Source of the DNA: Candidatus Bathyarchaeum tardum | GTDB taxonomy: Archaea > Thermoproteota > Bathyarchaeia > Bathyarchaeales > Bathyarchaeaceae | Assembly (NCBI GenBank): GCA_024650005.2 | Contig: CP122380.1 | Location: forward strand, 320,001 to 384,000 | Direction of reading: 5' to 3' | DNA: 64,000 bases | In this document: in pieces, positions 1 through 64,000 of the stretch | How the letters are laid out: each line of letters starts with the position of its first letter | Numbering within the stretch: position 1 is the stretch's first letter | Position numbers and translations under genes: made by a program | The notes under the pieces: generated by a model | What the model was told of the DNA's origin: nothing | The model's database searches: none | What the model saw: only the letters and a program-made list of their open reading frames with translations

Positions 1-1
1 G

Positions 2-430
2 GTCATTTTATCTGCATTGGGTGCAACAATCGCAATGGGTATGTCAGGTTTTGCTGGTTCGTACATGGCTGAAGAAGCAGAAAGTGCAAAAAAGCTTATC
101 ACTTTAGAAAAAATGATGTTAACCGAACTAAAAGACAGCGTAGTAGGCAAAGCTAACCGTTTTGCTTCCCTTTGGGCTGCATTAATTGGAGGAGGAGCTC
201 CTGCTTTAACTGGTGCAACATGTTTGTTGCCTTTTTTGTTTTCAGCTCACGGCATTGTTTCTGCTAGTCTAGCAATTCAAATGTCCATAGGCGTAGCTTT
301 GTGTATAATGTTCTTGTTAGGTGCCATTCTGGGAAAAATTTCCTGTCGAAACGTTGTTATCCATGGAGCAAAAATGTTAGCTGTTGGAGTTTTGTTGACT
401 CTTATCTTTTTTACGCTGAAACTAACATAG
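2..430 (+). CDS. VIT1/CCC1 family membrane protein (5' partial)
   Basis: Frame is open from the window start. The AMGMSGFAGSYMAEEAE motif and C-terminal TM helices are typical of VIT1/CCC1. Confidence 0.75.
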   Translation, partial: VILSALGATIAMGMSGFAGSYMAEEAESAKKLITLEKMMLTELKDSVVGKANRFASLWAALIGGGAPALTGATCLLPFLFSAHGIVSASLAIQMSIGVALCIMFLLGAILGKISCRNVVIHGAKMLAVGVLLTLIFFTLKLT

Positions 431-498
431 TGAATGACGTATGTCAAAGGTTATTAAGTGGTTTATAAGAGTCTAACTGGTCTGAAACAATAAACAAA

Positions 499-1638
499 TT
501 GATCTTATGGAGACAGAAATTGTTGGTTGGTCAAGAAATTCTTGAAGTTCTTTATTCGCCAGTTAAAGCATTCAAAAAAATCATAGAAAAGCCAGATTTC
601 AAAGGCGTTGCTGTTGTTTTGTTGCTTGTTATTGCTTCAGCAATAGCTGTGCAATATGTTGCTAGTTCTAAACAGTTTCTTGAATTACAGGTCCCAGAAG
701 ATGAAATCTGGACCGAAGAACTATTTAATCAACATGTTTGGACGTCTAACGGAGTGCTTTCTCGGGATGCCATTAATTATCAGGTTGGAAACAGCAGTAT
801 CCAGTCTGCAGTTACTGATTCAACTTTTTGGTTAAAGCTTACTGCCATTGAACCAATCAACTGTTCAGAAGGAACAGAATATACTGAACTTTTTTTCTGG
901 ATGAACTGGACCCATGATGCTGGTTCACGTCCAGTTTCTGGAACAATTAAACTGTTCTCTGGCAGCGAAGACAGTTACTTTGAACGAGACCTAGCAGTTC
1001 TAATTGGTTCAAACAATGAATGGTCAAACGTTACTTTGAGTATTGGTTCCGGTCAGGGTTGGGATTTAGTTAATTCTCCTGATTGGGAAAACATAACCGG
1101 TGTTGAGTTTGATCTAAATTGGGCTGATTCAGCAAACTTGAGCGTGAACGTTGACGCTCTGGTTTTTCGAACCTTTGCTTCATCTGTTCAGATGGGGACG
1201 GTTTACATTGAATTTATATCTACAATAATCCAAGCTGGAATGACATGGGTAGTTTGGGGTGGACTTTTAATTCTTGTTGCTAAACTTTTCAACGAAGACC
1301 TAGGAAAATGGAACGTGTTCTTCATAATCATCGGCTACGTTTTCATGGTAACAGTTGTCACTAATTTAATAACTGCTATTGTAGCAACAAATCTTCCTGA
1401 CTTGACCTATCTGTTGGATCCCACTTCCTCGTATTATTATGCTCGAAATGCAGAAGTTTGGGTTTCAAATTTGGGCTATCAGCTTTTGACTCCATTGCTT
1501 TGGGTCGGCTACATTTGGACAACAGGTCTTAGCGCCTTAGTAATTCATGAAATGAAAGAAATTCCTTGGGGAAAAGCTCTAACAATCGCTGTTATCGCTT
1601 TTGCTGCAAGACTGGTGCTTAGTGCTTTTGGTTTCTAA
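499..1638 (+). CDS. Yip1-domain membrane protein with an inserted extracytoplasmic beta-rich domain
   Basis: EVLYSPVKAFKKI start of Yip1, one TM, a ~170-aa Trp/Asn-rich soluble insert, then four TM helices. Confidence 0.65.
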   Translation: MILWRQKLLVGQEILEVLYSPVKAFKKIIEKPDFKGVAVVLLLVIASAIAVQYVASSKQFLELQVPEDEIWTEELFNQHVWTSNGVLSRDAINYQVGNSSIQSAVTDSTFWLKLTAIEPINCSEGTEYTELFFWMNWTHDAGSRPVSGTIKLFSGSEDSYFERDLAVLIGSNNEWSNVTLSIGSGQGWDLVNSPDWENITGVEFDLNWADSANLSVNVDALVFRTFASSVQMGTVYIEFISTIIQAGMTWVVWGGLLILVAKLFNEDLGKWNVFFIIIGYVFMVTVVTNLITAIVATNLPDLTYLLDPTSSYYYARNAEVWVSNLGYQLLTPLLWVGYIWTTGLSALVIHEMKEIPWGKALTIAVIAFAARLVLSAFGF

Positions 1639-1835
1639 AAGGCTAAATATCTGTTAAGTAAAGGGCACATCTTGGGTCATTTTGTGCTTTTTGCTTCCGT
1701 GCCCTTTTCTTTGTTGTTTGTGGCAAAACTTATATCGTCGTTAATGCTCCTTTGATTTCGCCAACAGAACCGAATAAGCACAAAATCATTTATTGATGTG
1801 TTGTTCATTTTAGTGGCAAAATAAAACGGAGGAAT

Positions 1836-2132
1836 ATGCCCTTGAAAATTAATGAACTAAGAGATGGAATGCGAAAAGTAGATGTTGAAGCAGACGTAGT
1901 CGAAAAATCAGATGTCCGCGAAGTTCGCTCACGATACACAAATGATACTTACCGTGTTGCTGACGCAACAATCGAAGACGAAACAGGCAAAATAACCCTG
2001 ACCCTATGGAACGAACAAACAGAACAAGTCAACGTTGGGGACCGTATCAAAATCGAAAACGGTTACATCAAATCTTTTAGAGATGTGCTTCAGCTCAACT
2101 CAGGAAAATATGGGACATTAACAGTCCTGTAA
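1836..2132 (+). CDS. ssb: Single-stranded DNA-binding protein (single OB fold)
   Basis: IEDETGKITLTLW OB-fold motif, 98 aa, GGAGG SD upstream. Confidence 0.85.
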   Translation: MPLKINELRDGMRKVDVEADVVEKSDVREVRSRYTNDTYRVADATIEDETGKITLTLWNEQTEQVNVGDRIKIENGYIKSFRDVLQLNSGKYGTLTVL

Positions 2133-2349
2133 ATCCCTACTTTTCTATCTAAAGATTTTGAACATTTAACTGTCCTATAAAATAGAGCAAACTTGAATTT
2201 TGTTTTTCAGGTTTTCTTTTCATATTTCTTTACTTTTTTAATCCCAAAAGAAAAACTGTTAAATCTTTGAATGAATGTTTTTCAGAAAATCATACCATTA
2301 GACTTAATGTTAATATTAAAGAGTAAATATTAACACAGAACAGCAATCC

Positions 2350-2425
2350 AGCCCGGTAGTGTAGTGGACAATCATGGAGGCCTTTGGAGCCTCTGACGGG
2401 AGTTCGAATCTCCCCCGGGCTACCA
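2350..2425 (+). tRNA. tRNA-Gln(TTG), intronless, CCA encoded
   Basis: Acceptor AGCCCGG/CCGGGCT, anticodon arm GAGGC-CTTTGGA-GCCTC, T-loop TTCGAAT. Confidence 0.95.
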
Positions 2426-2516
2426 TCTTCTAGACAATAATTTATACTTTTTAGCCGAGAGAAAATTCGCCTCATCTTCCCTCTTTTTTATTGTCTATCG
2501 TCTGGAGGTTTATTTT

Positions 2517-2639
2517 TTTAGTGAGCAGAAGATCTATTGTGAATGCTGTGGCAGCAAATGGGTTGTAATCGGCGTTGGTAATCAGATCTTAGCTATGCTT
2601 GATAAGTGCCCTTTATGTTCTGAAATAAAGTTGACTTGA
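2517..2639 (+). CDS. Putative ~40-aa zinc-ribbon microprotein (no canonical start; may be a pseudogene)
   Basis: SEQKIYCECCGSKW...DKCPLCSEIKLT*; GGAGG at 2504-2508, but TTT where the start codon is expected. Confidence 0.4.
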   Translation, partial: FSEQKIYCECCGSKWVVIGVGNQILAMLDKCPLCSEIKLT

Positions 2640-2821
2640 TTTTCTATAGAATTCTTCTATTTTAACTCGTAATAGAGAAAAAGACAGGTTCAACGTGTTA
2701 AACGAGTTAAACACGATTTTTTAACTCTAGCAGATGCAGTTCCTCTTACAAAGAAGGGCTTGCAGAAAAACAAACACCTAGCAAAGAGAATGCTCACTTT
2801 TTCTGGTCTAATCAAATCTAG

Positions 2822-3076
2822 GTGACCGTGTTGAAAGCTGATATGAAACGGGATACTTTCCGCAGAACCATTTTGGAATTTGTTGGTAAAGGCTGCGTCC
2901 ACTATACTGACTTGGGCAAGAAGGTGTGCTCCTCATGTCACCCCTTCGCTACCATAAACACCTTCAACTCGCAGCTCCGATACCTGCTGGACAGTCAATA
3001 CATTGAAAAAGTTGCCAGAGGCGTCTACCAGATAACAATCAGAGGCACACAATACCTGCATCTACTAACAGAATAG
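2822..3076 (+). CDS. Small winged-helix DNA-binding protein
   Basis: FNSQLRYLLDSQYIEKVARGVYQITIRG wHTH wing pattern. Confidence 0.7.
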   Translation: MTVLKADMKRDTFRRTILEFVGKGCVHYTDLGKKVCSSCHPFATINTFNSQLRYLLDSQYIEKVARGVYQITIRGTQYLHLLTE

Positions 3077-3095
3077 CACCCATTTCACGACTCTA

Positions 3096-3145
3096 GTCAA
3101 ATTTTCTTGACCAGTACCCAATAAAGTTGGTCAAGGTTTCTTGAC
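3096..3145 (+). promoter_or_regulatory. Tandem GTCAA-N6-TTGAC operators upstream of a BRE/TATA-like element (copy 1)
   Basis: Palindromes at 3096-3111 and 3130-3145, 34 bp apart; the element is duplicated at 12637-12686. Confidence 0.75.
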
Positions 3146-3193
3146 AAAAACCCTTTTTCATACAAATTAACGATACATAAACCTGATCACATA

Positions 3194-4480
3194 ATGAAGA
3201 AAATATCAATGCTTTCGTTATTGATTTTGCTTACTTTGATTAGCTCAGTATTTACTCCCTGTGGTAATGCTTCTTTGGAGTTGTGGAGCCAAACTTATGG
3301 TGGTGATAGTTATGAAACTGCTACTGTTGTTGTTGAAACTTCTGGGGATAATGGTTTGGCTATTGCAGGCGGCACAACCTCTTTTGGTTTTGGAGATGGT
3401 GAGTATGATTTTTGGTTAATCAAAACCAACAGTTACGGAGTTATGGAATGGAACCAAACCTACGGTAAAGAAGGTGACGATTACCCTTATTCACTAATCG
3501 AAACCGTTGATGGTGGATTTGCACTGGTTGGAAAAACAGGTGGAGGTGGGTCTTTTCTTGGTGATGATTATGATGTTTTGCTAATCAAAACAGACAAGTT
3601 CGGAAATGTGCAATGGAACAAAACTTTTGGGGGAACAAAAGGCGACAGCGGCAACTGTTTGATTCAAACCTCTGATGGAGGATTTGCTTTTGTTGGCTAC
3701 ACAGAATTAGACACAACAGGATGTGATTTTTGGCTGGTCAAGATTGACAGTGATGGAAACATACAATGGCAAAAAACTTACGCACTTGGAGTTAACAACT
3801 ACAATCGAGCAGGCTCATTAGTTGAACTTTCTGATGGCGGATATGTTATAGTGGGCACTGTTTCACCTTTTATGGGTGGAGGCGACAGTTGGTTCATTAA
3901 AGTTGACCAGTATGGCAATATGGTGTGGAATCAAACCTACAAAAACGGAAAACTTTTTTCAATAGTCAAGACCGTCGATGGTTTTGTTTTGGCAGGAGAT
4001 ACCCGAAGTTATGGCGCAAAGGGATTGGACGATTTTTGGTTACTTAAAACGGATGCTGTTGGAAATGTGGAATGGAATCAAACATTTGGTGGAGCTAGCA
4101 GTGATGTTAGTTCGGATTTAATCCAAACATTAGATGGTGGATTTGCTATAGCTGGTTATACTGAGTCTTTCGGTGAAGGCGCTAGAGATTTCTGGCTAAT
4201 AAAAACAGATGCAACTGGAAAGGCGGTTTGGAATCAAACGTATGGAGATTCTAGATATTGTGATGCTAATTCGTTAGTGCAAACTTTTGATGGCGGATTC
4301 GTGCTTGTTGGAGCAGTTAACTCAATTTCTCCTTCTTCTGATTGGTGGGTAATAAAAGCTGACATGCAAGGTATTCCAGAGTTTTCGTCATGGACACCCC
4401 TACTGATTATGCTAGTTGCTTTCTTGATTGTGGCGGTCATTTACAGACAAAAACTAAGCCAAAGGAGAGCGGAACAGTGA
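3194..4480 (+). CDS. Secreted beta-propeller repeat protein with PEF-CTERM-like sorting tail
   Basis: Signal peptide, repeated DFWLIKTD-G-EWNQTYGG blades, C-terminal IPEFSSW-TM-basic tail. Confidence 0.85.
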   Translation: MKKISMLSLLILLTLISSVFTPCGNASLELWSQTYGGDSYETATVVVETSGDNGLAIAGGTTSFGFGDGEYDFWLIKTNSYGVMEWNQTYGKEGDDYPYSLIETVDGGFALVGKTGGGGSFLGDDYDVLLIKTDKFGNVQWNKTFGGTKGDSGNCLIQTSDGGFAFVGYTELDTTGCDFWLVKIDSDGNIQWQKTYALGVNNYNRAGSLVELSDGGYVIVGTVSPFMGGGDSWFIKVDQYGNMVWNQTYKNGKLFSIVKTVDGFVLAGDTRSYGAKGLDDFWLLKTDAVGNVEWNQTFGGASSDVSSDLIQTLDGGFAIAGYTESFGEGARDFWLIKTDATGKAVWNQTYGDSRYCDANSLVQTFDGGFVLVGAVNSISPSSDWWVIKADMQGIPEFSSWTPLLIMLVAFLIVAVIYRQKLSQRRAEQ

Positions 4481-5508
4481 AACGGTCTGCTTCTTTGCTT
4501 GCTCTGTTGCTGTTTCTTTCTGTTGTTCTGCCCGCTTTTTCAACCCCTTTAGTATGGGCAGCTGAGGATTCTTGGACAACCTTGGAGCCGATGCCTACGG
4601 AGAGAGCTTGGCTTGGGGTTGCTGTTGTAGACGGGAAGATATACGCAATAGTTGACACAATTAATTACGAGTATGATCCATCAACAAACTCGTGGACTAC
4701 AAAGACGCCAATGCCAACCCCAAGGAATGGTTTTGGAATAGCTGTGGTTGAAAATAAAATATACGTTATAGGTGGAGGGACTGTAATAAACGAAGCATAT
4801 GATCCCACAACAGATACATGGGAAACTAAAGCTCCAATGAATATTGCAAGAAGCGGGTTATCTGCAAGCGTTATAAATGGAAAAATCTATTGCATAGGAG
4901 GGAATAGGGGCGAACCCACCTATTCTGGAGTTTCTGCAACTGAGGTTTATGATCCATCAACAGACACTTGGACTACCGCACATCAAATACCAACTCCTGT
5001 TACTGGTCATGTTTCCGCGGTTGTCAATAACAAAATTTACATAATCGGTGGTGCAATTGGTGTTACTCTCAATCAAATTTATGACCTTGAAACTGACGCA
5101 TGGAGCACCGGAGCCCCATTACCTACGGGCGTGGACTCTGCAGCTGCGGGTGTAACCGCCGGAACCACAGGCACACAAAGAATTTTTGTAATAGGTGGGA
5201 AACAGAATCTCGACGCCGTAAAATTGAATCAGGTCTATGATCCAGAAACAGATACGTGGGTTTATGGTCCTGCAATGCCGACTGCCCGTTATAGTTTAGG
5301 TGTTGCAGTCGTAAACGATAGTATATATGCAATTGGGGGACGCGAAGGCTGGTTTGGATCTCCCGTCTCCGCAGCAAACGAAAAATACACACCAGCCGAT
5401 TTCATCCCAGAGTTTCCCTCATTGTCAATATTAGTTGCTGGGGTATCAGTTGTTTTGATTTTATCAGTATTTTTTAGGCAGAAAATTAAGAAAGGAAGGA
5501 AAACATGA
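4477..5508 (+). CDS. Kelch-repeat surface protein, PEF-CTERM-like
   Basis: GTG start overlapping the upstream TGA, Kelch GKIYxIGG...YDP...W repeats, IPEFPSL-TM tail. Confidence 0.85.
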   Translation: MKRSASLLALLLFLSVVLPAFSTPLVWAAEDSWTTLEPMPTERAWLGVAVVDGKIYAIVDTINYEYDPSTNSWTTKTPMPTPRNGFGIAVVENKIYVIGGGTVINEAYDPTTDTWETKAPMNIARSGLSASVINGKIYCIGGNRGEPTYSGVSATEVYDPSTDTWTTAHQIPTPVTGHVSAVVNNKIYIIGGAIGVTLNQIYDLETDAWSTGAPLPTGVDSAAAGVTAGTTGTQRIFVIGGKQNLDAVKLNQVYDPETDTWVYGPAMPTARYSLGVAVVNDSIYAIGGREGWFGSPVSAANEKYTPADFIPEFPSLSILVAGVSVVLILSVFFRQKIKKGRKT

Positions 5509-6476
5509 ACAAAATCAAACCATTATTTTCTGTTTTTCTGATTTCCTTCCTTGTTTTGGCATCTATTCCTCAGATTAAAGTAGTGAAGGCACAGGGCAAT
5601 ACGATTTACATTAGAGCTGATGGAACAGTTGAGGGAACAGATAAGCTTCAACGGGATGGGAATGTATATACTTTTAGAGATAACATTAATGCTGAAATTA
5701 CAGTTGAGATTGATGATATTGTAATTGATGGAGCAGATTATAGTCTTCAGGGAAATGGAGACGGTGTGGGAATACATGTTCCTAACAATGGTAATCTGGA
5801 AATAAAGAATACCAAAATACAGGGTTTCAAATTTGCTATTTACTTTGATTACTATTCTAAGAACAGTAACATCATTTCTGGCAATACTTTGACAAATAAC
5901 ACCCATGGTATCTACATCTATTCAAGTAATAACCATATTTTTGGGAACTACATAGAGGACAGTGGAACAGGGATACGACTGGTAGAATCTTATAACAATA
6001 CAATTTTTCAAAACAAAATAGTTGGAAATGAAGCAGGAATCGGTTTTGGTAGTGGAGGTGGATACAGCACTATATTTCATAATTTGATAGCAGACAACGA
6101 TTATGCCTTCACATTTTGGGCAAATTCACAAAATATCATCTACGGAAACAATCTAATTAACAACACAAATCAAGTGCATGTTTGGAGTTCATCAAATAAC
6201 TGGGATTATGAGTCAACGGGAAATTATTGGAGCGACTACAACGGCACAGACAGCAACGGAGATGGAATCGGTGACACACCCTATGTGATTAGCACCTCTC
6301 CTGAAGATTATGGAGATGCTGACAACTGCCCATTAATGAAACCAGTTAACGATGCTATAATCCCAGAGTTTCCCTCATGGACACCAATGCTGATTATGTT
6401 ATGTGCAGTTTTAGCCATGGCGGTCGCTTACAGACGAAGACTACATGAACAGAACCAAAGGAGAGCGGATCAGTGA
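5505..6476 (+). CDS. NosD/CASH right-handed beta-helix surface protein, PEF-CTERM-like
   Basis: Asn/Ile-rich repeats, GNYWSDYNGTDSNGDGIGDTPY motif, IPEFPSW tail. Confidence 0.85.
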   Translation: MNKIKPLFSVFLISFLVLASIPQIKVVKAQGNTIYIRADGTVEGTDKLQRDGNVYTFRDNINAEITVEIDDIVIDGADYSLQGNGDGVGIHVPNNGNLEIKNTKIQGFKFAIYFDYYSKNSNIISGNTLTNNTHGIYIYSSNNHIFGNYIEDSGTGIRLVESYNNTIFQNKIVGNEAGIGFGSGGGYSTIFHNLIADNDYAFTFWANSQNIIYGNNLINNTNQVHVWSSSNNWDYESTGNYWSDYNGTDSNGDGIGDTPYVISTSPEDYGDADNCPLMKPVNDAIIPEFPSWTPMLIMLCAVLAMAVAYRRRLHEQNQRRADQ

Positions 6477-7597
6477 AACGATCTGCAAGTCTGCTTGTTC
6501 TGTTGTTGCTTCTTTCTTTGCTTCTGCCTTTTTTGTTAACACCTTTAGTTAGGGCTGCTGAGGATTCTTGGCTTTCAAAAGCATCTATGAACGAAACCAG
6601 AGCATATCTAGGAGCTGAAGTTGTTAATGGAAAAATCTATGCTATTGGAGGCGACCAAGGGTCACTAATTGGAAACGCCATGAATTCAGTAGGAATGACT
6701 CAACAAACCACAAATGCTACTGAGGAATACAATCCCAGCTTAGACAAATGGACAATAAAGTCTCCGATGCCAACTGCTAGAGCACGTTTTGGAACTGCAG
6801 TATACCAAAACAAAATTTATTGTATAGGAGGATATACCGCCACTTTCGATGGTGGAACCAACTACTTTGACCTAGAGGCAAATGAAGTCTATAATCCAAT
6901 TAATGATACTTGGGAAAGTAAGACACCTTTACCAACCCCTAGACATTCCCCAACAACAAATATGGTTAACGGAAAAATCTATGTCATAGGCGGATACTCG
7001 ATTACTACACACTCCATACTGAATGTAGCCGAAGTCTATGATCCAACCAGTAATACGTGGGAAACAATATCTCCGCCTCCTCTGGAAGTCGGAAGCAGTG
7101 CCTCGGCAGTTATTGACAACAAAATATACGCCTTAGGACAAAATTCAAGTGCCTGGGAAACTTTCATTCAAGTTTATGATCCTTTGACTGACAAATGGAA
7201 CATTAAAGGGTATACACCTGTGAGTGCTTTTGCAAGTGCTGTTGTAACAAGTGGTTTGAGTGCTCCAGAGAGGATTTACTTTTTTGATGAGAACAGAACG
7301 GACGTTTACAATCCCACCGACGATAGTTGGGTAGAAGGTACTCCAGCACCAACGAATCGACCTGTTGCTGCTGTCGCTGTTATTGATGATTTAATTTATC
7401 TTGTTGGTGGACGTACTGGACAATGGGGCTATATGACTTTCATGTATCCCAGCGCTCTATGTGAACAATACTTACCAATCGGCTATATTCCAGAGTTTCC
7501 CTCGTGGACACCCCTACTGAGTACTCTAGTTGCTGTCCTGGTGGTAGCGGCTATTTACCGGCGAAGACTAGCCAATAATCATGGGATGATAGAATAG
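6473..7597 (+). CDS. Kelch-repeat surface protein, PEF-CTERM-like
   Basis: Signal peptide, Kelch repeats, IPEFPSW-TM-RRR tail. Confidence 0.85.
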   Translation: MKRSASLLVLLLLLSLLLPFLLTPLVRAAEDSWLSKASMNETRAYLGAEVVNGKIYAIGGDQGSLIGNAMNSVGMTQQTTNATEEYNPSLDKWTIKSPMPTARARFGTAVYQNKIYCIGGYTATFDGGTNYFDLEANEVYNPINDTWESKTPLPTPRHSPTTNMVNGKIYVIGGYSITTHSILNVAEVYDPTSNTWETISPPPLEVGSSASAVIDNKIYALGQNSSAWETFIQVYDPLTDKWNIKGYTPVSAFASAVVTSGLSAPERIYFFDENRTDVYNPTDDSWVEGTPAPTNRPVAAVAVIDDLIYLVGGRTGQWGYMTFMYPSALCEQYLPIGYIPEFPSWTPLLSTLVAVLVVAAIYRRRLANNHGMIE

Positions 7598-8706
7598 TGA
7601 AAAAATCTGCAATCTTGCTTGCTTTATTGCTGTTTCTTTCTGTTCTTCTTCCAACTTTATCAACACCTTTAGTTTGGGCAACTGAGGATTGGTGGACAAC
7701 AATGGAGCCTATGCCGACTAATAGAAGTAGCTTGGGAGTTGCTGTTGTGAATGGTAAAATCTACGCAATTGGAGGCGTCCAAAGTGACATTAATGAAGAG
7801 TACGATCCGGCAAAAAACAGCTGGACAACCAAAATGCCTATGCCAACCGCAAGAGGAGATTTTGCTATAGTCGTTCTTCAAGATAGAATATATGCAATTG
7901 GGGGATTGACCAGATCAGGACAATGGACTGCTGAACTTACAGGCGTAAATGAAGTCTACGACCCGGCAACAGACTCATGGGCAACAAAAAAGTCAATTCC
8001 CGTACCCAAAGCTGGTTTATCAGCAAATGTCGTAGAGGGTAAAATCTATCTAATCGGTGGATTTACTCAACTAGCAAATAGTACTGTCAAAACAACAAGC
8101 GACGAAACCCTTGTTTATGATCCTATCGATGATTCTTGGACTACAAAAACGCCAATCCCCACTGCGACATTAGATTATGCCACAGCAGTTGTTGACGACA
8201 AAATCTATGTAATCTCGGGAACTTCACGTGCCTATAGCGATAGTCTAGTAAATCCAACTCAAATTTACGACCCAAAAACAGATACGTGGAGTCAAGGCGC
8301 TCCAATTCCTTATCCCATACAACAGGCTGCTGCAGGCGCAACAACGGGACTTGGAGCACCCAAAGGAATCTATGTCATAGGTGGATTCACTGGCTTTTAT
8401 TGGTCCACAAACAAAAATCAAGTATACGATCCAGAAAAGGACACATGGAGTTCAGGAGCTGATATGATCACACCATCATTTGGTTTAGATGCGACCGTTG
8501 TGGACGACCAACTTTACGCAATAGGGGGTTGCCCCGGCTATTTACAGGGATCAACAGCAACAGTAGAAAAATATACTCCAGCAGACTATATTCCAGAGTT
8601 TCCCTCCTGGACACCCCTACTTATCACATTGGTTGCAGTGGTAGCGGTAGCAGTTGTTTACAGACATGATCTACACAAACAAAACCAAAGGAGTGAGAAC
8701 CAGTGA
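7597..8706 (+). CDS. Kelch-repeat surface protein, PEF-CTERM-like
   Basis: Signal peptide, Kelch repeats, IPEFPSW tail. Confidence 0.85.
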   Translation: MKKSAILLALLLFLSVLLPTLSTPLVWATEDWWTTMEPMPTNRSSLGVAVVNGKIYAIGGVQSDINEEYDPAKNSWTTKMPMPTARGDFAIVVLQDRIYAIGGLTRSGQWTAELTGVNEVYDPATDSWATKKSIPVPKAGLSANVVEGKIYLIGGFTQLANSTVKTTSDETLVYDPIDDSWTTKTPIPTATLDYATAVVDDKIYVISGTSRAYSDSLVNPTQIYDPKTDTWSQGAPIPYPIQQAAAGATTGLGAPKGIYVIGGFTGFYWSTNKNQVYDPEKDTWSSGADMITPSFGLDATVVDDQLYAIGGCPGYLQGSTATVEKYTPADYIPEFPSWTPLLITLVAVVAVAVVYRHDLHKQNQRSENQ

Positions 8707-9764
8707 AAAAGTCTACGTGTTTGTTTGCTCTGTTGCTGTTTCTTTCTTTGGTTCTGCCTTTTTTGTCAACACCTTTAGTTAGGGCTGTTGAGGATTCTTG
8801 GACAACTTTAGAGCCTATGCCTATTAGTTGTTCAAGAGTTGCTGTTGTAAAAGAGAAAATTTACACGATTGGAAATAGTGGCATTGCAGAGTATGACACT
8901 GCTTCAGACTCATGGACATTAAAGAATCCGATGCCGGCTAACAGAAGCGGTTTTGCAGTAGCTGTTTATGAAAATAAAATTTACATTATAGGTGGAAGCA
9001 ACGGATTAAATCAAATCTATGATCCAGCAACTGAAACATGGGAAAATAGAACTACAATGCTTACTCCCAGAATACAGTTAGAAGCAAACGTTGTTAATAG
9101 CAAAATCTATTTAATTGGGGGAAAAACTGGTGGTCAATATTCCACTGTAGCTTTGAATGAAGTTTATGATCCTGCCACTGACACATGGACTGCAAAAGAG
9201 CCAATGCCATTTCCTGTTGCACAATATGCCTCTGCAGTAGTTGGTGACAAAATCTATGTCTTTGGTGGTCAAGATGAATACCAATTGCCTAATCCAAACT
9301 TGAATGTAACCCAAATATATGATACTATAACAGACACTTGGAGTTTTGGAGCGCCACTTCCCTATGTGGTGTGGAAAGCAGCTGCAGGAGCAACAACTGG
9401 ACAAATGGCTCCCCAAAGAATCTATATTATGGGTGGATTGCCAGAAGGGAGTCTTTTTGGTACAGATTTAAATCAGATTTATGATCCAGAAACTAATGCT
9501 TGGAGTTTAGGTTCTACTATGCCTATTGCCCGTGCTGGGTTGCATGTTGCGGTTGTAAACGATGTGATATACTCAATGGGAGGAGTACCTTACATCAATG
9601 TTCAAGCAACATGGATCCCAGAAAATTACCGATACACACCAATAGATTACATCTCAGAGTTTCCCTCATGGACAATCCTACTGATCGTATTGGTTGCAGT
9701 GTTGGTTGTGGCAGTTGTTTACAGAGTAAAATTGGACAAACAGAATCGGGGGGAAGATAAATAG
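8703..9764 (+). CDS. Kelch-repeat surface protein, variant ISEFPSW tail
   Basis: Signal peptide and Kelch repeats; the sorting motif has Pro>Ser (TCA at 9654). Confidence 0.85.
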   Translation: MKKSTCLFALLLFLSLVLPFLSTPLVRAVEDSWTTLEPMPISCSRVAVVKEKIYTIGNSGIAEYDTASDSWTLKNPMPANRSGFAVAVYENKIYIIGGSNGLNQIYDPATETWENRTTMLTPRIQLEANVVNSKIYLIGGKTGGQYSTVALNEVYDPATDTWTAKEPMPFPVAQYASAVVGDKIYVFGGQDEYQLPNPNLNVTQIYDTITDTWSFGAPLPYVVWKAAAGATTGQMAPQRIYIMGGLPEGSLFGTDLNQIYDPETNAWSLGSTMPIARAGLHVAVVNDVIYSMGGVPYINVQATWIPENYRYTPIDYISEFPSWTILLIVLVAVLVVAVVYRVKLDKQNRGEDK

Positions 9765-10961
9765 GTGAAAAAATCCGCATCTGGTCTTGTTCTGTTACTG
9801 TTGATTTTCTCTGTTCTGGTTACATCTCCACAAATTGAGGTTGTGAAAGCTGATCAGAAGATGATTGTTGTTCCCGATGAGTATGCTTCTATTCAAGAGG
9901 CTATTGATAATGCTGGCGAGGGCGACACTGTGTTAGTAAAAAGAGGAACCTATTATAATCAAACAATAAGTATAAACAAATCATTATCACTCATCGGCGA
10001 AGACAGCCAAACTACAATACTAAAGAGTAGCCCAGAAACAACCTCATTTATGCTACCTAATATCACAAGTGTTGTGGAAGTGAAAGCTGACAACGTTAGA
10101 ATCTCCGGTTTCACTATTGACCACTATGATCGAGGCATTTCTGGGATTGGAAATGAGACCCAGATAATTGGTAATATTTTCACAGCCAATTGGGATCATA
10201 CTAGCATAAACGTGTTCGGTTCATACATTGAAATTGCCAACAACAGGATATATGGAGGCAGAAGCAACACTGGCATCCACATAGGTGGCTCCTACAACAC
10301 CATTAATGACAACGAAATTGTTGGAACAAGTGATGGCATACGCCTGTGGGGTTATTCAGGCACAGTTTCAGGAAACGAACTTGCCGATAGCGATCACAGC
10401 ATATACGTGAGCGGTAATTTGCACGCAATAACCCAAAACAACATTGTTGGCGGTGAAATAGGTCTCGCATTAATCTGTTCAGGATGCGTTATCTCTGGAA
10501 ATAATATAACAGAACAAACCGAACGAGCCATATGGGTAGACAATACTGCTAAAGATAACGTTATTCGGGGGAACCTCCTAGCACCCAATCAGGGATTCGC
10601 CGTCTATCTTACAGTTTTAACTGGCATAGAGGGTCCTGTTAACAACACATTCTATCATAACGATATAATTGGCAACGGTCACAACATTCGGTTAACTGGT
10701 TACAATCAATGGACTTTTTGGGACTCTGGGTATCCTTCTGGCGGTAACTTCTGGAGTGACTATAATGGAATAGACAAGGATGGGGATGGAATAGGCGACA
10801 CCCCCTACATCATTAACGAACACAACCAAGACAACTACCCACTAACGGAACCAGTTATTATCCCAGAGTTTCCCTCAGGGACAATTCTGCCGTTACTTAT
10901 TGCTGCAACTTTGGTTGGTGTCACTGTCAGAAATAAAATTAGAAAGAATGGGATGGAATGA
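9765..10961 (+). CDS. NosD/pectin-lyase-like beta-helix surface protein, PEF-CTERM-like
   Basis: VPDEYASIQEAID...GDTVLVKRGTY start, GNFWSDYNG.D.DGDGIGDTPY motif, IPEFPSG tail. Confidence 0.85.
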   Translation: MKKSASGLVLLLLIFSVLVTSPQIEVVKADQKMIVVPDEYASIQEAIDNAGEGDTVLVKRGTYYNQTISINKSLSLIGEDSQTTILKSSPETTSFMLPNITSVVEVKADNVRISGFTIDHYDRGISGIGNETQIIGNIFTANWDHTSINVFGSYIEIANNRIYGGRSNTGIHIGGSYNTINDNEIVGTSDGIRLWGYSGTVSGNELADSDHSIYVSGNLHAITQNNIVGGEIGLALICSGCVISGNNITEQTERAIWVDNTAKDNVIRGNLLAPNQGFAVYLTVLTGIEGPVNNTFYHNDIIGNGHNIRLTGYNQWTFWDSGYPSGGNFWSDYNGIDKDGDGIGDTPYIINEHNQDNYPLTEPVIIPEFPSGTILPLLIAATLVGVTVRNKIRKNGME

Positions 10962-11953
10962 AAAAGACCTCTTCTTGCGTTTTGATTATGCTTCTTTGTT
11001 TTGTTGTAGTTCCTTTTCTACAACTTGGAGTTGTGCGGGCAGAGGGCACAATCTACATCAAAGAAGATGGAACGGTTGAGGGGACAGATAAGATTCAACA
11101 AATTGGAAATGTCTATACTTTTATTGGAAATATTTCGGTTGGGATTCAGGTTCAAAGGAGCGACATTATCGTTGATGGAATGTGGTTTACTTTGCAGGGA
11201 GATGGAGAAATTCATGGACCTACAGATATTAGTGGAATGGGAATAGAACTTGTTGGATGCAAAAATGTTACAATACGAAATTTTAACATCACACAATTCA
11301 CAAGAGGTATTCGATTCACCAATTCTTCTGACTGCATTGTACATCACAACCTTATAGTTAACAATTCTATAGGCATTGAAATGGGCTATGAACCTTGTTA
11401 TTCAAATAATAACACAGTAAGTGGAAACATAATAAAAGGAAATCACAATGCGGGAATTCGATTAATCTGTGGTTCATCAAATACTATTTCTGGAAATATT
11501 ATAGTAGAAAACGATGAAGGCATCTCTATTTGGGGAACAGCTGGAAATACAATCGCATGGAACAACATTACTAACAACAAAAGAGGTATTTACGTAGAAA
11601 CTTCTGGAATTAACCTTATTCACCACAACAATTTTGTTGATAACACAAACGATTCGTGGGATTATGGTTATACTCCTTGGCCATTTCAGTTACCTTTTTC
11701 AGAAAACATTTGGGATGATGGTAAAGAGGGAAACTATTGGGGTACATATAATGGCACAGACAATAACATGGATGGTATAGGAGATACCCCTCATGTACTT
11801 TACGAGAATAACACCGACAACTTTCCACTTATGCAACCAGCAGAACTACCAATAGAAATTCCAGAGTTTCGTTCTTGGACAATTCTGCCAATATTGATAA
11901 TGGCTACTTTGACAATAATACTAGCAAAAAAGAGGATGCATATATTACATTAA
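10958..11953 (+). CDS. NosD/CASH beta-helix surface protein, PEF-CTERM-like
   Basis: TIYIKEDGTVEGTDKI N-terminus shared with the 5505 paralog; IPEFRSW tail. Confidence 0.85.
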   Translation: MKKTSSCVLIMLLCFVVVPFLQLGVVRAEGTIYIKEDGTVEGTDKIQQIGNVYTFIGNISVGIQVQRSDIIVDGMWFTLQGDGEIHGPTDISGMGIELVGCKNVTIRNFNITQFTRGIRFTNSSDCIVHHNLIVNNSIGIEMGYEPCYSNNNTVSGNIIKGNHNAGIRLICGSSNTISGNIIVENDEGISIWGTAGNTIAWNNITNNKRGIYVETSGINLIHHNNFVDNTNDSWDYGYTPWPFQLPFSENIWDDGKEGNYWGTYNGTDNNMDGIGDTPHVLYENNTDNFPLMQPAELPIEIPEFRSWTILPILIMATLTIILAKKRMHILH

Positions 11954-11991
11954 TACTCAAAATTCTAAAAATTGTATTTGGGGGTTATCTT

Positions 11992-12528
11992 GTGAACAAG
12001 AAATTTGCAGTTTTCATGGTTTGTGCAATTTTAGTCATTTTTGGTGCGTTATTAATTGCTAATATACACTCGAATAATAGAGATATTTCATGGATTAATG
12101 AAGTTGAGAATTTAATTAAAAAAGAGAATTGGGAAGCTTACAGTAAATATTATCCTATGGCGGATTGGTCATTTTTCATTTATGAAAACGGAGAAAGCCA
12201 ATATTTCTTCTTAAACCCCAACGATGAGTTAATCTCTCAAATTAATAAAATAATGGACAGAATTGATAAGCAAATTGAAGAATCCATTTCACACGAGTCC
12301 TTTGATGAAATATTGGCTACAGACAAGGTTTTAGCAGTTGTTCATAGATTTCCCACTAAGAGTAATTTTTGGAACTCTCCGAACAATTTTGGTAATAATG
12401 TTGATTATGACAAAGCTTACTTTGTTTTGGAAGATAAACTAGAAGAAGATTATAAAGGGACCATAATAGTCCGAGAGCATAGTATGGGAGAAGAAGACTA
12501 CAAATATAGTGTTTGGCAAATAACTTAA
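11992..12528 (+). CDS. Hypothetical protein with N-terminal membrane anchor
   Basis: Likely GTG start after a GGGGG SD-like run; one N-terminal TM. Confidence 0.6.
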   Translation: MNKKFAVFMVCAILVIFGALLIANIHSNNRDISWINEVENLIKKENWEAYSKYYPMADWSFFIYENGESQYFFLNPNDELISQINKIMDRIDKQIEESISHESFDEILATDKVLAVVHRFPTKSNFWNSPNNFGNNVDYDKAYFVLEDKLEEDYKGTIIVREHSMGEEDYKYSVWQIT

Positions 12529-12636
12529 TTTTCTTTTGTAAGAAATTTCATTTGTTCTTTCAGAGTTTACCTTATAGATTCTCACCTGCAAGGTGATATC
12601 TCCCGCACATCGACTTTTTTACTTATTTTATTGTTG

Positions 12637-12686
12637 GTCAAATTTTCTTGACTGTGAAGGCCTTTAGTTGGTCAAGGTTTCTTGAC
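12637..12686 (+). promoter_or_regulatory. Tandem GTCAA-N6-TTGAC operators (copy 2)
   Basis: Same two 16-mers and the same 34-bp spacing as 3096-3145. Confidence 0.75.
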
Positions 12687-12723
12687 AAAAAACCTTTTCA
12701 TAACTTTTATAGACAATTAATTT

Positions 12724-13761
12724 ATGGTGTATGTTTTGGCAAAACATAAGCAAGCTTTCTTTTCATTAACGATTTGCTGTTTGTTATTTTTAATATTGCC
12801 TTTTAATTTTGAAGTTAAAGGTTCTGAGTGCATTTTTTTTGAAGATGATTTTGAGGGCTATTATGTTAATGCTTTTCCTTCTCAAAATTGGAATCTTCGA
12901 TTTAATGGTGCATGTTTTGATATGCAGGTTATTCAAAATGACACGGATGTTTCATCTTCTAAATATTTACAATTAGTTTCACAAGTTACCTGGGCTGCAC
13001 GTGCTATGATTCCAATACCTTCTGAAGCTAGATTTGTAGGTTTTGAAGTTAGAGCTCTGTTAGCTGAAGCTAATGGCCAATATGTTCATGGAGCTAGGGC
13101 TGGTTTTTCTGAATATGGCAGTTCATTGGCTGCTAATTGGCATGCTCATGTTTGTCTTTATAATAATGGAGAGATTGGAGCAGCAAACGGTTCCCCCTTA
13201 GGTATTTATGACGTTGGGAACTGGACGAAAATTAGGTTATTGTTAGATAGGGACCTTAACATTTATTCAGTCTGGATAGATGATGAATTAAAGATTGAAA
13301 ATAAGGTTTTTCCAGCAGACCCTTATCTTTATAATTATTTTTCATTAGAATCAACATATCATTTGAATAACAAAGCTTACTTTGATGATGTTAAACTCTT
13401 CACATTATATGATGCAAATCCCAGACTTGATTTACAGCCTACGGAAGGAGTGTCTCAAACCACAATTCATGGTTCAGGATTTGCACCAAATTCTGAAATA
13501 ACTGTGACATGGAACGAAACTAGAATGTATACCATTCCTAATCTTGTTCAAACTGATGGTTATGGTAATTTTTCTGCAATGATTTCAGTATTAAATCAAA
13601 CCCAAACTGGTTCATATCCAATAACTGCTATTGACGAGATGGAAAACCAAGCAACTTCAACTTTCAACGTTATTCCAGAATTTCCTTCCTATTTTGTTTT
13701 GCCCTTGGTTGTTGCTGTGTTGTTGGGGGCAAGGGTTTACCGGAAGAGGCTAACCAAGTAA
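12724..13761 (+). CDS. Secreted ConA-like plus Ig-like domain protein, PEF-CTERM-like
   Basis: FEDDFE...YFDDVKL beta-sandwich, Ig-like IHGSGFAPNSEITVTW, IPEFPSY-TM-RKR tail. Confidence 0.75.
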   Translation: MVYVLAKHKQAFFSLTICCLLFLILPFNFEVKGSECIFFEDDFEGYYVNAFPSQNWNLRFNGACFDMQVIQNDTDVSSSKYLQLVSQVTWAARAMIPIPSEARFVGFEVRALLAEANGQYVHGARAGFSEYGSSLAANWHAHVCLYNNGEIGAANGSPLGIYDVGNWTKIRLLLDRDLNIYSVWIDDELKIENKVFPADPYLYNYFSLESTYHLNNKAYFDDVKLFTLYDANPRLDLQPTEGVSQTTIHGSGFAPNSEITVTWNETRMYTIPNLVQTDGYGNFSAMISVLNQTQTGSYPITAIDEMENQATSTFNVIPEFPSYFVLPLVVAVLLGARVYRKRLTK

Positions 13762-13894
13762 AACTCAAATTATGTGTCTAATTACGATGTATTTTGTTCA
13801 AAGTTCTTTTAACGATGTTTTTTTAAAACGGTTCGTTTTTCATCAATTTTTTCGACAAAATAGCTTAAATTAAGCTTATTTATCGTTTTAAGGT

Positions 13895-14113
13895 ATGGAA
13901 AGCGGTTCAATACTTGCCTTAATCACGACTATTCTTTCTATTGTTTCAGTATTTTTTGGGGCAAAATACCGGAAATGGCTAGAGAGGGGTAGACTATTCG
14001 CAAAGCTTTTTGATGACATTGTTGCTGCTGCCGAGGACAATGAGATCTTAGAAGAGGAGTTTCAAAAGATTGTAGCTGACGCCAAAAAGGTTGCCGCCAA
14101 AATGGAGGAGTGA
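13895..14113 (+). CDS. Small single-TM hypothetical protein (element backbone)
   Basis: 72 aa; N-terminal TM followed by a charged helical tail. Confidence 0.6.
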   Translation: MESGSILALITTILSIVSVFFGAKYRKWLERGRLFAKLFDDIVAAAEDNEILEEEFQKIVADAKKVAAKMEE

Positions 14114-14116
14114 CCT

Positions 14117-14623
14117 TTGAACTGGAAATTTCTGTTAGCTGCTGTTTTTGTTTGTGGTCTACTTTTTGGTGCGGTTTCTTATGCCGCAGTATCAAATATT
14201 GTCAAAATCCGTAATGTGGGAACCATCAGGGCAGTCGGCGTTGAAGTATACGCTGACGAACTTTTGGAGCAAATCTTGAACGAGGTCAGCTGGGGCACAT
14301 TAAACCCTGGAGAGAACAAGTCTGCAACCGCCTGGATAAAAAACACCGGCAACGATGCCCAGAAGCTTATACTTTGGACTGAAGGCTGGGAACCTGTAGA
14401 AGCCCAGAACTCCATCATTCTAACTTGGAACTACAATAACGAGTGGATTGAAGCAGGGTCTGCGATTCCGGTAACTTTCACGCTAACTGTAGATTCAAAC
14501 ATCTCTGGCGTGGAAAGCTTCTGTTTTGACATGTGGATCAAGGGGGTTTCCACTTATCCGAAATCAACAATCCAGACTAGTGCTACCCATATCTACAGCA
14601 GAAGTGCATCAGCTTGTTCATAA
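14117..14623 (+). CDS. Secreted Ig-like hypothetical protein; 3' end probably fused to integrase DNA by a deletion
   Basis: Signal peptide and WGTLNPGE...IKNTGN motif; the last ~25 codons overlap the integrase remnant in another frame. Confidence 0.6.
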   Translation: MNWKFLLAAVFVCGLLFGAVSYAAVSNIVKIRNVGTIRAVGVEVYADELLEQILNEVSWGTLNPGENKSATAWIKNTGNDAQKLILWTEGWEPVEAQNSIILTWNYNNEWIEAGSAIPVTFTLTVDSNISGVESFCFDMWIKGVSTYPKSTIQTSATHIYSRSASACS

Positions 14624-15056
14624 AATGTATGTGAAAGCAAACATGATTACTAAAAATCCCCTAGGACGCCGATACGACATTCGAGCTCACAGTTTACGCA
14701 AATATTTCAGAACACAAATAGCTGCTTTAGGCGTTGACAGAGACTACATCGAATATATGCTGGGGCACACCATAAGCACTTATCACGACATCAAAATGAA
14801 AGGCATCGAATTTCTAAGGGGAGTCTACGCTGCATCAGGCTTGTCAATAAGACCAAAAACACGAGTAAGCAAAATAGACGCTCTAAAAGAGATCATACGT
14901 GCATGGGGACTAAATCCAGAAGAGATCCTAACAAAAAATGCTTTAACACAACCTCATAGAACCGTAATCAACAGAGAACAAGCAGAACAAAATCAGATCC
15001 ATCACCTAAGCATTGCCCTAAAAAACCATTTGCTAACAGAAATGCGAGAGAAATAA
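14526..15056 (+). pseudogene. Tyrosine recombinase/integrase, C-terminal fragment
   Basis: HSLRKYF (HxxR), MLGH and downstream Tyr (STYHD) are present; the N-terminal domain and first catalytic Arg are absent. Confidence 0.85.
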
Positions 15057-15099
15057 AATATGACCGAAATGGATAACTCAAGCCGTAGACATGAGATAA

Positions 15100-15122
15100 C
15101 CCTGGGCTACCATTTTCTAGAC
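15100..15122 (+). repeat. att repeat of the tRNA-Gln 3' end
   Basis: CCCTGGGCTACCATTTTCTAGAC vs CCCCGGGCTACCATCTTCTAGAC at 2413-2435. Confidence 0.85.
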
Positions 15123-15378
15123 TAGTTTTAATCCTTGTTTTGGGTGAATTTTATTCTTTGGCATTTGATACGTTTCCCAAAGGTCAAGGGACATAATTTT
15201 TTATCTTTAAGTTAGCTGTAATTTCATAGTTTGTTTAGTTTTGTTGTTTGCCTGAAAAAAATGTTTGAACAACAACATTCCATGATTTTTACATTTTTTG
15301 CTCAGATTCATTGAGCAATTTTGAAAACTGTTTAGAATAAGGGAAAAATAATAAAATGGCTCCATGTAATGTCATGAC

Positions 15379-16149
15379 TCAAAAAGGTGGTTCCGAAGCA
15401 ATTGACTTCCATAGTTTTTCTGCGTAATTTTCTTGTGCATCTGTTCCTGTAACTGCGAGGAGATAACTTCCTTCTGCTCCGTAAACGCCTCCTGCTGCAA
15501 TCAGTTCTGCGTTGGCGCCTGTCAATTGTTGTATTGCTTCGATTTCGGTGAACAATTGACCTGGAACAAGAACCATGCGATAACCATTTGCATCTGGTGA
15601 ATTTAGTTTTTCAGTTAAGGTGTACAGATCATTGTTAACTCTTTTTTCTAGTCCAACTGGGACTATCAATTTCACGCGGCGACCTGCCACAGCTTGCATA
15701 ATCAAGGCAATTGTTCCTGCTTTTGGGTGTCCAATCAGTACGGCTGCTTGTTTTTGATTCATGTTCAGTGCGTTTGCCCCTTTTAAAATCACGTCGCCCT
15801 CTTTTAGGGCATCTGCTACATCTTCGATGGTTTTTCCTTTTTGCCATACGCCATCAGTTATAATTACATCGCCTGGAAACTTGCTCTCATCAACCAATCT
15901 ACCCTCTGCTGTCACTGCACCCCCTGGTGGCAGAGTAATTCCTCGGAAAAAGTTTGTTTTGGAAAAGCCTTTAAAATCTAGATATTTAATAATTTCTTCA
16001 GCGACGTATCCGTTTGTGGTTCCAGCAACTATGACAAGTGTCCCCTTCTTAAGGGCAGTCAAGATTGTTGGATTTTTTGCTAAGGCTTTAGCAATTAATC
16101 GTTTTCCGGCAACGGGTGTAATTAGAAACTGTTTCATTATTAACTCCAT
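15379..16149 (-). CDS. Conserved hypothetical protein (alpha/beta, Gly-rich)
   Basis: 256-aa ORF with [17 protein letters not shown] and VPVGLEK motifs. Confidence 0.75.
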
Positions 16150-16225
16150 TTAGTTATTATGCATCATAAAATTAAAAGTTTAACTCTTAAGATTTCTATC
16201 ACTTTTGAATTTTTAAATTTTAAAT

Positions 16226-17191
16226 TCATTCAATAATGCTTTTGACTTTTTCAAATATATCTTGAGCTAATATTTCATTGCCACAATAGGTGCATTTTAT
16301 TCGAGTTCCGTCTTCAGGAAAAGTGACTTTTCCATTGCAATGTGGGCATTTTAGTACATTCATGACTAATCCGCCGTTTTCCATGTATTTTTTTAAGAAT
16401 GTGAAATCTAACATGAAATGTAATCGTTCTTTTTTCTTTTCCTTTTTGATTTGTGTTTTTCTGATTTTTGCAGCCATTTCGATAATGGGTTTAAAGGTTT
16501 CTAATAATGCAAATTGTAGTCTAAACCTTGTTTCACATTTTTCGTCTACAACAGAGAATGTTTTAGGAATTGAAAGGCTCATAACCCATGTTTTGCTGTC
16601 TCCTGTTTCTCCAGAAATTCCTTTAATCTTTTCCAGATTCAAGTCATAAACAACTAGATGTGTCTGTGTTTTCTTGAAGATACCACTTTCACGTACTTGT
16701 ATCCAATACAGTTTTTGATTTGATAACAAAAGGACCCCTGATTCAGGTATTACTATGTTTTTGTTGTTGCCGTTTACTACTCGATTTTCAAGAATTTCTC
16801 TGAACCCTGACCATTGGTGCAAAAGTTCTTCATCAGAATCCAAAATTACAGCAGCTGACACGTCTGTAGTTACACTTTCAGCCAGAAAACTCCAATTTAT
16901 TTTGTTTTCAAGTTCTAATTCTTTCCAAAAATTAACCCGATACGTTTGTCCCAATGCAGAATATAATGGATGACCAGATAATGTCTCGCTTTTAATTGTA
17001 TTTAATGCACTTCCGTCTTTTGGGAGTTCATGTAACATAAGTTCAAAAATTAGTCCATGGCTTATGTTTAGTTTCCATTTTGAGTTACAGTTCAGACATT
17101 GTGTATATTTATTTAAAATTCCCGAGCCGCTGTAACCTTTTGTGGACTTGCAAATAGGGCATCCAGGAAAACTATCCTTTATTAATTCCAA
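16226..17191 (-). CDS. Double zinc-ribbon protein with a central PH-like domain
   Basis: CxxC pairs at both ends; GVLLLSNQKLYW PH/GRAM-like strand. Confidence 0.65.
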   Translation of the reverse strand: MELIKDSFPGCPICKSTKGYSGSGILNKYTQCLNCNSKWKLNISHGLIFELMLHELPKDGSALNTIKSETLSGHPLYSALGQTYRVNFWKELELENKINWSFLAESVTTDVSAAVILDSDEELLHQWSGFREILENRVVNGNNKNIVIPESGVLLLSNQKLYWIQVRESGIFKKTQTHLVVYDLNLEKIKGISGETGDSKTWVMSLSIPKTFSVVDEKCETRFRLQFALLETFKPIIEMAAKIRKTQIKKEKKKERLHFMLDFTFLKKYMENGGLVMNVLKCPHCNGKVTFPEDGTRIKCTYCGNEILAQDIFEKVKSIIE

Positions 17192-17323
17192 ATATTCTTC
17201 ACCCTGAATGAAGATTTAATTAGAAATATCTGGGTGTAATATATTAAAAATTCTTATGAATGCTAAAAATGAAATTAACATCAGTAGAAATTAATTTTAG
17301 CGTTAAAAATGTATAATCTAAAC

Positions 17324-18112
17324 TTAGTTTATTGTTGTTAATGCTTTGATTGGGATAATGTTTGGGATTTTGTTGTAATAGTTTATTGCTACTTCAACTC
17401 CGTAGACAGATTGTATGTTTTCTGCAGTTAAAACACTGGTTGAGCTTCCTGCAGCGAAGATTTTTCCTGTTTTCATCATAACTATTTTTTCACAATAACG
17501 GGATGCGAGGTTCAAGTCATGAATTGCAACTACCACTGCGAGTTTTTGTTTTGCAACTAGTTCCCGTGACAGTTCCATTACTTCAAGTTGGTGCCGTATG
17601 TCCAGATTGCTTGTGGGCTCGTCTAACAGTAGAACTTTTGCCTCTTGGGCTAAGGACCGTGCTAGGATTACCCGTTGTTGTTCGCCTCCGCTGAGTTCGT
17701 TAAAACTGCGCATTGCTAGCTGCTCAATTTTGAGTAACCCCAACACTTCCCATGTTTTTTGGATGTCTTTGTCGCTGCTTTGCCATCCGATGTGAGGGCG
17801 TCTGCCCATTAAGACTACTTCAAAAACTGTTAACGCTTGGGCACTGCTTGAACTCTGTGGAACATATCCTATATGTTTGGCAATTTCCATTCGACTCATT
17901 TTATGTACGTTTTCTCCATCAAGAAGGATGTTTCCGCCTTTGGGGGTGAGTATCTTGTTTATGCATTTTAGGAGAGTAGTTTTTCCTGAACCGTTGGGGC
18001 CGATTATTCCTAGGGTTTCTGACTCGTGGAGCTCCAAAGACACTTGGTCAAGGGATAATGCGCTGTTATATTTGAAGGAAACATCGTTTACTGTCAGTTT
18101 CATTTCTGTCAC
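17324..18112 (-). CDS. Metal-chelate/cobalamin ABC transporter ATPase (FecE/BtuD-like)
   Basis: GPNGSGKT, LSGGE, LLLDEPT, HDLNLA. Confidence 0.92.
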   Translation of the reverse strand: MTEMKLTVNDVSFKYNSALSLDQVSLELHESETLGIIGPNGSGKTTLLKCINKILTPKGGNILLDGENVHKMSRMEIAKHIGYVPQSSSSAQALTVFEVVLMGRRPHIGWQSSDKDIQKTWEVLGLLKIEQLAMRSFNELSGGEQQRVILARSLAQEAKVLLLDEPTSNLDIRHQLEVMELSRELVAKQKLAVVVAIHDLNLASRYCEKIVMMKTGKIFAAGSSTSVLTAENIQSVYGVEVAINYYNKIPNIIPIKALTTIN

Positions 18113-18142
18113 GCATATTTAGTATACAAACGAAAACTATAA

Positions 18143-18170
18143 GTGTTACCTTTCTGTGAATCAGTAATAC
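18143..18170. promoter_or_regulatory. NikR-like operator in the divergent promoter
   Basis: GTGTTAC-N14-GTAATAC, i.e. 6-16-6 geometry as in NikR sites. Confidence 0.55.
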
Positions 18171-18173
18171 GGT

Positions 18174-19613
18174 GTGAATAAAATGGATAACCGTGTTACC
18201 GTAACAATACTTCTTTCACTGTTAATTTTTAGTTCAGTACTAGTAATAGCTTACAGCTTAAACTGGTTCAGTGGAGAAACAGAAACCCCCGAAAATGAGA
18301 ATCCACAAAACCAGCAACCTGCAACAAGCTCGGACATGAAGTTAACTCTTGAAGTTTTTGGAAACGCCAACATGGATGACATAATTGATTCTAACGACGT
18401 AGCTTACTTGCAAGATATAATTGCAGGCAACGCCGATGTAACTCAGTTTGCAGACGCCAACGGTGATGGCGTTATCGACCAAACTGATATCGATCAAGTA
18501 AATGCAATCATAAGCGGGCAAGCTACCTACATTAACCTGTTAGATGGTAATGGTGAACTTTTGACGGTTTCCCTTCCCGTTAACCGCATAATAGTTGAAT
18601 ACCTCAGCAGTGTCGAACTAGTACGAATACTTGACCTCCAAGACAGTGTTGTTGGAATTGATTACGCAGTTGACCAACTCAAATCTTTCTACTTCCCCGA
18701 TAACAACGACATCGTATCTATAGGTCAAATGTACACCCCAGACTATGAAGCAGTTCTTGACCTAGACCCCGATGTAGTATTAACCTTCAGTGCATCAACA
18801 GCAGAAAAAGCAGAAAAACTCCCTGGAGTTGATGTAGTCTATCTGGGCTTGTATTATCCAAATGTAACTGCCCCCGAAGATTCAAGTTTTGTTCAAGGCA
18901 TACTAAAAGCTGGATACATCTTTGACCGGGTAACCGAATCAAGAGAATACGTTACATGGATTCTTAACTTGACTGATACCCTTAGTTCAGTGACGGGCAA
19001 TCTTGCAGAAAGCGAAAAACCTTCAGTTTTCATAACAAACTATCCTTACACTGAATCTGCAACCGTAAAAGCCTACGCAACCCATGACACCCTTGGTCAA
19101 GTTTGCATTCTCGCAGGAGGAGCAAACATTGGACAATCCATTTCTGGTTACTTTAATTCTTCCTCAGTTTCAGTTGATGCCGAATGGATAATCGAACAAA
19201 ACCCCGAATACATTTTCCTGCACACAGTTCGATACACCTACAGCGGAATAATGAGAGCCGACCCGGCTCATGGTTATAACGTTGATGACCCAACCAGCAT
19301 AATGACCTGTTTAACAGAATACCTGTCCCAACCTGCGTTTGCTAACTTGGACGCAGTAAAGAATGATAACGTCTACATAATGGCAGGAGACTTCCGAAAC
19401 AACGCAATGGGCGGAACCCTTGGCGCAGTTTACTTGGCAAAAATCTTGCACCCTGAAACATTTTCCGACTTAGATCCCGAAGCAATTCACCAAGAATACG
19501 TAACAAAATTCATGGGACTAGACTACAGCCTAGATGAACACGGAGTCTTTTTGTATCCTGCAATAAACATCAACGGAAATTTAATGGGAATTCCAAACAA
19601 CGTTGGAGAATAA
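18174..19613 (+). CDS. ABC transporter substrate-binding protein with dockerin-like domain
   Basis: N-terminal anchor, duplicated Ca-binding loops (GNANMDDIIDSND / ADANGDGVIDQTD), FecB/BtuF-type domain. Confidence 0.85.
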   Translation: MNKMDNRVTVTILLSLLIFSSVLVIAYSLNWFSGETETPENENPQNQQPATSSDMKLTLEVFGNANMDDIIDSNDVAYLQDIIAGNADVTQFADANGDGVIDQTDIDQVNAIISGQATYINLLDGNGELLTVSLPVNRIIVEYLSSVELVRILDLQDSVVGIDYAVDQLKSFYFPDNNDIVSIGQMYTPDYEAVLDLDPDVVLTFSASTAEKAEKLPGVDVVYLGLYYPNVTAPEDSSFVQGILKAGYIFDRVTESREYVTWILNLTDTLSSVTGNLAESEKPSVFITNYPYTESATVKAYATHDTLGQVCILAGGANIGQSISGYFNSSSVSVDAEWIIEQNPEYIFLHTVRYTYSGIMRADPAHGYNVDDPTSIMTCLTEYLSQPAFANLDAVKNDNVYIMAGDFRNNAMGGTLGAVYLAKILHPETFSDLDPEAIHQEYVTKFMGLDYSLDEHGVFLYPAININGNLMGIPNNVGE

Positions 19614-19673
19614 ACTGATTCTCCTTTTTCTTTTTTCTTGAAAAAAATTACAAATTAACACTCGAAGGGTTGA

Positions 19674-20483
19674 TTGATGGCAGTAATTAATTGGGATGAA
19701 CTTTGGAAAACCAAACTCCTTAGCACTTACCGGATTAAACTTTGTCAAACAAGTTACTGGGACAAATGTGCAGTAAGTTTCAACCAAAAGACCATTCAAA
19801 TGCAAGACCTGACCAAAAGTCAACTAGATAGAATAAACCTGCGACCGGAATACACCGTGATTGACATCGGGGCAGGAACTGGACGATTAACTATTCCTTT
19901 GGCTAAACAAGTCAAACAGGTTACAGCAGTTGAGCCTTCGACAAGTATGCTTTCTTTGTTGAAGTCAAACGCTGAAAAAGCAAACATCCAAAATATAGTT
20001 CCACTTAACATTTCATGTGAACAAATAACAGTTAATGAAAACCTTTTTCCTCACGATGTTGTTGTCGCGTCGTTTTCGTTATTCATGAGCAACCTCTCAA
20101 AAACATTACAAAAACTAGACTCACTGGCAACAAAAAACGTATACCTGTTTTCTTCGGCATCTCGATGGATAAGTGAAGAACTGCAAAAAATTATCTCTGG
20201 AGAAACACTGCCTTTCACATGTGGCGATTATATTTACATCTATAACATTTTGCATGAACTTGGAATACTAGCAAATGTTGACGTTTGGAATTTTGAATCC
20301 AAACAATACTTTACTGACTTGAACGCCGCAGTAGCTCGTTTCATGGAAACTTACAGAATAGCAACGAACCATGAAGAAGACCTGAAGTCTTATCTTAGAA
20401 AAATACTGACAATCGAAAATGGAAACCTTTTGTTAAAGCAACAAAAGAAGGCCGCAGTTATATGGTGGACAAAAACAGAATAG
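19674..20483 (+). CDS. Class I SAM-dependent methyltransferase
   Basis: VIDIGAGTG motif I, AVEPS. Confidence 0.85.
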   Translation: MMAVINWDELWKTKLLSTYRIKLCQTSYWDKCAVSFNQKTIQMQDLTKSQLDRINLRPEYTVIDIGAGTGRLTIPLAKQVKQVTAVEPSTSMLSLLKSNAEKANIQNIVPLNISCEQITVNENLFPHDVVVASFSLFMSNLSKTLQKLDSLATKNVYLFSSASRWISEELQKIISGETLPFTCGDYIYIYNILHELGILANVDVWNFESKQYFTDLNAAVARFMETYRIATNHEEDLKSYLRKILTIENGNLLLKQQKKAAVIWWTKTE

Positions 20484-21556
20484 CAATATCTAATTCACCG
20501 GTTTCTGACGCGGAAACAGAAAAGAAAAAATACAAAAAACTTCTTGCTAAACGTGTTGGATTTTTGGTCGTTTGCATAATTTTATTATTCATCGTGGCTG
20601 GGGTTTCTCTTGCTTTGGGGTCTGCTTCTATATCTTTCACTGAAGCTTACTCTGCAGTTTTTAGCAGGCTTTTCCCTGACTGGCTAACTGTAAGCACATT
20701 AGCCGACACCGTTGTATGGCACCTAAGACTGCCTCGAATATTAGTAACAATTTTAGCTGGAGCAATATTTGCCATGTCTGGATCAACCACACAAGCCATA
20801 CTGCGAAATCCTCTTGCAACTCCATACACCTTGGGGGTTTCAGCAGGAGCTGGTTTAGGGGCATCTATTGGCATAATCTTGGGTCACGGCATATTGGGAA
20901 AACATTTAATGATTGTAGGCAACGCTTTCATTTTCTCCTTGATTCCTGCAGCAGTAATTCTATTGATGGTCAAACGCAGGGGGGCAGAACCAGCAACAAT
21001 AATTCTTTCTGGGGTAGCAATAATGTACATTTTTTCTGCAGGCAACACGTTACTTCAGTATTTTGGCGAAGCAAGCGCAGTTACAGAAGCAGTATTCTGG
21101 CTAGTAGGCGACCTTTCTCGCGCTGCATGGTGGCAACTCCCTTACTTACTCGTTGTATTTCTTGCGTGTTTTGCAATCAACATTAAACTGTCGTGGGATC
21201 TTAATCTTATGAAAATGGGAGATGACAGCGCAAAAAGCTTAGGTGTTGAAGTAAACCGTGTACGAAAAATAATATTAATTACTGCTTGTGTTTCTACTGC
21301 AACTGTAGTAAGCTTCACAGGAGCCATCGGTTTCGTAGGCCTACTTGCGCCCCATATCTGCCGAGCCATTATAGGTGCAGACGAAAGATTTCTAATCGTA
21401 GCATCAAGCCTTTTTGGAGCAAACCTGTTACTAGTTGCAGACTTAATCGCCCGAAGAATCATCGCACCCGTCATGTTGCCCGTAGGGGCTTTAACTGCGT
21501 TTCTGGGTGGACCTTTGCTGTTGTATTTGTTGCTAAAACGAAAAATGAACTTCTGA
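20462..21556 (+). CDS. FecCD/BtuC family ABC permease
   Basis: LRLPR, RNPLATPYTLGVSAGA, GFVGLLAPHI. Confidence 0.92.
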   Translation: MVDKNRIAISNSPVSDAETEKKKYKKLLAKRVGFLVVCIILLFIVAGVSLALGSASISFTEAYSAVFSRLFPDWLTVSTLADTVVWHLRLPRILVTILAGAIFAMSGSTTQAILRNPLATPYTLGVSAGAGLGASIGIILGHGILGKHLMIVGNAFIFSLIPAAVILLMVKRRGAEPATIILSGVAIMYIFSAGNTLLQYFGEASAVTEAVFWLVGDLSRAAWWQLPYLLVVFLACFAINIKLSWDLNLMKMGDDSAKSLGVEVNRVRKIILITACVSTATVVSFTGAIGFVGLLAPHICRAIIGADERFLIVASSLFGANLLLVADLIARRIIAPVMLPVGALTAFLGGPLLLYLLLKRKMNF

Positions 21557-21596
21557 ATTTAATAACAGAAAATGTTCAGGTGGAGTTGAGACCCTT

Positions 21597-22064
21597 CTAT
21601 CTTACTTCAATGATAATGTTATCTAGTTTATTTTTAATCACAATGTCATCGACGATAATGCTGTAACGTGCATCCAAGATGTATGTGCCTGCCTCAATGG
21701 TTTCGTATTCATAAACTCGGGTTATTTTTTCGTTCGCTTTGAAAATTTGGTTAACTCCTACTGATATTTCACCGTGATTAGTGTTATCATTGACATTGTG
21801 AAAAATTACCCAAGGCTGTTCTCCGTTGGATAACATATCGACGTCTTTACCACTTTTATTAATTATTGTTGCGTTAAACGATATTTTTTCGCCCACATTA
21901 AAAACGGTTTTATTCAAATCTACCTCCAAAAGAAAATCTTTTTCGTTCAAAGGTGTTTCTTGACATAATATTAAAGCAGATATGATAGTAAAAATGACAA
22001 TGAAACAAGCCCCTGCAACTATTTTCATATGTGCCTTATGTTTCACCATTTTTCTGCACATCAC
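21597..22064 (-). CDS. Membrane-anchored Ig-like protein (BsuPI-like)
   Basis: TM followed by NKTVFNVGEKISFNATIINKS...AGTY. Confidence 0.5.
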   Translation of the reverse strand: MMCRKMVKHKAHMKIVAGACFIVIFTIISALILCQETPLNEKDFLLEVDLNKTVFNVGEKISFNATIINKSGKDVDMLSNGEQPWVIFHNVNDNTNHGEISVGVNQIFKANEKITRVYEYETIEAGTYILDARYSIIVDDIVIKNKLDNIIIEVR

Positions 22065-22072
22065 TTGCCGTA

Positions 22073-22669
22073 TCAGCTTGTTAGTTTAATTCCGAGTGAC
22101 CCATTAAATGTGAGGCATCTAGCGTCAAAGTCATTGAATTCATTTTTAAGAAATTCTTTAATTTCGTTTTCTTTGGTTCTGTCATGCAGACCGATGTCTA
22201 ATCTGTTTGCGGTTTCATTTAAACCGATGAATTCAATACTAAATTCTTGCATGACTCCACCCAACGTTCTTTGAAGTTCATATAAGTGAGACAACGAAAA
22301 ATCACCAATGTCAAAAATTATTTCTTCATTGTTATCCATTATTTCTAGATAATCCTGTTTGGTTGTTATATTTGCCTTTTTAGTTAGAACGATGTGCAGG
22401 TTATCAGATTTGTCAACATAAGCTCCTGCATATTCTGGCGGATATGCAATTACTTCTTGTTCTCCGTATTCTGTCTGTATTAGAACCTTAGGAAAGGACG
22501 CCTTTAATTGCCCAAGAAGACAGCCATAATAAAGATTCCTATCAGTTTCTTTCAATGAATTTTGGATTTCTGTTTCTTCAGATGGAGTTAAAGACGGTAA
22601 AACTACTGTAAATACAATTGCGAAAACTAAAAGGACACCAATGGATACCAAACAAAGCTTTTTTTCCAT
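22073..22669 (-). CDS. Membrane-anchored protein resembling an S1 protease pro-domain
   Basis: YAGAYVD..NLHIVL, FSLSHL and NRLDIG patterns; no catalytic domain follows. Confidence 0.45.
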   Translation of the reverse strand: MEKKLCLVSIGVLLVFAIVFTVVLPSLTPSEETEIQNSLKETDRNLYYGCLLGQLKASFPKVLIQTEYGEQEVIAYPPEYAGAYVDKSDNLHIVLTKKANITTKQDYLEIMDNNEEIIFDIGDFSLSHLYELQRTLGGVMQEFSIEFIGLNETANRLDIGLHDRTKENEIKEFLKNEFNDFDARCLTFNGSLGIKLTS

Positions 22670-22948
22670 TTATTTTTCCTCATAAACTGTATCAATTAGC
22701 AAGAATTTATGTCTATAGTTTAGAACACCTGTTTTGAACATTAGAACAGATCATAATTTGTTCAATGCATACACAAACTGACTTTTGAAGCATTCTTCAG
22801 ATTTTCATTATTCCCATATTTATTGGTACGTTCAAGATTTCTGGTTGATTCAACAAAGTTCAGCGCAACTTCGTGTAAGGTAAAGAAAGTGTTTGATGTT
22901 AACCCTTTTTTAGGTGCTTTTTGCGTATTTAGATTGTGTTGATGTGTT

Positions 22949-23971
22949 ATGGGTTTCTTGCCGGGTAAGGTTCCAACTGATGTTTTGGAAAAAATTGTTT
23001 TTAAAAACCTAGGAGCCAAACGAAAAGACGTTATTCTTAGTCCGTCCCTTGGGGAAGACGCCGCCATAGTCAAAGCCGGAAACGCAGTTTTGGCAGTTTC
23101 ATCAGATCCTATAACTGGGGCTGAAAAATGGTTAGGGTGGCTGGCAGTTCATGTTAGCGCAAACGATGTTGCCACCCGTGGGGTTACCCCTTGCTGGTTT
23201 AATTCCATTATCATGTTGCCCCAAACCTCAACCAAAAAAACCATAGAAAACATTTGTACCCAAATGGACAAAGCCGCAAAACAACTAAACATTGCAATCA
23301 TCGGCGGACACTGCGAAATCACCCCCGGAATCGACCACCCCATAGTAACAGGATGCGTTATTGGAATAGCAGAAAACGGAAAATACGTCTCTTCTAGCGG
23401 AGCAAAAATTGGCGACAAAATCATATTAACCAAAGGAACAGGAATCGAGGGAACCGCAATCCTAGCATCTGACCGTAAACAAGAATTGTTAACGGTTTTT
23501 GATGAAAAATTCTTGGAATCTGCAGAAAATTTCTTTGAAAAAATCAGCGTAGTAAAAGATGCTTTAATTGCTTTCAAAACAGGAGCAGTTTCAGCAATGC
23601 ATGACCCAACAGAGGGAGGCGTTGCAGGGGGGTTACATGAATTAGCTGACGCAGCCAATGTTGGATTTAATGTCTTTGAGGAATCTATTTTGGTTCCTGA
23701 GCAAACTCAAAAAATCTGTATCCATTTTGGCGTTGACCCCATGCAACTGATTAGTTCAGGCGCCCTTCTTATCATAGCAAATCAAGACAAAGCCGAACAA
23801 ATAGTCAACAGCTTAGCAGAGAACGGAATTCAAGCTTCCATAATCGGCGAAGTAACTGAGGCAAAGTTTGGAAGAAACCTGATTGCTAAAACTGGAAAAA
23901 AAACTGAGCTAGTGCGACCCGCAAATGACCATCTTTGGAAGGCTCTTGCCAGACCATCTAGTTCAAAATAG
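22949..23971 (+). CDS. AIR synthase-related (HypE/ThiL-like) protein
   Basis: GEDAA, SSDPITG, ANDVA, GGHCE, MHDPTEGG. Confidence 0.85.
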   Translation: MGFLPGKVPTDVLEKIVFKNLGAKRKDVILSPSLGEDAAIVKAGNAVLAVSSDPITGAEKWLGWLAVHVSANDVATRGVTPCWFNSIIMLPQTSTKKTIENICTQMDKAAKQLNIAIIGGHCEITPGIDHPIVTGCVIGIAENGKYVSSSGAKIGDKIILTKGTGIEGTAILASDRKQELLTVFDEKFLESAENFFEKISVVKDALIAFKTGAVSAMHDPTEGGVAGGLHELADAANVGFNVFEESILVPEQTQKICIHFGVDPMQLISSGALLIIANQDKAEQIVNSLAENGIQASIIGEVTEAKFGRNLIAKTGKKTELVRPANDHLWKALARPSSSK

Positions 23972-23978
23972 ACAATTG

Positions 23979-25604
23979 TTAGAATTCGGGTTTTGTTTTT
24001 CCTAGTTTTTTGTCCAAGCATGCTTTGATGAAGCCGTAGTATTCAGGTTCGGGTTTTGTTGGTCTGCTTTTGAATTCGCCGTGGAACTGGGAAGCAAAGA
24101 AGAAAAAGTTGCCCGGCAGTTCTAGGATTTCTTTTCTTCGAGCATCAGGGCTATTTCCTGAAAATTTGAGTCCGTTCTCTTCTAATTTATTCCAATATTC
24201 GGGGTTGACTTCCCATCGGTGACGGTGACGCTCAAAAATTGTGTCTTTTCCATAAAGGGTGTATGCAATGGTGTCTTTAAGGACACGAACTTCGTGAGCT
24301 CCTAAGCGCATGGTTCCTCCTTTGTTGTTTACTGTTTTTTGTTCGGGCATTAAGTCGATAACTGGATGTGGAGTTTTGGGATTAATTTCTGTGCTGTTTG
24401 CACCTTTAAATCCACAAACGTTCCGTGCGAACTCGATAACTGCTAACTGGAATCCGTAACAGACCCCCAAAAAAGGTATGTTGTTTTCTCGGGCATACTG
24501 GATTCCTTTGATTTTTCCTTCTGTTCCCCGTGGACCAAAACCGTATGGAATGAAAATTCCATCGTGACCTTCAAGGATCTTCAGGTTTTCAGGGTTATTT
24601 TCTAGGCATTCTGCCTCAATATAGTCTACAGTAACTTTTGCTTGACACTTAGCCCCTGAGTGTCGGAATGCTTCGTTCATGCTAACGTAACTGTCTGTTA
24701 GACCAGCATATTTGCCGATTAACGCAATTTTTATTTCATGTTGGGGGTTTTCAAAGCAGTCTACAAACTGATTCCATTCTTTCCATTCCGGAGGATTTTT
24801 GGATATGCCCAAACGGTTGCAGATGTAATCACCCATTCCTTGATTGTCTAAAATCAATGGAACTTGGTAAATTGATGGAACATTATATGAACAAAACACA
24901 GCTTCTTTAGGGATTGTGCCAAACAACGCTACTTTTCTAACGGTATCATCATCAATCATTTTTCGGCATCGAGCCACTACTGTGTCTGGTTGGATACCAA
25001 TTCTGCGGAGCTCATTCACGCTGTGCTGTAAGGGTTTAGTTTTCATTTCCCCTGTTACATCAAGAATTGGAACAAGAGCAAGATGCACATACAACGTGTT
25101 TTCATACCCTTCTTCTAGGCGCATCTGACGGATAGCTTCCAGAAAAGGCAGCCCTTCAATGTCCCCTACTGTGCCGCCTAGTTCAGTTAATACAACATCT
25201 GCCTTTGATTTTTCAGCTACAATACGGGTTCGACGTTTAATTTCATCAGTTACATGGGGAATAATTTGTACGCATTTACCTAGGAAATCTCCCCGTCGTT
25301 CCCGGTCGATTACTGTTTGGTAAATTTGCCCAGTGGTAATGTTATTGTCTTTTGGCATGTTAGCGTCTAAAAATCGTTCGTAACCGCCAAGGTCTAGGTC
25401 AGTTTCGCCTCCGTCTTCGGTGACGAAGACTTCCCCGTGGATGTAAGGGTTCATAGTTCCAGCGTCAACGTTAACGTAAGGGTCAACTTTGATTACTGTA
25501 ACATTAATTCCTCTGACTTGAAGCATTTTGCCTATAGAAGAAGTTACAATGCCTTTACCAACAGAGGAAAGCACTCCACCTGTCACAAAAATATACTTAA
25601 CCAT
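23979..25604 (-). CDS. pyrG: CTP synthase
   Basis: KYIFVTGGVLSSVGKG, KTKPLQHSV, GVCYGFQ, ERHRHR. Confidence 0.98.
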   Translation of the reverse strand: MVKYIFVTGGVLSSVGKGIVTSSIGKMLQVRGINVTVIKVDPYVNVDAGTMNPYIHGEVFVTEDGGETDLDLGGYERFLDANMPKDNNITTGQIYQTVIDRERRGDFLGKCVQIIPHVTDEIKRRTRIVAEKSKADVVLTELGGTVGDIEGLPFLEAIRQMRLEEGYENTLYVHLALVPILDVTGEMKTKPLQHSVNELRRIGIQPDTVVARCRKMIDDDTVRKVALFGTIPKEAVFCSYNVPSIYQVPLILDNQGMGDYICNRLGISKNPPEWKEWNQFVDCFENPQHEIKIALIGKYAGLTDSYVSMNEAFRHSGAKCQAKVTVDYIEAECLENNPENLKILEGHDGIFIPYGFGPRGTEGKIKGIQYARENNIPFLGVCYGFQLAVIEFARNVCGFKGANSTEINPKTPHPVIDLMPEQKTVNNKGGTMRLGAHEVRVLKDTIAYTLYGKDTIFERHRHRWEVNPEYWNKLEENGLKFSGNSPDARRKEILELPGNFFFFASQFHGEFKSRPTKPEPEYYGFIKACLDKKLGKTKPEF

Positions 25605-25691
25605 TCAGTAAGCCTCACAATAATAAACCAGTAAACTATATTTGCCGTTAAAAATGCTTTCGACACGATAATGTATGCAAAATAAACTGCA

Positions 25692-26294
25692 CTATTTTGT
25701 GTTATTCATTTCTTCACTGTGTTTCAAAGTAGCTAACGCTAACTCACCCGCCTCTCTCATGGTTTTACCCACTGAAACAAAGCCATGATTCCGTAAAGCA
25801 ACCAAATTATTTTCACCTAACACCTTTAAAGCTTCTTTTGCCAATTTAATTGAGCCAAAATCTTGTTCATTTTCTGTCACGGGTACCCCTAGCTTGTTAG
25901 CGTTAATCAGAATCGATTTATTGTGGCCATGAAAAATTGCGTTCACATCTTTTCTTGTTTGATAAATCAGAAAATGCATCATAGCTTCAGATGACGGATT
26001 TCTTTTTCCCTTAACAAACATTTTGTTAGTTTCTTCTTCAAAATTTTTCACGTAAACAAAACATTCTCCGCAAAGATTCTCTTTCGTTTCTAACCCTGAA
26101 GCCGTAATCACAAACCCCCCTTTGAGCCGAAAACTTAGGTTACCTGTACATTTGCCTTCAAAATCAGGGGTCAAACCCATTTTTTGAAATGTTTCACACC
26201 ATTTGGCAAGTTCGTTAATTTGCTTATGGTCTGGGATTTTGTCAGAAACAAAAATTGTGTTAAATCGTATTCTGCCTTCAGGCATTAACATCAC
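25692..26294 (-). CDS. Class II aldolase/adducin family protein
   Basis: GNLS, PSSE, HGH, LRNHG. Confidence 0.85.
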   Translation of the reverse strand: MMLMPEGRIRFNTIFVSDKIPDHKQINELAKWCETFQKMGLTPDFEGKCTGNLSFRLKGGFVITASGLETKENLCGECFVYVKNFEEETNKMFVKGKRNPSSEAMMHFLIYQTRKDVNAIFHGHNKSILINANKLGVPVTENEQDFGSIKLAKEALKVLGENNLVALRNHGFVSVGKTMREAGELALATLKHSEEMNNTK

Positions 26295-26357
26295 AGCATC
26301 TTTCTGGTTTAACTTAACCTTGCAATATGCAATATAAAAAATGACTGAACATTATTG

Positions 26358-27431
26358 TCAAAGCCATTTCTTTTTTCTAAAATAAATCAGCATCACTGCG
26401 CTAACTGCAAACATTGCAACGTAAACCATTGGATACCCCCATGGGGAATCAAGTTCTGGCATGTATTTGAAGTTCATTCCATAAATTCCAGCGATAAGAG
26501 TCAACGGAATAAATATAGTTGCAATAATCGTTAACACTTTCATTACTTCGTTCATGCGGTTGCTTACACTTGAAAGGTAAATTTCCAACATTCCCGAGAG
26601 CACATCACGAAACGTTTCTAGCGCATCAATAACTTGAATTGTATGATCGTAAACGTCACGCAAGTAAATGTCGATCGACTTGTCAATTAACGAAGATTCC
26701 CACCGTTCTAGCCTGCTTATTACTTCCCTTAACGGCCAGACTGATTTGCGCAAAAAAATTAGTTCCCTTTTCAGTTGATGTATTGTCTGTAAAACTTCTG
26801 AAGTTGGATTCTTAAGTAGGTCATCTTCTATATCTTCGATTTTTTCTCCAATTTTTTCCAGAACCATGAAATAGTTGTCCACAATGGCATCCAACAACGA
26901 ATACAACAGATAATCGGCACCCATCTTGCGTATCCGCCCACGGTCTGTTCTGAGGCGATCGCGGATAAGGTCAAAAACGTCTCCTTCATCTTCTTGAAAA
27001 GACACAACATAGTTACAACCAAGAAGCAAACTGACCTGTTCCGTTCTTGTTTCATTGACCGCTTCGTCATACTGAAGCATTTTCAACACAACAAACAAAT
27101 AATCTTCAAAATCTTCCATTTTAGGACGCTGACCCGTATGCATGATGTCTTCTAAAACTAAGGGGTGTGTTTTAAGGTTCTTACCAATTTTTTCAATATT
27201 ACTGAGTTGATGAACACCACTTATGTTTATCCATGTTACAATTGGTTTATTTTTTAGTGGAAAACAATCATCAATTGTTTTTTCTTCATTTTCCTCAAAA
27301 TATTCTTCATGGTAGCGAATGCAACTAACCTTTACTGGGATGGTCTTCTTTTTTCCAACATAAACTGGAGTGCCGGGAGGAAGACCAGACTTTTTCGCTA
27401 ACTTCTTTATAAAACGGACCGTGTGCTCCAC
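26358..27431 (-). CDS. corA: Magnesium/cobalt transporter CorA
   Basis: GIYGMNF..MPEL signature. Confidence 0.96.
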   Translation of the reverse strand: MEHTVRFIKKLAKKSGLPPGTPVYVGKKKTIPVKVSCIRYHEEYFEENEEKTIDDCFPLKNKPIVTWINISGVHQLSNIEKIGKNLKTHPLVLEDIMHTGQRPKMEDFEDYLFVVLKMLQYDEAVNETRTEQVSLLLGCNYVVSFQEDEGDVFDLIRDRLRTDRGRIRKMGADYLLYSLLDAIVDNYFMVLEKIGEKIEDIEDDLLKNPTSEVLQTIHQLKRELIFLRKSVWPLREVISRLERWESSLIDKSIDIYLRDVYDHTIQVIDALETFRDVLSGMLEIYLSSVSNRMNEVMKVLTIIATIFIPLTLIAGIYGMNFKYMPELDSPWGYPMVYVAMFAVSAVMLIYFRKKKWL

Positions 27432-28102
27432 CTAAGATTCCGTTTATTTATGATGTATTTATTACTTTTCAAAAATTGAAAAAGAGCACTGATTTACCTA
27501 AAAATCATGGTTTAATTTTCTAAACAAGATATTACTATACTAGTATGATTTAGAGTTTTGAGATTTTAATTCGTCCTTTAAGGATATTGATAACCTATTG
27601 GGTTCCCTTTTTCTATTTCTCATTTATAGTGTTTGTCCGGTCATATTAATTACGGTTTTTTTATCAAATAAATAGCATAACCTGAACCTTTACTGTAGCC
27701 TTTTGGGATATCTCTCCTTTTTGATTTGCTCAACAAAATCTAATGTTGGTTGATTCTGCGTAGCCGTCTTTTTTCATTTTCCATAATGTTTCAAAAATAC
27801 GCGTGGGTATGTGGAATGTGTCCAATGGTGCAGGGGACGGGATTCGGACAGTAATTTACTATTAAAATTCTTGTTTTCAGTTACTATAGATACATCGCCA
27901 AATTTTCCACAAACTTTATTTACGTTACAATTGCGATGTACATTAGTTAATAATGACATATTCTTACAAAAACATAATAACATTGAAATTGTTAACTCTT
28001 TTTGTAAAGTGATGGGGTTACATTATTCACTCATTGTGAAAAATATATATAGTAATATTACTATATTTTTTTATCAAAATTATCCTCTAGAGGTGAAAAA
28101 CA

Positions 28103-28903
28103 ATAAAAAAATATAGGAAGAGTCTTTCTTCAAATGAATCTCAACTATTATCCGATTTAAGTTATAGAGGAAAAACAATCTTTACACTCAAGGATTTAGA
28201 AAAATATGGAGATGATTGTAGCAGCCTCGTTTACAAACTCTCAAGAAAAAATTGGATTTTAAAGCTCAAACAAGGTGTATATATTATTGCACCATTGGAT
28301 GCAGGCCAATTTGGAGCTAATAACTATACAGTACACAGTTTTGTAATTGCATCATATTTAGTTACCCCTTATTATGTAAGTCATTGGAGTGCACTGAACT
28401 ATCATGGTTTAAGTGAGCAAACTCCTCCTCATGTCTATATTGCAACAACAAAACCAAGAAACCGAAAAAAAATTTTGAATGTTGATTTTGTTTTTGTAAC
28501 AGTATCGAAGCGAAAAATGTTTGGAATACAAACCGTTAAAATCGACAATCATCCTGTGAATATTTCATCTGTTGAAAAAACGATTGTTGATTGTCTTGAC
28601 CATCCAGAACACTGTGGAGGAATTGCGGAAATTGCAAAATCAATCTATTTTGAACATGATAATTTAGACTTCAATTTTATAATAAAAATGGCAAGGATGA
28701 TGAAAAATAAAACAATATTAAAGAGGCTCGGATATGTTTTGGAAACATTCAATTTTGATCAGCATTTAGATTTGTTTAACCCTAACGATATTTCAAAGGG
28801 TTATTCAAAATTAGATCCTAAAATGCCGAAAAAAGGAAAAATAAACGAAAAATGGAAGTTATACATTAATTCAAAAATTGATTCAAGGATGTGGAAAGGA
28901 TGA
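28103..28903 (+). CDS. Type IV TA antitoxin AbiEi (frame open from ATA at 28103)
   Basis: wHTH N-terminus ...KLKQGVY, YVSHWSALNYHGLSEQ, EKTIVDCL, KRLGY. Confidence 0.85.
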   Translation: MKKYRKSLSSNESQLLSDLSYRGKTIFTLKDLEKYGDDCSSLVYKLSRKNWILKLKQGVYIIAPLDAGQFGANNYTVHSFVIASYLVTPYYVSHWSALNYHGLSEQTPPHVYIATTKPRNRKKILNVDFVFVTVSKRKMFGIQTVKIDNHPVNISSVEKTIVDCLDHPEHCGGIAEIAKSIYFEHDNLDFNFIIKMARMMKNKTILKRLGYVLETFNFDQHLDLFNPNDISKGYSKLDPKMPKKGKINEKWKLYINSKIDSRMWKG

Positions 28904-29703
28904 TTCCACAGCAAAAATTGAGAGAAAAAGCCCGTGATAGAGGATTAGCTCTAGACGTTATTGAAAAAGATTATGCACTTGGATGGATTCTTGTTGGGCT
29001 GTCTTATAGCTCTTTAAAAAATTTATTAATTTTTAAAGGTGGAACCGCTTTATCTAAAATCTATTTTCCACTTGAATGGAGAATTTCAGAAGACCTTGAT
29101 TTTACTTTGCAAAATGAATCAACAACTAAAGAAATATCTGAAATATTAGTCGAAGAATTACCCCAAATAATTTCGGAAAAAAGTAAGGGCTTAAAACTAC
29201 GGTACAGAGAAGATCCATATGTTACTGAAAAATTTTTAAGAGTTCGAGCTCAATATTTTGGTCCAATAACGACAAACAGCGTAAAAATTGAGGTAACAAT
29301 AGAGCAATTCATAGGTGACTTTAAAGTAATTCAAGCTTCAAAACACTATGATTATCCTAATTTCTCACTTTCTTGTTACACATTAGAAACTATTCTTGCA
29401 GAAAAGTTGAGAGCAATTTTACAAAGAGGTCACTTAAGAGATTATTATGATGCTTGGAAATTGTTAAAAGAAAATAAAGTTGAAAATGCCCGAGTTAAAG
29501 AACTATTTTTAGAGAAGTGTAAAGCAAAGAATGTGGAATTCGATAATATAAATCAGTTTTTTCCTGAGAATATTGTTGAGACTTTAAAACCATATCTTAA
29601 AATTGGTCTCACTAGAATGAGTTCAGAAGAATTGCCCCCATTATCTGTTTGGATCAAAGAATTGAAAGGGTTACTAGATAACATAACTCTTGAGCCTGAC
29701 TAA
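28891..29703 (+). CDS. Type IV TA toxin AbiEii (nucleotidyltransferase)
   Basis: EKDY, FKGGTAL, RISEDLDF, EKLRA, RDYYD. Confidence 0.9.
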   Translation: MERMIPQQKLREKARDRGLALDVIEKDYALGWILVGLSYSSLKNLLIFKGGTALSKIYFPLEWRISEDLDFTLQNESTTKEISEILVEELPQIISEKSKGLKLRYREDPYVTEKFLRVRAQYFGPITTNSVKIEVTIEQFIGDFKVIQASKHYDYPNFSLSCYTLETILAEKLRAILQRGHLRDYYDAWKLLKENKVENARVKELFLEKCKAKNVEFDNINQFFPENIVETLKPYLKIGLTRMSSEELPPLSVWIKELKGLLDNITLEPD

Positions 29704-30257
29704 TATTTTTGTAAAAATTTAATTTTGGTATGTATGATGAAAATTCCTCAAAAACTGCAGATGCATATGCTCAAGGATGCCAAAAAATTTACAAGAAAAA
29801 TTTCGTGCCCTTTCAAACGATGAGCGTATGGCTATTATCAAGCAATGCATCATTTTCATCAAGTAATTGAAGAAGAAACATTGCAGTTTTTATGCATATT
29901 GTGAATGCTGGTTCAAACAAGAAGTAATTCTGTAGTATACATAGGTAACGATTGAAATTGCTATCTCAAAAAGACGTTTGGTTTTCTTACAATATGAATA
30001 AACCATTTTTCTAACCAGCAAAAAATAAACTCAAACAAATTTCATATTATGTCGATAGTGCGAGGAGGGATTTCAACCTAAAGTTATCAGTAAAACATCT
30101 TAAGTTACTTGTTTGTTTGCTGTTATTTCCGTTAATTTGGACTAACTATTTATTTTTCTAGTTTTTTACTAATTAAAATTAACATAATCAAGTTTTTGTC
30201 GCTGGTTCCCGAAAAAACCCACAATTCATCTGGACCGTGTATTTTTCAGGGGAAACT

Positions 30258-30298
30258 TTTGTTGTTGTTGGGGGGTAGGGGGGGTCAACAACAACAAA
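30258..30298. repeat. Perfect 13-bp inverted repeat with a G-rich loop
   Basis: TTTGTTGTTGTTG-GGGGGTAGGGGGGGT-CAACAACAACAAA. Confidence 0.85.
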
Positions 30299-30322
30299 TG
30301 CCCTTCCAAATGGCTTCCCTGT

Positions 30323-30475
30323 GACGTAGTCGACATTGATATTTTTCCATTAATGGAGCCTGTTACAGTGCAAGCTGTTCCAGATTTTTCTTCATGGATG
30401 CTTTTGCCACCATTTCTTGTTATCTCTGTAGTTGCTTTATTTTCAAGAAACTCATTGAGAAAAAAGTCTTTATAG
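30323..30475 (+). pseudogene. Orphan C-terminal fragment of a NosD-type PEF-CTERM-like surface protein
   Basis: DIFPLMEPVTVQAVPDFSSWMLLPPFLVISVVALFSRNSLRKKSL* parallels DNCPLMKPV..IPEFPSW of the 5505 gene. Confidence 0.7.
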
Positions 30476-30609
30476 AATAGACTGCTTGGCTCCAGATCCG
30501 AACTTGAATTTGTTTCCATAGATTTTAACCTGAATCGTGAAATTTCCTACAAATCCCTTTTCAATAGTTTTCCGATAGTTATCTATTAATTCATTGGGCT
30601 GTGATAAAA

Positions 30610-30729
30610 TGGTGCGGGGGACGGGATTCGAACCCGTGGAGGCCTGCGCCAGAGGATCTTAAGTCCTCCCCCTTATCTTAGGGGATCTATGTTTGACCCG
30701 CTATTTAGACCTGGCTCGGGTACCCCCGC
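30610..30729 (-). tRNA. tRNA-Leu(TAA) with a 32-nt D-loop intron (30673-30704)
   Basis: Cloverleaf with long variable arm after intron removal; BHB-like helix GUCU/AGAU with AAA and AAG bulges. Confidence 0.9.
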
Positions 30730-30896
30730 TATCCTCAATATTCACATAACAGCTCTGACATAAATGTTACTTACCTTAAGACCATGAACCAAATCAATAA
30801 CCAATTGAATTGTAATTTTTATGGGATTTGTTTTGCTTTGTTTGGCGTTATGGTTATAACAGTCAAAATCTAAGAAATGTTTTGGCGGGTAATTCT

Positions 30897-31042
30897 GGGC
30901 GGGTACAGAAAACTAGGATGGTTTTCTACCGAAGCCTAGCATGGATAGGGCACGAACAGCAATTTCTGCTGGTGTAAGCCTCCTACCAAGGGAATTGGGA
31001 GAGAGCTCGGGGTCACGGGTTCAAATCCCGTCCCGCCCGCCA
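30897..31042 (+). tRNA. tRNA-Arg(CCT) with three introns (30906-30933, 30956-30977, 30986-31003)
   Basis: Spliced form GGGCGGGTAGCCTAGCATGGATAGGGCACGAGCCTCCTAAGCTCGGGGTCACGGGTTCAAATCCCGTCCCGCCCGCCA folds as a cloverleaf; each intron has a BHB motif. Confidence 0.9.
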
Positions 31043-31083
31043 TCAATTGGCGCTTCATTTTTTGAAAAATCAGTAAAAAACTT

Positions 31084-31503
31084 TTAGATTGAAAGCAGTT
31101 TGGCGTGTCGCCAGCCTCTTCCACCCTTTTTTTGTTGTTGGTCTTTGTTAGGTTTTGGTTTAGGTGGAGGCGCACGTTTAGTAGGTCCCTTTTTTTGAGT
31201 TTGTATGTTGGTTTTGATGAATTTTCCCCATCCGCCTACTGTTGGATTTGGAGCACCTGCTTTGCTTGATTCGCAGCCAAGATGCGATTCAACTATGTCA
31301 TGAAATTCTAATGGTTTGAAGTCCCGTGTTGCCATGATTACTGTTCCTTGTTCCACAAACAGTTTTGAATAATCGTTTTTAGCTATGCCTTCAGCTCGGA
31401 TTTTATCGTCTAATCTATTTTGCCAGAGGTCTTTCCATTCTGTTCTTAGTTCGTCAACGAATTCTTTTGCTTCAGTTCCATTCATTGTTTTTCCTCCTTG
31501 CAC
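31084..31503 (-). CDS. Hypothetical protein with a basic, Pro-rich C-terminus
   Basis: 139-aa ORF with GGAGG before the second Met. Confidence 0.7.
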   Translation of the reverse strand: MQGGKTMNGTEAKEFVDELRTEWKDLWQNRLDDKIRAEGIAKNDYSKLFVEQGTVIMATRDFKPLEFHDIVESHLGCESSKAGAPNPTVGGWGKFIKTNIQTQKKGPTKRAPPPKPKPNKDQQQKKGGRGWRHAKLLSI

Positions 31504-31752
31504 CTTTTATTGGAGCAAACAATCAGTTGGCGTGTTTGCTTCAGCGTGCTTTTAATTGTTGGATTCACTTGCTCCTTTTTTAATTATGAAATATAAGGAG
31601 GTAAGAAAGGAACTTCCTGACCTTTTTTCTGGAAATTTCTTCTAGAACCAAAAACTAGAAAAATGTGACTTGTTTTCTATAAGATTCAAGGCGACTACTG
31701 ATATGAAGAACGAATTCACAACACATTTATCCCCTGAAACAACAACCTCAAT

Positions 31753-31992
31753 TTGTTCGGGAGATTGAAAAATATGGCCACTATTGATAACCTTTTGGAT
31801 TTACTCAAAGATGGACAGTGGCATGATTTGAAACAAACTACACAAAAAGTTGGGTTATATTCTGCTAAGGCTGAAATGGTTATTAGTTTCCTGAACGAAT
31901 ACGGATTCATTAAGCTAAGTGAAGATTCTAAACAAATTAAACTTCAGCACTTGACCCTAGAATTTTTTGCCCAAATCCAGAATTTAGAATAA
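31753..31992 (+). CDS. Small winged-helix protein
   Basis: LLKDGQWHDL...ISFLNEYGFI. Confidence 0.6.
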   Translation: MFGRLKNMATIDNLLDLLKDGQWHDLKQTTQKVGLYSAKAEMVISFLNEYGFIKLSEDSKQIKLQHLTLEFFAQIQNLE

Positions 31993-32053
31993 TATCCTGA
32001 GTGACTATTTGTTCTGAGTCACGGCGTTTTCTGAATAGGTTAATTACTGTTTT

Positions 32054-33166
32054 GTGTTTAGAATATACAATGGAGTCGTTCACATGTTTTATGATGCCTT
32101 GAAGACTTTTGGAAAACTGTTCCTTATTGTTACTGTAGTTTTCACCGTAGCCTTTTACGCCCTTTCTTTAGTACTAGGACCCGCCCTGTTCTTTTTCACA
32201 TCTGAAGGATTAAACGTCAGCATGATTTACAAAGAATCTCTGCCTGGCTGGATTCTTATTCTGCCTGTTACTGTTCCTATTGGTCTTGAATTAGGCACAA
32301 TTTTTCTTGGAGTCAGCATTGTTATTACCTTAAGTTTTATCACTGCTTGGAAACTCAACAAAAATTTTCATCAAACAATCAAAAACAGTGTTATTCAACC
32401 AACAAAAAATCTGTTTCAAAACAGCCTTTTTGGCATGACCCTCGTAAACAGCATGACCTTAATTGCAGTCCTGTTCATTAGCAGAATTCAAGAATCAAGC
32501 GGAATCCCAACTGGAACAACACCCATAGTGGGTGAGCCTTTTTTGGATTTATTGGACTTGTCCTATTCTGCTGTAGTTGAAGAAATCGGTTTTCGGTTAA
32601 TTCCAATTGGAGGTTTATTGGTCATTCTTTTGTTGCTAACGAAAAAAACAGATTCACCGTTTTCATTTAAACAAAACATTAAGCTGTTTTTCTTGTCTTT
32701 TTTGTTTCCCGACAAAGCAAAAAGATTAACTGGCAACAAAACAGTTGCTGAACACGGAATTCTTGCCGGAATCAGCCTACCCGAATGGGGCATGATTGTT
32801 TTCACAACAGTAATTTTTGGTTTAGCCCATTACAACCCTGGAGTCAGCTGGGAAATTGGAAAAATCAGTTCTGCAACCTTGTCGGGTTTTGTTTTGGCAA
32901 TAACTTACTTAGTTTATGGAATTCATGCACCCCTGTTGATGCATTGGTTTTTCAATTCCTACAACGAAGCATATTACCTTCTGGCTGACCTTTACCCTAG
33001 TGCGCTGCCGTTAGCTAATTCAGTGGTCTTATTCAGTTTAACTCTTGGGACCTTGGGATGGATATTATTGATTGCCCTTGGTTACCTTAAATTAGTTCGA
33101 AAAAACAGAGAAAATAAAACAATGCAGCCAGACTTTAATTATTCTGATTCTGCTAGTATCTCTTGA
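32054..33166 (+). CDS. CPBP (Abi/CAAX) intramembrane metalloprotease
   Basis: EEIGFR, FGLAH, HWFFN. Confidence 0.88.
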   Translation: MFRIYNGVVHMFYDALKTFGKLFLIVTVVFTVAFYALSLVLGPALFFFTSEGLNVSMIYKESLPGWILILPVTVPIGLELGTIFLGVSIVITLSFITAWKLNKNFHQTIKNSVIQPTKNLFQNSLFGMTLVNSMTLIAVLFISRIQESSGIPTGTTPIVGEPFLDLLDLSYSAVVEEIGFRLIPIGGLLVILLLLTKKTDSPFSFKQNIKLFFLSFLFPDKAKRLTGNKTVAEHGILAGISLPEWGMIVFTTVIFGLAHYNPGVSWEIGKISSATLSGFVLAITYLVYGIHAPLLMHWFFNSYNEAYYLLADLYPSALPLANSVVLFSLTLGTLGWILLIALGYLKLVRKNRENKTMQPDFNYSDSASIS

Positions 33167-34440
33167 ACTAAACTGTTAATTGAAACCGTTCGCTGCTTTT
33201 CGTTTTTCATATCTTTTATAACTACATTGTTTTCTTCAAGTTCTTTTGGTCCAACAATGACAGCATAACCTGCGTTTCTTCTGTTTGCATCTGATAATGC
33301 ACTTCTGATGCTGCGCCCCATAACTGCAACTTCAACAAATGCTCCATTATTTCTGAGATTTGAAGAAATTTCTAAAGCTTTACCCATGCATTCGGGTTTA
33401 ACTGCGATGACCACAACTGTCTTTTGTTTTTGCTTTTCTGGGGATGCATTTTGTTTTGTTAGTGCCAGAACGATTCTGTCAATTCCTTGGGCAACACCAA
33501 CTGCAGGGATTGGTTCGCCACCGAAGAGTTCAATAAGTTTGTCATAGCGTCCACCGCCACCGATGGCGATGTCTAGATCCGGGACGTATGACTCAAAAAT
33601 CATTCCAGTGTAATATTCTAGCCCTCGGGCGAAGCCTGCTTCTACTTGTATTTCTAGTTGTTCACCGCTGTCTTTTACGAGTTCAATTATTTTTTGCAAG
33701 TTATCCACAGCCTCAACCGCGGTAATGTAATCCTGAACTGTATTTCTGATTTGCACCAAATCTTCCCAGGGATCTTCACCCGCCATTTGAAGAATACTCT
33801 GCAAAACCGCTAAACCTTTTTTTGAAACACCTGCTTGTTCAGCAACAGCAAGAGCGTTATTCCACTCTTTTTTGTCTAACAGTTGCCTAACATTGTTTTG
33901 TTGTTGTTCGTTTAGTCCTTCTTGGGTTAATATTCCTCTGAGGATTCCAGTGTGACCAACTTTGAATCGATAATTTTTTAGTCCCAAATTTTTGAGAACA
34001 TTATTTGTTAGCATCAAAATTTCAGCATCTGCTTCAGGTCGGGTTGAACCAAACAGTTCATAGTTGGCTTGCCAAAATTCCCGGAACCGTCCATACTGGG
34101 GTTCGTCATAACGGTAAAGACTTCCAGTGCTGAACAACCGCATAGGTTTGGGTTCATTTTTAAGTTTATTAACTACCAATCGGGCAACAGAAGCAGTAAA
34201 TTCTGGACGCATGGCAACTTGTCTGCCCCCAAGGTCTTCAAATTTGTACATTCTTTCACGGATTTCTTCACTGGTTTTGGCTGCTAACAACTCATAGGAT
34301 TCCAAAACTGGAGTGATTATTTCTTCGTAGCCATAAAGTTTGGAGACATACCTTGTAACCTGCTCAACATAACGCATCTTCTGTGCGTCACCTGGCAGTA
34401 GGTCTCTCATTCCGCGAACAGTTTTGAACACTTTTTTCAC
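33139..34440 (-). CDS. hisS: Histidine--tRNA ligase
   Basis: RGMRD, RPEFT, YRYDEPQ, RGLEYYTG, GGGRYD. Confidence 0.97.
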   Translation of the reverse strand: MKKVFKTVRGMRDLLPGDAQKMRYVEQVTRYVSKLYGYEEIITPVLESYELLAAKTSEEIRERMYKFEDLGGRQVAMRPEFTASVARLVVNKLKNEPKPMRLFSTGSLYRYDEPQYGRFREFWQANYELFGSTRPEADAEILMLTNNVLKNLGLKNYRFKVGHTGILRGILTQEGLNEQQQNNVRQLLDKKEWNNALAVAEQAGVSKKGLAVLQSILQMAGEDPWEDLVQIRNTVQDYITAVEAVDNLQKIIELVKDSGEQLEIQVEAGFARGLEYYTGMIFESYVPDLDIAIGGGGRYDKLIELFGGEPIPAVGVAQGIDRIVLALTKQNASPEKQKQKTVVVIAVKPECMGKALEISSNLRNNGAFVEVAVMGRSIRSALSDANRRNAGYAVIVGPKELEENNVVIKDMKNEKQRTVSINSLVQEILAESE

Positions 34441-34451
34441 CCAAATTTTTG

Positions 34452-35057
34452 TTACTTTAAGTTAAGTTCTGAAAGGGAATAGTAAACAATTTCCCCTCTT
34501 CGATTAATAACTGCAAGAACCAAATTTTTTTTCAAGTTCTGAGTATACCGCTGAGTTCTTGCCAGTTTCTCTAAGGTAACTGGTTGACCTTCCTGTATGC
34601 CAAAAATCAAATGCTTGGCAGTTCCTTTGCCGTAATCTCCTCGCTCATACAAACGAAAATCGATGTCCTTGCCAAAGCCTTCACGTGCTACATATCCTCG
34701 GCTTCTTAAATCCCTATAAATTAAGTATCGAACCCATGCGTCTTTATCAACTGCCTGAAAACGTTTCAGCAAATCTTCAAAAACAATTATTTCTTTGTTT
34801 TTGGAGTCTTTGACTTCAATAATTCCTTTGCTAAGAAGATAAAGGGCTTCACAACTTGTCAGTTCCAGTTTGTTGTTTTCAGTATTGCCATAACCTTTTG
34901 CTGAAAGCTCTTCTGCATCTGCAGATAAATTAACAGTGACAACAGTATCCGTTAACACAGCACAAACTGGAACCAAAGCATCTTTATTTTTTTCAGCGTC
35001 AAGCTCCTGCTTATCCAACATCAAAACCTTCAAACAGTTAATAATCAGCCTAATCAT
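34452..35057 (-). CDS. endA: tRNA-intron endonuclease subunit, probably structural (beta)
   Basis: EALYL, YRDLRSRGY and DFRLY are present; the usual GxKFG and catalytic His patterns are not seen. Confidence 0.85.
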   Translation of the reverse strand: MIRLIINCLKVLMLDKQELDAEKNKDALVPVCAVLTDTVVTVNLSADAEELSAKGYGNTENNKLELTSCEALYLLSKGIIEVKDSKNKEIIVFEDLLKRFQAVDKDAWVRYLIYRDLRSRGYVAREGFGKDIDFRLYERGDYGKGTAKHLIFGIQEGQPVTLEKLARTQRYTQNLKKNLVLAVINRRGEIVYYSLSELNLK

Positions 35058-35173
35058 TAACTCTTAAGATTTTAATCTTTAGTTAACTAACGATTTGAGA
35101 AAAATTTTTGGATTTTTTAATGCTATATGGGTTAATTAGAACTTAGTTATGCTCATTAAGATTAACTATTTTT

Positions 35174-35377
35174 TTATGGAACATATTTGGATATTATCAT
35201 GATAACAAATCCTAATGCAATCAGCACAAAGCCTTCCTGTCCTTTTATTGACCAACGTTTATTTGTTGTACTGCTCGTACGTATTGTGGTTTTGTTACCT
35301 AGAATGGTCCACATTATTCCTGCGGTAACCATTACAAGACTTATTTGATACAAATAGTCGTTCATACCCCAATCCAT
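35174..35377 (-). CDS. Small two-TM hypothetical protein
   Basis: 67 aa with two hydrophobic segments. Confidence 0.5.
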   Translation of the reverse strand: MDWGMNDYLYQISLVMVTAGIMWTILGNKTTIRTSSTTNKRWSIKGQEGFVLIALGFVIMIISKYVP

Positions 35378-35636
35378 GTTTTGAAGTGTTATAAATTGTT
35401 CGAGGATTTTTTCGTTGAAGCCTAAAAATTTTTAAGATAGGCTGTAGTTTGGCTTGTTAGAGGTTGTTAAATTGAGGGATCGTTTCCTCCATCGCTAATT
35501 TCGTTTCGTTTGTTAGCTTATGTTTTGTTAGTTTAACCCCTTGTAGAAACATTTTTGGCGTATCAATGCACAACTTCTCTGAACAGTCCTTTGTGGATAA
35601 ATTTATTAGTAAAACAACGTTTGAAGGTGACTTATC

Positions 35637-36887
35637 ATGAACATTATCGAAAAAATCTTAGCAAGAGCCTCAAACAAAAACGAGGTAGTTCCAGGAGAAA
35701 TAGTGGAAGCTAACATCGACGTGGCCATGACCCACGACTTGACTGGACCATTAGCTATTCAATCATTCAAAGAAATTGGAGCAAAAAAAGTTTGGAACAC
35801 CGACAAAATAGTAGTCATACTAGACCATCTGGTTCCAGCAAGCTCAGTAATTTCTGCAGGTTTGCACAACACCGTGCGAGATTTTGTTAATGAACAAGGA
35901 ATCAAAAACTTCTACGATGTAGGGCGAGGTGGGGTATGCCACCAAGTAATGCCTGAAAAAGGGCATGTTCGACCCGGAGAAGTAATCGTTGGTTCTGATT
36001 CTCACACATGCACTTACGGAGCCTTCGGAGCTTTCGCAACTGGAATTGGCTCTACAGAGATGGCTGCAGTTTTCACAACAGGTAAACTGTGGTTTAGAGT
36101 CCCCGAAGTCATCAAAGTTGATGTAACTGGTAACTTCCAGAATTTAGTTTCAGCAAAAGACCTAACCCTAAAAGTAGTCGGCGAAATTGGAGCAGATGGT
36201 GCAATCTATAAAGGATTAGAATTTACTGGTCAAACCATACGTGACCTGACCATCGACGGCAGAATGGTTCTGTCCAACATGGCCGTAGAAATGGGAGCCA
36301 AAGCAGGATTAATCGAACCCGACCAAAAAACCATGGATTACGTTAACGCCCGAACTGAAATGCCCTTTACCCCCCAGAAAAGTGACGCCGACGCAACCTA
36401 CGAAAAAGTAGTAGACATTGACGTTAACAACTTGGAGCCACAGGTAGCAGTTCCACACTCTGTAGATAACGTTAAGCCTGTCTCTGAAGTGGAAGGCACC
36501 GAACTAAACCAAGGCTTCATTGGTTCCTGCACTAACGGTCGATTAGAGGACTTGCGAGAAGCTGCAAAAATCTTGAAAGGCAAACAAATCGCCAAAACCA
36601 TTCGGTTAATTGTAATTCCTGCCTCTCAAGAAATTTATTTAAACGCAGTACAAGAAGGTTTAGTCAAAACCTTCATGGAATCTGGAGCCACTGTGGCAAA
36701 CCCCAACTGTGGACCCTGCTTAGGTGGACATATGGGAATAATGACCGACGGCGAAGCATGCATAAGCACCTCAAACCGAAACTTCATCGGACGAATGGGA
36801 AGCACCAAATCTTACGTTTATTTGGCTTCTCCTGCAACTGTTGCAGCTTCAGCAATTACCGGAAAAATAACTGACCCAACAAAATAG
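35637..36887 (+). CDS. leuC: 3-isopropylmalate dehydratase large subunit (LeuC/HacA family)
   Basis: DSHTCTYG, GSCTNGR, CGPCLG, SNRNFIGR. Confidence 0.93.
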   Translation: MNIIEKILARASNKNEVVPGEIVEANIDVAMTHDLTGPLAIQSFKEIGAKKVWNTDKIVVILDHLVPASSVISAGLHNTVRDFVNEQGIKNFYDVGRGGVCHQVMPEKGHVRPGEVIVGSDSHTCTYGAFGAFATGIGSTEMAAVFTTGKLWFRVPEVIKVDVTGNFQNLVSAKDLTLKVVGEIGADGAIYKGLEFTGQTIRDLTIDGRMVLSNMAVEMGAKAGLIEPDQKTMDYVNARTEMPFTPQKSDADATYEKVVDIDVNNLEPQVAVPHSVDNVKPVSEVEGTELNQGFIGSCTNGRLEDLREAAKILKGKQIAKTIRLIVIPASQEIYLNAVQEGLVKTFMESGATVANPNCGPCLGGHMGIMTDGEACISTSNRNFIGRMGSTKSYVYLASPATVAASAITGKITDPTK

Positions 36888-36899
36888 AAGGTAAAAAAA

Positions 36900-37394
36900 T
36901 TGGCAATAAACGGAAAAGCAATCAAATTCGGAGACAACATCGACACAGACGTAATTCTGCCTGGACCTTACCTAGTTCACACAAACCCTTACGAACTAGC
37001 AAAACATGCAATGGAAGGCTTAGACTCAGAGTTCCCACAAAAAGCCTCTGGAGGCGTAATTGTTGTGGGAGCCAAAAACTTTGGATGTGGTTCAAGCCGT
37101 GAGCAAGCCCCCATTGCATTAAAGTATGCAGGGGTAAAATGCGTGTTGGCAGAATCCTTTGCCCGTATATTCTATCGAAACGCCATTACTATAGGCTTAC
37201 CTGTGTTAGTGTGCAAAGACGTTTCAACCAAAGTGAACGAAGGCGACGAATTAACAGTTAATCTGCAAACAGGCAAAGTTGAAAACTTAACCAACGGCGC
37301 TGTATTGCAAGCCACCAAATTGCCCGAATTTATCATGGGAATCTTAGACGATGGCGGATTAATCAAACACCTGAAAAGGAGCATAAAACAATGA
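36900..37394 (+). CDS. leuD: 3-isopropylmalate dehydratase small subunit
   Basis: NIDTDVI, NFGCGSSREQA. Confidence 0.93.
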   Translation: MAINGKAIKFGDNIDTDVILPGPYLVHTNPYELAKHAMEGLDSEFPQKASGGVIVVGAKNFGCGSSREQAPIALKYAGVKCVLAESFARIFYRNAITIGLPVLVCKDVSTKVNEGDELTVNLQTGKVENLTNGAVLQATKLPEFIMGILDDGGLIKHLKRSIKQ

Positions 37395-38419
37395 GCAAAT
37401 ACGACATAACTTTAATGCCCGGAGACGGAATAGGACCTGAACTAACAGAAGCAACCCTGAAAGTATTAGACGCAGTTCAGAAAAAATTCAACATCAAACT
37501 AAACATGATACCTGTAGAAGCAGGAGACAAATGCCTCGAAAAAAATGGCGTAGCTCTGCCTCAAGAAACAATTGATTCCTTCACTAAAACTCACGTATGC
37601 CTGAAAGGACCAGTAGGAGAAACTGCAGCAGATGTAATTGTCAAACTAAGAATCATGTTTGACCTATACGCGAACCTGCGCCCAATCAAAACTTATCCTT
37701 CAGTTCCTGATGTGCAACCAGGAATTGACATGATGTTTGTTCGAGAAAACACCGAAGATGTATACCGGGGAATCGAATTCCAAATCGACGACAGCGCGGT
37801 GTGCATGCGAGTAATAACCAAGAAAGGTTCAGAAAAAATTGCCAAGAAAGCCTTTGAAATCGCAAAACTACGGGAAAGAAAACAAGTTGTTGCAATTCAC
37901 AAAGCAAATGTTATGAGGGTAACCTGTGGTTTGTTTAAGAAAACCTGCCAAGAAGTCGCAAAACAGTACCCCGACATCGAATACAGCGAACAGTACGTTG
38001 ACGCCGCAGCCATGCGCTTAATCAGACAGCCTCAAAGTTTTGATGTTATCTTAATCACTAACATGTTTGGGGATATATTGTCCGACGAAGCCGCCCAACT
38101 AATCGGAGGCTTAGGAATGGCTCCTGGAGCAAACGTCGGCGATGACTTTGGACTGTTTGAACCTATCCATGGTTCTGCACCTGACATAGTCGGAAAAGGC
38201 ATAGCCAATCCTTGTTCAATGGTTTTGTCTGCAAAAATGATGCTAGACTGGTTGGGTGAACGCAACAACGACAGAGAATGTTTTGCTGCAGCTCAGGCTA
38301 TCGAAGATGCGGTAACAGAGACTTTACGTAAAGGCGTAACTGTTCCTGACTTAGGTGGCAATGTCTCAACAATGGGCATGGCTGAAGCTATTGCTCAAGA
38401 AATCATAAACAAAAAATAA
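37391..38419 (+). CDS. leuB: 3-isopropylmalate dehydrogenase family protein
   Basis: GDGIGPE, NMFGDILSD, FEPIHGSAPDI; operon context. Confidence 0.88.
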   Translation: MSKYDITLMPGDGIGPELTEATLKVLDAVQKKFNIKLNMIPVEAGDKCLEKNGVALPQETIDSFTKTHVCLKGPVGETAADVIVKLRIMFDLYANLRPIKTYPSVPDVQPGIDMMFVRENTEDVYRGIEFQIDDSAVCMRVITKKGSEKIAKKAFEIAKLRERKQVVAIHKANVMRVTCGLFKKTCQEVAKQYPDIEYSEQYVDAAAMRLIRQPQSFDVILITNMFGDILSDEAAQLIGGLGMAPGANVGDDFGLFEPIHGSAPDIVGKGIANPCSMVLSAKMMLDWLGERNNDRECFAAAQAIEDAVTETLRKGVTVPDLGGNVSTMGMAEAIAQEIINKK

Positions 38420-38427
38420 AAAAATAA

Positions 38428-39963
38428 TTGGAAGGGGGAACCTTGAAAACAAAAAACGGAGATTACATACGAATCTTTGATACCACCCTGCGAGATGGGG
38501 AGCAGACGCCAGGGGTTTCTTTAACTACTGAAGAGAAACTGGAGATTGCTCGGCAACTTGACAAACTGGGCGTAGACAGCATCGAAGCTGGAACTCCTAT
38601 CAGTTCTGAGGGTGAAAGGCGAGCAACCAAAGAAATTGCAAAAGCAGGATTAACTGCAGAAGTTTGTGGTTTAGCCCGCAGCAAACGAAACGACATTGAC
38701 ATAGCCATAGCGTGTGATGTAGATGCGGTTCATACTTTCATTTCTACTTCTGAAGTTCAAATGAAGTACGCCGTTAACATGACTCCTGAAGAAGTTTTGG
38801 CTAGTTCAATTGATTCGATAGAGTACATCAAGAGTCATGGTTTAGTTTGTGAGTATTCTCCGATGGATGCTTCAAGAACCGACATAGAGTTCTTGAAAAA
38901 AGTCTGCAAGGCAGCAGAACAAGCAGGAGCTGACAGAATCAACATTCCTGACACTGTTGGTATTATGATTCCTAGGACTATGCGGCAATTAATCCAAGAA
39001 GTAACAAGCACGGTAAAAATTCCAATCAGCGTGCACTGTCACAACGATTTCGGGATGGCAGTTGCAAACTCCTTAGCAGGAGTTGAGGGAGGCGCATCTC
39101 AAGTTCATGTTGCCGTTAACGGTTTAGGTGAACGGGCAGGAAACGCAGCCCTAGAAGAAATTGTTGTTGCCCTGAACTTGATTTACAACAAAAAAACTGG
39201 AATTAACCCCAAACAACTTTATGAAACCTCAAGGTTAGTTTCCCGTTTATCTGGGATGCAAATTCAAGCTAACAAAGCAGTGGTAGGAGAAAACGCATTC
39301 TCCCACGAGTCAGGTATCCACACACGCGGTGTAACTGTTGCGCCATCGACTTTTGAGCCGATTCAACCTGAATTTGTTGGACGAAAACGAAAACTAGTAG
39401 CAGGAAAACTGGCTGGAACCAGTGGTATACGGGCAGAACTTGAAGAATCCGGTTTGACCCCAACCAGTGAACAATTAAATGAAGTAGTTAAAATAGTCAA
39501 AGACCTAGGGGACAAAGGCAAAAAAATTACTGATGCTGACGTGTTATCTATTGCCCGTTCAGTTATGGGCAAAGTCGATAAAGAAAAACGGATTGTTGAC
39601 TTGGCTGGATTTTCAGTTGTAACTGGAATGAACGTTATTCCAACTGCATCGGTAAGTTTGGTACTGGATGGCAAAAAATACATTGCATCCGAGACAGGGT
39701 TTGGTCCTGTTGATGCAGTAATGAAGGCAGTTCAAAAACTAACATCACCTCTGGTGAACGTTCGACTCAAAGAATATCGAATAGAAGCAACTACTGGGGG
39801 TTCTGATGCTATCGGTGAAGTGTTAATCAAAGTTGAAGACAAAGACGGCAACGTAGTTTCTTCCCGGGCAAGCAACGAAGACATAGTCATGGCCAGCGTT
39901 GAAGCAATGGTAGAAGGTATCAACAAAAGCCTTCTGAAAAGCAGAAACAAAAAAAGGAAATAA
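38428..39963 (+). CDS. leuA: 2-isopropylmalate synthase (citramalate synthase not excluded)
   Basis: DTTLRDGEQ, HCHND, GERAGNA, HESGIH and a C-terminal regulatory domain. Confidence 0.85.
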   Translation: MEGGTLKTKNGDYIRIFDTTLRDGEQTPGVSLTTEEKLEIARQLDKLGVDSIEAGTPISSEGERRATKEIAKAGLTAEVCGLARSKRNDIDIAIACDVDAVHTFISTSEVQMKYAVNMTPEEVLASSIDSIEYIKSHGLVCEYSPMDASRTDIEFLKKVCKAAEQAGADRINIPDTVGIMIPRTMRQLIQEVTSTVKIPISVHCHNDFGMAVANSLAGVEGGASQVHVAVNGLGERAGNAALEEIVVALNLIYNKKTGINPKQLYETSRLVSRLSGMQIQANKAVVGENAFSHESGIHTRGVTVAPSTFEPIQPEFVGRKRKLVAGKLAGTSGIRAELEESGLTPTSEQLNEVVKIVKDLGDKGKKITDADVLSIARSVMGKVDKEKRIVDLAGFSVVTGMNVIPTASVSLVLDGKKYIASETGFGPVDAVMKAVQKLTSPLVNVRLKEYRIEATTGGSDAIGEVLIKVEDKDGNVVSSRASNEDIVMASVEAMVEGINKSLLKSRNKKRK

Positions 39964-40104
39964 CCAAAAACTAATCGTTAGCAGTAGTATCTAAATTAAT
40001 TGTAATTGTTGGGTTTATCTCCTTAATGCTTTTAACATACTTGTAAGCAGTAATGAAGTTATTAACGAAAATATTCAATGTAGAATATTATTCATGGCAG
40101 AAAA

Positions 40105-41232
40105 GTGACTAAACAGTTTTGGTGCAGGCGCAAGGAGGTAGTTAGGTTGGAAATGCAATTAAATCAATTGAGGAATCGAGATGTTTATGTTGACTTTATT
40201 CGAACTGTAGCTATCGTATTTGTTCTTTTTTTGCATTCTTCTGGTCGGTGGTTAATAACAAGCCAAGAATTACATCAACTAACTTTATCCGAGTTCGTCG
40301 GCTGGAGCATTGTTGACCTTTACCAAAGTATTGGAGTAATTGGAGCGCCCTTATTTGTGATGTTAAGCGGTGCCCTTTTGCTTCAACCCGGAAAAACTGA
40401 ACCCCTTACCAGTTTTTTCAAGAAACGATGGGCTCGAATCGGTTTACCTTTCTTTTTTTGGAGCGCAATCTATTTTGTTTGGGTATTTGTTGTTCAAAAG
40501 GCACCTTTTAGCATAGAAGCCGTAGTTCAAGGTTTACTGAATGGTCCTTACACCCAGTTTTGGTACATCTATGTGCTTGTTGGAATTTACCTTTGGACAC
40601 CAATCTTGCGTATCTTCTTAAATCATGCAGATCCTAAAATGGTAAAATATTTTATAATAATCTGGCTTTTTGGAGCATCACTTATACCCTTTTTTGATTT
40701 GTTAACCATTTTTCAATTACACAGAGATGTTTTCACAATTACAGGATTTGTAGGGTATTTTGTTTTAGGTTCATACCTCACAACAGTGAACGTTCGCCGT
40801 TCAACTGTGGTTAAAATGTTGTTTGCTGGACTCGCATTAACTTCCCTTGGCACTTATGTAATGGCTACAACTGGCGGCGGCCAAGGAATGTACTTCTTCC
40901 AAGAATACCTTAGCCCAACAGTTATTTTATCCACTTCCATGGTGTTCTTGCTGTTGCTACAAATTAAACTCCCTTCAGTTCAGAACCAAAATAGTCAATC
41001 CAAACTCGACAAACTTGTTACAATAATTGGTCAAAACACATTAGCATTGTATCTTGTTCACGTGCTGATACTGGAAACGTTTCAAAAGGGCTATTTACTT
41101 TTCGCCATAAACCGTGAAACTCTCAATCCCATTGTTCAGGTTCCATTGTTGACAGTAATTGTTTTGTTTGCTTCTTTGGCAACAATTCTTTTACTCAAGA
41201 AAGTACCTTACTTAAACAAATTAATTGGATAA
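40105..41232 (+). CDS. Acyltransferase-3 family membrane O-acyltransferase
   Basis: DFIRTVAI..VLFLH, PLFVMLSGALLL, FWYIY, LYLVH. Confidence 0.88.
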   Translation: MTKQFWCRRKEVVRLEMQLNQLRNRDVYVDFIRTVAIVFVLFLHSSGRWLITSQELHQLTLSEFVGWSIVDLYQSIGVIGAPLFVMLSGALLLQPGKTEPLTSFFKKRWARIGLPFFFWSAIYFVWVFVVQKAPFSIEAVVQGLLNGPYTQFWYIYVLVGIYLWTPILRIFLNHADPKMVKYFIIIWLFGASLIPFFDLLTIFQLHRDVFTITGFVGYFVLGSYLTTVNVRRSTVVKMLFAGLALTSLGTYVMATTGGGQGMYFFQEYLSPTVILSTSMVFLLLLQIKLPSVQNQNSQSKLDKLVTIIGQNTLALYLVHVLILETFQKGYLLFAINRETLNPIVQVPLLTVIVLFASLATILLLKKVPYLNKLIG

Positions 41233-41935
41233 ACCTTTGACTCTAAGGAAACGAACAAAAATGAATAAACAAAAATTGCAGTTACTGGCTATTGGGATAC
41301 TCATTCTATTTGTGACCGCATTAGTCGCACAATTCTTCATTATGAATGCTGGAACCAAACAATCTACACCTGAAGCAATAAAAGTTGCATGCGTTGGAGA
41401 CAGTCTAACCCAATCAACTGTGTATCCTTTGGTGCTTTGGATTAATCTTGGTCTAGAAACATATGACGTTCAAAACTTTGGGGTCGGTTCAACAACGGTT
41501 ATCCTTGAATCTGAAACCCCTTACATGGACACCCCCACTTTTCAAGAAGCACTGGATTTTCAACCAGACATTGTAATCCTTTTGATAGGAACTAACGATG
41601 CACAACCCAGCCTTTTTCCGTTTAACACAACGTTTGTGTCAGATTATCTTGAACTGGTTTCTGCCTTTCAGGGGCTTTCGTCCAATCCCGAAATTTGGAT
41701 TGTTTTGCCTCCCCCCCTTTTTGGCGATAAAGGGGGAACAATTAGCCCAGAATATTTTGCAAACACCATAATTCCTCTAATAAAACAAGTTGCAAACCAA
41801 ACTAATTTGCCAACAATCGACGTTTATTCTGCCTTGTCGGATGCTTCTGAATATTTCCCCGACGGACTACATCCAAATGTTGAAGGTGGAACCCTAATCG
41901 CTGAAGAAATATACAAGGCTTTAGCTCCAAACTGA
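41225..41935 (+). CDS. Membrane-anchored SGNH/GDSL hydrolase
   Basis: GDSLT, GTND, DGLHP and an N-terminal TM. Confidence 0.88.
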   Translation: MDKPLTLRKRTKMNKQKLQLLAIGILILFVTALVAQFFIMNAGTKQSTPEAIKVACVGDSLTQSTVYPLVLWINLGLETYDVQNFGVGSTTVILESETPYMDTPTFQEALDFQPDIVILLIGTNDAQPSLFPFNTTFVSDYLELVSAFQGLSSNPEIWIVLPPPLFGDKGGTISPEYFANTIIPLIKQVANQTNLPTIDVYSALSDASEYFPDGLHPNVEGGTLIAEEIYKALAPN

Positions 41936-42059
41936 TACTGCTACTAAAAACAATTACCTAAAAAATTCAGAATCATTGAAACAGACCAATCCCGTTGTTG
42001 TTAATTTGAAGCGTTCAACCGATTGTAAAAAAAGTGGCATAAAACCGTGTTTTTAACAG

Positions 42060-42494
42060 TTACGTGTTTAATTTCTTTCGTAGAATTATTCCTTCTGCAA
42101 AAAACAAAAGCATGGCTATTGCAGTTATTGCTGTAAGAAAAAGAAAACTTGTTTCAATAAATATTTCAGCGACAAAATAACTTAATGCTAAAATTGCTAG
42201 TTCTGCTCCGAACGCTCCCAGAAAAAAGAAGGAGTAGAACATTAAACGAGGAACAAGATTGTTTCCCACCCACACGTGACCGCTGACGCCTGCTTTTTCT
42301 TTCAGAATGTAGTCGCCGAACTCATTTTTTTCAAGTAAGCCCAGCAACTCTAGTTTTTGCAGGTGACGATGTGCCACGCTTGAGCTACTTAAATTTGCCC
42401 CTCGCATAACGTCCCTTGTGCCGACTGGTCTATTTTCTTTAACTACGTATGTGTAAACGCTTAAAGTGTTGCCAGCAAGTTCTTTTTCGTCCAT
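42060..42494 (-). CDS. Membrane-tethered wHTH regulator (two C-terminal TM)
   Basis: LSSSSVAHRHLQKLELLGLL followed by two TM helices; paralog of 43512. Confidence 0.8.
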   Translation of the reverse strand: MDEKELAGNTLSVYTYVVKENRPVGTRDVMRGANLSSSSVAHRHLQKLELLGLLEKNEFGDYILKEKAGVSGHVWVGNNLVPRLMFYSFFFLGAFGAELAILALSYFVAEIFIETSFLFLTAITAIAMLLFFAEGIILRKKLNT

Positions 42495-42505
42495 TAGTAT
42501 AACCC

Positions 42506-43321
42506 CTATGGCAGCAGGTCTTCAAACGCTACTGGGCGCATCAAGTCAACTGTCACAAGGTATTCGTCAGGAACTAAGTTGTTGTATAGCCAACCTTCTT
42601 CGCCATATTTTTCTAGTTGTATTTGGTCAACAAGTTCATTGTTTGTCAAAGTAACTATTGTTGATTCACCAGAAAATGTGACAAATCCTACTCTGTATAT
42701 GCTTATGGTTACTGTTTCTGCCTCTCTGAGAGCATCAACCTCCCGGTAGGTACCACTTGCACCTATAGAGCCTGTTCCGCTACCTCCTTTTGGCCATAAT
42801 ATTGAGACTCCTGTACTCCACTCGTTTCTTACCAGTCCGCCTCCGCCACCGTACGTAAGGTCAAAGCTGTTTGTGTCAAACCATTCATCACGCATGAAAC
42901 GGAAGTCTTTAAGCAAACTGCTAACATTGAATGAACTTTCAATGTTGGTTCCTACCATCCAGTGTTCCTTTTTAATGAGTTCTTTGTCAGAGATGATTTC
43001 TATCTGATAATATTCAAGTTGAGCATCAGCTTCCTGTTTTGTGGTATCTGCAGTTAATGTGAGGTTAAGTGCTATAATGTGTTGTTCACTAACTGAGTTT
43101 GTTTCATTCAAACCCGCTGTAAAGTTCGTCATCTCGGGGTGAAGGATTGGTCCATTGAGGGTTTCCCAGTACGCATAGGGCATGTCAATACTGAACCATG
43201 GTTCGGGTCCGTTGCTGGGTTGTGCTGTTGCAGACATCAAGAACGCTAATGGAAAGACTGCACTGACTCCGATAAGCAAGGCAGCAATACTGCATACTAT
43301 CAATTTTTTTTCGATTTTCAT
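42506..43321 (-). CDS. Secreted or membrane-anchored hypothetical protein
   Basis: N-terminal hydrophobic signal and an acidic beta-rich body. Confidence 0.75.
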   Translation of the reverse strand: MKIEKKLIVCSIAALLIGVSAVFPLAFLMSATAQPSNGPEPWFSIDMPYAYWETLNGPILHPEMTNFTAGLNETNSVSEQHIIALNLTLTADTTKQEADAQLEYYQIEIISDKELIKKEHWMVGTNIESSFNVSSLLKDFRFMRDEWFDTNSFDLTYGGGGGLVRNEWSTGVSILWPKGGSGTGSIGASGTYREVDALREAETVTISIYRVGFVTFSGESTIVTLTNNELVDQIQLEKYGEEGWLYNNLVPDEYLVTVDLMRPVAFEDLLP

Positions 43322-43373
43322 GTTTTTTCACATCTAAATTTGATGGAAGAATACGGTTATAATTCTCCCCGAA

Positions 43374-43399
43374 GAACAAAGTTGTTCTTGTCAAGAACA
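43374..43399. promoter_or_regulatory. GAAC-N6-GTTC box with an extra half-site
   Basis: GAAC(43374)-N6-GTTC(43384)-N7-GAAC(43395), adjacent to a minus-strand TTATAA. Confidence 0.55.
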
Positions 43400-43511
43400 C
43401 CAAAAAATGTTATCTGTCCTTTGAAAACGTGTCATTTGATACGTGCTGTTAAAAAATTAAAATTTATATTGAAACCTTCATCAAACTATACCTAGAACAG
43501 GAAGTGTTGCT

Positions 43512-43964
43512 TTGTCGGGCGTGGGCATCAGCGGTCTGGAAGGCGTTACCCTTAACGTGTATTTATATGTGGTCAAAAAAGGCATTGTTGGTCCTCGAGA
43601 CGTAATGCGCGGCGTAAACCTTAGCAGTCCGAGTGTGGCGTATCGGCACTTACAAAAACTGGAAAATATGGGGTTAGTGACAAAAAATGAACTTGGTAAC
43701 TATGTTGCAACAAAAAAGGTTGGCATTCACGGTTATGTGTGGATTGGAAGACGGCTTCTTCCAAATCCCTTGATTTATGCTATGATTTTCTTTGGTGTAC
43801 TAATCGCAGAATTGCTTGTTTTCGTGATGCATGTTTCCTTTGAAACAGATCAATTCAAAACTTTCTTTCTGATAATAACAATAATAACAGTAGCTGCCTT
43901 GTCCTTGTTTTTAATTGAAGCTTGGAGAATGCACAGAAAAATCAGAATCTGCCCTCCAGATTAA
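43512..43964 (+). CDS. Membrane-tethered wHTH regulator (two C-terminal TM)
   Basis: LSSPSVAYRHLQKLENMGLV followed by two TM helices. Confidence 0.8.
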   Translation: MSGVGISGLEGVTLNVYLYVVKKGIVGPRDVMRGVNLSSPSVAYRHLQKLENMGLVTKNELGNYVATKKVGIHGYVWIGRRLLPNPLIYAMIFFGVLIAELLVFVMHVSFETDQFKTFFLIITIITVAALSLFLIEAWRMHRKIRICPPD

Positions 43965-43988
43965 ACTCCAAGTAACCTTTAGACCCTT

Positions 43989-44014
43989 GTTCTTGCATCG
44001 GAACGGTCCTGTTC
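43989..44014. promoter_or_regulatory. GAAC-N6-GTTC box with an extra half-site
   Basis: GTTC(43989)-N8-GAAC(44001)-N6-GTTC(44011), just before TAATATAT. Confidence 0.55.
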
Positions 44015-44064
44015 CGCAGAGAGAGCTAATATATGCTTTTTCATTGTTTTAAAATGATTGTAAG

Positions 44065-45003
44065 GTGTGTTTCATGCACAGATTCAAAGTAACAAAGACT
44101 GTTAATTCTATGTTAGTTTCCGTTTTAGTTTTCACTTTATGTTTAGGTTGTATACAAATCCCCCTGGTGCAGTGTGCGCAATCGTCTACCGTGGGGTTAT
44201 GGCATTTGGATGAAATTTTGCCTAGCGGTTATTCAACAATAACCCCTGATTCTACGGGTTACAATAATGGAACCGTAGGGGGCGACATAACAATTGTTGA
44301 AGGCAAATTCGACAAAGCCTTCAAATTCAAAACAAGTGGCTACGTTTACGTGCCGATTAGGTTTTTAGTAGGTTTTCCTCCTACTCCTGAACCCATTTAT
44401 GTGCCTATTTCTCCAAACTTGGACATCCAAGAAGAACTAAAAATAGAAGCATGGATAAACGTTCAAAGCTTTACAAACGCAACGTACAACAATATTGTAG
44501 TAAAATGCACCCGAAATGGTTCACTAGTAGAAGACGTCACTCGAGTTTTCGGGCTTGCCGTGAAACCTAGCCCCGAAAACAAGAATCTAGGCGTGCTTAG
44601 TGGCTGTGTAAACACTGATGCTTCAGGTTTTAACGAAATTCTAACAACAAAACCCGTAATTTCTTTGAACACATGGATTAACGTCGCCTTTACCCGAACA
44701 TCAACTGGACTGCACCTGTACGTGAACGGAGAAGAGCAAACAGTCACTGTGATAGAGGGTGTGCGAAATCCTGTTGGTTCCATACTAAATGGAACAGAAG
44801 TTTACATTGGGCACGACTCAGAAATGACCATCGACGAAGTCAAAATCAGCGACCTTGCTCCACAACAAATTCTAGCTTCCCAAATTGACATTGGAGACAA
44901 CTTGTTGATTGCAGTGATTGTGGTTGTTGTGGTTTTCTCTATCGCATGGGTTTTACGTAAAGCCATCCAAATGTGGGTGATCTACTCCAAAAGCCGAGAC
45001 TAA
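44065..45003 (+). CDS. LamG/ConA-like jellyroll surface protein with C-terminal TM
   Basis: VGLWHLDE, DSTGYNNG, LYVNG, IDEVKI. Confidence 0.8.
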   Translation: MCFMHRFKVTKTVNSMLVSVLVFTLCLGCIQIPLVQCAQSSTVGLWHLDEILPSGYSTITPDSTGYNNGTVGGDITIVEGKFDKAFKFKTSGYVYVPIRFLVGFPPTPEPIYVPISPNLDIQEELKIEAWINVQSFTNATYNNIVVKCTRNGSLVEDVTRVFGLAVKPSPENKNLGVLSGCVNTDASGFNEILTTKPVISLNTWINVAFTRTSTGLHLYVNGEEQTVTVIEGVRNPVGSILNGTEVYIGHDSEMTIDEVKISDLAPQQILASQIDIGDNLLIAVIVVVVVFSIAWVLRKAIQMWVIYSKSRD

Positions 45004-45021
45004 CTTAGTTTACGTAAGGAA

Positions 45022-46203
45022 GTGTTATGTTTGGGTGTTGGCTTCAAACTTGTTCAGTTGTTGCTACGACAAAAACTAACTGGCAAAGGACTCAAAGGAA
45101 AAGCAGGAGCACCACAGATTGTGTCTTTTGCGGTCACTAAAGCGTGCAACCTTCAATGTTTACACTGTCATGCCGATGCCCGTGACGCATTCCCCAAAGA
45201 ATTGTCCCTCAAAGAAGCAACCCGAGCAATTGATGAACTGGCTTCTCTTGGAACTGAAGCCATAATGTTTACTGGCGGCGAACCTTTACTAAGAAAAAAG
45301 TTTGTTATACAACTCTCCAGGTACTGCACCGACATAGGAATCTTGCCTGCAATGCTCACAAACGGGGTTTTATTAAACCATAAAGTTGCGTATGAACTAA
45401 AAGAAGCCGGAATTTTGGCTGTAGGTATCCCTTTGGATTCTCCAGAAGCTGAACTCCACGATAAACTTCGAGCGGTTCCCGGAACCTTTGACAAAGCCCT
45501 GCGAGGCATCAGAGCTTGCAAAGACATGGATTTAGAAGTTGTTATTACCACGATGGCGTTGAAAAACAACTTTTGCACGGTTCCACAGATGATTGATTTA
45601 ATTTACGATCTAGATGTTGACCAAGTTGCCATATACGATTTGGTTCCTAATGGACGAGGAAAACAAATGATGGATGAAGTAATGCTTCCTGAACAACGAG
45701 AACAAGTAATCCGTTACCTTCAACAAGTCCAAGAAACAAAAGAGATGACGTTTTTGTTTTCGGGAGGGCTTCCTATGTATCCTGAAATCGTGGCAACAAT
45801 GCACAAAACAAGGGGAACCCGTGCGCCAGACTTGCTTTTGAAACAGTTTTGGATACACGCGCCAATAGGTTGCCCTGCGGGCATCAGCTACCTGAGTTTG
45901 CGACCTAACGGGGATGTGTACCCTTGTCCTTTTCTGCAAATCAAGGTTGGCAACATCCGTGAGCAGAGCCTTTCTGACATCTGGTACAGATCAGAAGTTC
46001 TAAGGTCCCTCAGAAACCGAAGCAACCTAAAAGGAGAATGCGGAAAATGTGAATACCGTCAAACCTGTGGAGGCTGCCGAGGCAGAGCTTACGCTGTTAA
46101 TGGTGACTACCTAGCAGAAGACCCAGTTTGCCTAAGAGATTTGATGAAAAAAGAAAGCGTCTACCCAAATAACGTGCAACGCTTTGGATGGTGTGTCGGG
46201 TGA
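45022..46203 (+). CDS. Radical SAM/SPASM protein (NirJ/Ahb-like)
   Basis: CNLQCLHC, GGEP, CPAG...YPCP...CGKCEYRQTCGGCRGRA...C. Confidence 0.9.
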   Translation: MLCLGVGFKLVQLLLRQKLTGKGLKGKAGAPQIVSFAVTKACNLQCLHCHADARDAFPKELSLKEATRAIDELASLGTEAIMFTGGEPLLRKKFVIQLSRYCTDIGILPAMLTNGVLLNHKVAYELKEAGILAVGIPLDSPEAELHDKLRAVPGTFDKALRGIRACKDMDLEVVITTMALKNNFCTVPQMIDLIYDLDVDQVAIYDLVPNGRGKQMMDEVMLPEQREQVIRYLQQVQETKEMTFLFSGGLPMYPEIVATMHKTRGTRAPDLLLKQFWIHAPIGCPAGISYLSLRPNGDVYPCPFLQIKVGNIREQSLSDIWYRSEVLRSLRNRSNLKGECGKCEYRQTCGGCRGRAYAVNGDYLAEDPVCLRDLMKKESVYPNNVQRFGWCVG

Positions 46204-46254
46204 TTCCTCTTCTTTGATGTTCTTTTTATGATTGCTACAAAAATTTTAATTTCA

Positions 46255-46383
46255 CTAGACCTTTTTCTTTTTTGGTCTGCGTTTGAAATGACATCTTCCT
46301 AACCAGTTTCTAAGTCGTGACTGGCAATATCCATCAATGTTGTTTACACAGTGTTTTTGATTACATTTCACTTTTGTCCGCAT
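46255..46383 (-). CDS. 42-aa Cys-rich basic microprotein (DUF1540-like)
   Basis: MRTKVKCNQKHCVNNIDGYCQSRLRNWLGRCHFKRRPKKKKV*, GGAG SD. Confidence 0.6.
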   Translation of the reverse strand: MRTKVKCNQKHCVNNIDGYCQSRLRNWLGRCHFKRRPKKKKV

Positions 46384-46430
46384 CTGTTAATCTCCAAAAC
46401 TGGTCTTGAAAATTACAAAAAAGAGTCTGC

Positions 46431-47450
46431 TTAATCATTTCTTTTTTGTTTCAGACACATTTCAGGTCGGAATATGCCTTTTTCGGTTATTACTGCATCC
46501 ACATATTCTAAGGGTGTAATGTCAAAGGCAGGATTCAAAACTTTAATGCCTTCAGGAGCAATTCTTTCACAGCCGATGTTTGTTATTTCTGTTGGGCTTC
46601 TTTCTTCTATAACTGCATCTTCTGAAGACAGTGACTGATCCATGCTCGACATGGGTGCAGCTACATAGAACGGGATTCCGTGTTCTGATGCTAATACTGC
46701 AACGTTGTATGTTCCAATTTTGTTCAAAACCCCGTCCCGAACGATACGGTCTGCTCCAACAACTACTTTATCTACCATGCCTTGGGACATGACATAGCCC
46801 ACCATGGTGTCGCTGATTAAGGTCACTGGAATGTTGTCCCGCATTAACTCGTAACAGGTGAGTTTAGCTCCTTGTTGCCTTGGGCGGGTTTCACAGGAAA
46901 TTACTTGGATATTTTTTCCTTCTTCAATTGCAGCACGAATAACCCCAAGGGCTGTGCCGTAATCTACTGTAGCTAAACTGCCTGCGTTACAGTGAGTCAA
47001 AACAGTGTCCCCCTCTTCAATCAGCGTGGCACCAAATTTGCCCATTTTGCGATTAGTTTCAACGTCTTCATCTGCCATGATATTAGCTTCGTTCACAACC
47101 GCTTCAGCTATTTGTTCTTTGGTTCCTTTGGTTTCTTGAGCTTTCTTCATTACTCTATCGATTGCCCAAAACAGGTTTACAGCAGTGGGACGTGTGGTAC
47201 GCAAAAGGGCAGCAGATTCTTCTAACTCTATCAATAATTCTTCTCGGGTTTTTGCTATTGAATGAAAAGCAGTCAACGCCAAACCATACGCAGCCGACAC
47301 GCCTATTAGGGGTGCACCTCGCACTTGCATTTCTTTAATCGCGTAAGCCATGTCTTTATAGTTTTTCAGTTCCACCCAGACTTCTTGGTTGGGCAATTTT
47401 CTTTGATCAATTATGGTAACTATGCCGTTTTCCCATTCGATTGTTCGCAC
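46431..47450 (-). CDS. mtnA: S-methyl-5-thioribose-1-phosphate isomerase
   Basis: DQRKLP, VRGAPLIG, RPTAVNL, THCNAGSLAT, ETRP, NPAFDITP. Confidence 0.93.
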   Translation of the reverse strand: MRTIEWENGIVTIIDQRKLPNQEVWVELKNYKDMAYAIKEMQVRGAPLIGVSAAYGLALTAFHSIAKTREELLIELEESAALLRTTRPTAVNLFWAIDRVMKKAQETKGTKEQIAEAVVNEANIMADEDVETNRKMGKFGATLIEEGDTVLTHCNAGSLATVDYGTALGVIRAAIEEGKNIQVISCETRPRQQGAKLTCYELMRDNIPVTLISDTMVGYVMSQGMVDKVVVGADRIVRDGVLNKIGTYNVAVLASEHGIPFYVAAPMSSMDQSLSSEDAVIEERSPTEITNIGCERIAPEGIKVLNPAFDITPLEYVDAVITEKGIFRPEMCLKQKRND

Positions 47451-47623
47451 AACTGAACACCGCTTTATGGGGAGTTAACCTTTGATAGGTAATATGTTTT
47501 CTGCTAAAAACGAGTTTTCAATTCCAGATTCGCCTGAAAAAAACTGTAAGGGATGTCCTGCATAAGACATTGTATTGGGGGTAAACCTATAGTTTAATTA
47601 CTGCCGTAGTTTTCCCAACAAAT

Positions 47624-47703
47624 AGTGACTATGGGAAGTGCTCACAATCGGTGACGATGTGAAGGTTTTCATTTTTCCCTACCTACACTTCCCAATGTCC
47701 ACT
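47624..47703 (+). ncRNA. Candidate ~80-nt structured small RNA (strand inferred)
   Basis: Closing stem TGGGAAGTG/CACTTCCCA, GNRA-capped hairpin ATCG-GTGA-CGAT, TATA-like TTTAATTA about 30 nt upstream. Confidence 0.5.
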
Positions 47704-47715
47704 CAAAAATATGAG

Positions 47716-48447
47716 TTAGATTTTTTTGTCGAGTTTAATTACAACCTCAATTGGACTGCCTTTTGGAAGCTTCAGATTTTCTTTCCAGTCATCCCCAACA
47801 GAGATAAGAGAATAAATTCCTGAAACTTCAGCTCGAGCTTTCTTAACAAAGTTAACTAAGGCTGCTTGGGTTTCCCCAGTTTTTATCATATCATCTACAA
47901 TTAGCACACTGTCTCGCCGTTTTATGGCCTCTTTGGGCAAATACAAGGTTAATGTGTAACCTGAATCTCGCAAAACATAGGTTTCTTCAAGAAACGCTGG
48001 AACACCCACTTCTTTGTTCCGTTTAGCAATCAACAAATCTACGCCTAACGAGTTTGCAACCATTGCTCCTAAGGGTACTCCATCAACTGCGGCAGTTAGA
48101 ACCTTTGTCACCCGACCCCCTGCAAAAGTTGCAAGAGCATGTTGGGCTGCTTGCTGCAGGATGTTATGGTCCCCTATAATCCATGTATTGTTAAAATATC
48201 CTGCTGAATTGAATTTTATTCGTCTGCGCAGTTCAGATTTCAGACCAACTAATTTAGTTAGAACCCCCCAGAGTTCTTTGGCGCGTTCAGCGTTGGGTAG
48301 AACATGACCTTTGGCGTATCTACTTAGAACTGTTACAGGCAGATTAGTTTTGGCGGATAATTCCCTGTAGGTATATTCTTTTTTTGCAGTGCGAAGCAAT
48401 TCAATAGTCATTAAACGGAGTTTCAAGTCTTCTGCATGTGTGTTCAT
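47716..48447 (-). CDS. HTH plus phosphoribosyltransferase protein (archaeal purine PRT/regulator)
   Basis: TYRELS...LSRYAKGHVLP HTH; VLIVDDMIKTGET PRPP motif. Confidence 0.88.
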   Translation of the reverse strand: MNTHAEDLKLRLMTIELLRTAKKEYTYRELSAKTNLPVTVLSRYAKGHVLPNAERAKELWGVLTKLVGLKSELRRRIKFNSAGYFNNTWIIGDHNILQQAAQHALATFAGGRVTKVLTAAVDGVPLGAMVANSLGVDLLIAKRNKEVGVPAFLEETYVLRDSGYTLTLYLPKEAIKRRDSVLIVDDMIKTGETQAALVNFVKKARAEVSGIYSLISVGDDWKENLKLPKGSPIEVVIKLDKKI

Positions 48448-48549
48448 TTTTATCCCTTTAGTTTGTACACCAACAAATCAAATAACGCGTGTACAGACTA
48501 CCTATTTTAACTTGCGCAAATTTATAATTTCCGTATAACTGCGCAATCA

Positions 48550-49133
48550 AGTCGATTTTGTTGTTGTCATGCACAAACTTGGTCCTCAAATCCAAGTTAG
48601 CAAGATTGTTGTGTTGTTCAAATTTTTCCAGTTGCTGCTGGCTTTCTTTCCTTTAATAGTAAGGTCCAGTAAATCCCCTGCATGTGCATTGATTGTATGA
48701 ACAATGTGTTCTTTGACATTCCGGTATGCAATCAAGTTGTTGTAAAGCACTAAGTGCTGCAATGCCTTTCTATGGATTCCCTATTTTTCGTGATGTGAAA
48801 AGGATAATTCAGGTCCAGTGGATCTTTTTCTGTTTAGAACCAATTTTGACCGTGTGATGGTTGGGGCGTCCTGCACGTTCGCTTTCAGTGCTCTTTTCTT
48901 CATCGCTAACGTATATGGTGTAGTTGTGGTCGCAAGAAACCGTCAATGATGTGACTTTTCTGAGATTCTGTACAGGTTTGTTTGGGTCTATTCAATAGTC
49001 TATTATGGATAATCCGGGAGCAGCCCAGTCGTGTAGTCTTTTAAGGATGATTAACTCCTGGAGTTTCTCTTTTTAACTCATCTAGTATTCGGGAATTTTC
49101 TCGTTGCATTTAGGGTCAGTTCCTTGGCTTCAT
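48550..49133 (-). pseudogene. Heavily decayed coding remnant, possibly DUF364-like
   Basis: Fragments RILDELK, GIAALSALQQL and AGDLLDLTIKGKK are broken by stops and frameshifts. Confidence 0.3.
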
Positions 49134-49985
49134 TAACTTAAGCCTTTAGGAATAATATCAAAGCCAACATCAGCCACGACACGTTTAGCTAACTGTTTTC
49201 GCATTGTAATAAAAATAGTCCAATCATTCATATTGGGCTGCCAAAAGAAACATCTGCTGTAATGCTGTAGATTCCTCGAGGATAATCAAAAGAGCTGTTG
49301 TTAGTTTTTGCTGTCAATTCGTCACCCAACGCAAATTCAGAGATTAATTTGGAGTTTAAATTTAAAAGTGATGTTACCTCTAGAAAGCAATAAGTAATAA
49401 TATGTAAAAAGAGCATATTTCTATCTGAAGCTTAATGAATAAGGGCGATCCAGTTTTATTGAAATGATTCTACTCCATTATTGGCGCAGCAACATCGTGG
49501 AAACGAAACTAAAGACATCGACATGTAGCCATAACCAAAAAAGATGATTCTAACGCTCTATGATAGCGTTATTTTACCACAAAAACCCTCGTAGAGAGGG
49601 AGACAATTAAAAAAACGGCATCCAAATAGCTATGCATAAAATAGTGAGAGCTGACTGAAACTAAAAATGAGAATTTGATTGCTGTTTATGGATTTTTTGC
49701 CTTTCTTCTATCTGTATTTCTTCTGTTATTGTGGTCATAAAATCTAAATGTATTTTCGTGCACACAAGCACGATTCAAAAAGCATCACTGAAAAACTCTG
49801 GCATATAACATTTTTTCCCTCAAAAAAATTATCTATAACTGCGAGCGCTATTTGTGTAACAAATCCTCTAACAATTCTTCTAATTCCTTAATATTCAAAT
49901 GCTCCATGAAAAAACTTCAATTCAGTAACATCTTAATAACCCATTACTTAATCATCCCAACAGAACTCTTCAATATTAACAACCA

Positions 49986-50031
49986 GTTTGCACAGTAAGA
50001 CAATGTCTTACATTCAAAACGTCGACCTTAT
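49986..50031 (+). promoter_or_regulatory. 46-bp promoter repeat containing the perfect palindrome GTAAGACA-A-TGTCTTAC (copy 1)
   Basis: 42/46 identical to the reverse complement of 54207-54252. Confidence 0.75.
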
Positions 50032-50080
50032 GCGTGCACCCGTGAACCATTATTTGTACAATAAGGAGGGAATAATAAGA

Positions 50081-50362
50081 ATGAAAAGTAAAATGTTTAT
50101 GGATAAAGATGTTTTTGCGTTAGACGAGAAAATTGGTGAAGTCAAGGAAATAGAAATCGATCCTGAAGAGTGGAAAATCACACATCTTGAGATTCGGTTG
50201 ACAAAAGAAGCAGCTAATGAAATACTTGGAGCAAAAATGGAAATCAGCAACATGTTAGCTATTTCTGCCCTAGAAAAAGGAGTTGCACGTTGGACAGATG
50301 CGGGACTACACATTAAAGTATCAAAAGATCAACTTCACATCTATCTAAGACCAATAGATTAA
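50081..50362 (+). CDS. PRC-barrel domain protein
   Basis: KDVFALDEKIGEVKEIEIDPEEWKITHLEI; AAGGAGG SD. Confidence 0.75.
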   Translation: MKSKMFMDKDVFALDEKIGEVKEIEIDPEEWKITHLEIRLTKEAANEILGAKMEISNMLAISALEKGVARWTDAGLHIKVSKDQLHIYLRPID

Positions 50363-50379
50363 ACGTAGGGGAGTTTACT

Positions 50380-50538
50380 ATGAATACGTGGCTAATGATT
50401 GCTATCATTATTTTGGTACTGTGGGCACTTGGGTTCTTTGCTTTACCGGGCATAGGCTCATTGATACATATTCTGCTCGTGATTGCTGTAATCTTGGTGG
50501 TCTTTTGGCTGTTTACCGGCAAAAAGCTATGGAAATAG
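50380..50538 (+). CDS. lmo0937/DUF5670-like 52-aa membrane protein
   Basis: LVLWALGF...GSLIHILLVIAVI; GGGGAG SD; missed by the ORF track. Confidence 0.75.
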   Translation: MNTWLMIAIIILVLWALGFFALPGIGSLIHILLVIAVILVVFWLFTGKKLWK

Positions 50539-51317
50539 CCCAAAATCTCCTTTTTTTAACGTTTAGTCTAAACTAGCGAAGAATAAATCGGTGAAACAGA
50601 TTGTACCTTAGTAGGCGTAAATGATATGGCGGCTGTAAAAATTGTTGAGTTAATAGATAACTCAACAAAGGCTTTGGAAAACACTTCTAAGAATCCATTG
50701 GCAGAAGCGGCAAAGACAATTTGGATAGTGAAATGGTTGAACGATCCTGAAGCTGGGATGCCAGTTTTATCCACGATTTCATTATTGTTTTCGAAATCTT
50801 GAGTTCGGGGTTCGATTATCTTACCTTCGGAGTAATTCTTCTTGTTTTGCAAAGTCGGACAAATCTTTTTAGAACAGGCTGTTAATAGAATTGGATATTT
50901 CAGCAGATTGATTGTGCTGGTCATACGGAGTCAAAGATTTTTCTTTAAGAGTTTTCAGGGGAATTACCGATAGTGATAACTATTTTAGTGGCTGTTGGTG
51001 CCACGCTTATCTTTCCCTTTACTCTGTTTGGCATCCTATTCAGATTTTCTCCTCACGCCATTTCAAGTCTTCTTCTGATGGGGACAATCGCAGTGCTCCA
51101 TATCAGGGTAGGAGAAGTGATAAATGGAATCTTTTACAAATGTAAAAATTTTTTTCTAACATCCTGGAGTGCAAGTCGCATGAAAATGGTGATAAGATAT
51201 CAAAATGAACTGCCAGTAGAACTATGAAAGGAAGCGATTGAGCAAAAGGAAAAAACAGTGTCTTTAGTGCTAAAAAAATTAATTCGTTTAATAGATTGAT
51301 TTAAAAATAATATTTGA

Positions 51318-52358
51318 GTGATTTTCCAAATGAGAGGGGATATCGAATTTTCTGTCGGAGAAAAAAATACAATCTGCCGTTTGGAAACGTTATGGCTAGG
51401 TCTGAGGATATACCGTGGGCTATTATTAAACTTGTTTAAAATAAGGGCTCCGCTGTTTTGTGGGCACAAATTAACGTACAACTGCAACCTCCAATGTGGA
51501 ATGTGCCCCTTTTGGAAAAGATTCAGCAAAGATTTGAGCACAGAGAGTGAAAAAGCAATTCTAAGGCAAATTTTTGATTCGGGTGCTTGCGGGATTGCGT
51601 TTGAAGGCGGAGAACCTCTCCTGAGAAATGATTTGGTCGAAATTCTTGCTTTTTCTCGGTCGCTGCCTTTGCACACAAGCCTTGTCACTAATGGAACTCT
51701 TCTCGAATCCAGAATAGACGAGATAGCACCTTACATCAATGGCGCCCTTTATGTTTCGTTAGACGGTCTAGAAAAAACTCATGACACTATTAGAGGCGTT
51801 AGTGGCTGTTTTAGAAAAGCGGTAAAAGGCATAATAGCGGCTAGAGAGAAGGTCGCATTGACAATCAACACGACGATAATGGCTGAGAATATCCATGAGA
51901 TTGAAGATTTGGTGAAGTTAGCAAAAGAATTGGATGTAAAAATATCCGTGGCTCTAGCGTATGAGTACTGCAACTCCAAGGCGTACGCACCTGCCAGTCA
52001 TGAAATAAGAGAAACAGCTGGAAAACTTGTCGAGATGAAAAAGAAGGGTTATCCTCTTGTGAATTCAATCAGTTATTTTAAAGTCATTGCAAAAGAGAAA
52101 AAATGGACATGTAAACCTTGGGCGGTAGTTAATGTGAGTCCAGAGGGGAATTTGGTCTTGCCCTGTTATGTTCGGAATGACTACACGACTAGCGTTTCTG
52201 TTTTTGAAACAGACATCAAAACTGCAATCTCGGGATTTGACTGGGAAGAAACACAGAACTGCCAAAACTGTAGTCTCCATTGTTATGTAGAGCCATCTCT
52301 TGTGCTTTCATGGGATTTTCGTACTTACCTAAATTGGGGCTTCAAATTAAGGGTATGA
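51318..52358 (+). CDS. Radical SAM protein (PTO1314-like); true start may be downstream
   Basis: CNLQCGMC, GGEP, C-terminal CKPW..PC..CQNCSLHCYVEPS. Confidence 0.8.
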   Translation: MIFQMRGDIEFSVGEKNTICRLETLWLGLRIYRGLLLNLFKIRAPLFCGHKLTYNCNLQCGMCPFWKRFSKDLSTESEKAILRQIFDSGACGIAFEGGEPLLRNDLVEILAFSRSLPLHTSLVTNGTLLESRIDEIAPYINGALYVSLDGLEKTHDTIRGVSGCFRKAVKGIIAAREKVALTINTTIMAENIHEIEDLVKLAKELDVKISVALAYEYCNSKAYAPASHEIRETAGKLVEMKKKGYPLVNSISYFKVIAKEKKWTCKPWAVVNVSPEGNLVLPCYVRNDYTTSVSVFETDIKTAISGFDWEETQNCQNCSLHCYVEPSLVLSWDFRTYLNWGFKLRV

Positions 52359-52582
52359 CTCGCGCCATCAAAGCGTATGTTAACGAACACGGAAAGAAAA
52401 GAAAAAACGCTAAAGAAGAACGTAATCAATCCAGCAACATCAGGCAACTGCTAAGCCAACTTTTACTAAGAACGATTAGCTGATTTTCTTGCAACAATCT
52501 TTTCTGTATTCCATCTTTTTTGCTACTGTGTTGCTTTACCCATTTATAACCGGCCAAAACTAATTAACTGTCTTTTCTTCAG

Positions 52583-53095
52583 TTAGAAGTGGTTCATGAT
52601 AAAATTTCTAACAGTTTGATGGTTAGCCAAAAGTTCGATGATCTTTTTTGTAGTTTTGGTTATTTGAACATCAAAAAATCTTGTTATAACCAACGAAATA
52701 ATAAACACAAACATACCTACAACAAGCATCCCAACAGAGTCTATCAAGCCAACAAACCATACGAAAAGAAATGTAATTACCCCGCCTATCATTCCCATTA
52801 ACAATGATCTTATGATGAAATAAAGTCTATTCAACCAGGTAGAAAACAATAGAACCTTTATCACTGCCCTTTTCTCGATTTCACTTTCATCGCCACTGCT
52901 GTGCTTTGCAACACCTTCTATCTGCTCCAATACCCTCTTTGCGTAATGAATGTCGGATAAATGCAACATCATCTTTGCATAACGAACTTCGGATAAATCC
53001 TTGGAACTTGCGCTTTGAAGCTCTAACAAAATCCTTTGGGATATTTCCTCTATTTCAGCATCCACTTTTTCTATTTTAGCCGCTTTACTTTCCAT
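52583..53095 (-). CDS. Hypothetical two-TM protein
   Basis: Coiled N-terminus and two TM helices. Confidence 0.7.
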   Translation of the reverse strand: MESKAAKIEKVDAEIEEISQRILLELQSASSKDLSEVRYAKMMLHLSDIHYAKRVLEQIEGVAKHSSGDESEIEKRAVIKVLLFSTWLNRLYFIIRSLLMGMIGGVITFLFVWFVGLIDSVGMLVVGMFVFIISLVITRFFDVQITKTTKKIIELLANHQTVRNFIMNHF

Positions 53096-53432
53096 TTATC
53101 ATACCCGAATATTCTAGTATTTTATTTAGCAACTCAGTTAACTTAGCTGTTACCTGATCTGCAGTTAAAACAATTCGTATACATATTCCATAATGAAACT
53201 TGCCCGCCCTTACGGTTCGTGTACGGTAATCCGTAATTGATCCTTCAGTTTTCAATGCCCTCAATTCTCTTTCTATAAAATATGAAACAAAAAAAGGAAT
53301 GACCCGTTCAAAGATATGGAAGAATTTAATGAAAATTGGCAATAAAAGATTAAAAATAGGAAGAAATGCGCGCCCACGCGCAGGAAAAAACCTCACAATA
53401 ATTGGAATGAAGTTTACAAGATTTAGTTTCAT
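53085..53432 (-). CDS. Hypothetical protein
   Basis: 115-aa ORF in a tightly packed operon. Confidence 0.6.
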   Translation of the reverse strand: MKLNLVNFIPIIVRFFPARGRAFLPIFNLLLPIFIKFFHIFERVIPFFVSYFIERELRALKTEGSITDYRTRTVRAGKFHYGICIRIVLTADQVTAKLTELLNKILEYSGMINGK

Positions 53433-53439
53433 AGGGTCA

Positions 53440-53670
53440 TCAGATACTTGTTTCTGGGTTATGTTCTTTTTTGGTTATGAGCAGCCTTATTGCAATGTCG
53501 ATTGTAACTCCTTCTTTATGACTTTCCACGTTAAAACGCCAATCTGTTGATTCAATATTCGCGTCCTTTACTAGATCGGCCACGTTTTCTTTGAATTCGC
53601 CAGCTGCATTTTTAATCTGGCTCATTTTGCTTATAGCTTCATCAATTACTTCTTCTCTTTTATCATTCAT
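53440..53670 (-). CDS. Small hypothetical protein
   Basis: 76 aa; GGGGTGA SD. Confidence 0.65.
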   Translation of the reverse strand: MNDKREEVIDEAISKMSQIKNAAGEFKENVADLVKDANIESTDWRFNVESHKEGVTIDIAIRLLITKKEHNPETSI

Positions 53671-53688
53671 ATCCTTTCACCCCCTACT

Positions 53689-54126
53689 TCAATGTTTCAT
53701 AGACAATGTGATTATTCTGGAGCATTTGGAATGTTCATATCCTGTTGAAAAGGGTGATTGGAATTTGCCAATATTCTCGCTGATGACGCCATAGCCGTTT
53801 TCTGCAAGTGAGTTTGGCAAATTATCTAACTTCAGATGTTCATCTTCTTGATGTTCTCCTTGGTGTTCTTCCCTGTGCTTGAACTTGAGTTTGATGGTTG
53901 AATTCATTATTACTTTGTCTAGAGTTACGTTCGAGATGTCTCTATAACTGTAATCGGTGTAGTCCTTCTTCAAACCAAGTGCATTAGGATGCCACAGAAT
54001 TATTCGTTCATTTGTAATGATTACGGAATCAATGTTAATCCGAGGATGATAGATTTTTTCCTCAATATACAGTTCAACTTTTTCTTTCGAGCCAGGTATT
54101 TTCTTTAAATCATCAGGAGTAGCCAT
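53689..54126 (-). CDS. Bacterial-type PH domain protein
   Basis: SVIITNERII...GLKKDYTDYSYRDISNV. Confidence 0.7.
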   Translation of the reverse strand: MATPDDLKKIPGSKEKVELYIEEKIYHPRINIDSVIITNERIILWHPNALGLKKDYTDYSYRDISNVTLDKVIMNSTIKLKFKHREEHQGEHQEDEHLKLDNLPNSLAENGYGVISENIGKFQSPFSTGYEHSKCSRIITLSMKH

Positions 54127-54206
54127 AATTATTAACCAACTTGCATGATCATTCTTTCAGGCATCCTTGTTGCCATTTTGAATAAATAGCCATTCGAGCG
54201 TCATTG

Positions 54207-54252
54207 ATAAGGTCGACGTTTTGAACGTAAGACATTGTCATGCTATGCAAAC
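54207..54252 (-). promoter_or_regulatory. 46-bp promoter repeat (copy 2, inverted)
   Basis: Inverted copy of 49986-50031 in the divergent gap between the PH gene and the wHTH gene. Confidence 0.75.
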
Positions 54253-54321
54253 ATTGTTTTTTAATAGTTTAAAATACCCAAATTATTACAGGTAAAGATT
54301 AGTATATTAAGAGGTTTTTGT

Positions 54322-54624
54322 TTGAAGAGAAATAGGTTTGAAATAGTCAAGGACATATTGATACTAACTAAAGAAAAGAACTTGAAAACGCCCATTTTGT
54401 CTGGTGCAAACCTGAGTTACAATCAGTTAGAGAATTATCTTGATTTACTTATCAATAGGGATCTTTTAAAATCCTATGAATTTGAAGGAAAAAAATTTTA
54501 CAAAACCACAGAGAAGGGTTTCAATTTTTTAAAGGTCTATCAGGACCTTAACCCACTTTTGAATGCCCACGCGTCACCAACAGTGTGGGAAAAATATGTA
54601 CAACAATCAATTATGCAGAGGTGA
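54322..54624 (+). CDS. Archaeal winged-helix transcriptional regulator (HTH_45-like)
   Basis: KRNRFEIVKDIL...ANLSY..L..YL...YKTTEKG. Confidence 0.85.
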   Translation: MKRNRFEIVKDILILTKEKNLKTPILSGANLSYNQLENYLDLLINRDLLKSYEFEGKKFYKTTEKGFNFLKVYQDLNPLLNAHASPTVWEKYVQQSIMQR

Positions 54625-54630
54625 TTTTGT

Positions 54631-54876
54631 TTGAACAATCTTTTGCTTGGAATTAATTTGTCTGACCCTAACTTTTGGTGGCTACTTATTGTTCTATTGG
54701 TGATAGGTTTAGTTGTCATATTGGCTTTCGGATTCTTGCTTGCATTTCCCTTCGCAGCCTTGACTGGAATAGTTGTGTTTTTGTTGACCGGCAGTCTTTT
54801 GTGGTCTGGATTAGCGTTTCTGATAGTGGCATTGCTTGTTGCTGCAATAGGAAAAATGTCCCGTAGGCGACGTTAA
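54631..54876 (+). CDS. Small hydrophobic membrane protein
   Basis: 81 aa, mostly TM, with a basic tail. Confidence 0.65.
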   Translation: MNNLLLGINLSDPNFWWLLIVLLVIGLVVILAFGFLLAFPFAALTGIVVFLLTGSLLWSGLAFLIVALLVAAIGKMSRRRR

Positions 54877-55004
54877 AAAACAGATAATGAAGAACGCAAG
54901 CAAACACCCCTCTTCTTTTATTTTAGACTTTTTTATTCAACTTTCAGAGCGCTTAAAGAAATCTAAATAAGGTAATTTGTCATATTATTATATAGTGAAT
55001 ATTT

Positions 55005-55553
55005 TTGAAGATGATTACTCGTACTTTTCGATTGAATCCAGAATATGACAAGATTATGAATGATGAAGCAGAGAAGCATGGTCTTAGTGTTAGTGCCCTT
55101 CTAAATCAGATTATTCGGCAATATGTGTTGGTTTCAAGGTTTACTGAGAAAATTCCAGCGATTACCCTTTCATACAATACGTTTGTTCCAATCTTGGAGC
55201 GTATACCTGACAACGATTTGGTTGAGGTAGCGGAAAAAACTGGTTCAATTATTCCTGAAGAGGCAATTTTACAACGAGGACAAAAACTAAACTATCAAAA
55301 TCTAACATGGTTTATAGACGTAGTTTATGGCAAATATGGAAACTGGTTTGATCCTTCCCAAAGCATCGTAAACGGCGAGGAAAGAGTTCATTTGGCTCAT
55401 CAACTGAATCATAAATGGAGCCAATACCTCGGGGGCTTCATGCGTACCATGTTCGAATCCACCTTAAATGTTGAACCTAAAATAGAAACAAGAGCCAATT
55501 CAGTGACCATGTATATTAAAAAATCTAAAGGTCCAATCCCACATATTGATTAG
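55005..55553 (+). CDS. Ribbon-helix-helix regulator with a C-terminal ligand-binding-like domain
   Basis: TRTFRL...EAEKHGLSVSALLNQII. Confidence 0.75.
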   Translation: MKMITRTFRLNPEYDKIMNDEAEKHGLSVSALLNQIIRQYVLVSRFTEKIPAITLSYNTFVPILERIPDNDLVEVAEKTGSIIPEEAILQRGQKLNYQNLTWFIDVVYGKYGNWFDPSQSIVNGEERVHLAHQLNHKWSQYLGGFMRTMFESTLNVEPKIETRANSVTMYIKKSKGPIPHID

Positions 55554-55614
55554 CTAGAAAACCCTAATGATTCGTTTTCTGTCAAAATAGCGTGGAGATG
55601 GGGCTTTAGGTAGG

Positions 55615-55863
55615 TTATTTTTTGTTTATGACCCAACTGTTAGCCTCAAATTTTACTTCATTGACTGTTATTTTATGGGTTTTTAGTTCTTTATTATCAG
55701 CGTCAAAGTCATTATTGTCGATCCAATCAAGTTCCTCATCCAAAAGATTAGAAAGCGCTAAAGACGTAAAGTCTTCTCTGGTTACGTCCATGATTTTGCA
55801 AACAAAATCTAGAGGCAAACCTAGTCTGTCATCAAATTTAACGTTACTTTTTTCATTCATCAA
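55615..55863 (-). CDS. Small acidic hypothetical protein
   Basis: 82-aa ORF. Confidence 0.45.
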   Translation of the reverse strand: MMNEKSNVKFDDRLGLPLDFVCKIMDVTREDFTSLALSNLLDEELDWIDNNDFDADNKELKTHKITVNEVKFEANSWVINKK

Positions 55864-55939
55864 ATAACATCAAATCTCAACTAACACATTTAGTTAACCT
55901 AGATTCTCCAGAGATGAATAAAAACATGAAGTATATACT

Positions 55940-55976
55940 TTAACACAATGTCTTACGTTGCAAACATGGAGTTTAT
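55940..55976 (+). promoter_or_regulatory. Third copy of the GTAAGACA-N-TGTCTTAC operator
   Basis: ACAATGTCTTACGTT (55945-55959) is identical to copy 2; TTAT lies 25 nt from the palindrome centre, as in copies 1 and 2. Confidence 0.6.
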
Positions 55977-56024
55977 TTACAATTTCATAATAATAGCATT
56001 ATTTGCATGGACGATGAATAAGTT

Positions 56025-56360
56025 TTGGAGCAACCAGAAATTATTGAACAGGGTTTGTTAGACGTTAAAACCCATAATCTTATGATGCGACTAATTGAAG
56101 AAAGACGAAGTCTTTCACGAATAAAAACCAATCAAATCAAGCACAGTAACAACGATGAAGAATATCGAAACTTCTTGAAGAAGTTGAAAAAAAATAAAGA
56201 AGAACACATCAAAGAACTAGAAGAACGCTTAGGAAAAACACCTGTTCTAAATTTGGAGATGAAGCCCCAGAAGAATCTTAGAGCACTGCTGACGAACCAA
56301 GGAAGCACAGAAAAGGGCACAGCTGAGTTATCGAAAGGGTATAATCTTCCAACAAAATAG
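56025..56360 (+). CDS. Helical hypothetical protein (ferritin-like pattern)
   Basis: LMMRLIEERRSL...EEHIKELEE. Confidence 0.5.
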   Translation: MEQPEIIEQGLLDVKTHNLMMRLIEERRSLSRIKTNQIKHSNNDEEYRNFLKKLKKNKEEHIKELEERLGKTPVLNLEMKPQKNLRALLTNQGSTEKGTAELSKGYNLPTK

Positions 56361-56409
56361 CATAACGAGTTCGGTGAGAACTCATGTATTTCAAGGAAAT
56401 AATTTTTAG

Positions 56410-57100
56410 TTGATTTGTTTACCGCTTACCGTTGTTGTTGGTGTATAATGAAGAAGAGGGTATAGTGCCCGCCCGTTGTGAATTGAAAGAAGTTTTGAAT
56501 AAACCAAATCTATTGGTTGTGCATGGAAACAGTTCAGACAGAGCCCTTGAACTAGCTAAAGAGCTATGAGCAGAAGTGATAATTCAGAACGGAAAAGGTA
56601 AAGGCAATGCAATTTCTGAAGGGTTAGACCTGCTTAATGGAGATGCATGTTATATTGTCTTTACAGATGCAGATTTCAAGTATCCTGCTAAACATACTAA
56701 GGAAATGGTTACCATTCTTGACTTGAATTTTAAAGTTGGAATGATTTTTGGGGATAGATTCATCGAGACTTATGGGTTAGAATCTGACAGAAATCAGTTC
56801 TACATCGGACATCAAATTTTAGGTTTTGTTCAAAGCGTTTTTAATGGAGTAAAAATGAATTATCATTTTACTCGGTTAAGAATCATGAGATTTGAATTAT
56901 TAAAAGGTTGGAAACCAAAATCATCTAGATTTGATATTGAAGCAGAATTAAATCGCCAGGTTAGGCGATTAGGATACACGATTGTAGAATTGCCAATTAA
57001 TTATCGAAAAAGATTGGGTAAAAAGAAACTTGGTTTCAGAAAGATATTGAGACGAATAATCATCTCAAGTATGATTGATGCGGATACAGAAGAGATCTGA
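56410..57100 (+). pseudogene. GT2 (Dpm1-like) glycosyltransferase pseudogene
   Basis: YNEEEGI...VVHGNSSD...LAKEL*AEV...GKGNA...FTDAD...FDIEAE; in-frame TGA at 56567. Confidence 0.8.
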
Positions 57101-57320
57101 GCTTAGCTGAGGTTTATTTTTCTATTTAAAACCAATTCTGCAAACGCGCGGCACACATCAATGAGGTTAGATTTTTTGCTTCTTTTTGTTCTCTTCTTCG
57201 GCTATATGTTTCGGGGGACATAGGATAATATCTTTAGATCTTAAACAATTAAGCCAATAGTCTTATAAGCGCGTATGCACATATTAAGTTATGAGAATAA
57301 GCAAAGTAAGGTGAATAAAA

Positions 57321-57383
57321 ATGATAACAAAAATAATACGTGAAAGCATCATAAGGCAATTTGCTTATTGGAAAAACATCTAG
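57321..57383 (+). CDS. 20-aa sORF
   Basis: AAGGTGA SD, then MITKIIRESIIRQFAYWKNI*. Confidence 0.4.
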   Translation: MITKIIRESIIRQFAYWKNI

Positions 57384-57441
57384 CCTTTGGGGCTTGCAAA
57401 AAAACTAAAAAAAATAAAAACTGGTGTAGGCGGTAATTGAA

Positions 57442-57585
57442 ATGGGCAGAATAAGTGTATCAATTTCGGATGAACTGGAAAAGTCGCTCAGGTTCAAGAC
57501 AATAGAAAGATTTGGCGGAAAAAAAGGCGACCTATCCAAAGCTGTTGAAGAAGCCATAAAAACATGGATTGCCACAGAAAAATAG
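57442..57585 (+). CDS. 47-aa ribbon-helix-helix protein
   Basis: MGRISVSISDELEKSLR...KKGDLSKAVEEAIKTWI; missed by the ORF track. Confidence 0.75.
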   Translation: MGRISVSISDELEKSLRFKTIERFGGKKGDLSKAVEEAIKTWIATEK

Positions 57586-57910
57586 ACACAGGCAGATACA
57601 AAATATCAATCGCCTTTTCGCTCACAGATGTAATCGCAATACACCACAACTTTCCTTTCAATAAGTTATTCTGGGGTTTTATCTTGTATGTAAAAAACAA
57701 GTACAGAATGAGCAGGTCAAACTAATTCAGCGAAGTTGAATGCAGATTTTGCATTTACGCGTCTATAAGTTACTGTTGGCGCAAATTCCCCTGTAACCGT
57801 TGGAAAGCAAATGATTGCTAACAAGTGGAATCCAAATTATTTCAGTGTTGAAACACTCATTCTTTAGAAACCCTGAATGTATAAACAAAGAGGATTAGAG
57901 AGGTGAAAAA

Positions 57911-58093
57911 TTGACTTTAAAACCTAAGACTATACAAATAGAGCGAATACCTGAAGCTAGAGACGCAGAAACATGGACAAAATTCAATGAAAGATTAAAT
58001 GACTTAGCAAATCAAGGATACAAAGTATCATTTACAACCGACACTTACATCCTATTAAGGAGAAAGACAGCCGCAACTCGGCGAGAAGAATAA
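57911..58093 (+). CDS. Small hypothetical protein
   Basis: GAGGTGA SD; LNDLANQGYKV pattern. Confidence 0.6.
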   Translation: MTLKPKTIQIERIPEARDAETWTKFNERLNDLANQGYKVSFTTDTYILLRRKTAATRREE

Positions 58094-58305
58094 CCTAAAA
58101 CGTGTATCTTTAAAGCGGAATACATGCACGTTTTTTATTCGTTGAACCTTCGAAGGTTTACTCAGGATTTTTTCGATCGAGACCGATCTGCATATCTGTA
58201 CTTGCGGAGAGGCACTCTTGAGAAGATTAATGCATTGCTAACAATTATAACTTTCAAGAGGCAAGTTTTACAAATGCAAAAACAAAAAGGGGGTATAATC
58301 TAGAG

Positions 58306-58545
58306 ATGTCCACAAAAACTTGGAAATCTCATCCTTTAAACACGACAATAGTGGAAATCTTGGAGCGAAAAGGTCCCGTGACAGATGTAGAACTCTACAA
58401 CTTGATTGGGGAATCCCATGGTGAAACTGGATTTGGAGACCTAAACAAGACCTTGATGCGACTGGAAATACACGGCAAAATATACGTCTCCACTAGCACG
58501 AAAGGAAAAAGAATGGTTGAATTGATCGCGAAAAAAGAGAGTTAA
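58306..58545 (+). CDS. Small archaeal winged-helix protein
   Basis: TDVELY...LNKTLMRLEIHGKIYV. Confidence 0.7.
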   Translation: MSTKTWKSHPLNTTIVEILERKGPVTDVELYNLIGESHGETGFGDLNKTLMRLEIHGKIYVSTSTKGKRMVELIAKKES

Positions 58546-58741
58546 TACATATGATGTTCTTTTACTTTTGTTCAAAACTTCCTAACTCTAGCTATGAAAC
58601 GCTCTAAAAATGTTTAATCATTATTCTTACATTGAACATCAATCACATTTGGAGTTGATGGATATTTTGTATAGAAATCAATCAAGATTACGAAATCATT
58701 TTCTTTATATTGCGAGGCGTTCTTTATTATTTGGTGATTAT

Positions 58742-58990
58742 ATGACTGAAGCAAAAAGAAAGAAGACTAAGCATACTGACACTTACGACGCTGAAAAAAA
58801 GATTGAACGTGAAACGGGGGACATTTATGATGAAGAACAAAGAGGAGAAATGTTGAAAGCAGACGGAATTACTGTTGCCGAAAATGGGTTTATGCAAGGA
58901 AGAAAAATGACTCCAAAAAAGAGAAAACATTCTAGTCATAAAGACACGGTTTCAGTTCAACTCGCTGCAGAAGAATACACTGAAGACTAA
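58742..58990 (+). CDS. Small hydrophilic hypothetical protein
   Basis: GGTGA SD before ATG 58742; DIYDEEQR...ITVAENGFMQG. Confidence 0.6.
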   Translation: MTEAKRKKTKHTDTYDAEKKIERETGDIYDEEQRGEMLKADGITVAENGFMQGRKMTPKKRKHSSHKDTVSVQLAAEEYTED

Positions 58991-59587
58991 ATCAGCGTTC
59001 ACTGTCACTGTCTCTTCTTACATCTTATGACAGTGGCTGTAAAAAGTAGAATTTGCCGTTATCCGCTGGACATCCACAGGGCAAATTCGTTACTTCGTTA
59101 AAATTGATAGACGATACGTTTTTGATTAGAATTCCTTTTGCACCACATTTTTTGCATTCGTAAATTATAGTAGATTTTGTTTCACTCAATTAATCACCTT
59201 AAACATTCGTGTTTTGACATTTTTGTATCTATGATAAAAACAAGATAAACTCAAATGAATCAAAAATCTAATGCACTCCACTGCTCTTAAATATTCTTTG
59301 TTGCCACGAATCATTTCCACAAGTTGTGATAACATTCTGCAAGTTGCTTTTGTTTTGTAGCAGGATTTAAACCGTTGCACATTTGAACAAACGTCTTTCA
59401 CAAGCTCACAAGGTGTAGTAACATCATTAGGAGAAGCATTATTTTCAAGCGATGTAGTTAAAATATTAACAGGTTTTGGGCTGGTAATACTTTCAGTTTT
59501 ATTCTTTGGGGGACGCACAAGAATAGATATTGTCCCATCGACCTCCACATGAAATCTATTTCACATCTTATGAATGGAGATGCTTTG

Positions 59588-59761
59588 ATGTCAAAAACTG
59601 AAAACACATGGGCATTTATTATTGCAATTGGATTAATTTTTGGTGCTGCAGCTGGTATTTTGTTATTTGTATTTACTCATCAGATCCTATACATACACAT
59701 TGGATCCGGACTATGATTAGTGTTTGGCGTAATGTTAGAATTAAATCAAAAAATCAAATAA
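59588..59761 (+). pseudogene. Small Gly-zipper membrane protein with an internal stop
   Basis: IAIGLIFGAAAG...GSGL*LVFG; TGA at 59714. Confidence 0.45.
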
Positions 59762-59800
59762 ATCTGAAAATTAGAGCGATGATTTGAAAAAGGAAAAAAC

Positions 59801-59938
59801 TTAACTTCTATCTTTTTGTCTTTGTAATCTGTTAACCTTCGCTTTTTTACGTTTCATCTCACGATCTTTCTTCTTACTAGGTTGAGCTTTCTCTCTTCCA
59901 CCTTTTTCTCCACCTTTCAATTGCCTATCTTTTCCCAA
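59801..59938 (-). CDS. 45-aa highly basic microprotein
   Basis: GAGGTGG SD, TTG start, MGKDRQLKGGEKGGREKAQPSKKKDREMKRKKAKVNRLQRQKDRS*. Confidence 0.55.
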   Translation of the reverse strand: MGKDRQLKGGEKGGREKAQPSKKKDREMKRKKAKVNRLQRQKDRS

Positions 59939-60053
59939 ACAATCCACCTCAATCAACCAAATATTTGCCCATTACATAATCATTAAGGCTATACTAATTT
60001 TTTTTTATAGCATTATGCCTCAAAATTGGTCTGATTACACAAAATAATTCTCT

Positions 60054-60269
60054 CTAGGCAACTAACGCTTTTAAAACCTGAACCATTTGATACAATTCAC
60101 CTCGCAGATTCTCTACTTGATTTGAAAACACAAGAAGTTGACCTTCTAGTTTTTTGATTTGTTCAGGCAATAACACATACTCAATAGCAGCATTTCTGCT
60201 CAAGTGATCGATTTCTCCTAGTAGTTCGCTTGGGCTGAGGTCCATTTTCTGTTTTGGAGTAAAAATCAT
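60054..60269 (-). CDS. Small coiled-coil hypothetical protein
   Basis: 71-aa ORF with a heptad pattern. Confidence 0.45.
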   Translation of the reverse strand: MIFTPKQKMDLSPSELLGEIDHLSRNAAIEYVLLPEQIKKLEGQLLVFSNQVENLRGELYQMVQVLKALVA

Positions 60270-60368
60270 GAATATCGATTTCTATCCCTATTGTTTTTCT
60301 CTGATTTTGTTGGTCACGTAATGGAAAACTTTATTTGATTTGTAAACTGTTTCGTTTACGGTGCTGTT

Positions 60369-60590
60369 GTGCCTCAAGTACAGCTTAGGTTAAGCCAAAA
60401 AACCATCGAAGAACTGGATAAATGGGTAGCAGAGGGGCGCTTTAAGAGCCGAAGCGACGCGATCCGAAGCATTATCTGTTATTTTCAAGAAAGAGAAAAA
60501 AGCAGAGAATTCTACAAACTGCTAGCCAACAGAAGCAAAGAAGCAAAAGAACAACCTGAACCCCTGATTCCTCTTGAGGAATTTGAGTGA
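60369..60590 (+). CDS. RHH (CopG-like) antitoxin
   Basis: QVQLRLS...LDKWVAEGRFKSRSDAIR; GTGA overlap with the toxin gene. Confidence 0.85.
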   Translation: MPQVQLRLSQKTIEELDKWVAEGRFKSRSDAIRSIICYFQEREKSREFYKLLANRSKEAKEQPEPLIPLEEFE

Positions 60591-60850
60591 CCTATAAAGT
60601 CCTACTTCATCCTAACGCCGCTAAAACATTATCTAAAACACAAGAAAAAACTAGAATAATAAACAAACTAAAACAACTAAAAACAAACCCCCAAAAAACT
60701 GGAAAACCTGTAAAACTATCAGAATATTATAGACTTCGAATTGGAGACTACAGTGCCATATACGAAATTGATCAAATAAAAAAACAAGTAATTTTACTCT
60801 ATATTGGGCACAGCAAAAACGTCTACGACGACTTTAGTAAACTCTTGTAA
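60587..60850 (+). CDS. relE: RelE/ParE family toxin (possibly inactivated)
   Basis: YKVLLHPNA...YRLRIGDYSAIYEID...IGHSKNVY. Confidence 0.85.
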   Translation: MTYKVLLHPNAAKTLSKTQEKTRIINKLKQLKTNPQKTGKPVKLSEYYRLRIGDYSAIYEIDQIKKQVILLYIGHSKNVYDDFSKLL

Positions 60851-61293
60851 AATCAAGAGACACTTTTTTATTTTTCAACTAGTTGAAGGCTTAATTCTAT
60901 GGATTCTTTAGAGCCTAATTTTTTTTAATAAATATACACGTAAATTCACATTTTTGGTCAAGTCAGTTAATGTCTTCTCAATATTGTTAACTCGATGTTC
61001 ACGCCATTACAATTTTGGGCCTTAGCAATCTTGCCCTAGCTAAATCTTTACCAATATGCTCCTTATGGGGAACCCTCTCGGAGGACTTTTATCTGTAGAA
61101 CTTACATCTTCGACAATAGTAGTTCTAAGCGTAACAAGTTCTTCTGCTTCTTCACTGTAAAATCTTGTAATTGGTGATGTAGCCTTCACAAGAAATCTTT
61201 TTTTACCCCTAATTTAGGGCTCCAAAAATTCCATTAAATAAAAAAAGAAACGAAGATGAAAAAGTACAGAATGTTACGTATCCGTTTCTAAAG

Positions 61294-61387
61294 TGGCGGA
61301 TCCGCGGGGATTCGAACCCCGGATCATTGGATTTCTTCTTCCGTAGATTAGAAGTCCAATGCCTTATCCTGACTAGGCCACGGACCC
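61294..61387 (-). tRNA. tRNA-Arg(TCT) with a canonical 16-nt intron (61333-61348)
   Basis: Acceptor GGGTCCG/CGGATCC, arm TTGGA-CTTCTAA-TCCAA after splicing, BHB helix CUUC/GAAG. Confidence 0.92.
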
Positions 61388-61458
61388 AAGTGAACCTTCA
61401 TAGTGTAATAATTTCCTAGATATAATCTTTCATTTGTTTGGTCAAACTAAGTCTGCAG

Positions 61459-64000
61459 TTATTCAATGTAAATTGCAGGACGATACGGTTTAGCAAACCT
61501 AGCCTTTTGTTGAGGATCTTTAATGTTGGAGTCATCTTCGGTGTAAACGTTAAGTGTAACGTTGAATTCTTTTTCAAAAAATGTTTTGGCTGTTTTCAAC
61601 AATTTTGTTTCGTCTAAAACATCAGCTTGCAGTTGTTTTTGTTTGATGTCTTCGGGCATTCTGTTAATTTCTTGGGAAATTCCTTGAACAAACTTTGCAA
61701 GTTTCCCTGCAACTGGCTTTAGTTCCGGATCCGCCATTAGTTCTTTCATTAATGCTCCGATGACGATGTTGCCTGAACTTGACTTTTTGACGGCACTAAT
61801 GTAGGTTTTCCATTTCCAAGATGCAGCGCAATAGAAGTAAATCTGTTTGGGAACCATCTTTGTTGCTTTAAGAATGTTTGCGGTATCTTCTAGAACGTTT
61901 TTGACCAAATTTTCTGATTCTTCAGCTTGGATGTCTACTTTGTTTTCATCATATTCTGGCCAATTCGTTACTGAAACAAAATCTTCGTATCCCATCTGGC
62001 TGTAAAGCTCTTCACACAGGTAAGGAGCAAAAGGAGCCAACAATCTTGTCCAAGTTTCTAGACCTTGTTTTAAGATCAGTGACTCAAGGTTTTCTGTTCT
62101 TCGGACGTACCATCTGAAGTCGTTCCATACTTCAAACAAGGTATGTTCAAGGGCTGTTCGAGTTTTAAGGGCTTCCATGTTTTCTGTAATTATCTTAATT
62201 TTTTGTTGAAGAACGCTCAGAAGCCATTTTTCCATGTGACCTGTTTGTGAACTTTTTGAGTTTTCGATAATGTTTTCTGCTAAGGTTTGGAAGCCACGAA
62301 GTTTAGTCTTGAAGTCTTTAACTGTGTCTGCTCTCCAGTCGGGGTCGTTCATTCCTTCTCCACCAAGAAGCAAGGCACAACGTGTAGCATCTGCTCCGAA
62401 CTTGTTCAGGGCGTCTTTTAGGGTGATGAAGTTGCCTTTGGATTTAGACATTTTTTTGCTTTCTATGCTGAGCATGCCATTTACGCCCACTGCTTGGGGC
62501 AAATGTTCAGGGAACAATGCAGTATGCTGGAACAAGAAGAAAGTCAAATGGTTGGGAAGCAATTCTTTGGCTGAGATTCGTAAATCCAACGGATACCAGT
62601 AAAGGAATTCGTTACGCATTTCCTCAAGTATTTCGGTTGAAATTTTTGTTTGTTCAGAAATTGTTGCTGGATTGCCTTTTCCATAGAAAAGGTAGTCAAA
62701 CACTTCAAGGGTCAGCTGGTCCCCTTGAATGTTGTATTTTTTTAAATGCTTGTTTATGGTGTAAAATGCCATGTAAACCGTGGAGTCAGTTAATGTTTCA
62801 ACTATCCATCCGGGGCTCCATGGAAGAGCAGTTCCCAGACCGCTTTTTCGTGCGCATGGCCATTCTTTGAGCCAGTCAATTATGTTAAGGAACCATTGAC
62901 GTGCCGAATCCGGATAAATTGAGGCTTGACTCAAGGTGTCTTTGGTTTGTTGTTTCCATTCGGGGTCAGAATATTTCACAAACCATTGTCCCTCCAAAAG
63001 CTTAACAACACACGGAGTCATGCATCGGCAAACTACAGGGTCGGGCAGGTCATACATGGAATCTGCGATGCCTTTTTCTTTAAAGTCAACAATTAAGATG
63101 TCTTTTATTTTGTTGACCGGTTTTCCTGCGTATTCTTCACAGATTGGTTTGAGGGTTCCGCCATGGAACTCTTTTTTGTACAAGGTTTTTGTTGCTTCTT
63201 CGGCTTTGGGGTCATGTTGGTCTTTGATTTCCATTTTTTCTACAAGTTCAACTGCAGGGTATTCTCCAAAGCCTTCTACATTGATTAAGGAAATTGGTTG
63301 AATGTTTTTAACAGTTTGAGGTTCAATTCCAAATTCTTTTAGTAACTCTGGTTTATTTTGCAGGTCCCGCAAAGCCAAATAATCAAAAGGTGCATGAGCC
63401 GGAACGCTGTAGACTACTCCTGTTGCGTTGTCTGGGCTTACAAACCATCCTGGAAGAATCAACATTTTTCGGCTGCTTAAGGGGCTTGTGAATAATTTGC
63501 CGATGATTTGTTTGCCTTTGAAAGTTTCTATGATTGTTACTTTTTTGAGTTGCTGAGTTAATTTGTTGGCGGCTACTTGGCTGATGATCCATGTTTCTCC
63601 ATTTACTTGGGCTTTGACGTAATCTGCGTCGGGGTTTATCCAAATGTTTGTTATTCCGTAGATTGTTTCAGGACGGAATGTTGCCGAGGGTAAGATTGTT
63701 CCATCTTCCATTTTGTATTTGATTAAGGTGTATTCTTCGGCTACGACGCCTTCTCCGGTTTGTCGGTCGTGGTCTCCGGTTGGGCTTTGGTCATGGGGGC
63801 ACCATACAACGGGGTAAGTTCCTTTGATGATGTAGCCTTTATCTCGCAGGCGTTCACATTGCCATTCAACAAATTTGCTAAAAGTAGGATACAATGAAGT
63901 TGTGTGGAATTCTCGTCGCCAGTCCACAGAGTAGCCGATGCGTTTGACGGATTCTCGGCTGTCGTCCGTGTAATATTTTGCCATAAACACGGGATCAACA
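61459..64000 (-). CDS. leuS: Leucine--tRNA ligase, archaeal type (5' end beyond the window)
   Basis: DWRREF, ATFRPET, SVPAHAPFD editing domain, KMSKSKGN, KPYRPAIYIE. Confidence 0.96.
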   Translation of the reverse strand, partial: VDPVFMAKYYTDDSRESVKRIGYSVDWRREFHTTSLYPTFSKFVEWQCERLRDKGYIIKGTYPVVWCPHDQSPTGDHDRQTGEGVVAEEYTLIKYKMEDGTILPSATFRPETIYGITNIWINPDADYVKAQVNGETWIISQVAANKLTQQLKKVTIIETFKGKQIIGKLFTSPLSSRKMLILPGWFVSPDNATGVVYSVPAHAPFDYLALRDLQNKPELLKEFGIEPQTVKNIQPISLINVEGFGEYPAVELVEKMEIKDQHDPKAEEATKTLYKKEFHGGTLKPICEEYAGKPVNKIKDILIVDFKEKGIADSMYDLPDPVVCRCMTPCVVKLLEGQWFVKYSDPEWKQQTKDTLSQASIYPDSARQWFLNIIDWLKEWPCARKSGLGTALPWSPGWIVETLTDSTVYMAFYTINKHLKKYNIQGDQLTLEVFDYLFYGKGNPATISEQTKISTEILEEMRNEFLYWYPLDLRISAKELLPNHLTFFLFQHTALFPEHLPQAVGVNGMLSIESKKMSKSKGNFITLKDALNKFGADATRCALLLGGEGMNDPDWRADTVKDFKTKLRGFQTLAENIIENSKSSQTGHMEKWLLSVLQQKIKIITENMEALKTRTALEHTLFEVWNDFRWYVRRTENLESLILKQGLETWTRLLAPFAPYLCEELYSQMGYEDFVSVTNWPEYDENKVDIQAEESENLVKNVLEDTANILKATKMVPKQIYFYCAASWKWKTYISAVKKSSSGNIVIGALMKELMADPELKPVAGKLAKFVQGISQEINRMPEDIKQKQLQADVLDETKLLKTAKTFFEKEFNVTLNVYTEDDSNIKDPQQKARFAKPYRPAIYIE

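Follow-up and report, generated by a model that had tools for sequence, protein, structure and literature searches.

Nine surface-protein genes occupy positions 3194-13761 of the window, the 64,000-nt stretch of CP122380.1 from the sediment archaeon Candidatus Bathyarchaeum tardum analysed here. In this array the junctions between genes and the cores of the genes have different histories, and the junction blocks are mosaic. The pattern probably reflects concerted evolution of the surface-gene ends by general homologous recombination and gene conversion. Each block of about 215 nt comprises the tail of one gene, a ribosome-binding site (AAGGAG) within the last codons of that tail, the start codon, and the signal peptide of the following gene (Table 1).

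The genes encode secreted proteins of the Kelch, NosD-type beta-helix or propeller kind, with an IPEF motif, a membrane helix and a basic tail at the C-terminus. In all nine this end consists of [P/S]EF followed by a hydrophobic stretch and basic residues (SEF in A6), as a first-pass annotation of this DNA had claimed. Pfam assigned Kelch domains to four of the genes and NosD/beta-helix domains to three, and no Pfam family was found for A1 and A9. For A1, an Atlas lead points to a PQQ_2/SBBP-like propeller. The GxPGS Ig-like domain of A9 scored 25.3 bits, under the cut-off, and a weak structural lead (TM 0.47-0.55) suggests a CBM-like fold. The first eight genes overlap through GTGA (4477, 6473 and 8703) or ATGA (5505 and 10958), or meet at TAGTG (7595-7599) and TAG-GTG (9762-9767) junctions, while A9 follows after a gap. 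These coordinates bear out the earlier description of eight abutting or overlapping genes with a ninth behind them, and every figure of that annotation was reproduced. The eight translationally coupled genes form an operon-like row, separate from A9, which has its own copy of the upstream palindromes. The genes of the row are predicted to be co-transcribed, with A9 likely being its own transcription unit.

Table 1. Features of the array and its island. Positions are those of the window; C1: followed by numbers denotes contig coordinates.
Feature	Position	Strand	Match or remark
tRNA-Gln (anticodon TTG), left island border	2350..2425	+	ARAGORN; Rfam tRNA 61.4 bits
attL-like direct repeat (tRNA 3' end + 10 nt)	2414..2435	.	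20/22 match to 15101-15122
84-aa winged-helix-like protein, directly 5' of array promoter region	2822..3076	+	
GTCAA-N6-TTGAC palindrome pair, 34 nt apart, 5' of A1	3096..3145	.	
A1, secreted beta-propeller, 52-aa repeats, alpha-type IPEF tail	3194..4480	+	
J1, A1 tail, AAGGAG, GTG start, A2 signal	4373..4575	+	
A2, Kelch propeller, K-type signal, beta-type tail	4477..5508	+	Pfam Kelch_1 7.9e-43
J2, A2 beta-type tail, A3 signal and N-terminus	5380..5676	+	85.2% identical to B3/B4 junction, C1:1333254-1333550
A3, NosD-type beta-helix, MNKIK signal, alpha-type tail	5505..6476	+	Pfam NosD 1.5e-24
J3, A3 tail, A4 signal	6360..6571	+	
A4, Kelch propeller, K-type signal, alpha-type tail	6473..7597	+	Pfam
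J4, A4 tail, A5 signal	7487..7695	+	
A5, Kelch propeller, K-type signal, alpha-type tail	7597..8706	+	Pfam
828-nt tract identical to C1:1333515-1334342 (array B)	7774..8601	+	Ends on last base of CCAGAGTTT
J5, A5 tail, A6 signal; mosaic	8590..8801	+	
A6, Kelch propeller, K-type signal, alpha-type tail (SEF)	8703..9764	+	Pfam
J6, A6 tail, A7 codons 1-18	9651..9818	+	
A7, NosD-type beta-helix, hybrid signal	9765..10961	+	Pfam
J7, A7 tail, A8 start	10860..11000	+	81% identical to G002:C19:3200-3340
A8, NosD-type beta-helix, final gene of overlapping series	10958..11953	+	Pfam
Membrane-anchored ORF without PEF tail, between A8 and A9, start codon uncertain	11992..12528	+	
Second GTCAA-N6-TTGAC palindrome pair, 5' of A9	12637..12686	.	
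A9, secreted, N-domain without family, Ig-like domain, IPEF tail	12724..13761	+	
72-aa island ORF	13895..14113	+	No family match
168-aa secreted island ORF without PEF tail	14117..14623	+	No family in searches
Truncated tyrosine integrase, about last 150 residues left	14526..15056	+	Pfam Phage_integrase 24 bits (cut-off 27.1); PHROG integrase
attR-like direct repeat, right island border	15101..15122	.	20/22 match to 2414-2435

Similar junctions follow unrelated cores. J1 is 86.5% identical over 230 nt to the junction between array-C genes C1 and C2 (C1:1450901-1451130), the preceding core being a propeller in A1 and a beta-helix in array-C gene C1; of all pairs in the block tree, this one alone has support (97/96). 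The J7-like block of genome G002 sits after a Kelch core. J5 is itself a mosaic whose first part is B2/B3-like (91 of 98 nt identical to array B from 8650; 84% over the full length) and whose last 62 nt are J3-like. Full-length matches to J5 reach 73-84% among the five other copies in its own genome and at most 71% elsewhere in 25 genomes of the genus. Two observations of the annotation recurred exactly: 4459-4490 and 6455-6486 share 30 of 32 nt, and signal-peptide DNA at 6510-6571 and 8740-8801 shares 59 of 62 nt, although the Kelch cores of the genes concerned (A4 and A6) have diverged to 52.6% DNA identity and 38% protein identity. The hybrid signal of A7 has a K-type start and continues as the beta-helix type, DNA similarity to K-type junctions stopping at 9818. 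Exact segments shared among the three arrays of the genome are centred in junctions, which make up 17% of all positions, in 63 of 113 cases at a length of at least 14 nt, 29 of 44 at 18 nt or more, and 10 of 15 at 25 nt or more.

The annotation had linked plain tandem duplication to equal synonymous similarity in ends and cores, congruent tail and core relationships, and invariant gene order, and the array differs from all three. In 14 pooled pairs of the six Kelch genes that share a signal type (pairs not independent of one another; A5-B3 left out), codons agree at 250 of 331 identical residues in the signal (75.5%; 62-91% per pair) versus 740 of 1629 in the core (45.4%; 39-58% per pair). Signal protein identity is only 75%, a quarter of the residues differing, which points to a young block rather than to tight constraint. 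The cores of A4, A6 and A8 are nearest to orthologues in other species while their tails are nearest to paralogues in the same genome. For A4, the core is 82.5% identical to its G008 orthologue versus at most 63% to paralogues; its signal is 65.6% identical to the same orthologue versus 85.4% to A6, and its tail 58% versus 74% to A1. The A6 core is likewise 86.5% identical to a G008 orthologue versus 68% to the best paralogue, with 62% versus 73% for the tail, and the A8 core is 84.5% identical to a G012 orthologue whose start codon is uncertain. Between orthologous cores, 70-86% of identical residues are encoded by the same codon. In these orthologue comparisons the replacement of ends could have occurred in the other species. 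Triplet max-chi-square tests for mosaicism gave p<0.05 in 20 of 60 cases (best, 0 of 2000 permutations). Gene content and order vary among congeners, which also show reassorted combinations: G007 has an A7-like signal in front of an A3-like core, and in G002 the tail of an A2-like core is A7-like (86.9%).

One very recent exchange of 828 nt has taken place between A5 and B3, which lie 1 Mb apart. From 7733 onwards the two are identical at 867 of 869 nt; identity collapses right after CCAGAGTTT and decays stepwise to the left (83, 72 and 58 of 90 nt). Tail and core relationships conflict here, the cores being 99.3% identical in DNA versus 52% for the tails, with the A5 tail 82.5% identical to that of B2 and the B3 tail 85.3% identical to that of A2. 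The tract ends where homology ends, as it would in any conversion between paralogues with unlike tails, and thus does not prove the tail to be a recombination arm.

We propose that the blocks are the only stretch similar enough among the paralogues to serve the cell's general homologous recombination, with RadA-type recombination as the likely agent. Recurrent gene conversion over short tracts, together with unequal crossing-over, would keep the blocks alike within the genome and mosaic, while the cores would diverge and retain their orthologues in other species. Exchanges starting or ending in the blocks would relocate whole cores in register, or duplicate or delete them, from one array position to another as well as between the three arrays. 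The passengers would be binding-type domains (Kelch propeller, NosD-type beta-helix or other propeller), each protein bearing a predicted Sec signal peptide, and the resulting surface variation may be of benefit. Part of the block conservation is functional, residing in the sorting motif, helix, ribosome-binding site, start codon and signal peptide.

Such constraint on tail, ribosome-binding site and signal might by itself keep the ends alike after plain tandem duplication and divergence, with no ongoing exchange, but this is unlikely. Every block element does have a known function, AAGGAG lies inside the last tail codons, and PEF codons are fixed genome-wide; further, the block tree resolves no supported clade of the six copies from this genome (a clade is not rejected, p-AU 0.44), and one G007 block lies close to them. 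Constraint fits poorly with a synonymous similarity in the block that far exceeds that of the core when so many signal residues differ, with the conflict between cores and tails, with orthologous cores that carry non-orthologous ends, and with a long identical tract shared by distant loci. The fold does not itself demand the shared signal, since Kelch genes elsewhere in the genome bear different signal peptides. That tract and the mosaic junctions could in principle have been made by collapsed or homogenised repeats during assembly or polishing, given that short-read contigs break at J1 and J5 and that contigs of many congeners end within such arrays. An artefact of this kind is scarcely credible: the genome is one 2.15-Mb contig, and in run X1 the tract is a single contig at a depth of 425 versus about 217-229 for its neighbours, the expectation for two true copies. 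A 2683-nt contig from the same run covers 5121-7803, across J2, J3 and J4, with zero differences, and mosaic patterns are found again in independent genomes.

The annotation likened the array to an integron. A dedicated cassette system of this type, with a site-specific recombinase acting at the PEF codons to move promoterless cassettes between operons, is highly improbable. The motif CCAGAGTTT occurs at only seven places on the + strand of the window (4376, 5407, 6363, 7490, 8593, 10863 and 11861) and once on the other strand (49793). The count of seven genes in nine with identical codons was thus correct, but the motif is not array-specific, being present in 23 of the approximately 38 PEF tails in the genome (11 of 23 tails outside the three arrays) versus 4 of 42 PEF tripeptides not in tails, and in 5 of 8 tails of another species. 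Tail PEF codons include TTT in 38 of 38 cases and GAG in 26 of 38, despite GAA accounting for 83% of Glu codons. The excess of CCAGAGTTT in tails, seen across the genome and in a second species, means that a nucleotide-level force besides local exchange acts on at least this motif. The A5/B3 exchange stops exactly there, and the genes, without upstream palindromes of their own, stand behind one promoter region; promoterless units in the same orientation behind a common promoter region, and content that varies between relatives, are indeed integron-like. Other breakpoints, however, do not coincide with this site: one is at 7733-7774 in a core, those of J5 and A7 fall within the signal peptide, and another follows TGGACACC in array-C gene C1. 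Neither an inverted repeat nor a fold was conspicuous (z -0.75 and -0.87; covariation term -0.12), no IntI, attI or attC structure was found, and the sole recombinase gene in the island is the integrase fragment at its border. These observations do not support the integron analogy; the proposal of a reusable homology arm holds to the extent that the block of tail, ribosome-binding site and signal evolves apart from the cores and recombines.

Reshuffling by the copying of gene ends is familiar for surface proteins, but was not previously known for an archaeal anchor signal of this kind. In the babA and babB outer-membrane protein genes of Helicobacter pylori, concerted evolution by gene conversion yields chimeras. 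Within a genome, the ends of these paralogues resemble each other more closely than do those of orthologues from different strains, and the middles are divergent. The array shares these alike ends and divergent middles; babA and babB, in contrast, are unlinked single genes without an overlapping array or a junction of sorting tail and signal. Conserved flanks also provide the homology for RecA-type replacement of variable cores in Anaplasma msp2 and Neisseria pilE/pilS. Those systems have one expression site, silent donors and high-frequency switching, whereas each copy in the array is a complete gene. In the mrp-emm-enn region of group A Streptococcus, recombination between neighbours is described as giving a chimeric emm-enn fusion (PMC6321872), and a 'promiscuous evolution' of M and M-like proteins has been put forward (PMC9993116). 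As far as these accounts go, the region resembles the array in its adjacent surface-protein genes, whose signal and anchor ends are conserved and whose middles vary; its genes are tandem sortase substrates of the mga regulon, but are bacterial, use LPXTG and sortase A, and have their own expression signals. The shared unit of the array, unlike that of mrp-emm-enn, straddles the gene boundary, with overlapping genes and passengers of unrelated folds.

No archaeosortase was found in the 64-kb window, in agreement with the annotation. The only one in the genome is 925 kb from the array (C1:1249085-1250104); it is unclassified, scoring below both named subfamilies (TIGR04297, 107.8 of 250; TIGR03762, 26 of 100). 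The IPEF tails are presumably cut and anchored by this single enzyme. Haft et al. reportedly described the PEF-CTERM/archaeosortase C and PEFG-CTERM/thaumarchaeosortase sorting systems in 2012. The genome shares with these systems, as outlined in one account (PMC5244752), a tripartite tail, many substrates per genome and one exosortase-family enzyme. It differs in that its enzyme falls under both subfamily cut-offs and that only one of nine array tails reaches the TIGR03024 cut-off (A1, 23.9 bits for the tail alone; cut-off 23).

The array is part of a 12.7-kb tRNA-Gln island, which is absent from two congeners and contains a truncated integrase as well as att-like repeats. A full-length paralogue of the integrase (about 500 aa) is encoded at C1:943549-945063. 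The 84-aa protein, a putative winged-helix protein, matched HTH families of Pfam and PHROGs only weakly; the genome encodes two paralogues of it, of which one lies about 860 nt 3' of array B. Paired GTCAA-N6-TTGAC palindromes stand 5' of PEF-tail operons: the genome contains 42 copies versus approximately 3.4 expected, with 25 of them at most 400 nt upstream of PEF-tail ORFs. The regions in front of A9 (12637-12702) and A1 (3096-3162) are 80.6% identical. The ORF between A8 and A9 has no family match in Pfam, NCBIfam or PHROGs, and a paralogue 67% identical to it is located at C1:1673417-1673854.

The gene array described by the first-pass annotation was borne out by an ORF listing and direct reading of the sequence. 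It consists of nine surface-protein genes, A1-A9, the first eight of which abut or overlap by 0-4 nt. The codons CCAGAGTTT of the PEF motif are present at all seven places where they had been reported, with no further copy on the same strand of the window. The reported likeness of 4459-4490 to 6455-6486 (30/32) and of 6510-6571 to 8740-8801 (59/62) was likewise reproduced. Pfam and NCBIfam models place A2-A8 in two fold families, Kelch propellers and NosD-type beta-helices. A1 and A9 match no family in the Pfam scan; the Atlas offers leads, for A1 to a PQQ_2/SBBP-like propeller and for A9 to a carbohydrate-binding-like jelly roll. An alternative start further upstream, at an in-frame ATG within the tail of the gene before (4390 for A2), was dropped because it does not recur at the other junctions.

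Coordinates of the array genes and neighbouring features in the window
Feature	Position	Description
tRNA-Gln	2350-2425	island border
Winged-helix-like gene	2822-3076	84 aa, directly upstream of palindromes
Palindrome pair	3096-3145	
A1	3194-4480	from ORF listing and direct reading
A2	4477-5508	Kelch propeller (Pfam, NCBIfam)
A3	5505-6476	NosD-type beta-helix (Pfam, NCBIfam)
A4	6473-7597	Kelch propeller (Pfam, NCBIfam)
A5	7597-8706	Kelch propeller (Pfam, NCBIfam)
A6	8703-9764	Kelch propeller (Pfam, NCBIfam)
A7	9765-10961	NosD-type beta-helix (Pfam, NCBIfam)
A8	10958-11953	NosD-type beta-helix (Pfam, NCBIfam)
Palindrome pair	12637-12686	
A9	12724-13761	ninth gene, apart from the abutting series
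Truncated tyrosine integrase	14526-15056	last ~150 residues, adjoins the repeat at 15101-15122

All nine array proteins close with I-[P/S]-E-F, followed by a hydrophobic stretch of about 20 residues and by a basic terminus, and this succession of motif, hydrophobic helix and basic cluster occupies the extreme C-terminus of about 37-38 ORFs genome-wide. When the tails are scanned alone, eight of the nine match TIGR03024 at E≤0.4, with A1 (23.9 bits) the only one to reach the cut-off of 23 bits and A3 at 21.6 bits; in a scan of whole proteins only A1 appears, at 18.4 bits. TIGR04296 (PEFG-CTERM; cut-off 25 bits) gives weak matches for just two of the nine tails (15.3 and 13 bits). The genome, one contig (C1) of 2.15 Mb on which the window occupies C1:320001-384000, encodes a single exosortase-family protein (G000:C1:1249085-1250104; positions 1324-2343 of locus L001), 925 kb from the window and adjoining fhcD. 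This enzyme passes the superfamily signature TIGR04178 (48.7 bits, cut-off 23) and Pfam PF09721 (41.4 bits, cut-off 25.7) and misses the thaumarchaeosortase model TIGR04297 (107.8 of 250 bits). The cognate archaeosortase C (TIGR03762) is absent from the genome, the sole exosortase-family gene scoring 26 bits against a cut-off of 100. Relatives of the enzyme with 59-74% identity are found in 17 records whose titles name Bathyarchaeia, Bathyarchaeota or Ca. Bathyarchaeum. The enzyme represents an unnamed subfamily, under the cut-offs of thaumarchaeosortase and ArtC. Since the enzyme scores below these cut-offs and only the A1 tail reaches its own, the PEF-like system lies outside the curated NCBIfam subfamily models at cut-off. 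We infer that the tails are processed by the genome's archaeosortase.

Genome-wide, CCAGAGTTT is found in 23 of 38 tails, as against 4 of 42 other PEF tripeptides. The Phe codon is TTT in 38/38 PEF tails and the Glu codon GAG in 26/38, though 83% of Glu codons are GAA; the Ile codon before PEF varies freely. In a second species, five of the eight tails in an unselected 400 kb (G022:C1:1-400000) carry CCAGAGTTT, as do 38 of 50 tails in the loci of relatives, a biased set fetched by similarity. The synonymous sites of the PEF codons are fixed to a degree that neither codon nor codon-pair usage explains. This fixation may reflect either selection on nucleotides or pervasive conversion among all tails.

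Consecutive genes are joined by junction blocks (J1-J7) of about 215 nt, each running from the tail of one gene through a ribosome-binding site to the start and signal peptide of the next. A blastn search of the region against the genome identified two further arrays, both on the minus strand of contig C1: array B (C1:1329459-1336652) and array C (C1:1448521-1451887). The genome also holds an overlapping Kelch pair at G000:C1:777475-779992, with an IPEF tail on the first gene and its own, different junction and signal type; its cores are the closest paralogues of A2 (~70%), but no signal-peptide DNA is common to the pair and A2. When the six junctions preceding Kelch genes are aligned, mean pairwise identity is 0.3-0.5 upstream of the PEF codons, 0.74-0.84 from PEF to SWTPLL, 0.57-0.73 across the helix and basic end, 0.72-0.84 from AAGGAG through the start codon and signal peptide to the EDSW codons, and ~0.5 in the core. 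Where residues are identical, their codons agree as well in 250/331 cases in the signal and 740/1629 in the core, counted over 14 pooled, non-independent pairs of six genes that omit the A5-B3 pair and B2, whose signal differs. The ~45% in the core resembles saturation at this codon usage; in orthologous cores across species the share is 70-86%. It follows that the blocks have roughly the age of the species in the genus, and that the cores are far older. Of the exact segments common to the three arrays, 63 of the 113 that span at least 14 nt are centred in junction positions, as are 29 of 44 from 18 nt upwards and 10 of 15 from 25 nt upwards; such positions amount to 17% of the total.

Tails and cores also conflict in their relationships. 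The cores of A5 and B3 are 99.3% identical, but the two tails differ in type, that of A5 matching the B2 tail at 82.5% and that of B3 the A2 tail at 85.3%. The tails of A1, a propeller, and of the first gene of array C, a beta-helix, are 86.5% identical over 230 nt when the signals that follow them are included. Seven tails of one type (alpha) sit on three core families, with a Kelch gene coming next in 6/7, while the three tails of the other type (beta) all sit on Kelch cores, and a beta-helix gene with an MNKIK-type signal peptide comes next in 2/3. This distribution indicates that a tail goes with the following gene and not with its own core.

Comparison with other species gives opposite results for cores and ends. 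The core of A4 is 82.5% identical to its orthologue in another species and 63% to its best paralogue in the genome, while its signal (65.6% against 85.4%) and tail (58% against 74%) show the reverse. Equivalent values for A6 are 86.5% against 68% in the core and 62% against 73% in the tail. For A8, whose orthologue has an uncertain start codon, the core gives 84.5% against 64%, and the tail is marginal (63.4% against 65.7%). The A4 signal, A4 tail and A6 tail are thus closer to paralogues than to orthologues, the pattern that marks concerted evolution, and the cores are not. Other combinations are seen in congeners: in G007 an A7-like signal is followed by an A3-like core, the A3-like gene being 88% identical in its C-terminal half only, and in G002 an A7-like tail is found on an A2-like core. 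J5, the junction between A5 and A6, has full-length matches at five other places in the genome (73-84%); matches in 24 further genomes of the genus do not exceed 71%, and 16 of the 25 genomes show a match of any kind. In a tree of 16 blocks, one of 13 inner branches is supported; a clade of the blocks from this genome gains no support and is not rejected either (p-AU 0.44).

A recent exchange is seen between A5 and B3, which are identical over 828 nt (7774-8601) and, counted from 7733, over 867/869 nt. The final base of CCAGAGTTT is also that of the tract; past it 59/90 positions agree, with gaps, and to its left identity declines stepwise. The boundary between the common core and the unlike tails falls exactly at the PEF motif, and because this right end is also the end of homology it is not by itself proof that the tail acts as a recombination arm. 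In the public sequencing run X1 a single contig represents the 828-nt tract, with roughly double the depth of the contigs beside it, as expected from two true copies. J5 is a mosaic, its first part like B2/B3 (91/98 nt) and its last 62 nt like J3 (59/62); besides the 91/98-nt tract, the junctions contain an identical tract of 40/40 nt. The signal of A7 starts as the Kelch type and continues as the beta-helix type. Maximum chi-square tests on triplets gave p<0.05 in 20 of 60 cases, of which correction for the 60 tests leaves only that between the first two genes of array C, with a breakpoint just past the PEF region. Sharp-ended identical or near-identical tracts between otherwise diverged copies, as found here, are characteristic of gene conversion.

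The proposal of the first-pass annotation that recombination has uncoupled the gene ends from their cores is supported by the synonymous pattern, the core-tail conflicts and the identical tract. Functional constraint alone could be thought to keep the ends alike, yet it does not explain the array: it leaves the synonymous pattern, the conflicts between core and tail and the 828-nt tract unaccounted for, and Kelch genes elsewhere in the genome have other signal peptides. The accompanying analogy with integrons fared less well. A site-specific recombination system that moves the genes is not supported, since the breakpoints are scattered, no attC-like element is found and the only recombinase is an integrase fragment. 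In place of an intact IntI-type integrase and attI beside the first cassette, which are absent, there is a ~150-residue fragment at the far end beside an att repeat. No attC-like inverted repeats bound the cassettes, and the junction folds have z values of -0.75 and -0.87. RNAalifold on five junctions returned a covariation term of -0.12, with compensatory change in 5/54 pairs; conserved RNA structure as the cause of the nucleotide conservation at the junctions is not supported by this term and the z values, and was rejected.

The array is best filed under concerted evolution and chimera formation among surface-protein genes with conserved ends. The bab genes of H. pylori are comparable surface-protein genes with conserved ends. 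Streptococcal emm-like genes are a further comparable case (PMC6321872, PMC9993116). New here are the occurrence in Archaea on archaeosortase-type tails, an exchanged unit that straddles the gene boundary in an overlapping operon, passenger cores that belong to unrelated folds, and the fixed motif codons. Among the listed matches in the PEF-CTERM and archaeosortase literature, none concerns recombination to judge by titles and opening lines of abstracts, and a search for literature on Bathyarchaeia or Bathyarchaeum with archaeosortase, Kelch or surface proteins gave no paper that combines three of these five terms. A bolder reading, which we regard as unlikely, is that the junction is a selected, register-preserving recombination module and not just a passive leftover of homology, with the motif codons CCAGAGTTT fixed synonymously across the genus and promoterless cores of unrelated folds shuffled, gained and lost between operons by general recombination alone. 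If true, archaeosortase substrates would have a counterpart of the integron that works by homology, and its turnover would be visible between strains that occur together.

In sediments, Bathyarchaeia belong to the most abundant archaea, and to our knowledge almost nothing is known of their cell surface. The present genome contributes one unclassified archaeosortase and about 38 proteins whose IPEF tail is uncatalogued. Exchange of gene ends among paralogues leads to in-frame recombination of binding domains whose folds are unrelated, which makes the array a concrete, testable case of archaeal surface-protein diversification by recombination. For annotators it is a caution that the ends of such genes are not a guide to orthology.

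Contigs of many congeners end inside such arrays (loci L005, L007, L008, L009, L010 and L011), indicating that short-read assemblies break at the common junction blocks. MAGs probably under-report what such arrays contain, and the breaks in short-read assemblies are a caution for assemblers too. Contigs from four public runs were placed on 1500-16500, a comparison in which starts, ends and rare variants are invisible. In most apparent joints of these contigs the sides measure 21-43 nt, and paralogous loci within one genome are the best explanation; a joint from 4419 to 8641, for example, agrees with the junction of B2 and B3. Neither an excised circle nor a clean deletion joint was established in the contigs of the four runs, two of which (X3 and X5) contain only parts from relatives. 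In run X2, a second sample from the study that is also the likely source of the genome, a contig over 8752-14163 (A6-A9) has a depth of 86, and the neighbouring contigs 3300-4400. It branches at the A6 signal peptide and at 14136, with no bridging contig seen across these points. These contig depths, which are unfit for ranking parts of the locus, hint at a strain-level difference in array content.

The array is carried on a 12.7-kb island (2350-15122). The 3' end of a tRNA-Gln plus 10 nt (2414-2435) recurs at 15101-15122 with 20/22 positions alike, next to a truncated tyrosine integrase whose full-length paralogue has ~500 aa. Of twelve same-genus genomes, three are resolved at this site. G010 and G004 have the orthologue of 15378-16139 immediately next to the tRNA, and in G009 (locus L004) the tRNA is followed by a different cargo of 5.7 kb, with an ArsR-like gene and an ABC transporter, and by an integrase truncated in the same form. 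Borders formed by a tRNA and a direct repeat, with an empty site in relatives, identify a tRNA-linked island. Rfam models detect only the tRNA in 1-17000, and among five non-array ORFs of the island PHROGs matches are limited to the integrase fragment and a weak regulator match, with no virus hallmark genes. Just inside the island, 2472-2766 looks non-coding and is repeated at C1:924027-924326 (85%) and in several congeners; it contains a zinc-ribbon-like frame that resembles a small gene but has no in-frame start codon.

A pair of upstream palindromes is common to these surface-protein genes. GTCAA-N6-TTGAC occurs in 42 copies in the genome against ~3.4 expected, other spacings in 1-8 copies, and the palindromes are mostly paired, 34-45 nt apart, with a consensus of about GTCAAGAAACNTTGAC. 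Upstream positions relative to PEF-tail ORFs account for 25 of the 42, and pairs precede A1, A9 and the first genes of arrays B and C. A2-A8 have no upstream palindromes of their own, from which we infer a single transcript. The palindrome pair looks like the operator of a surface-protein regulon. The winged-helix-like protein of 84 aa encoded directly upstream of the first pair is a candidate regulator; its gene has two paralogues in the genome, at C1:1328379-1328600, ~860 nt downstream of array B, and at C1:635226-635468.
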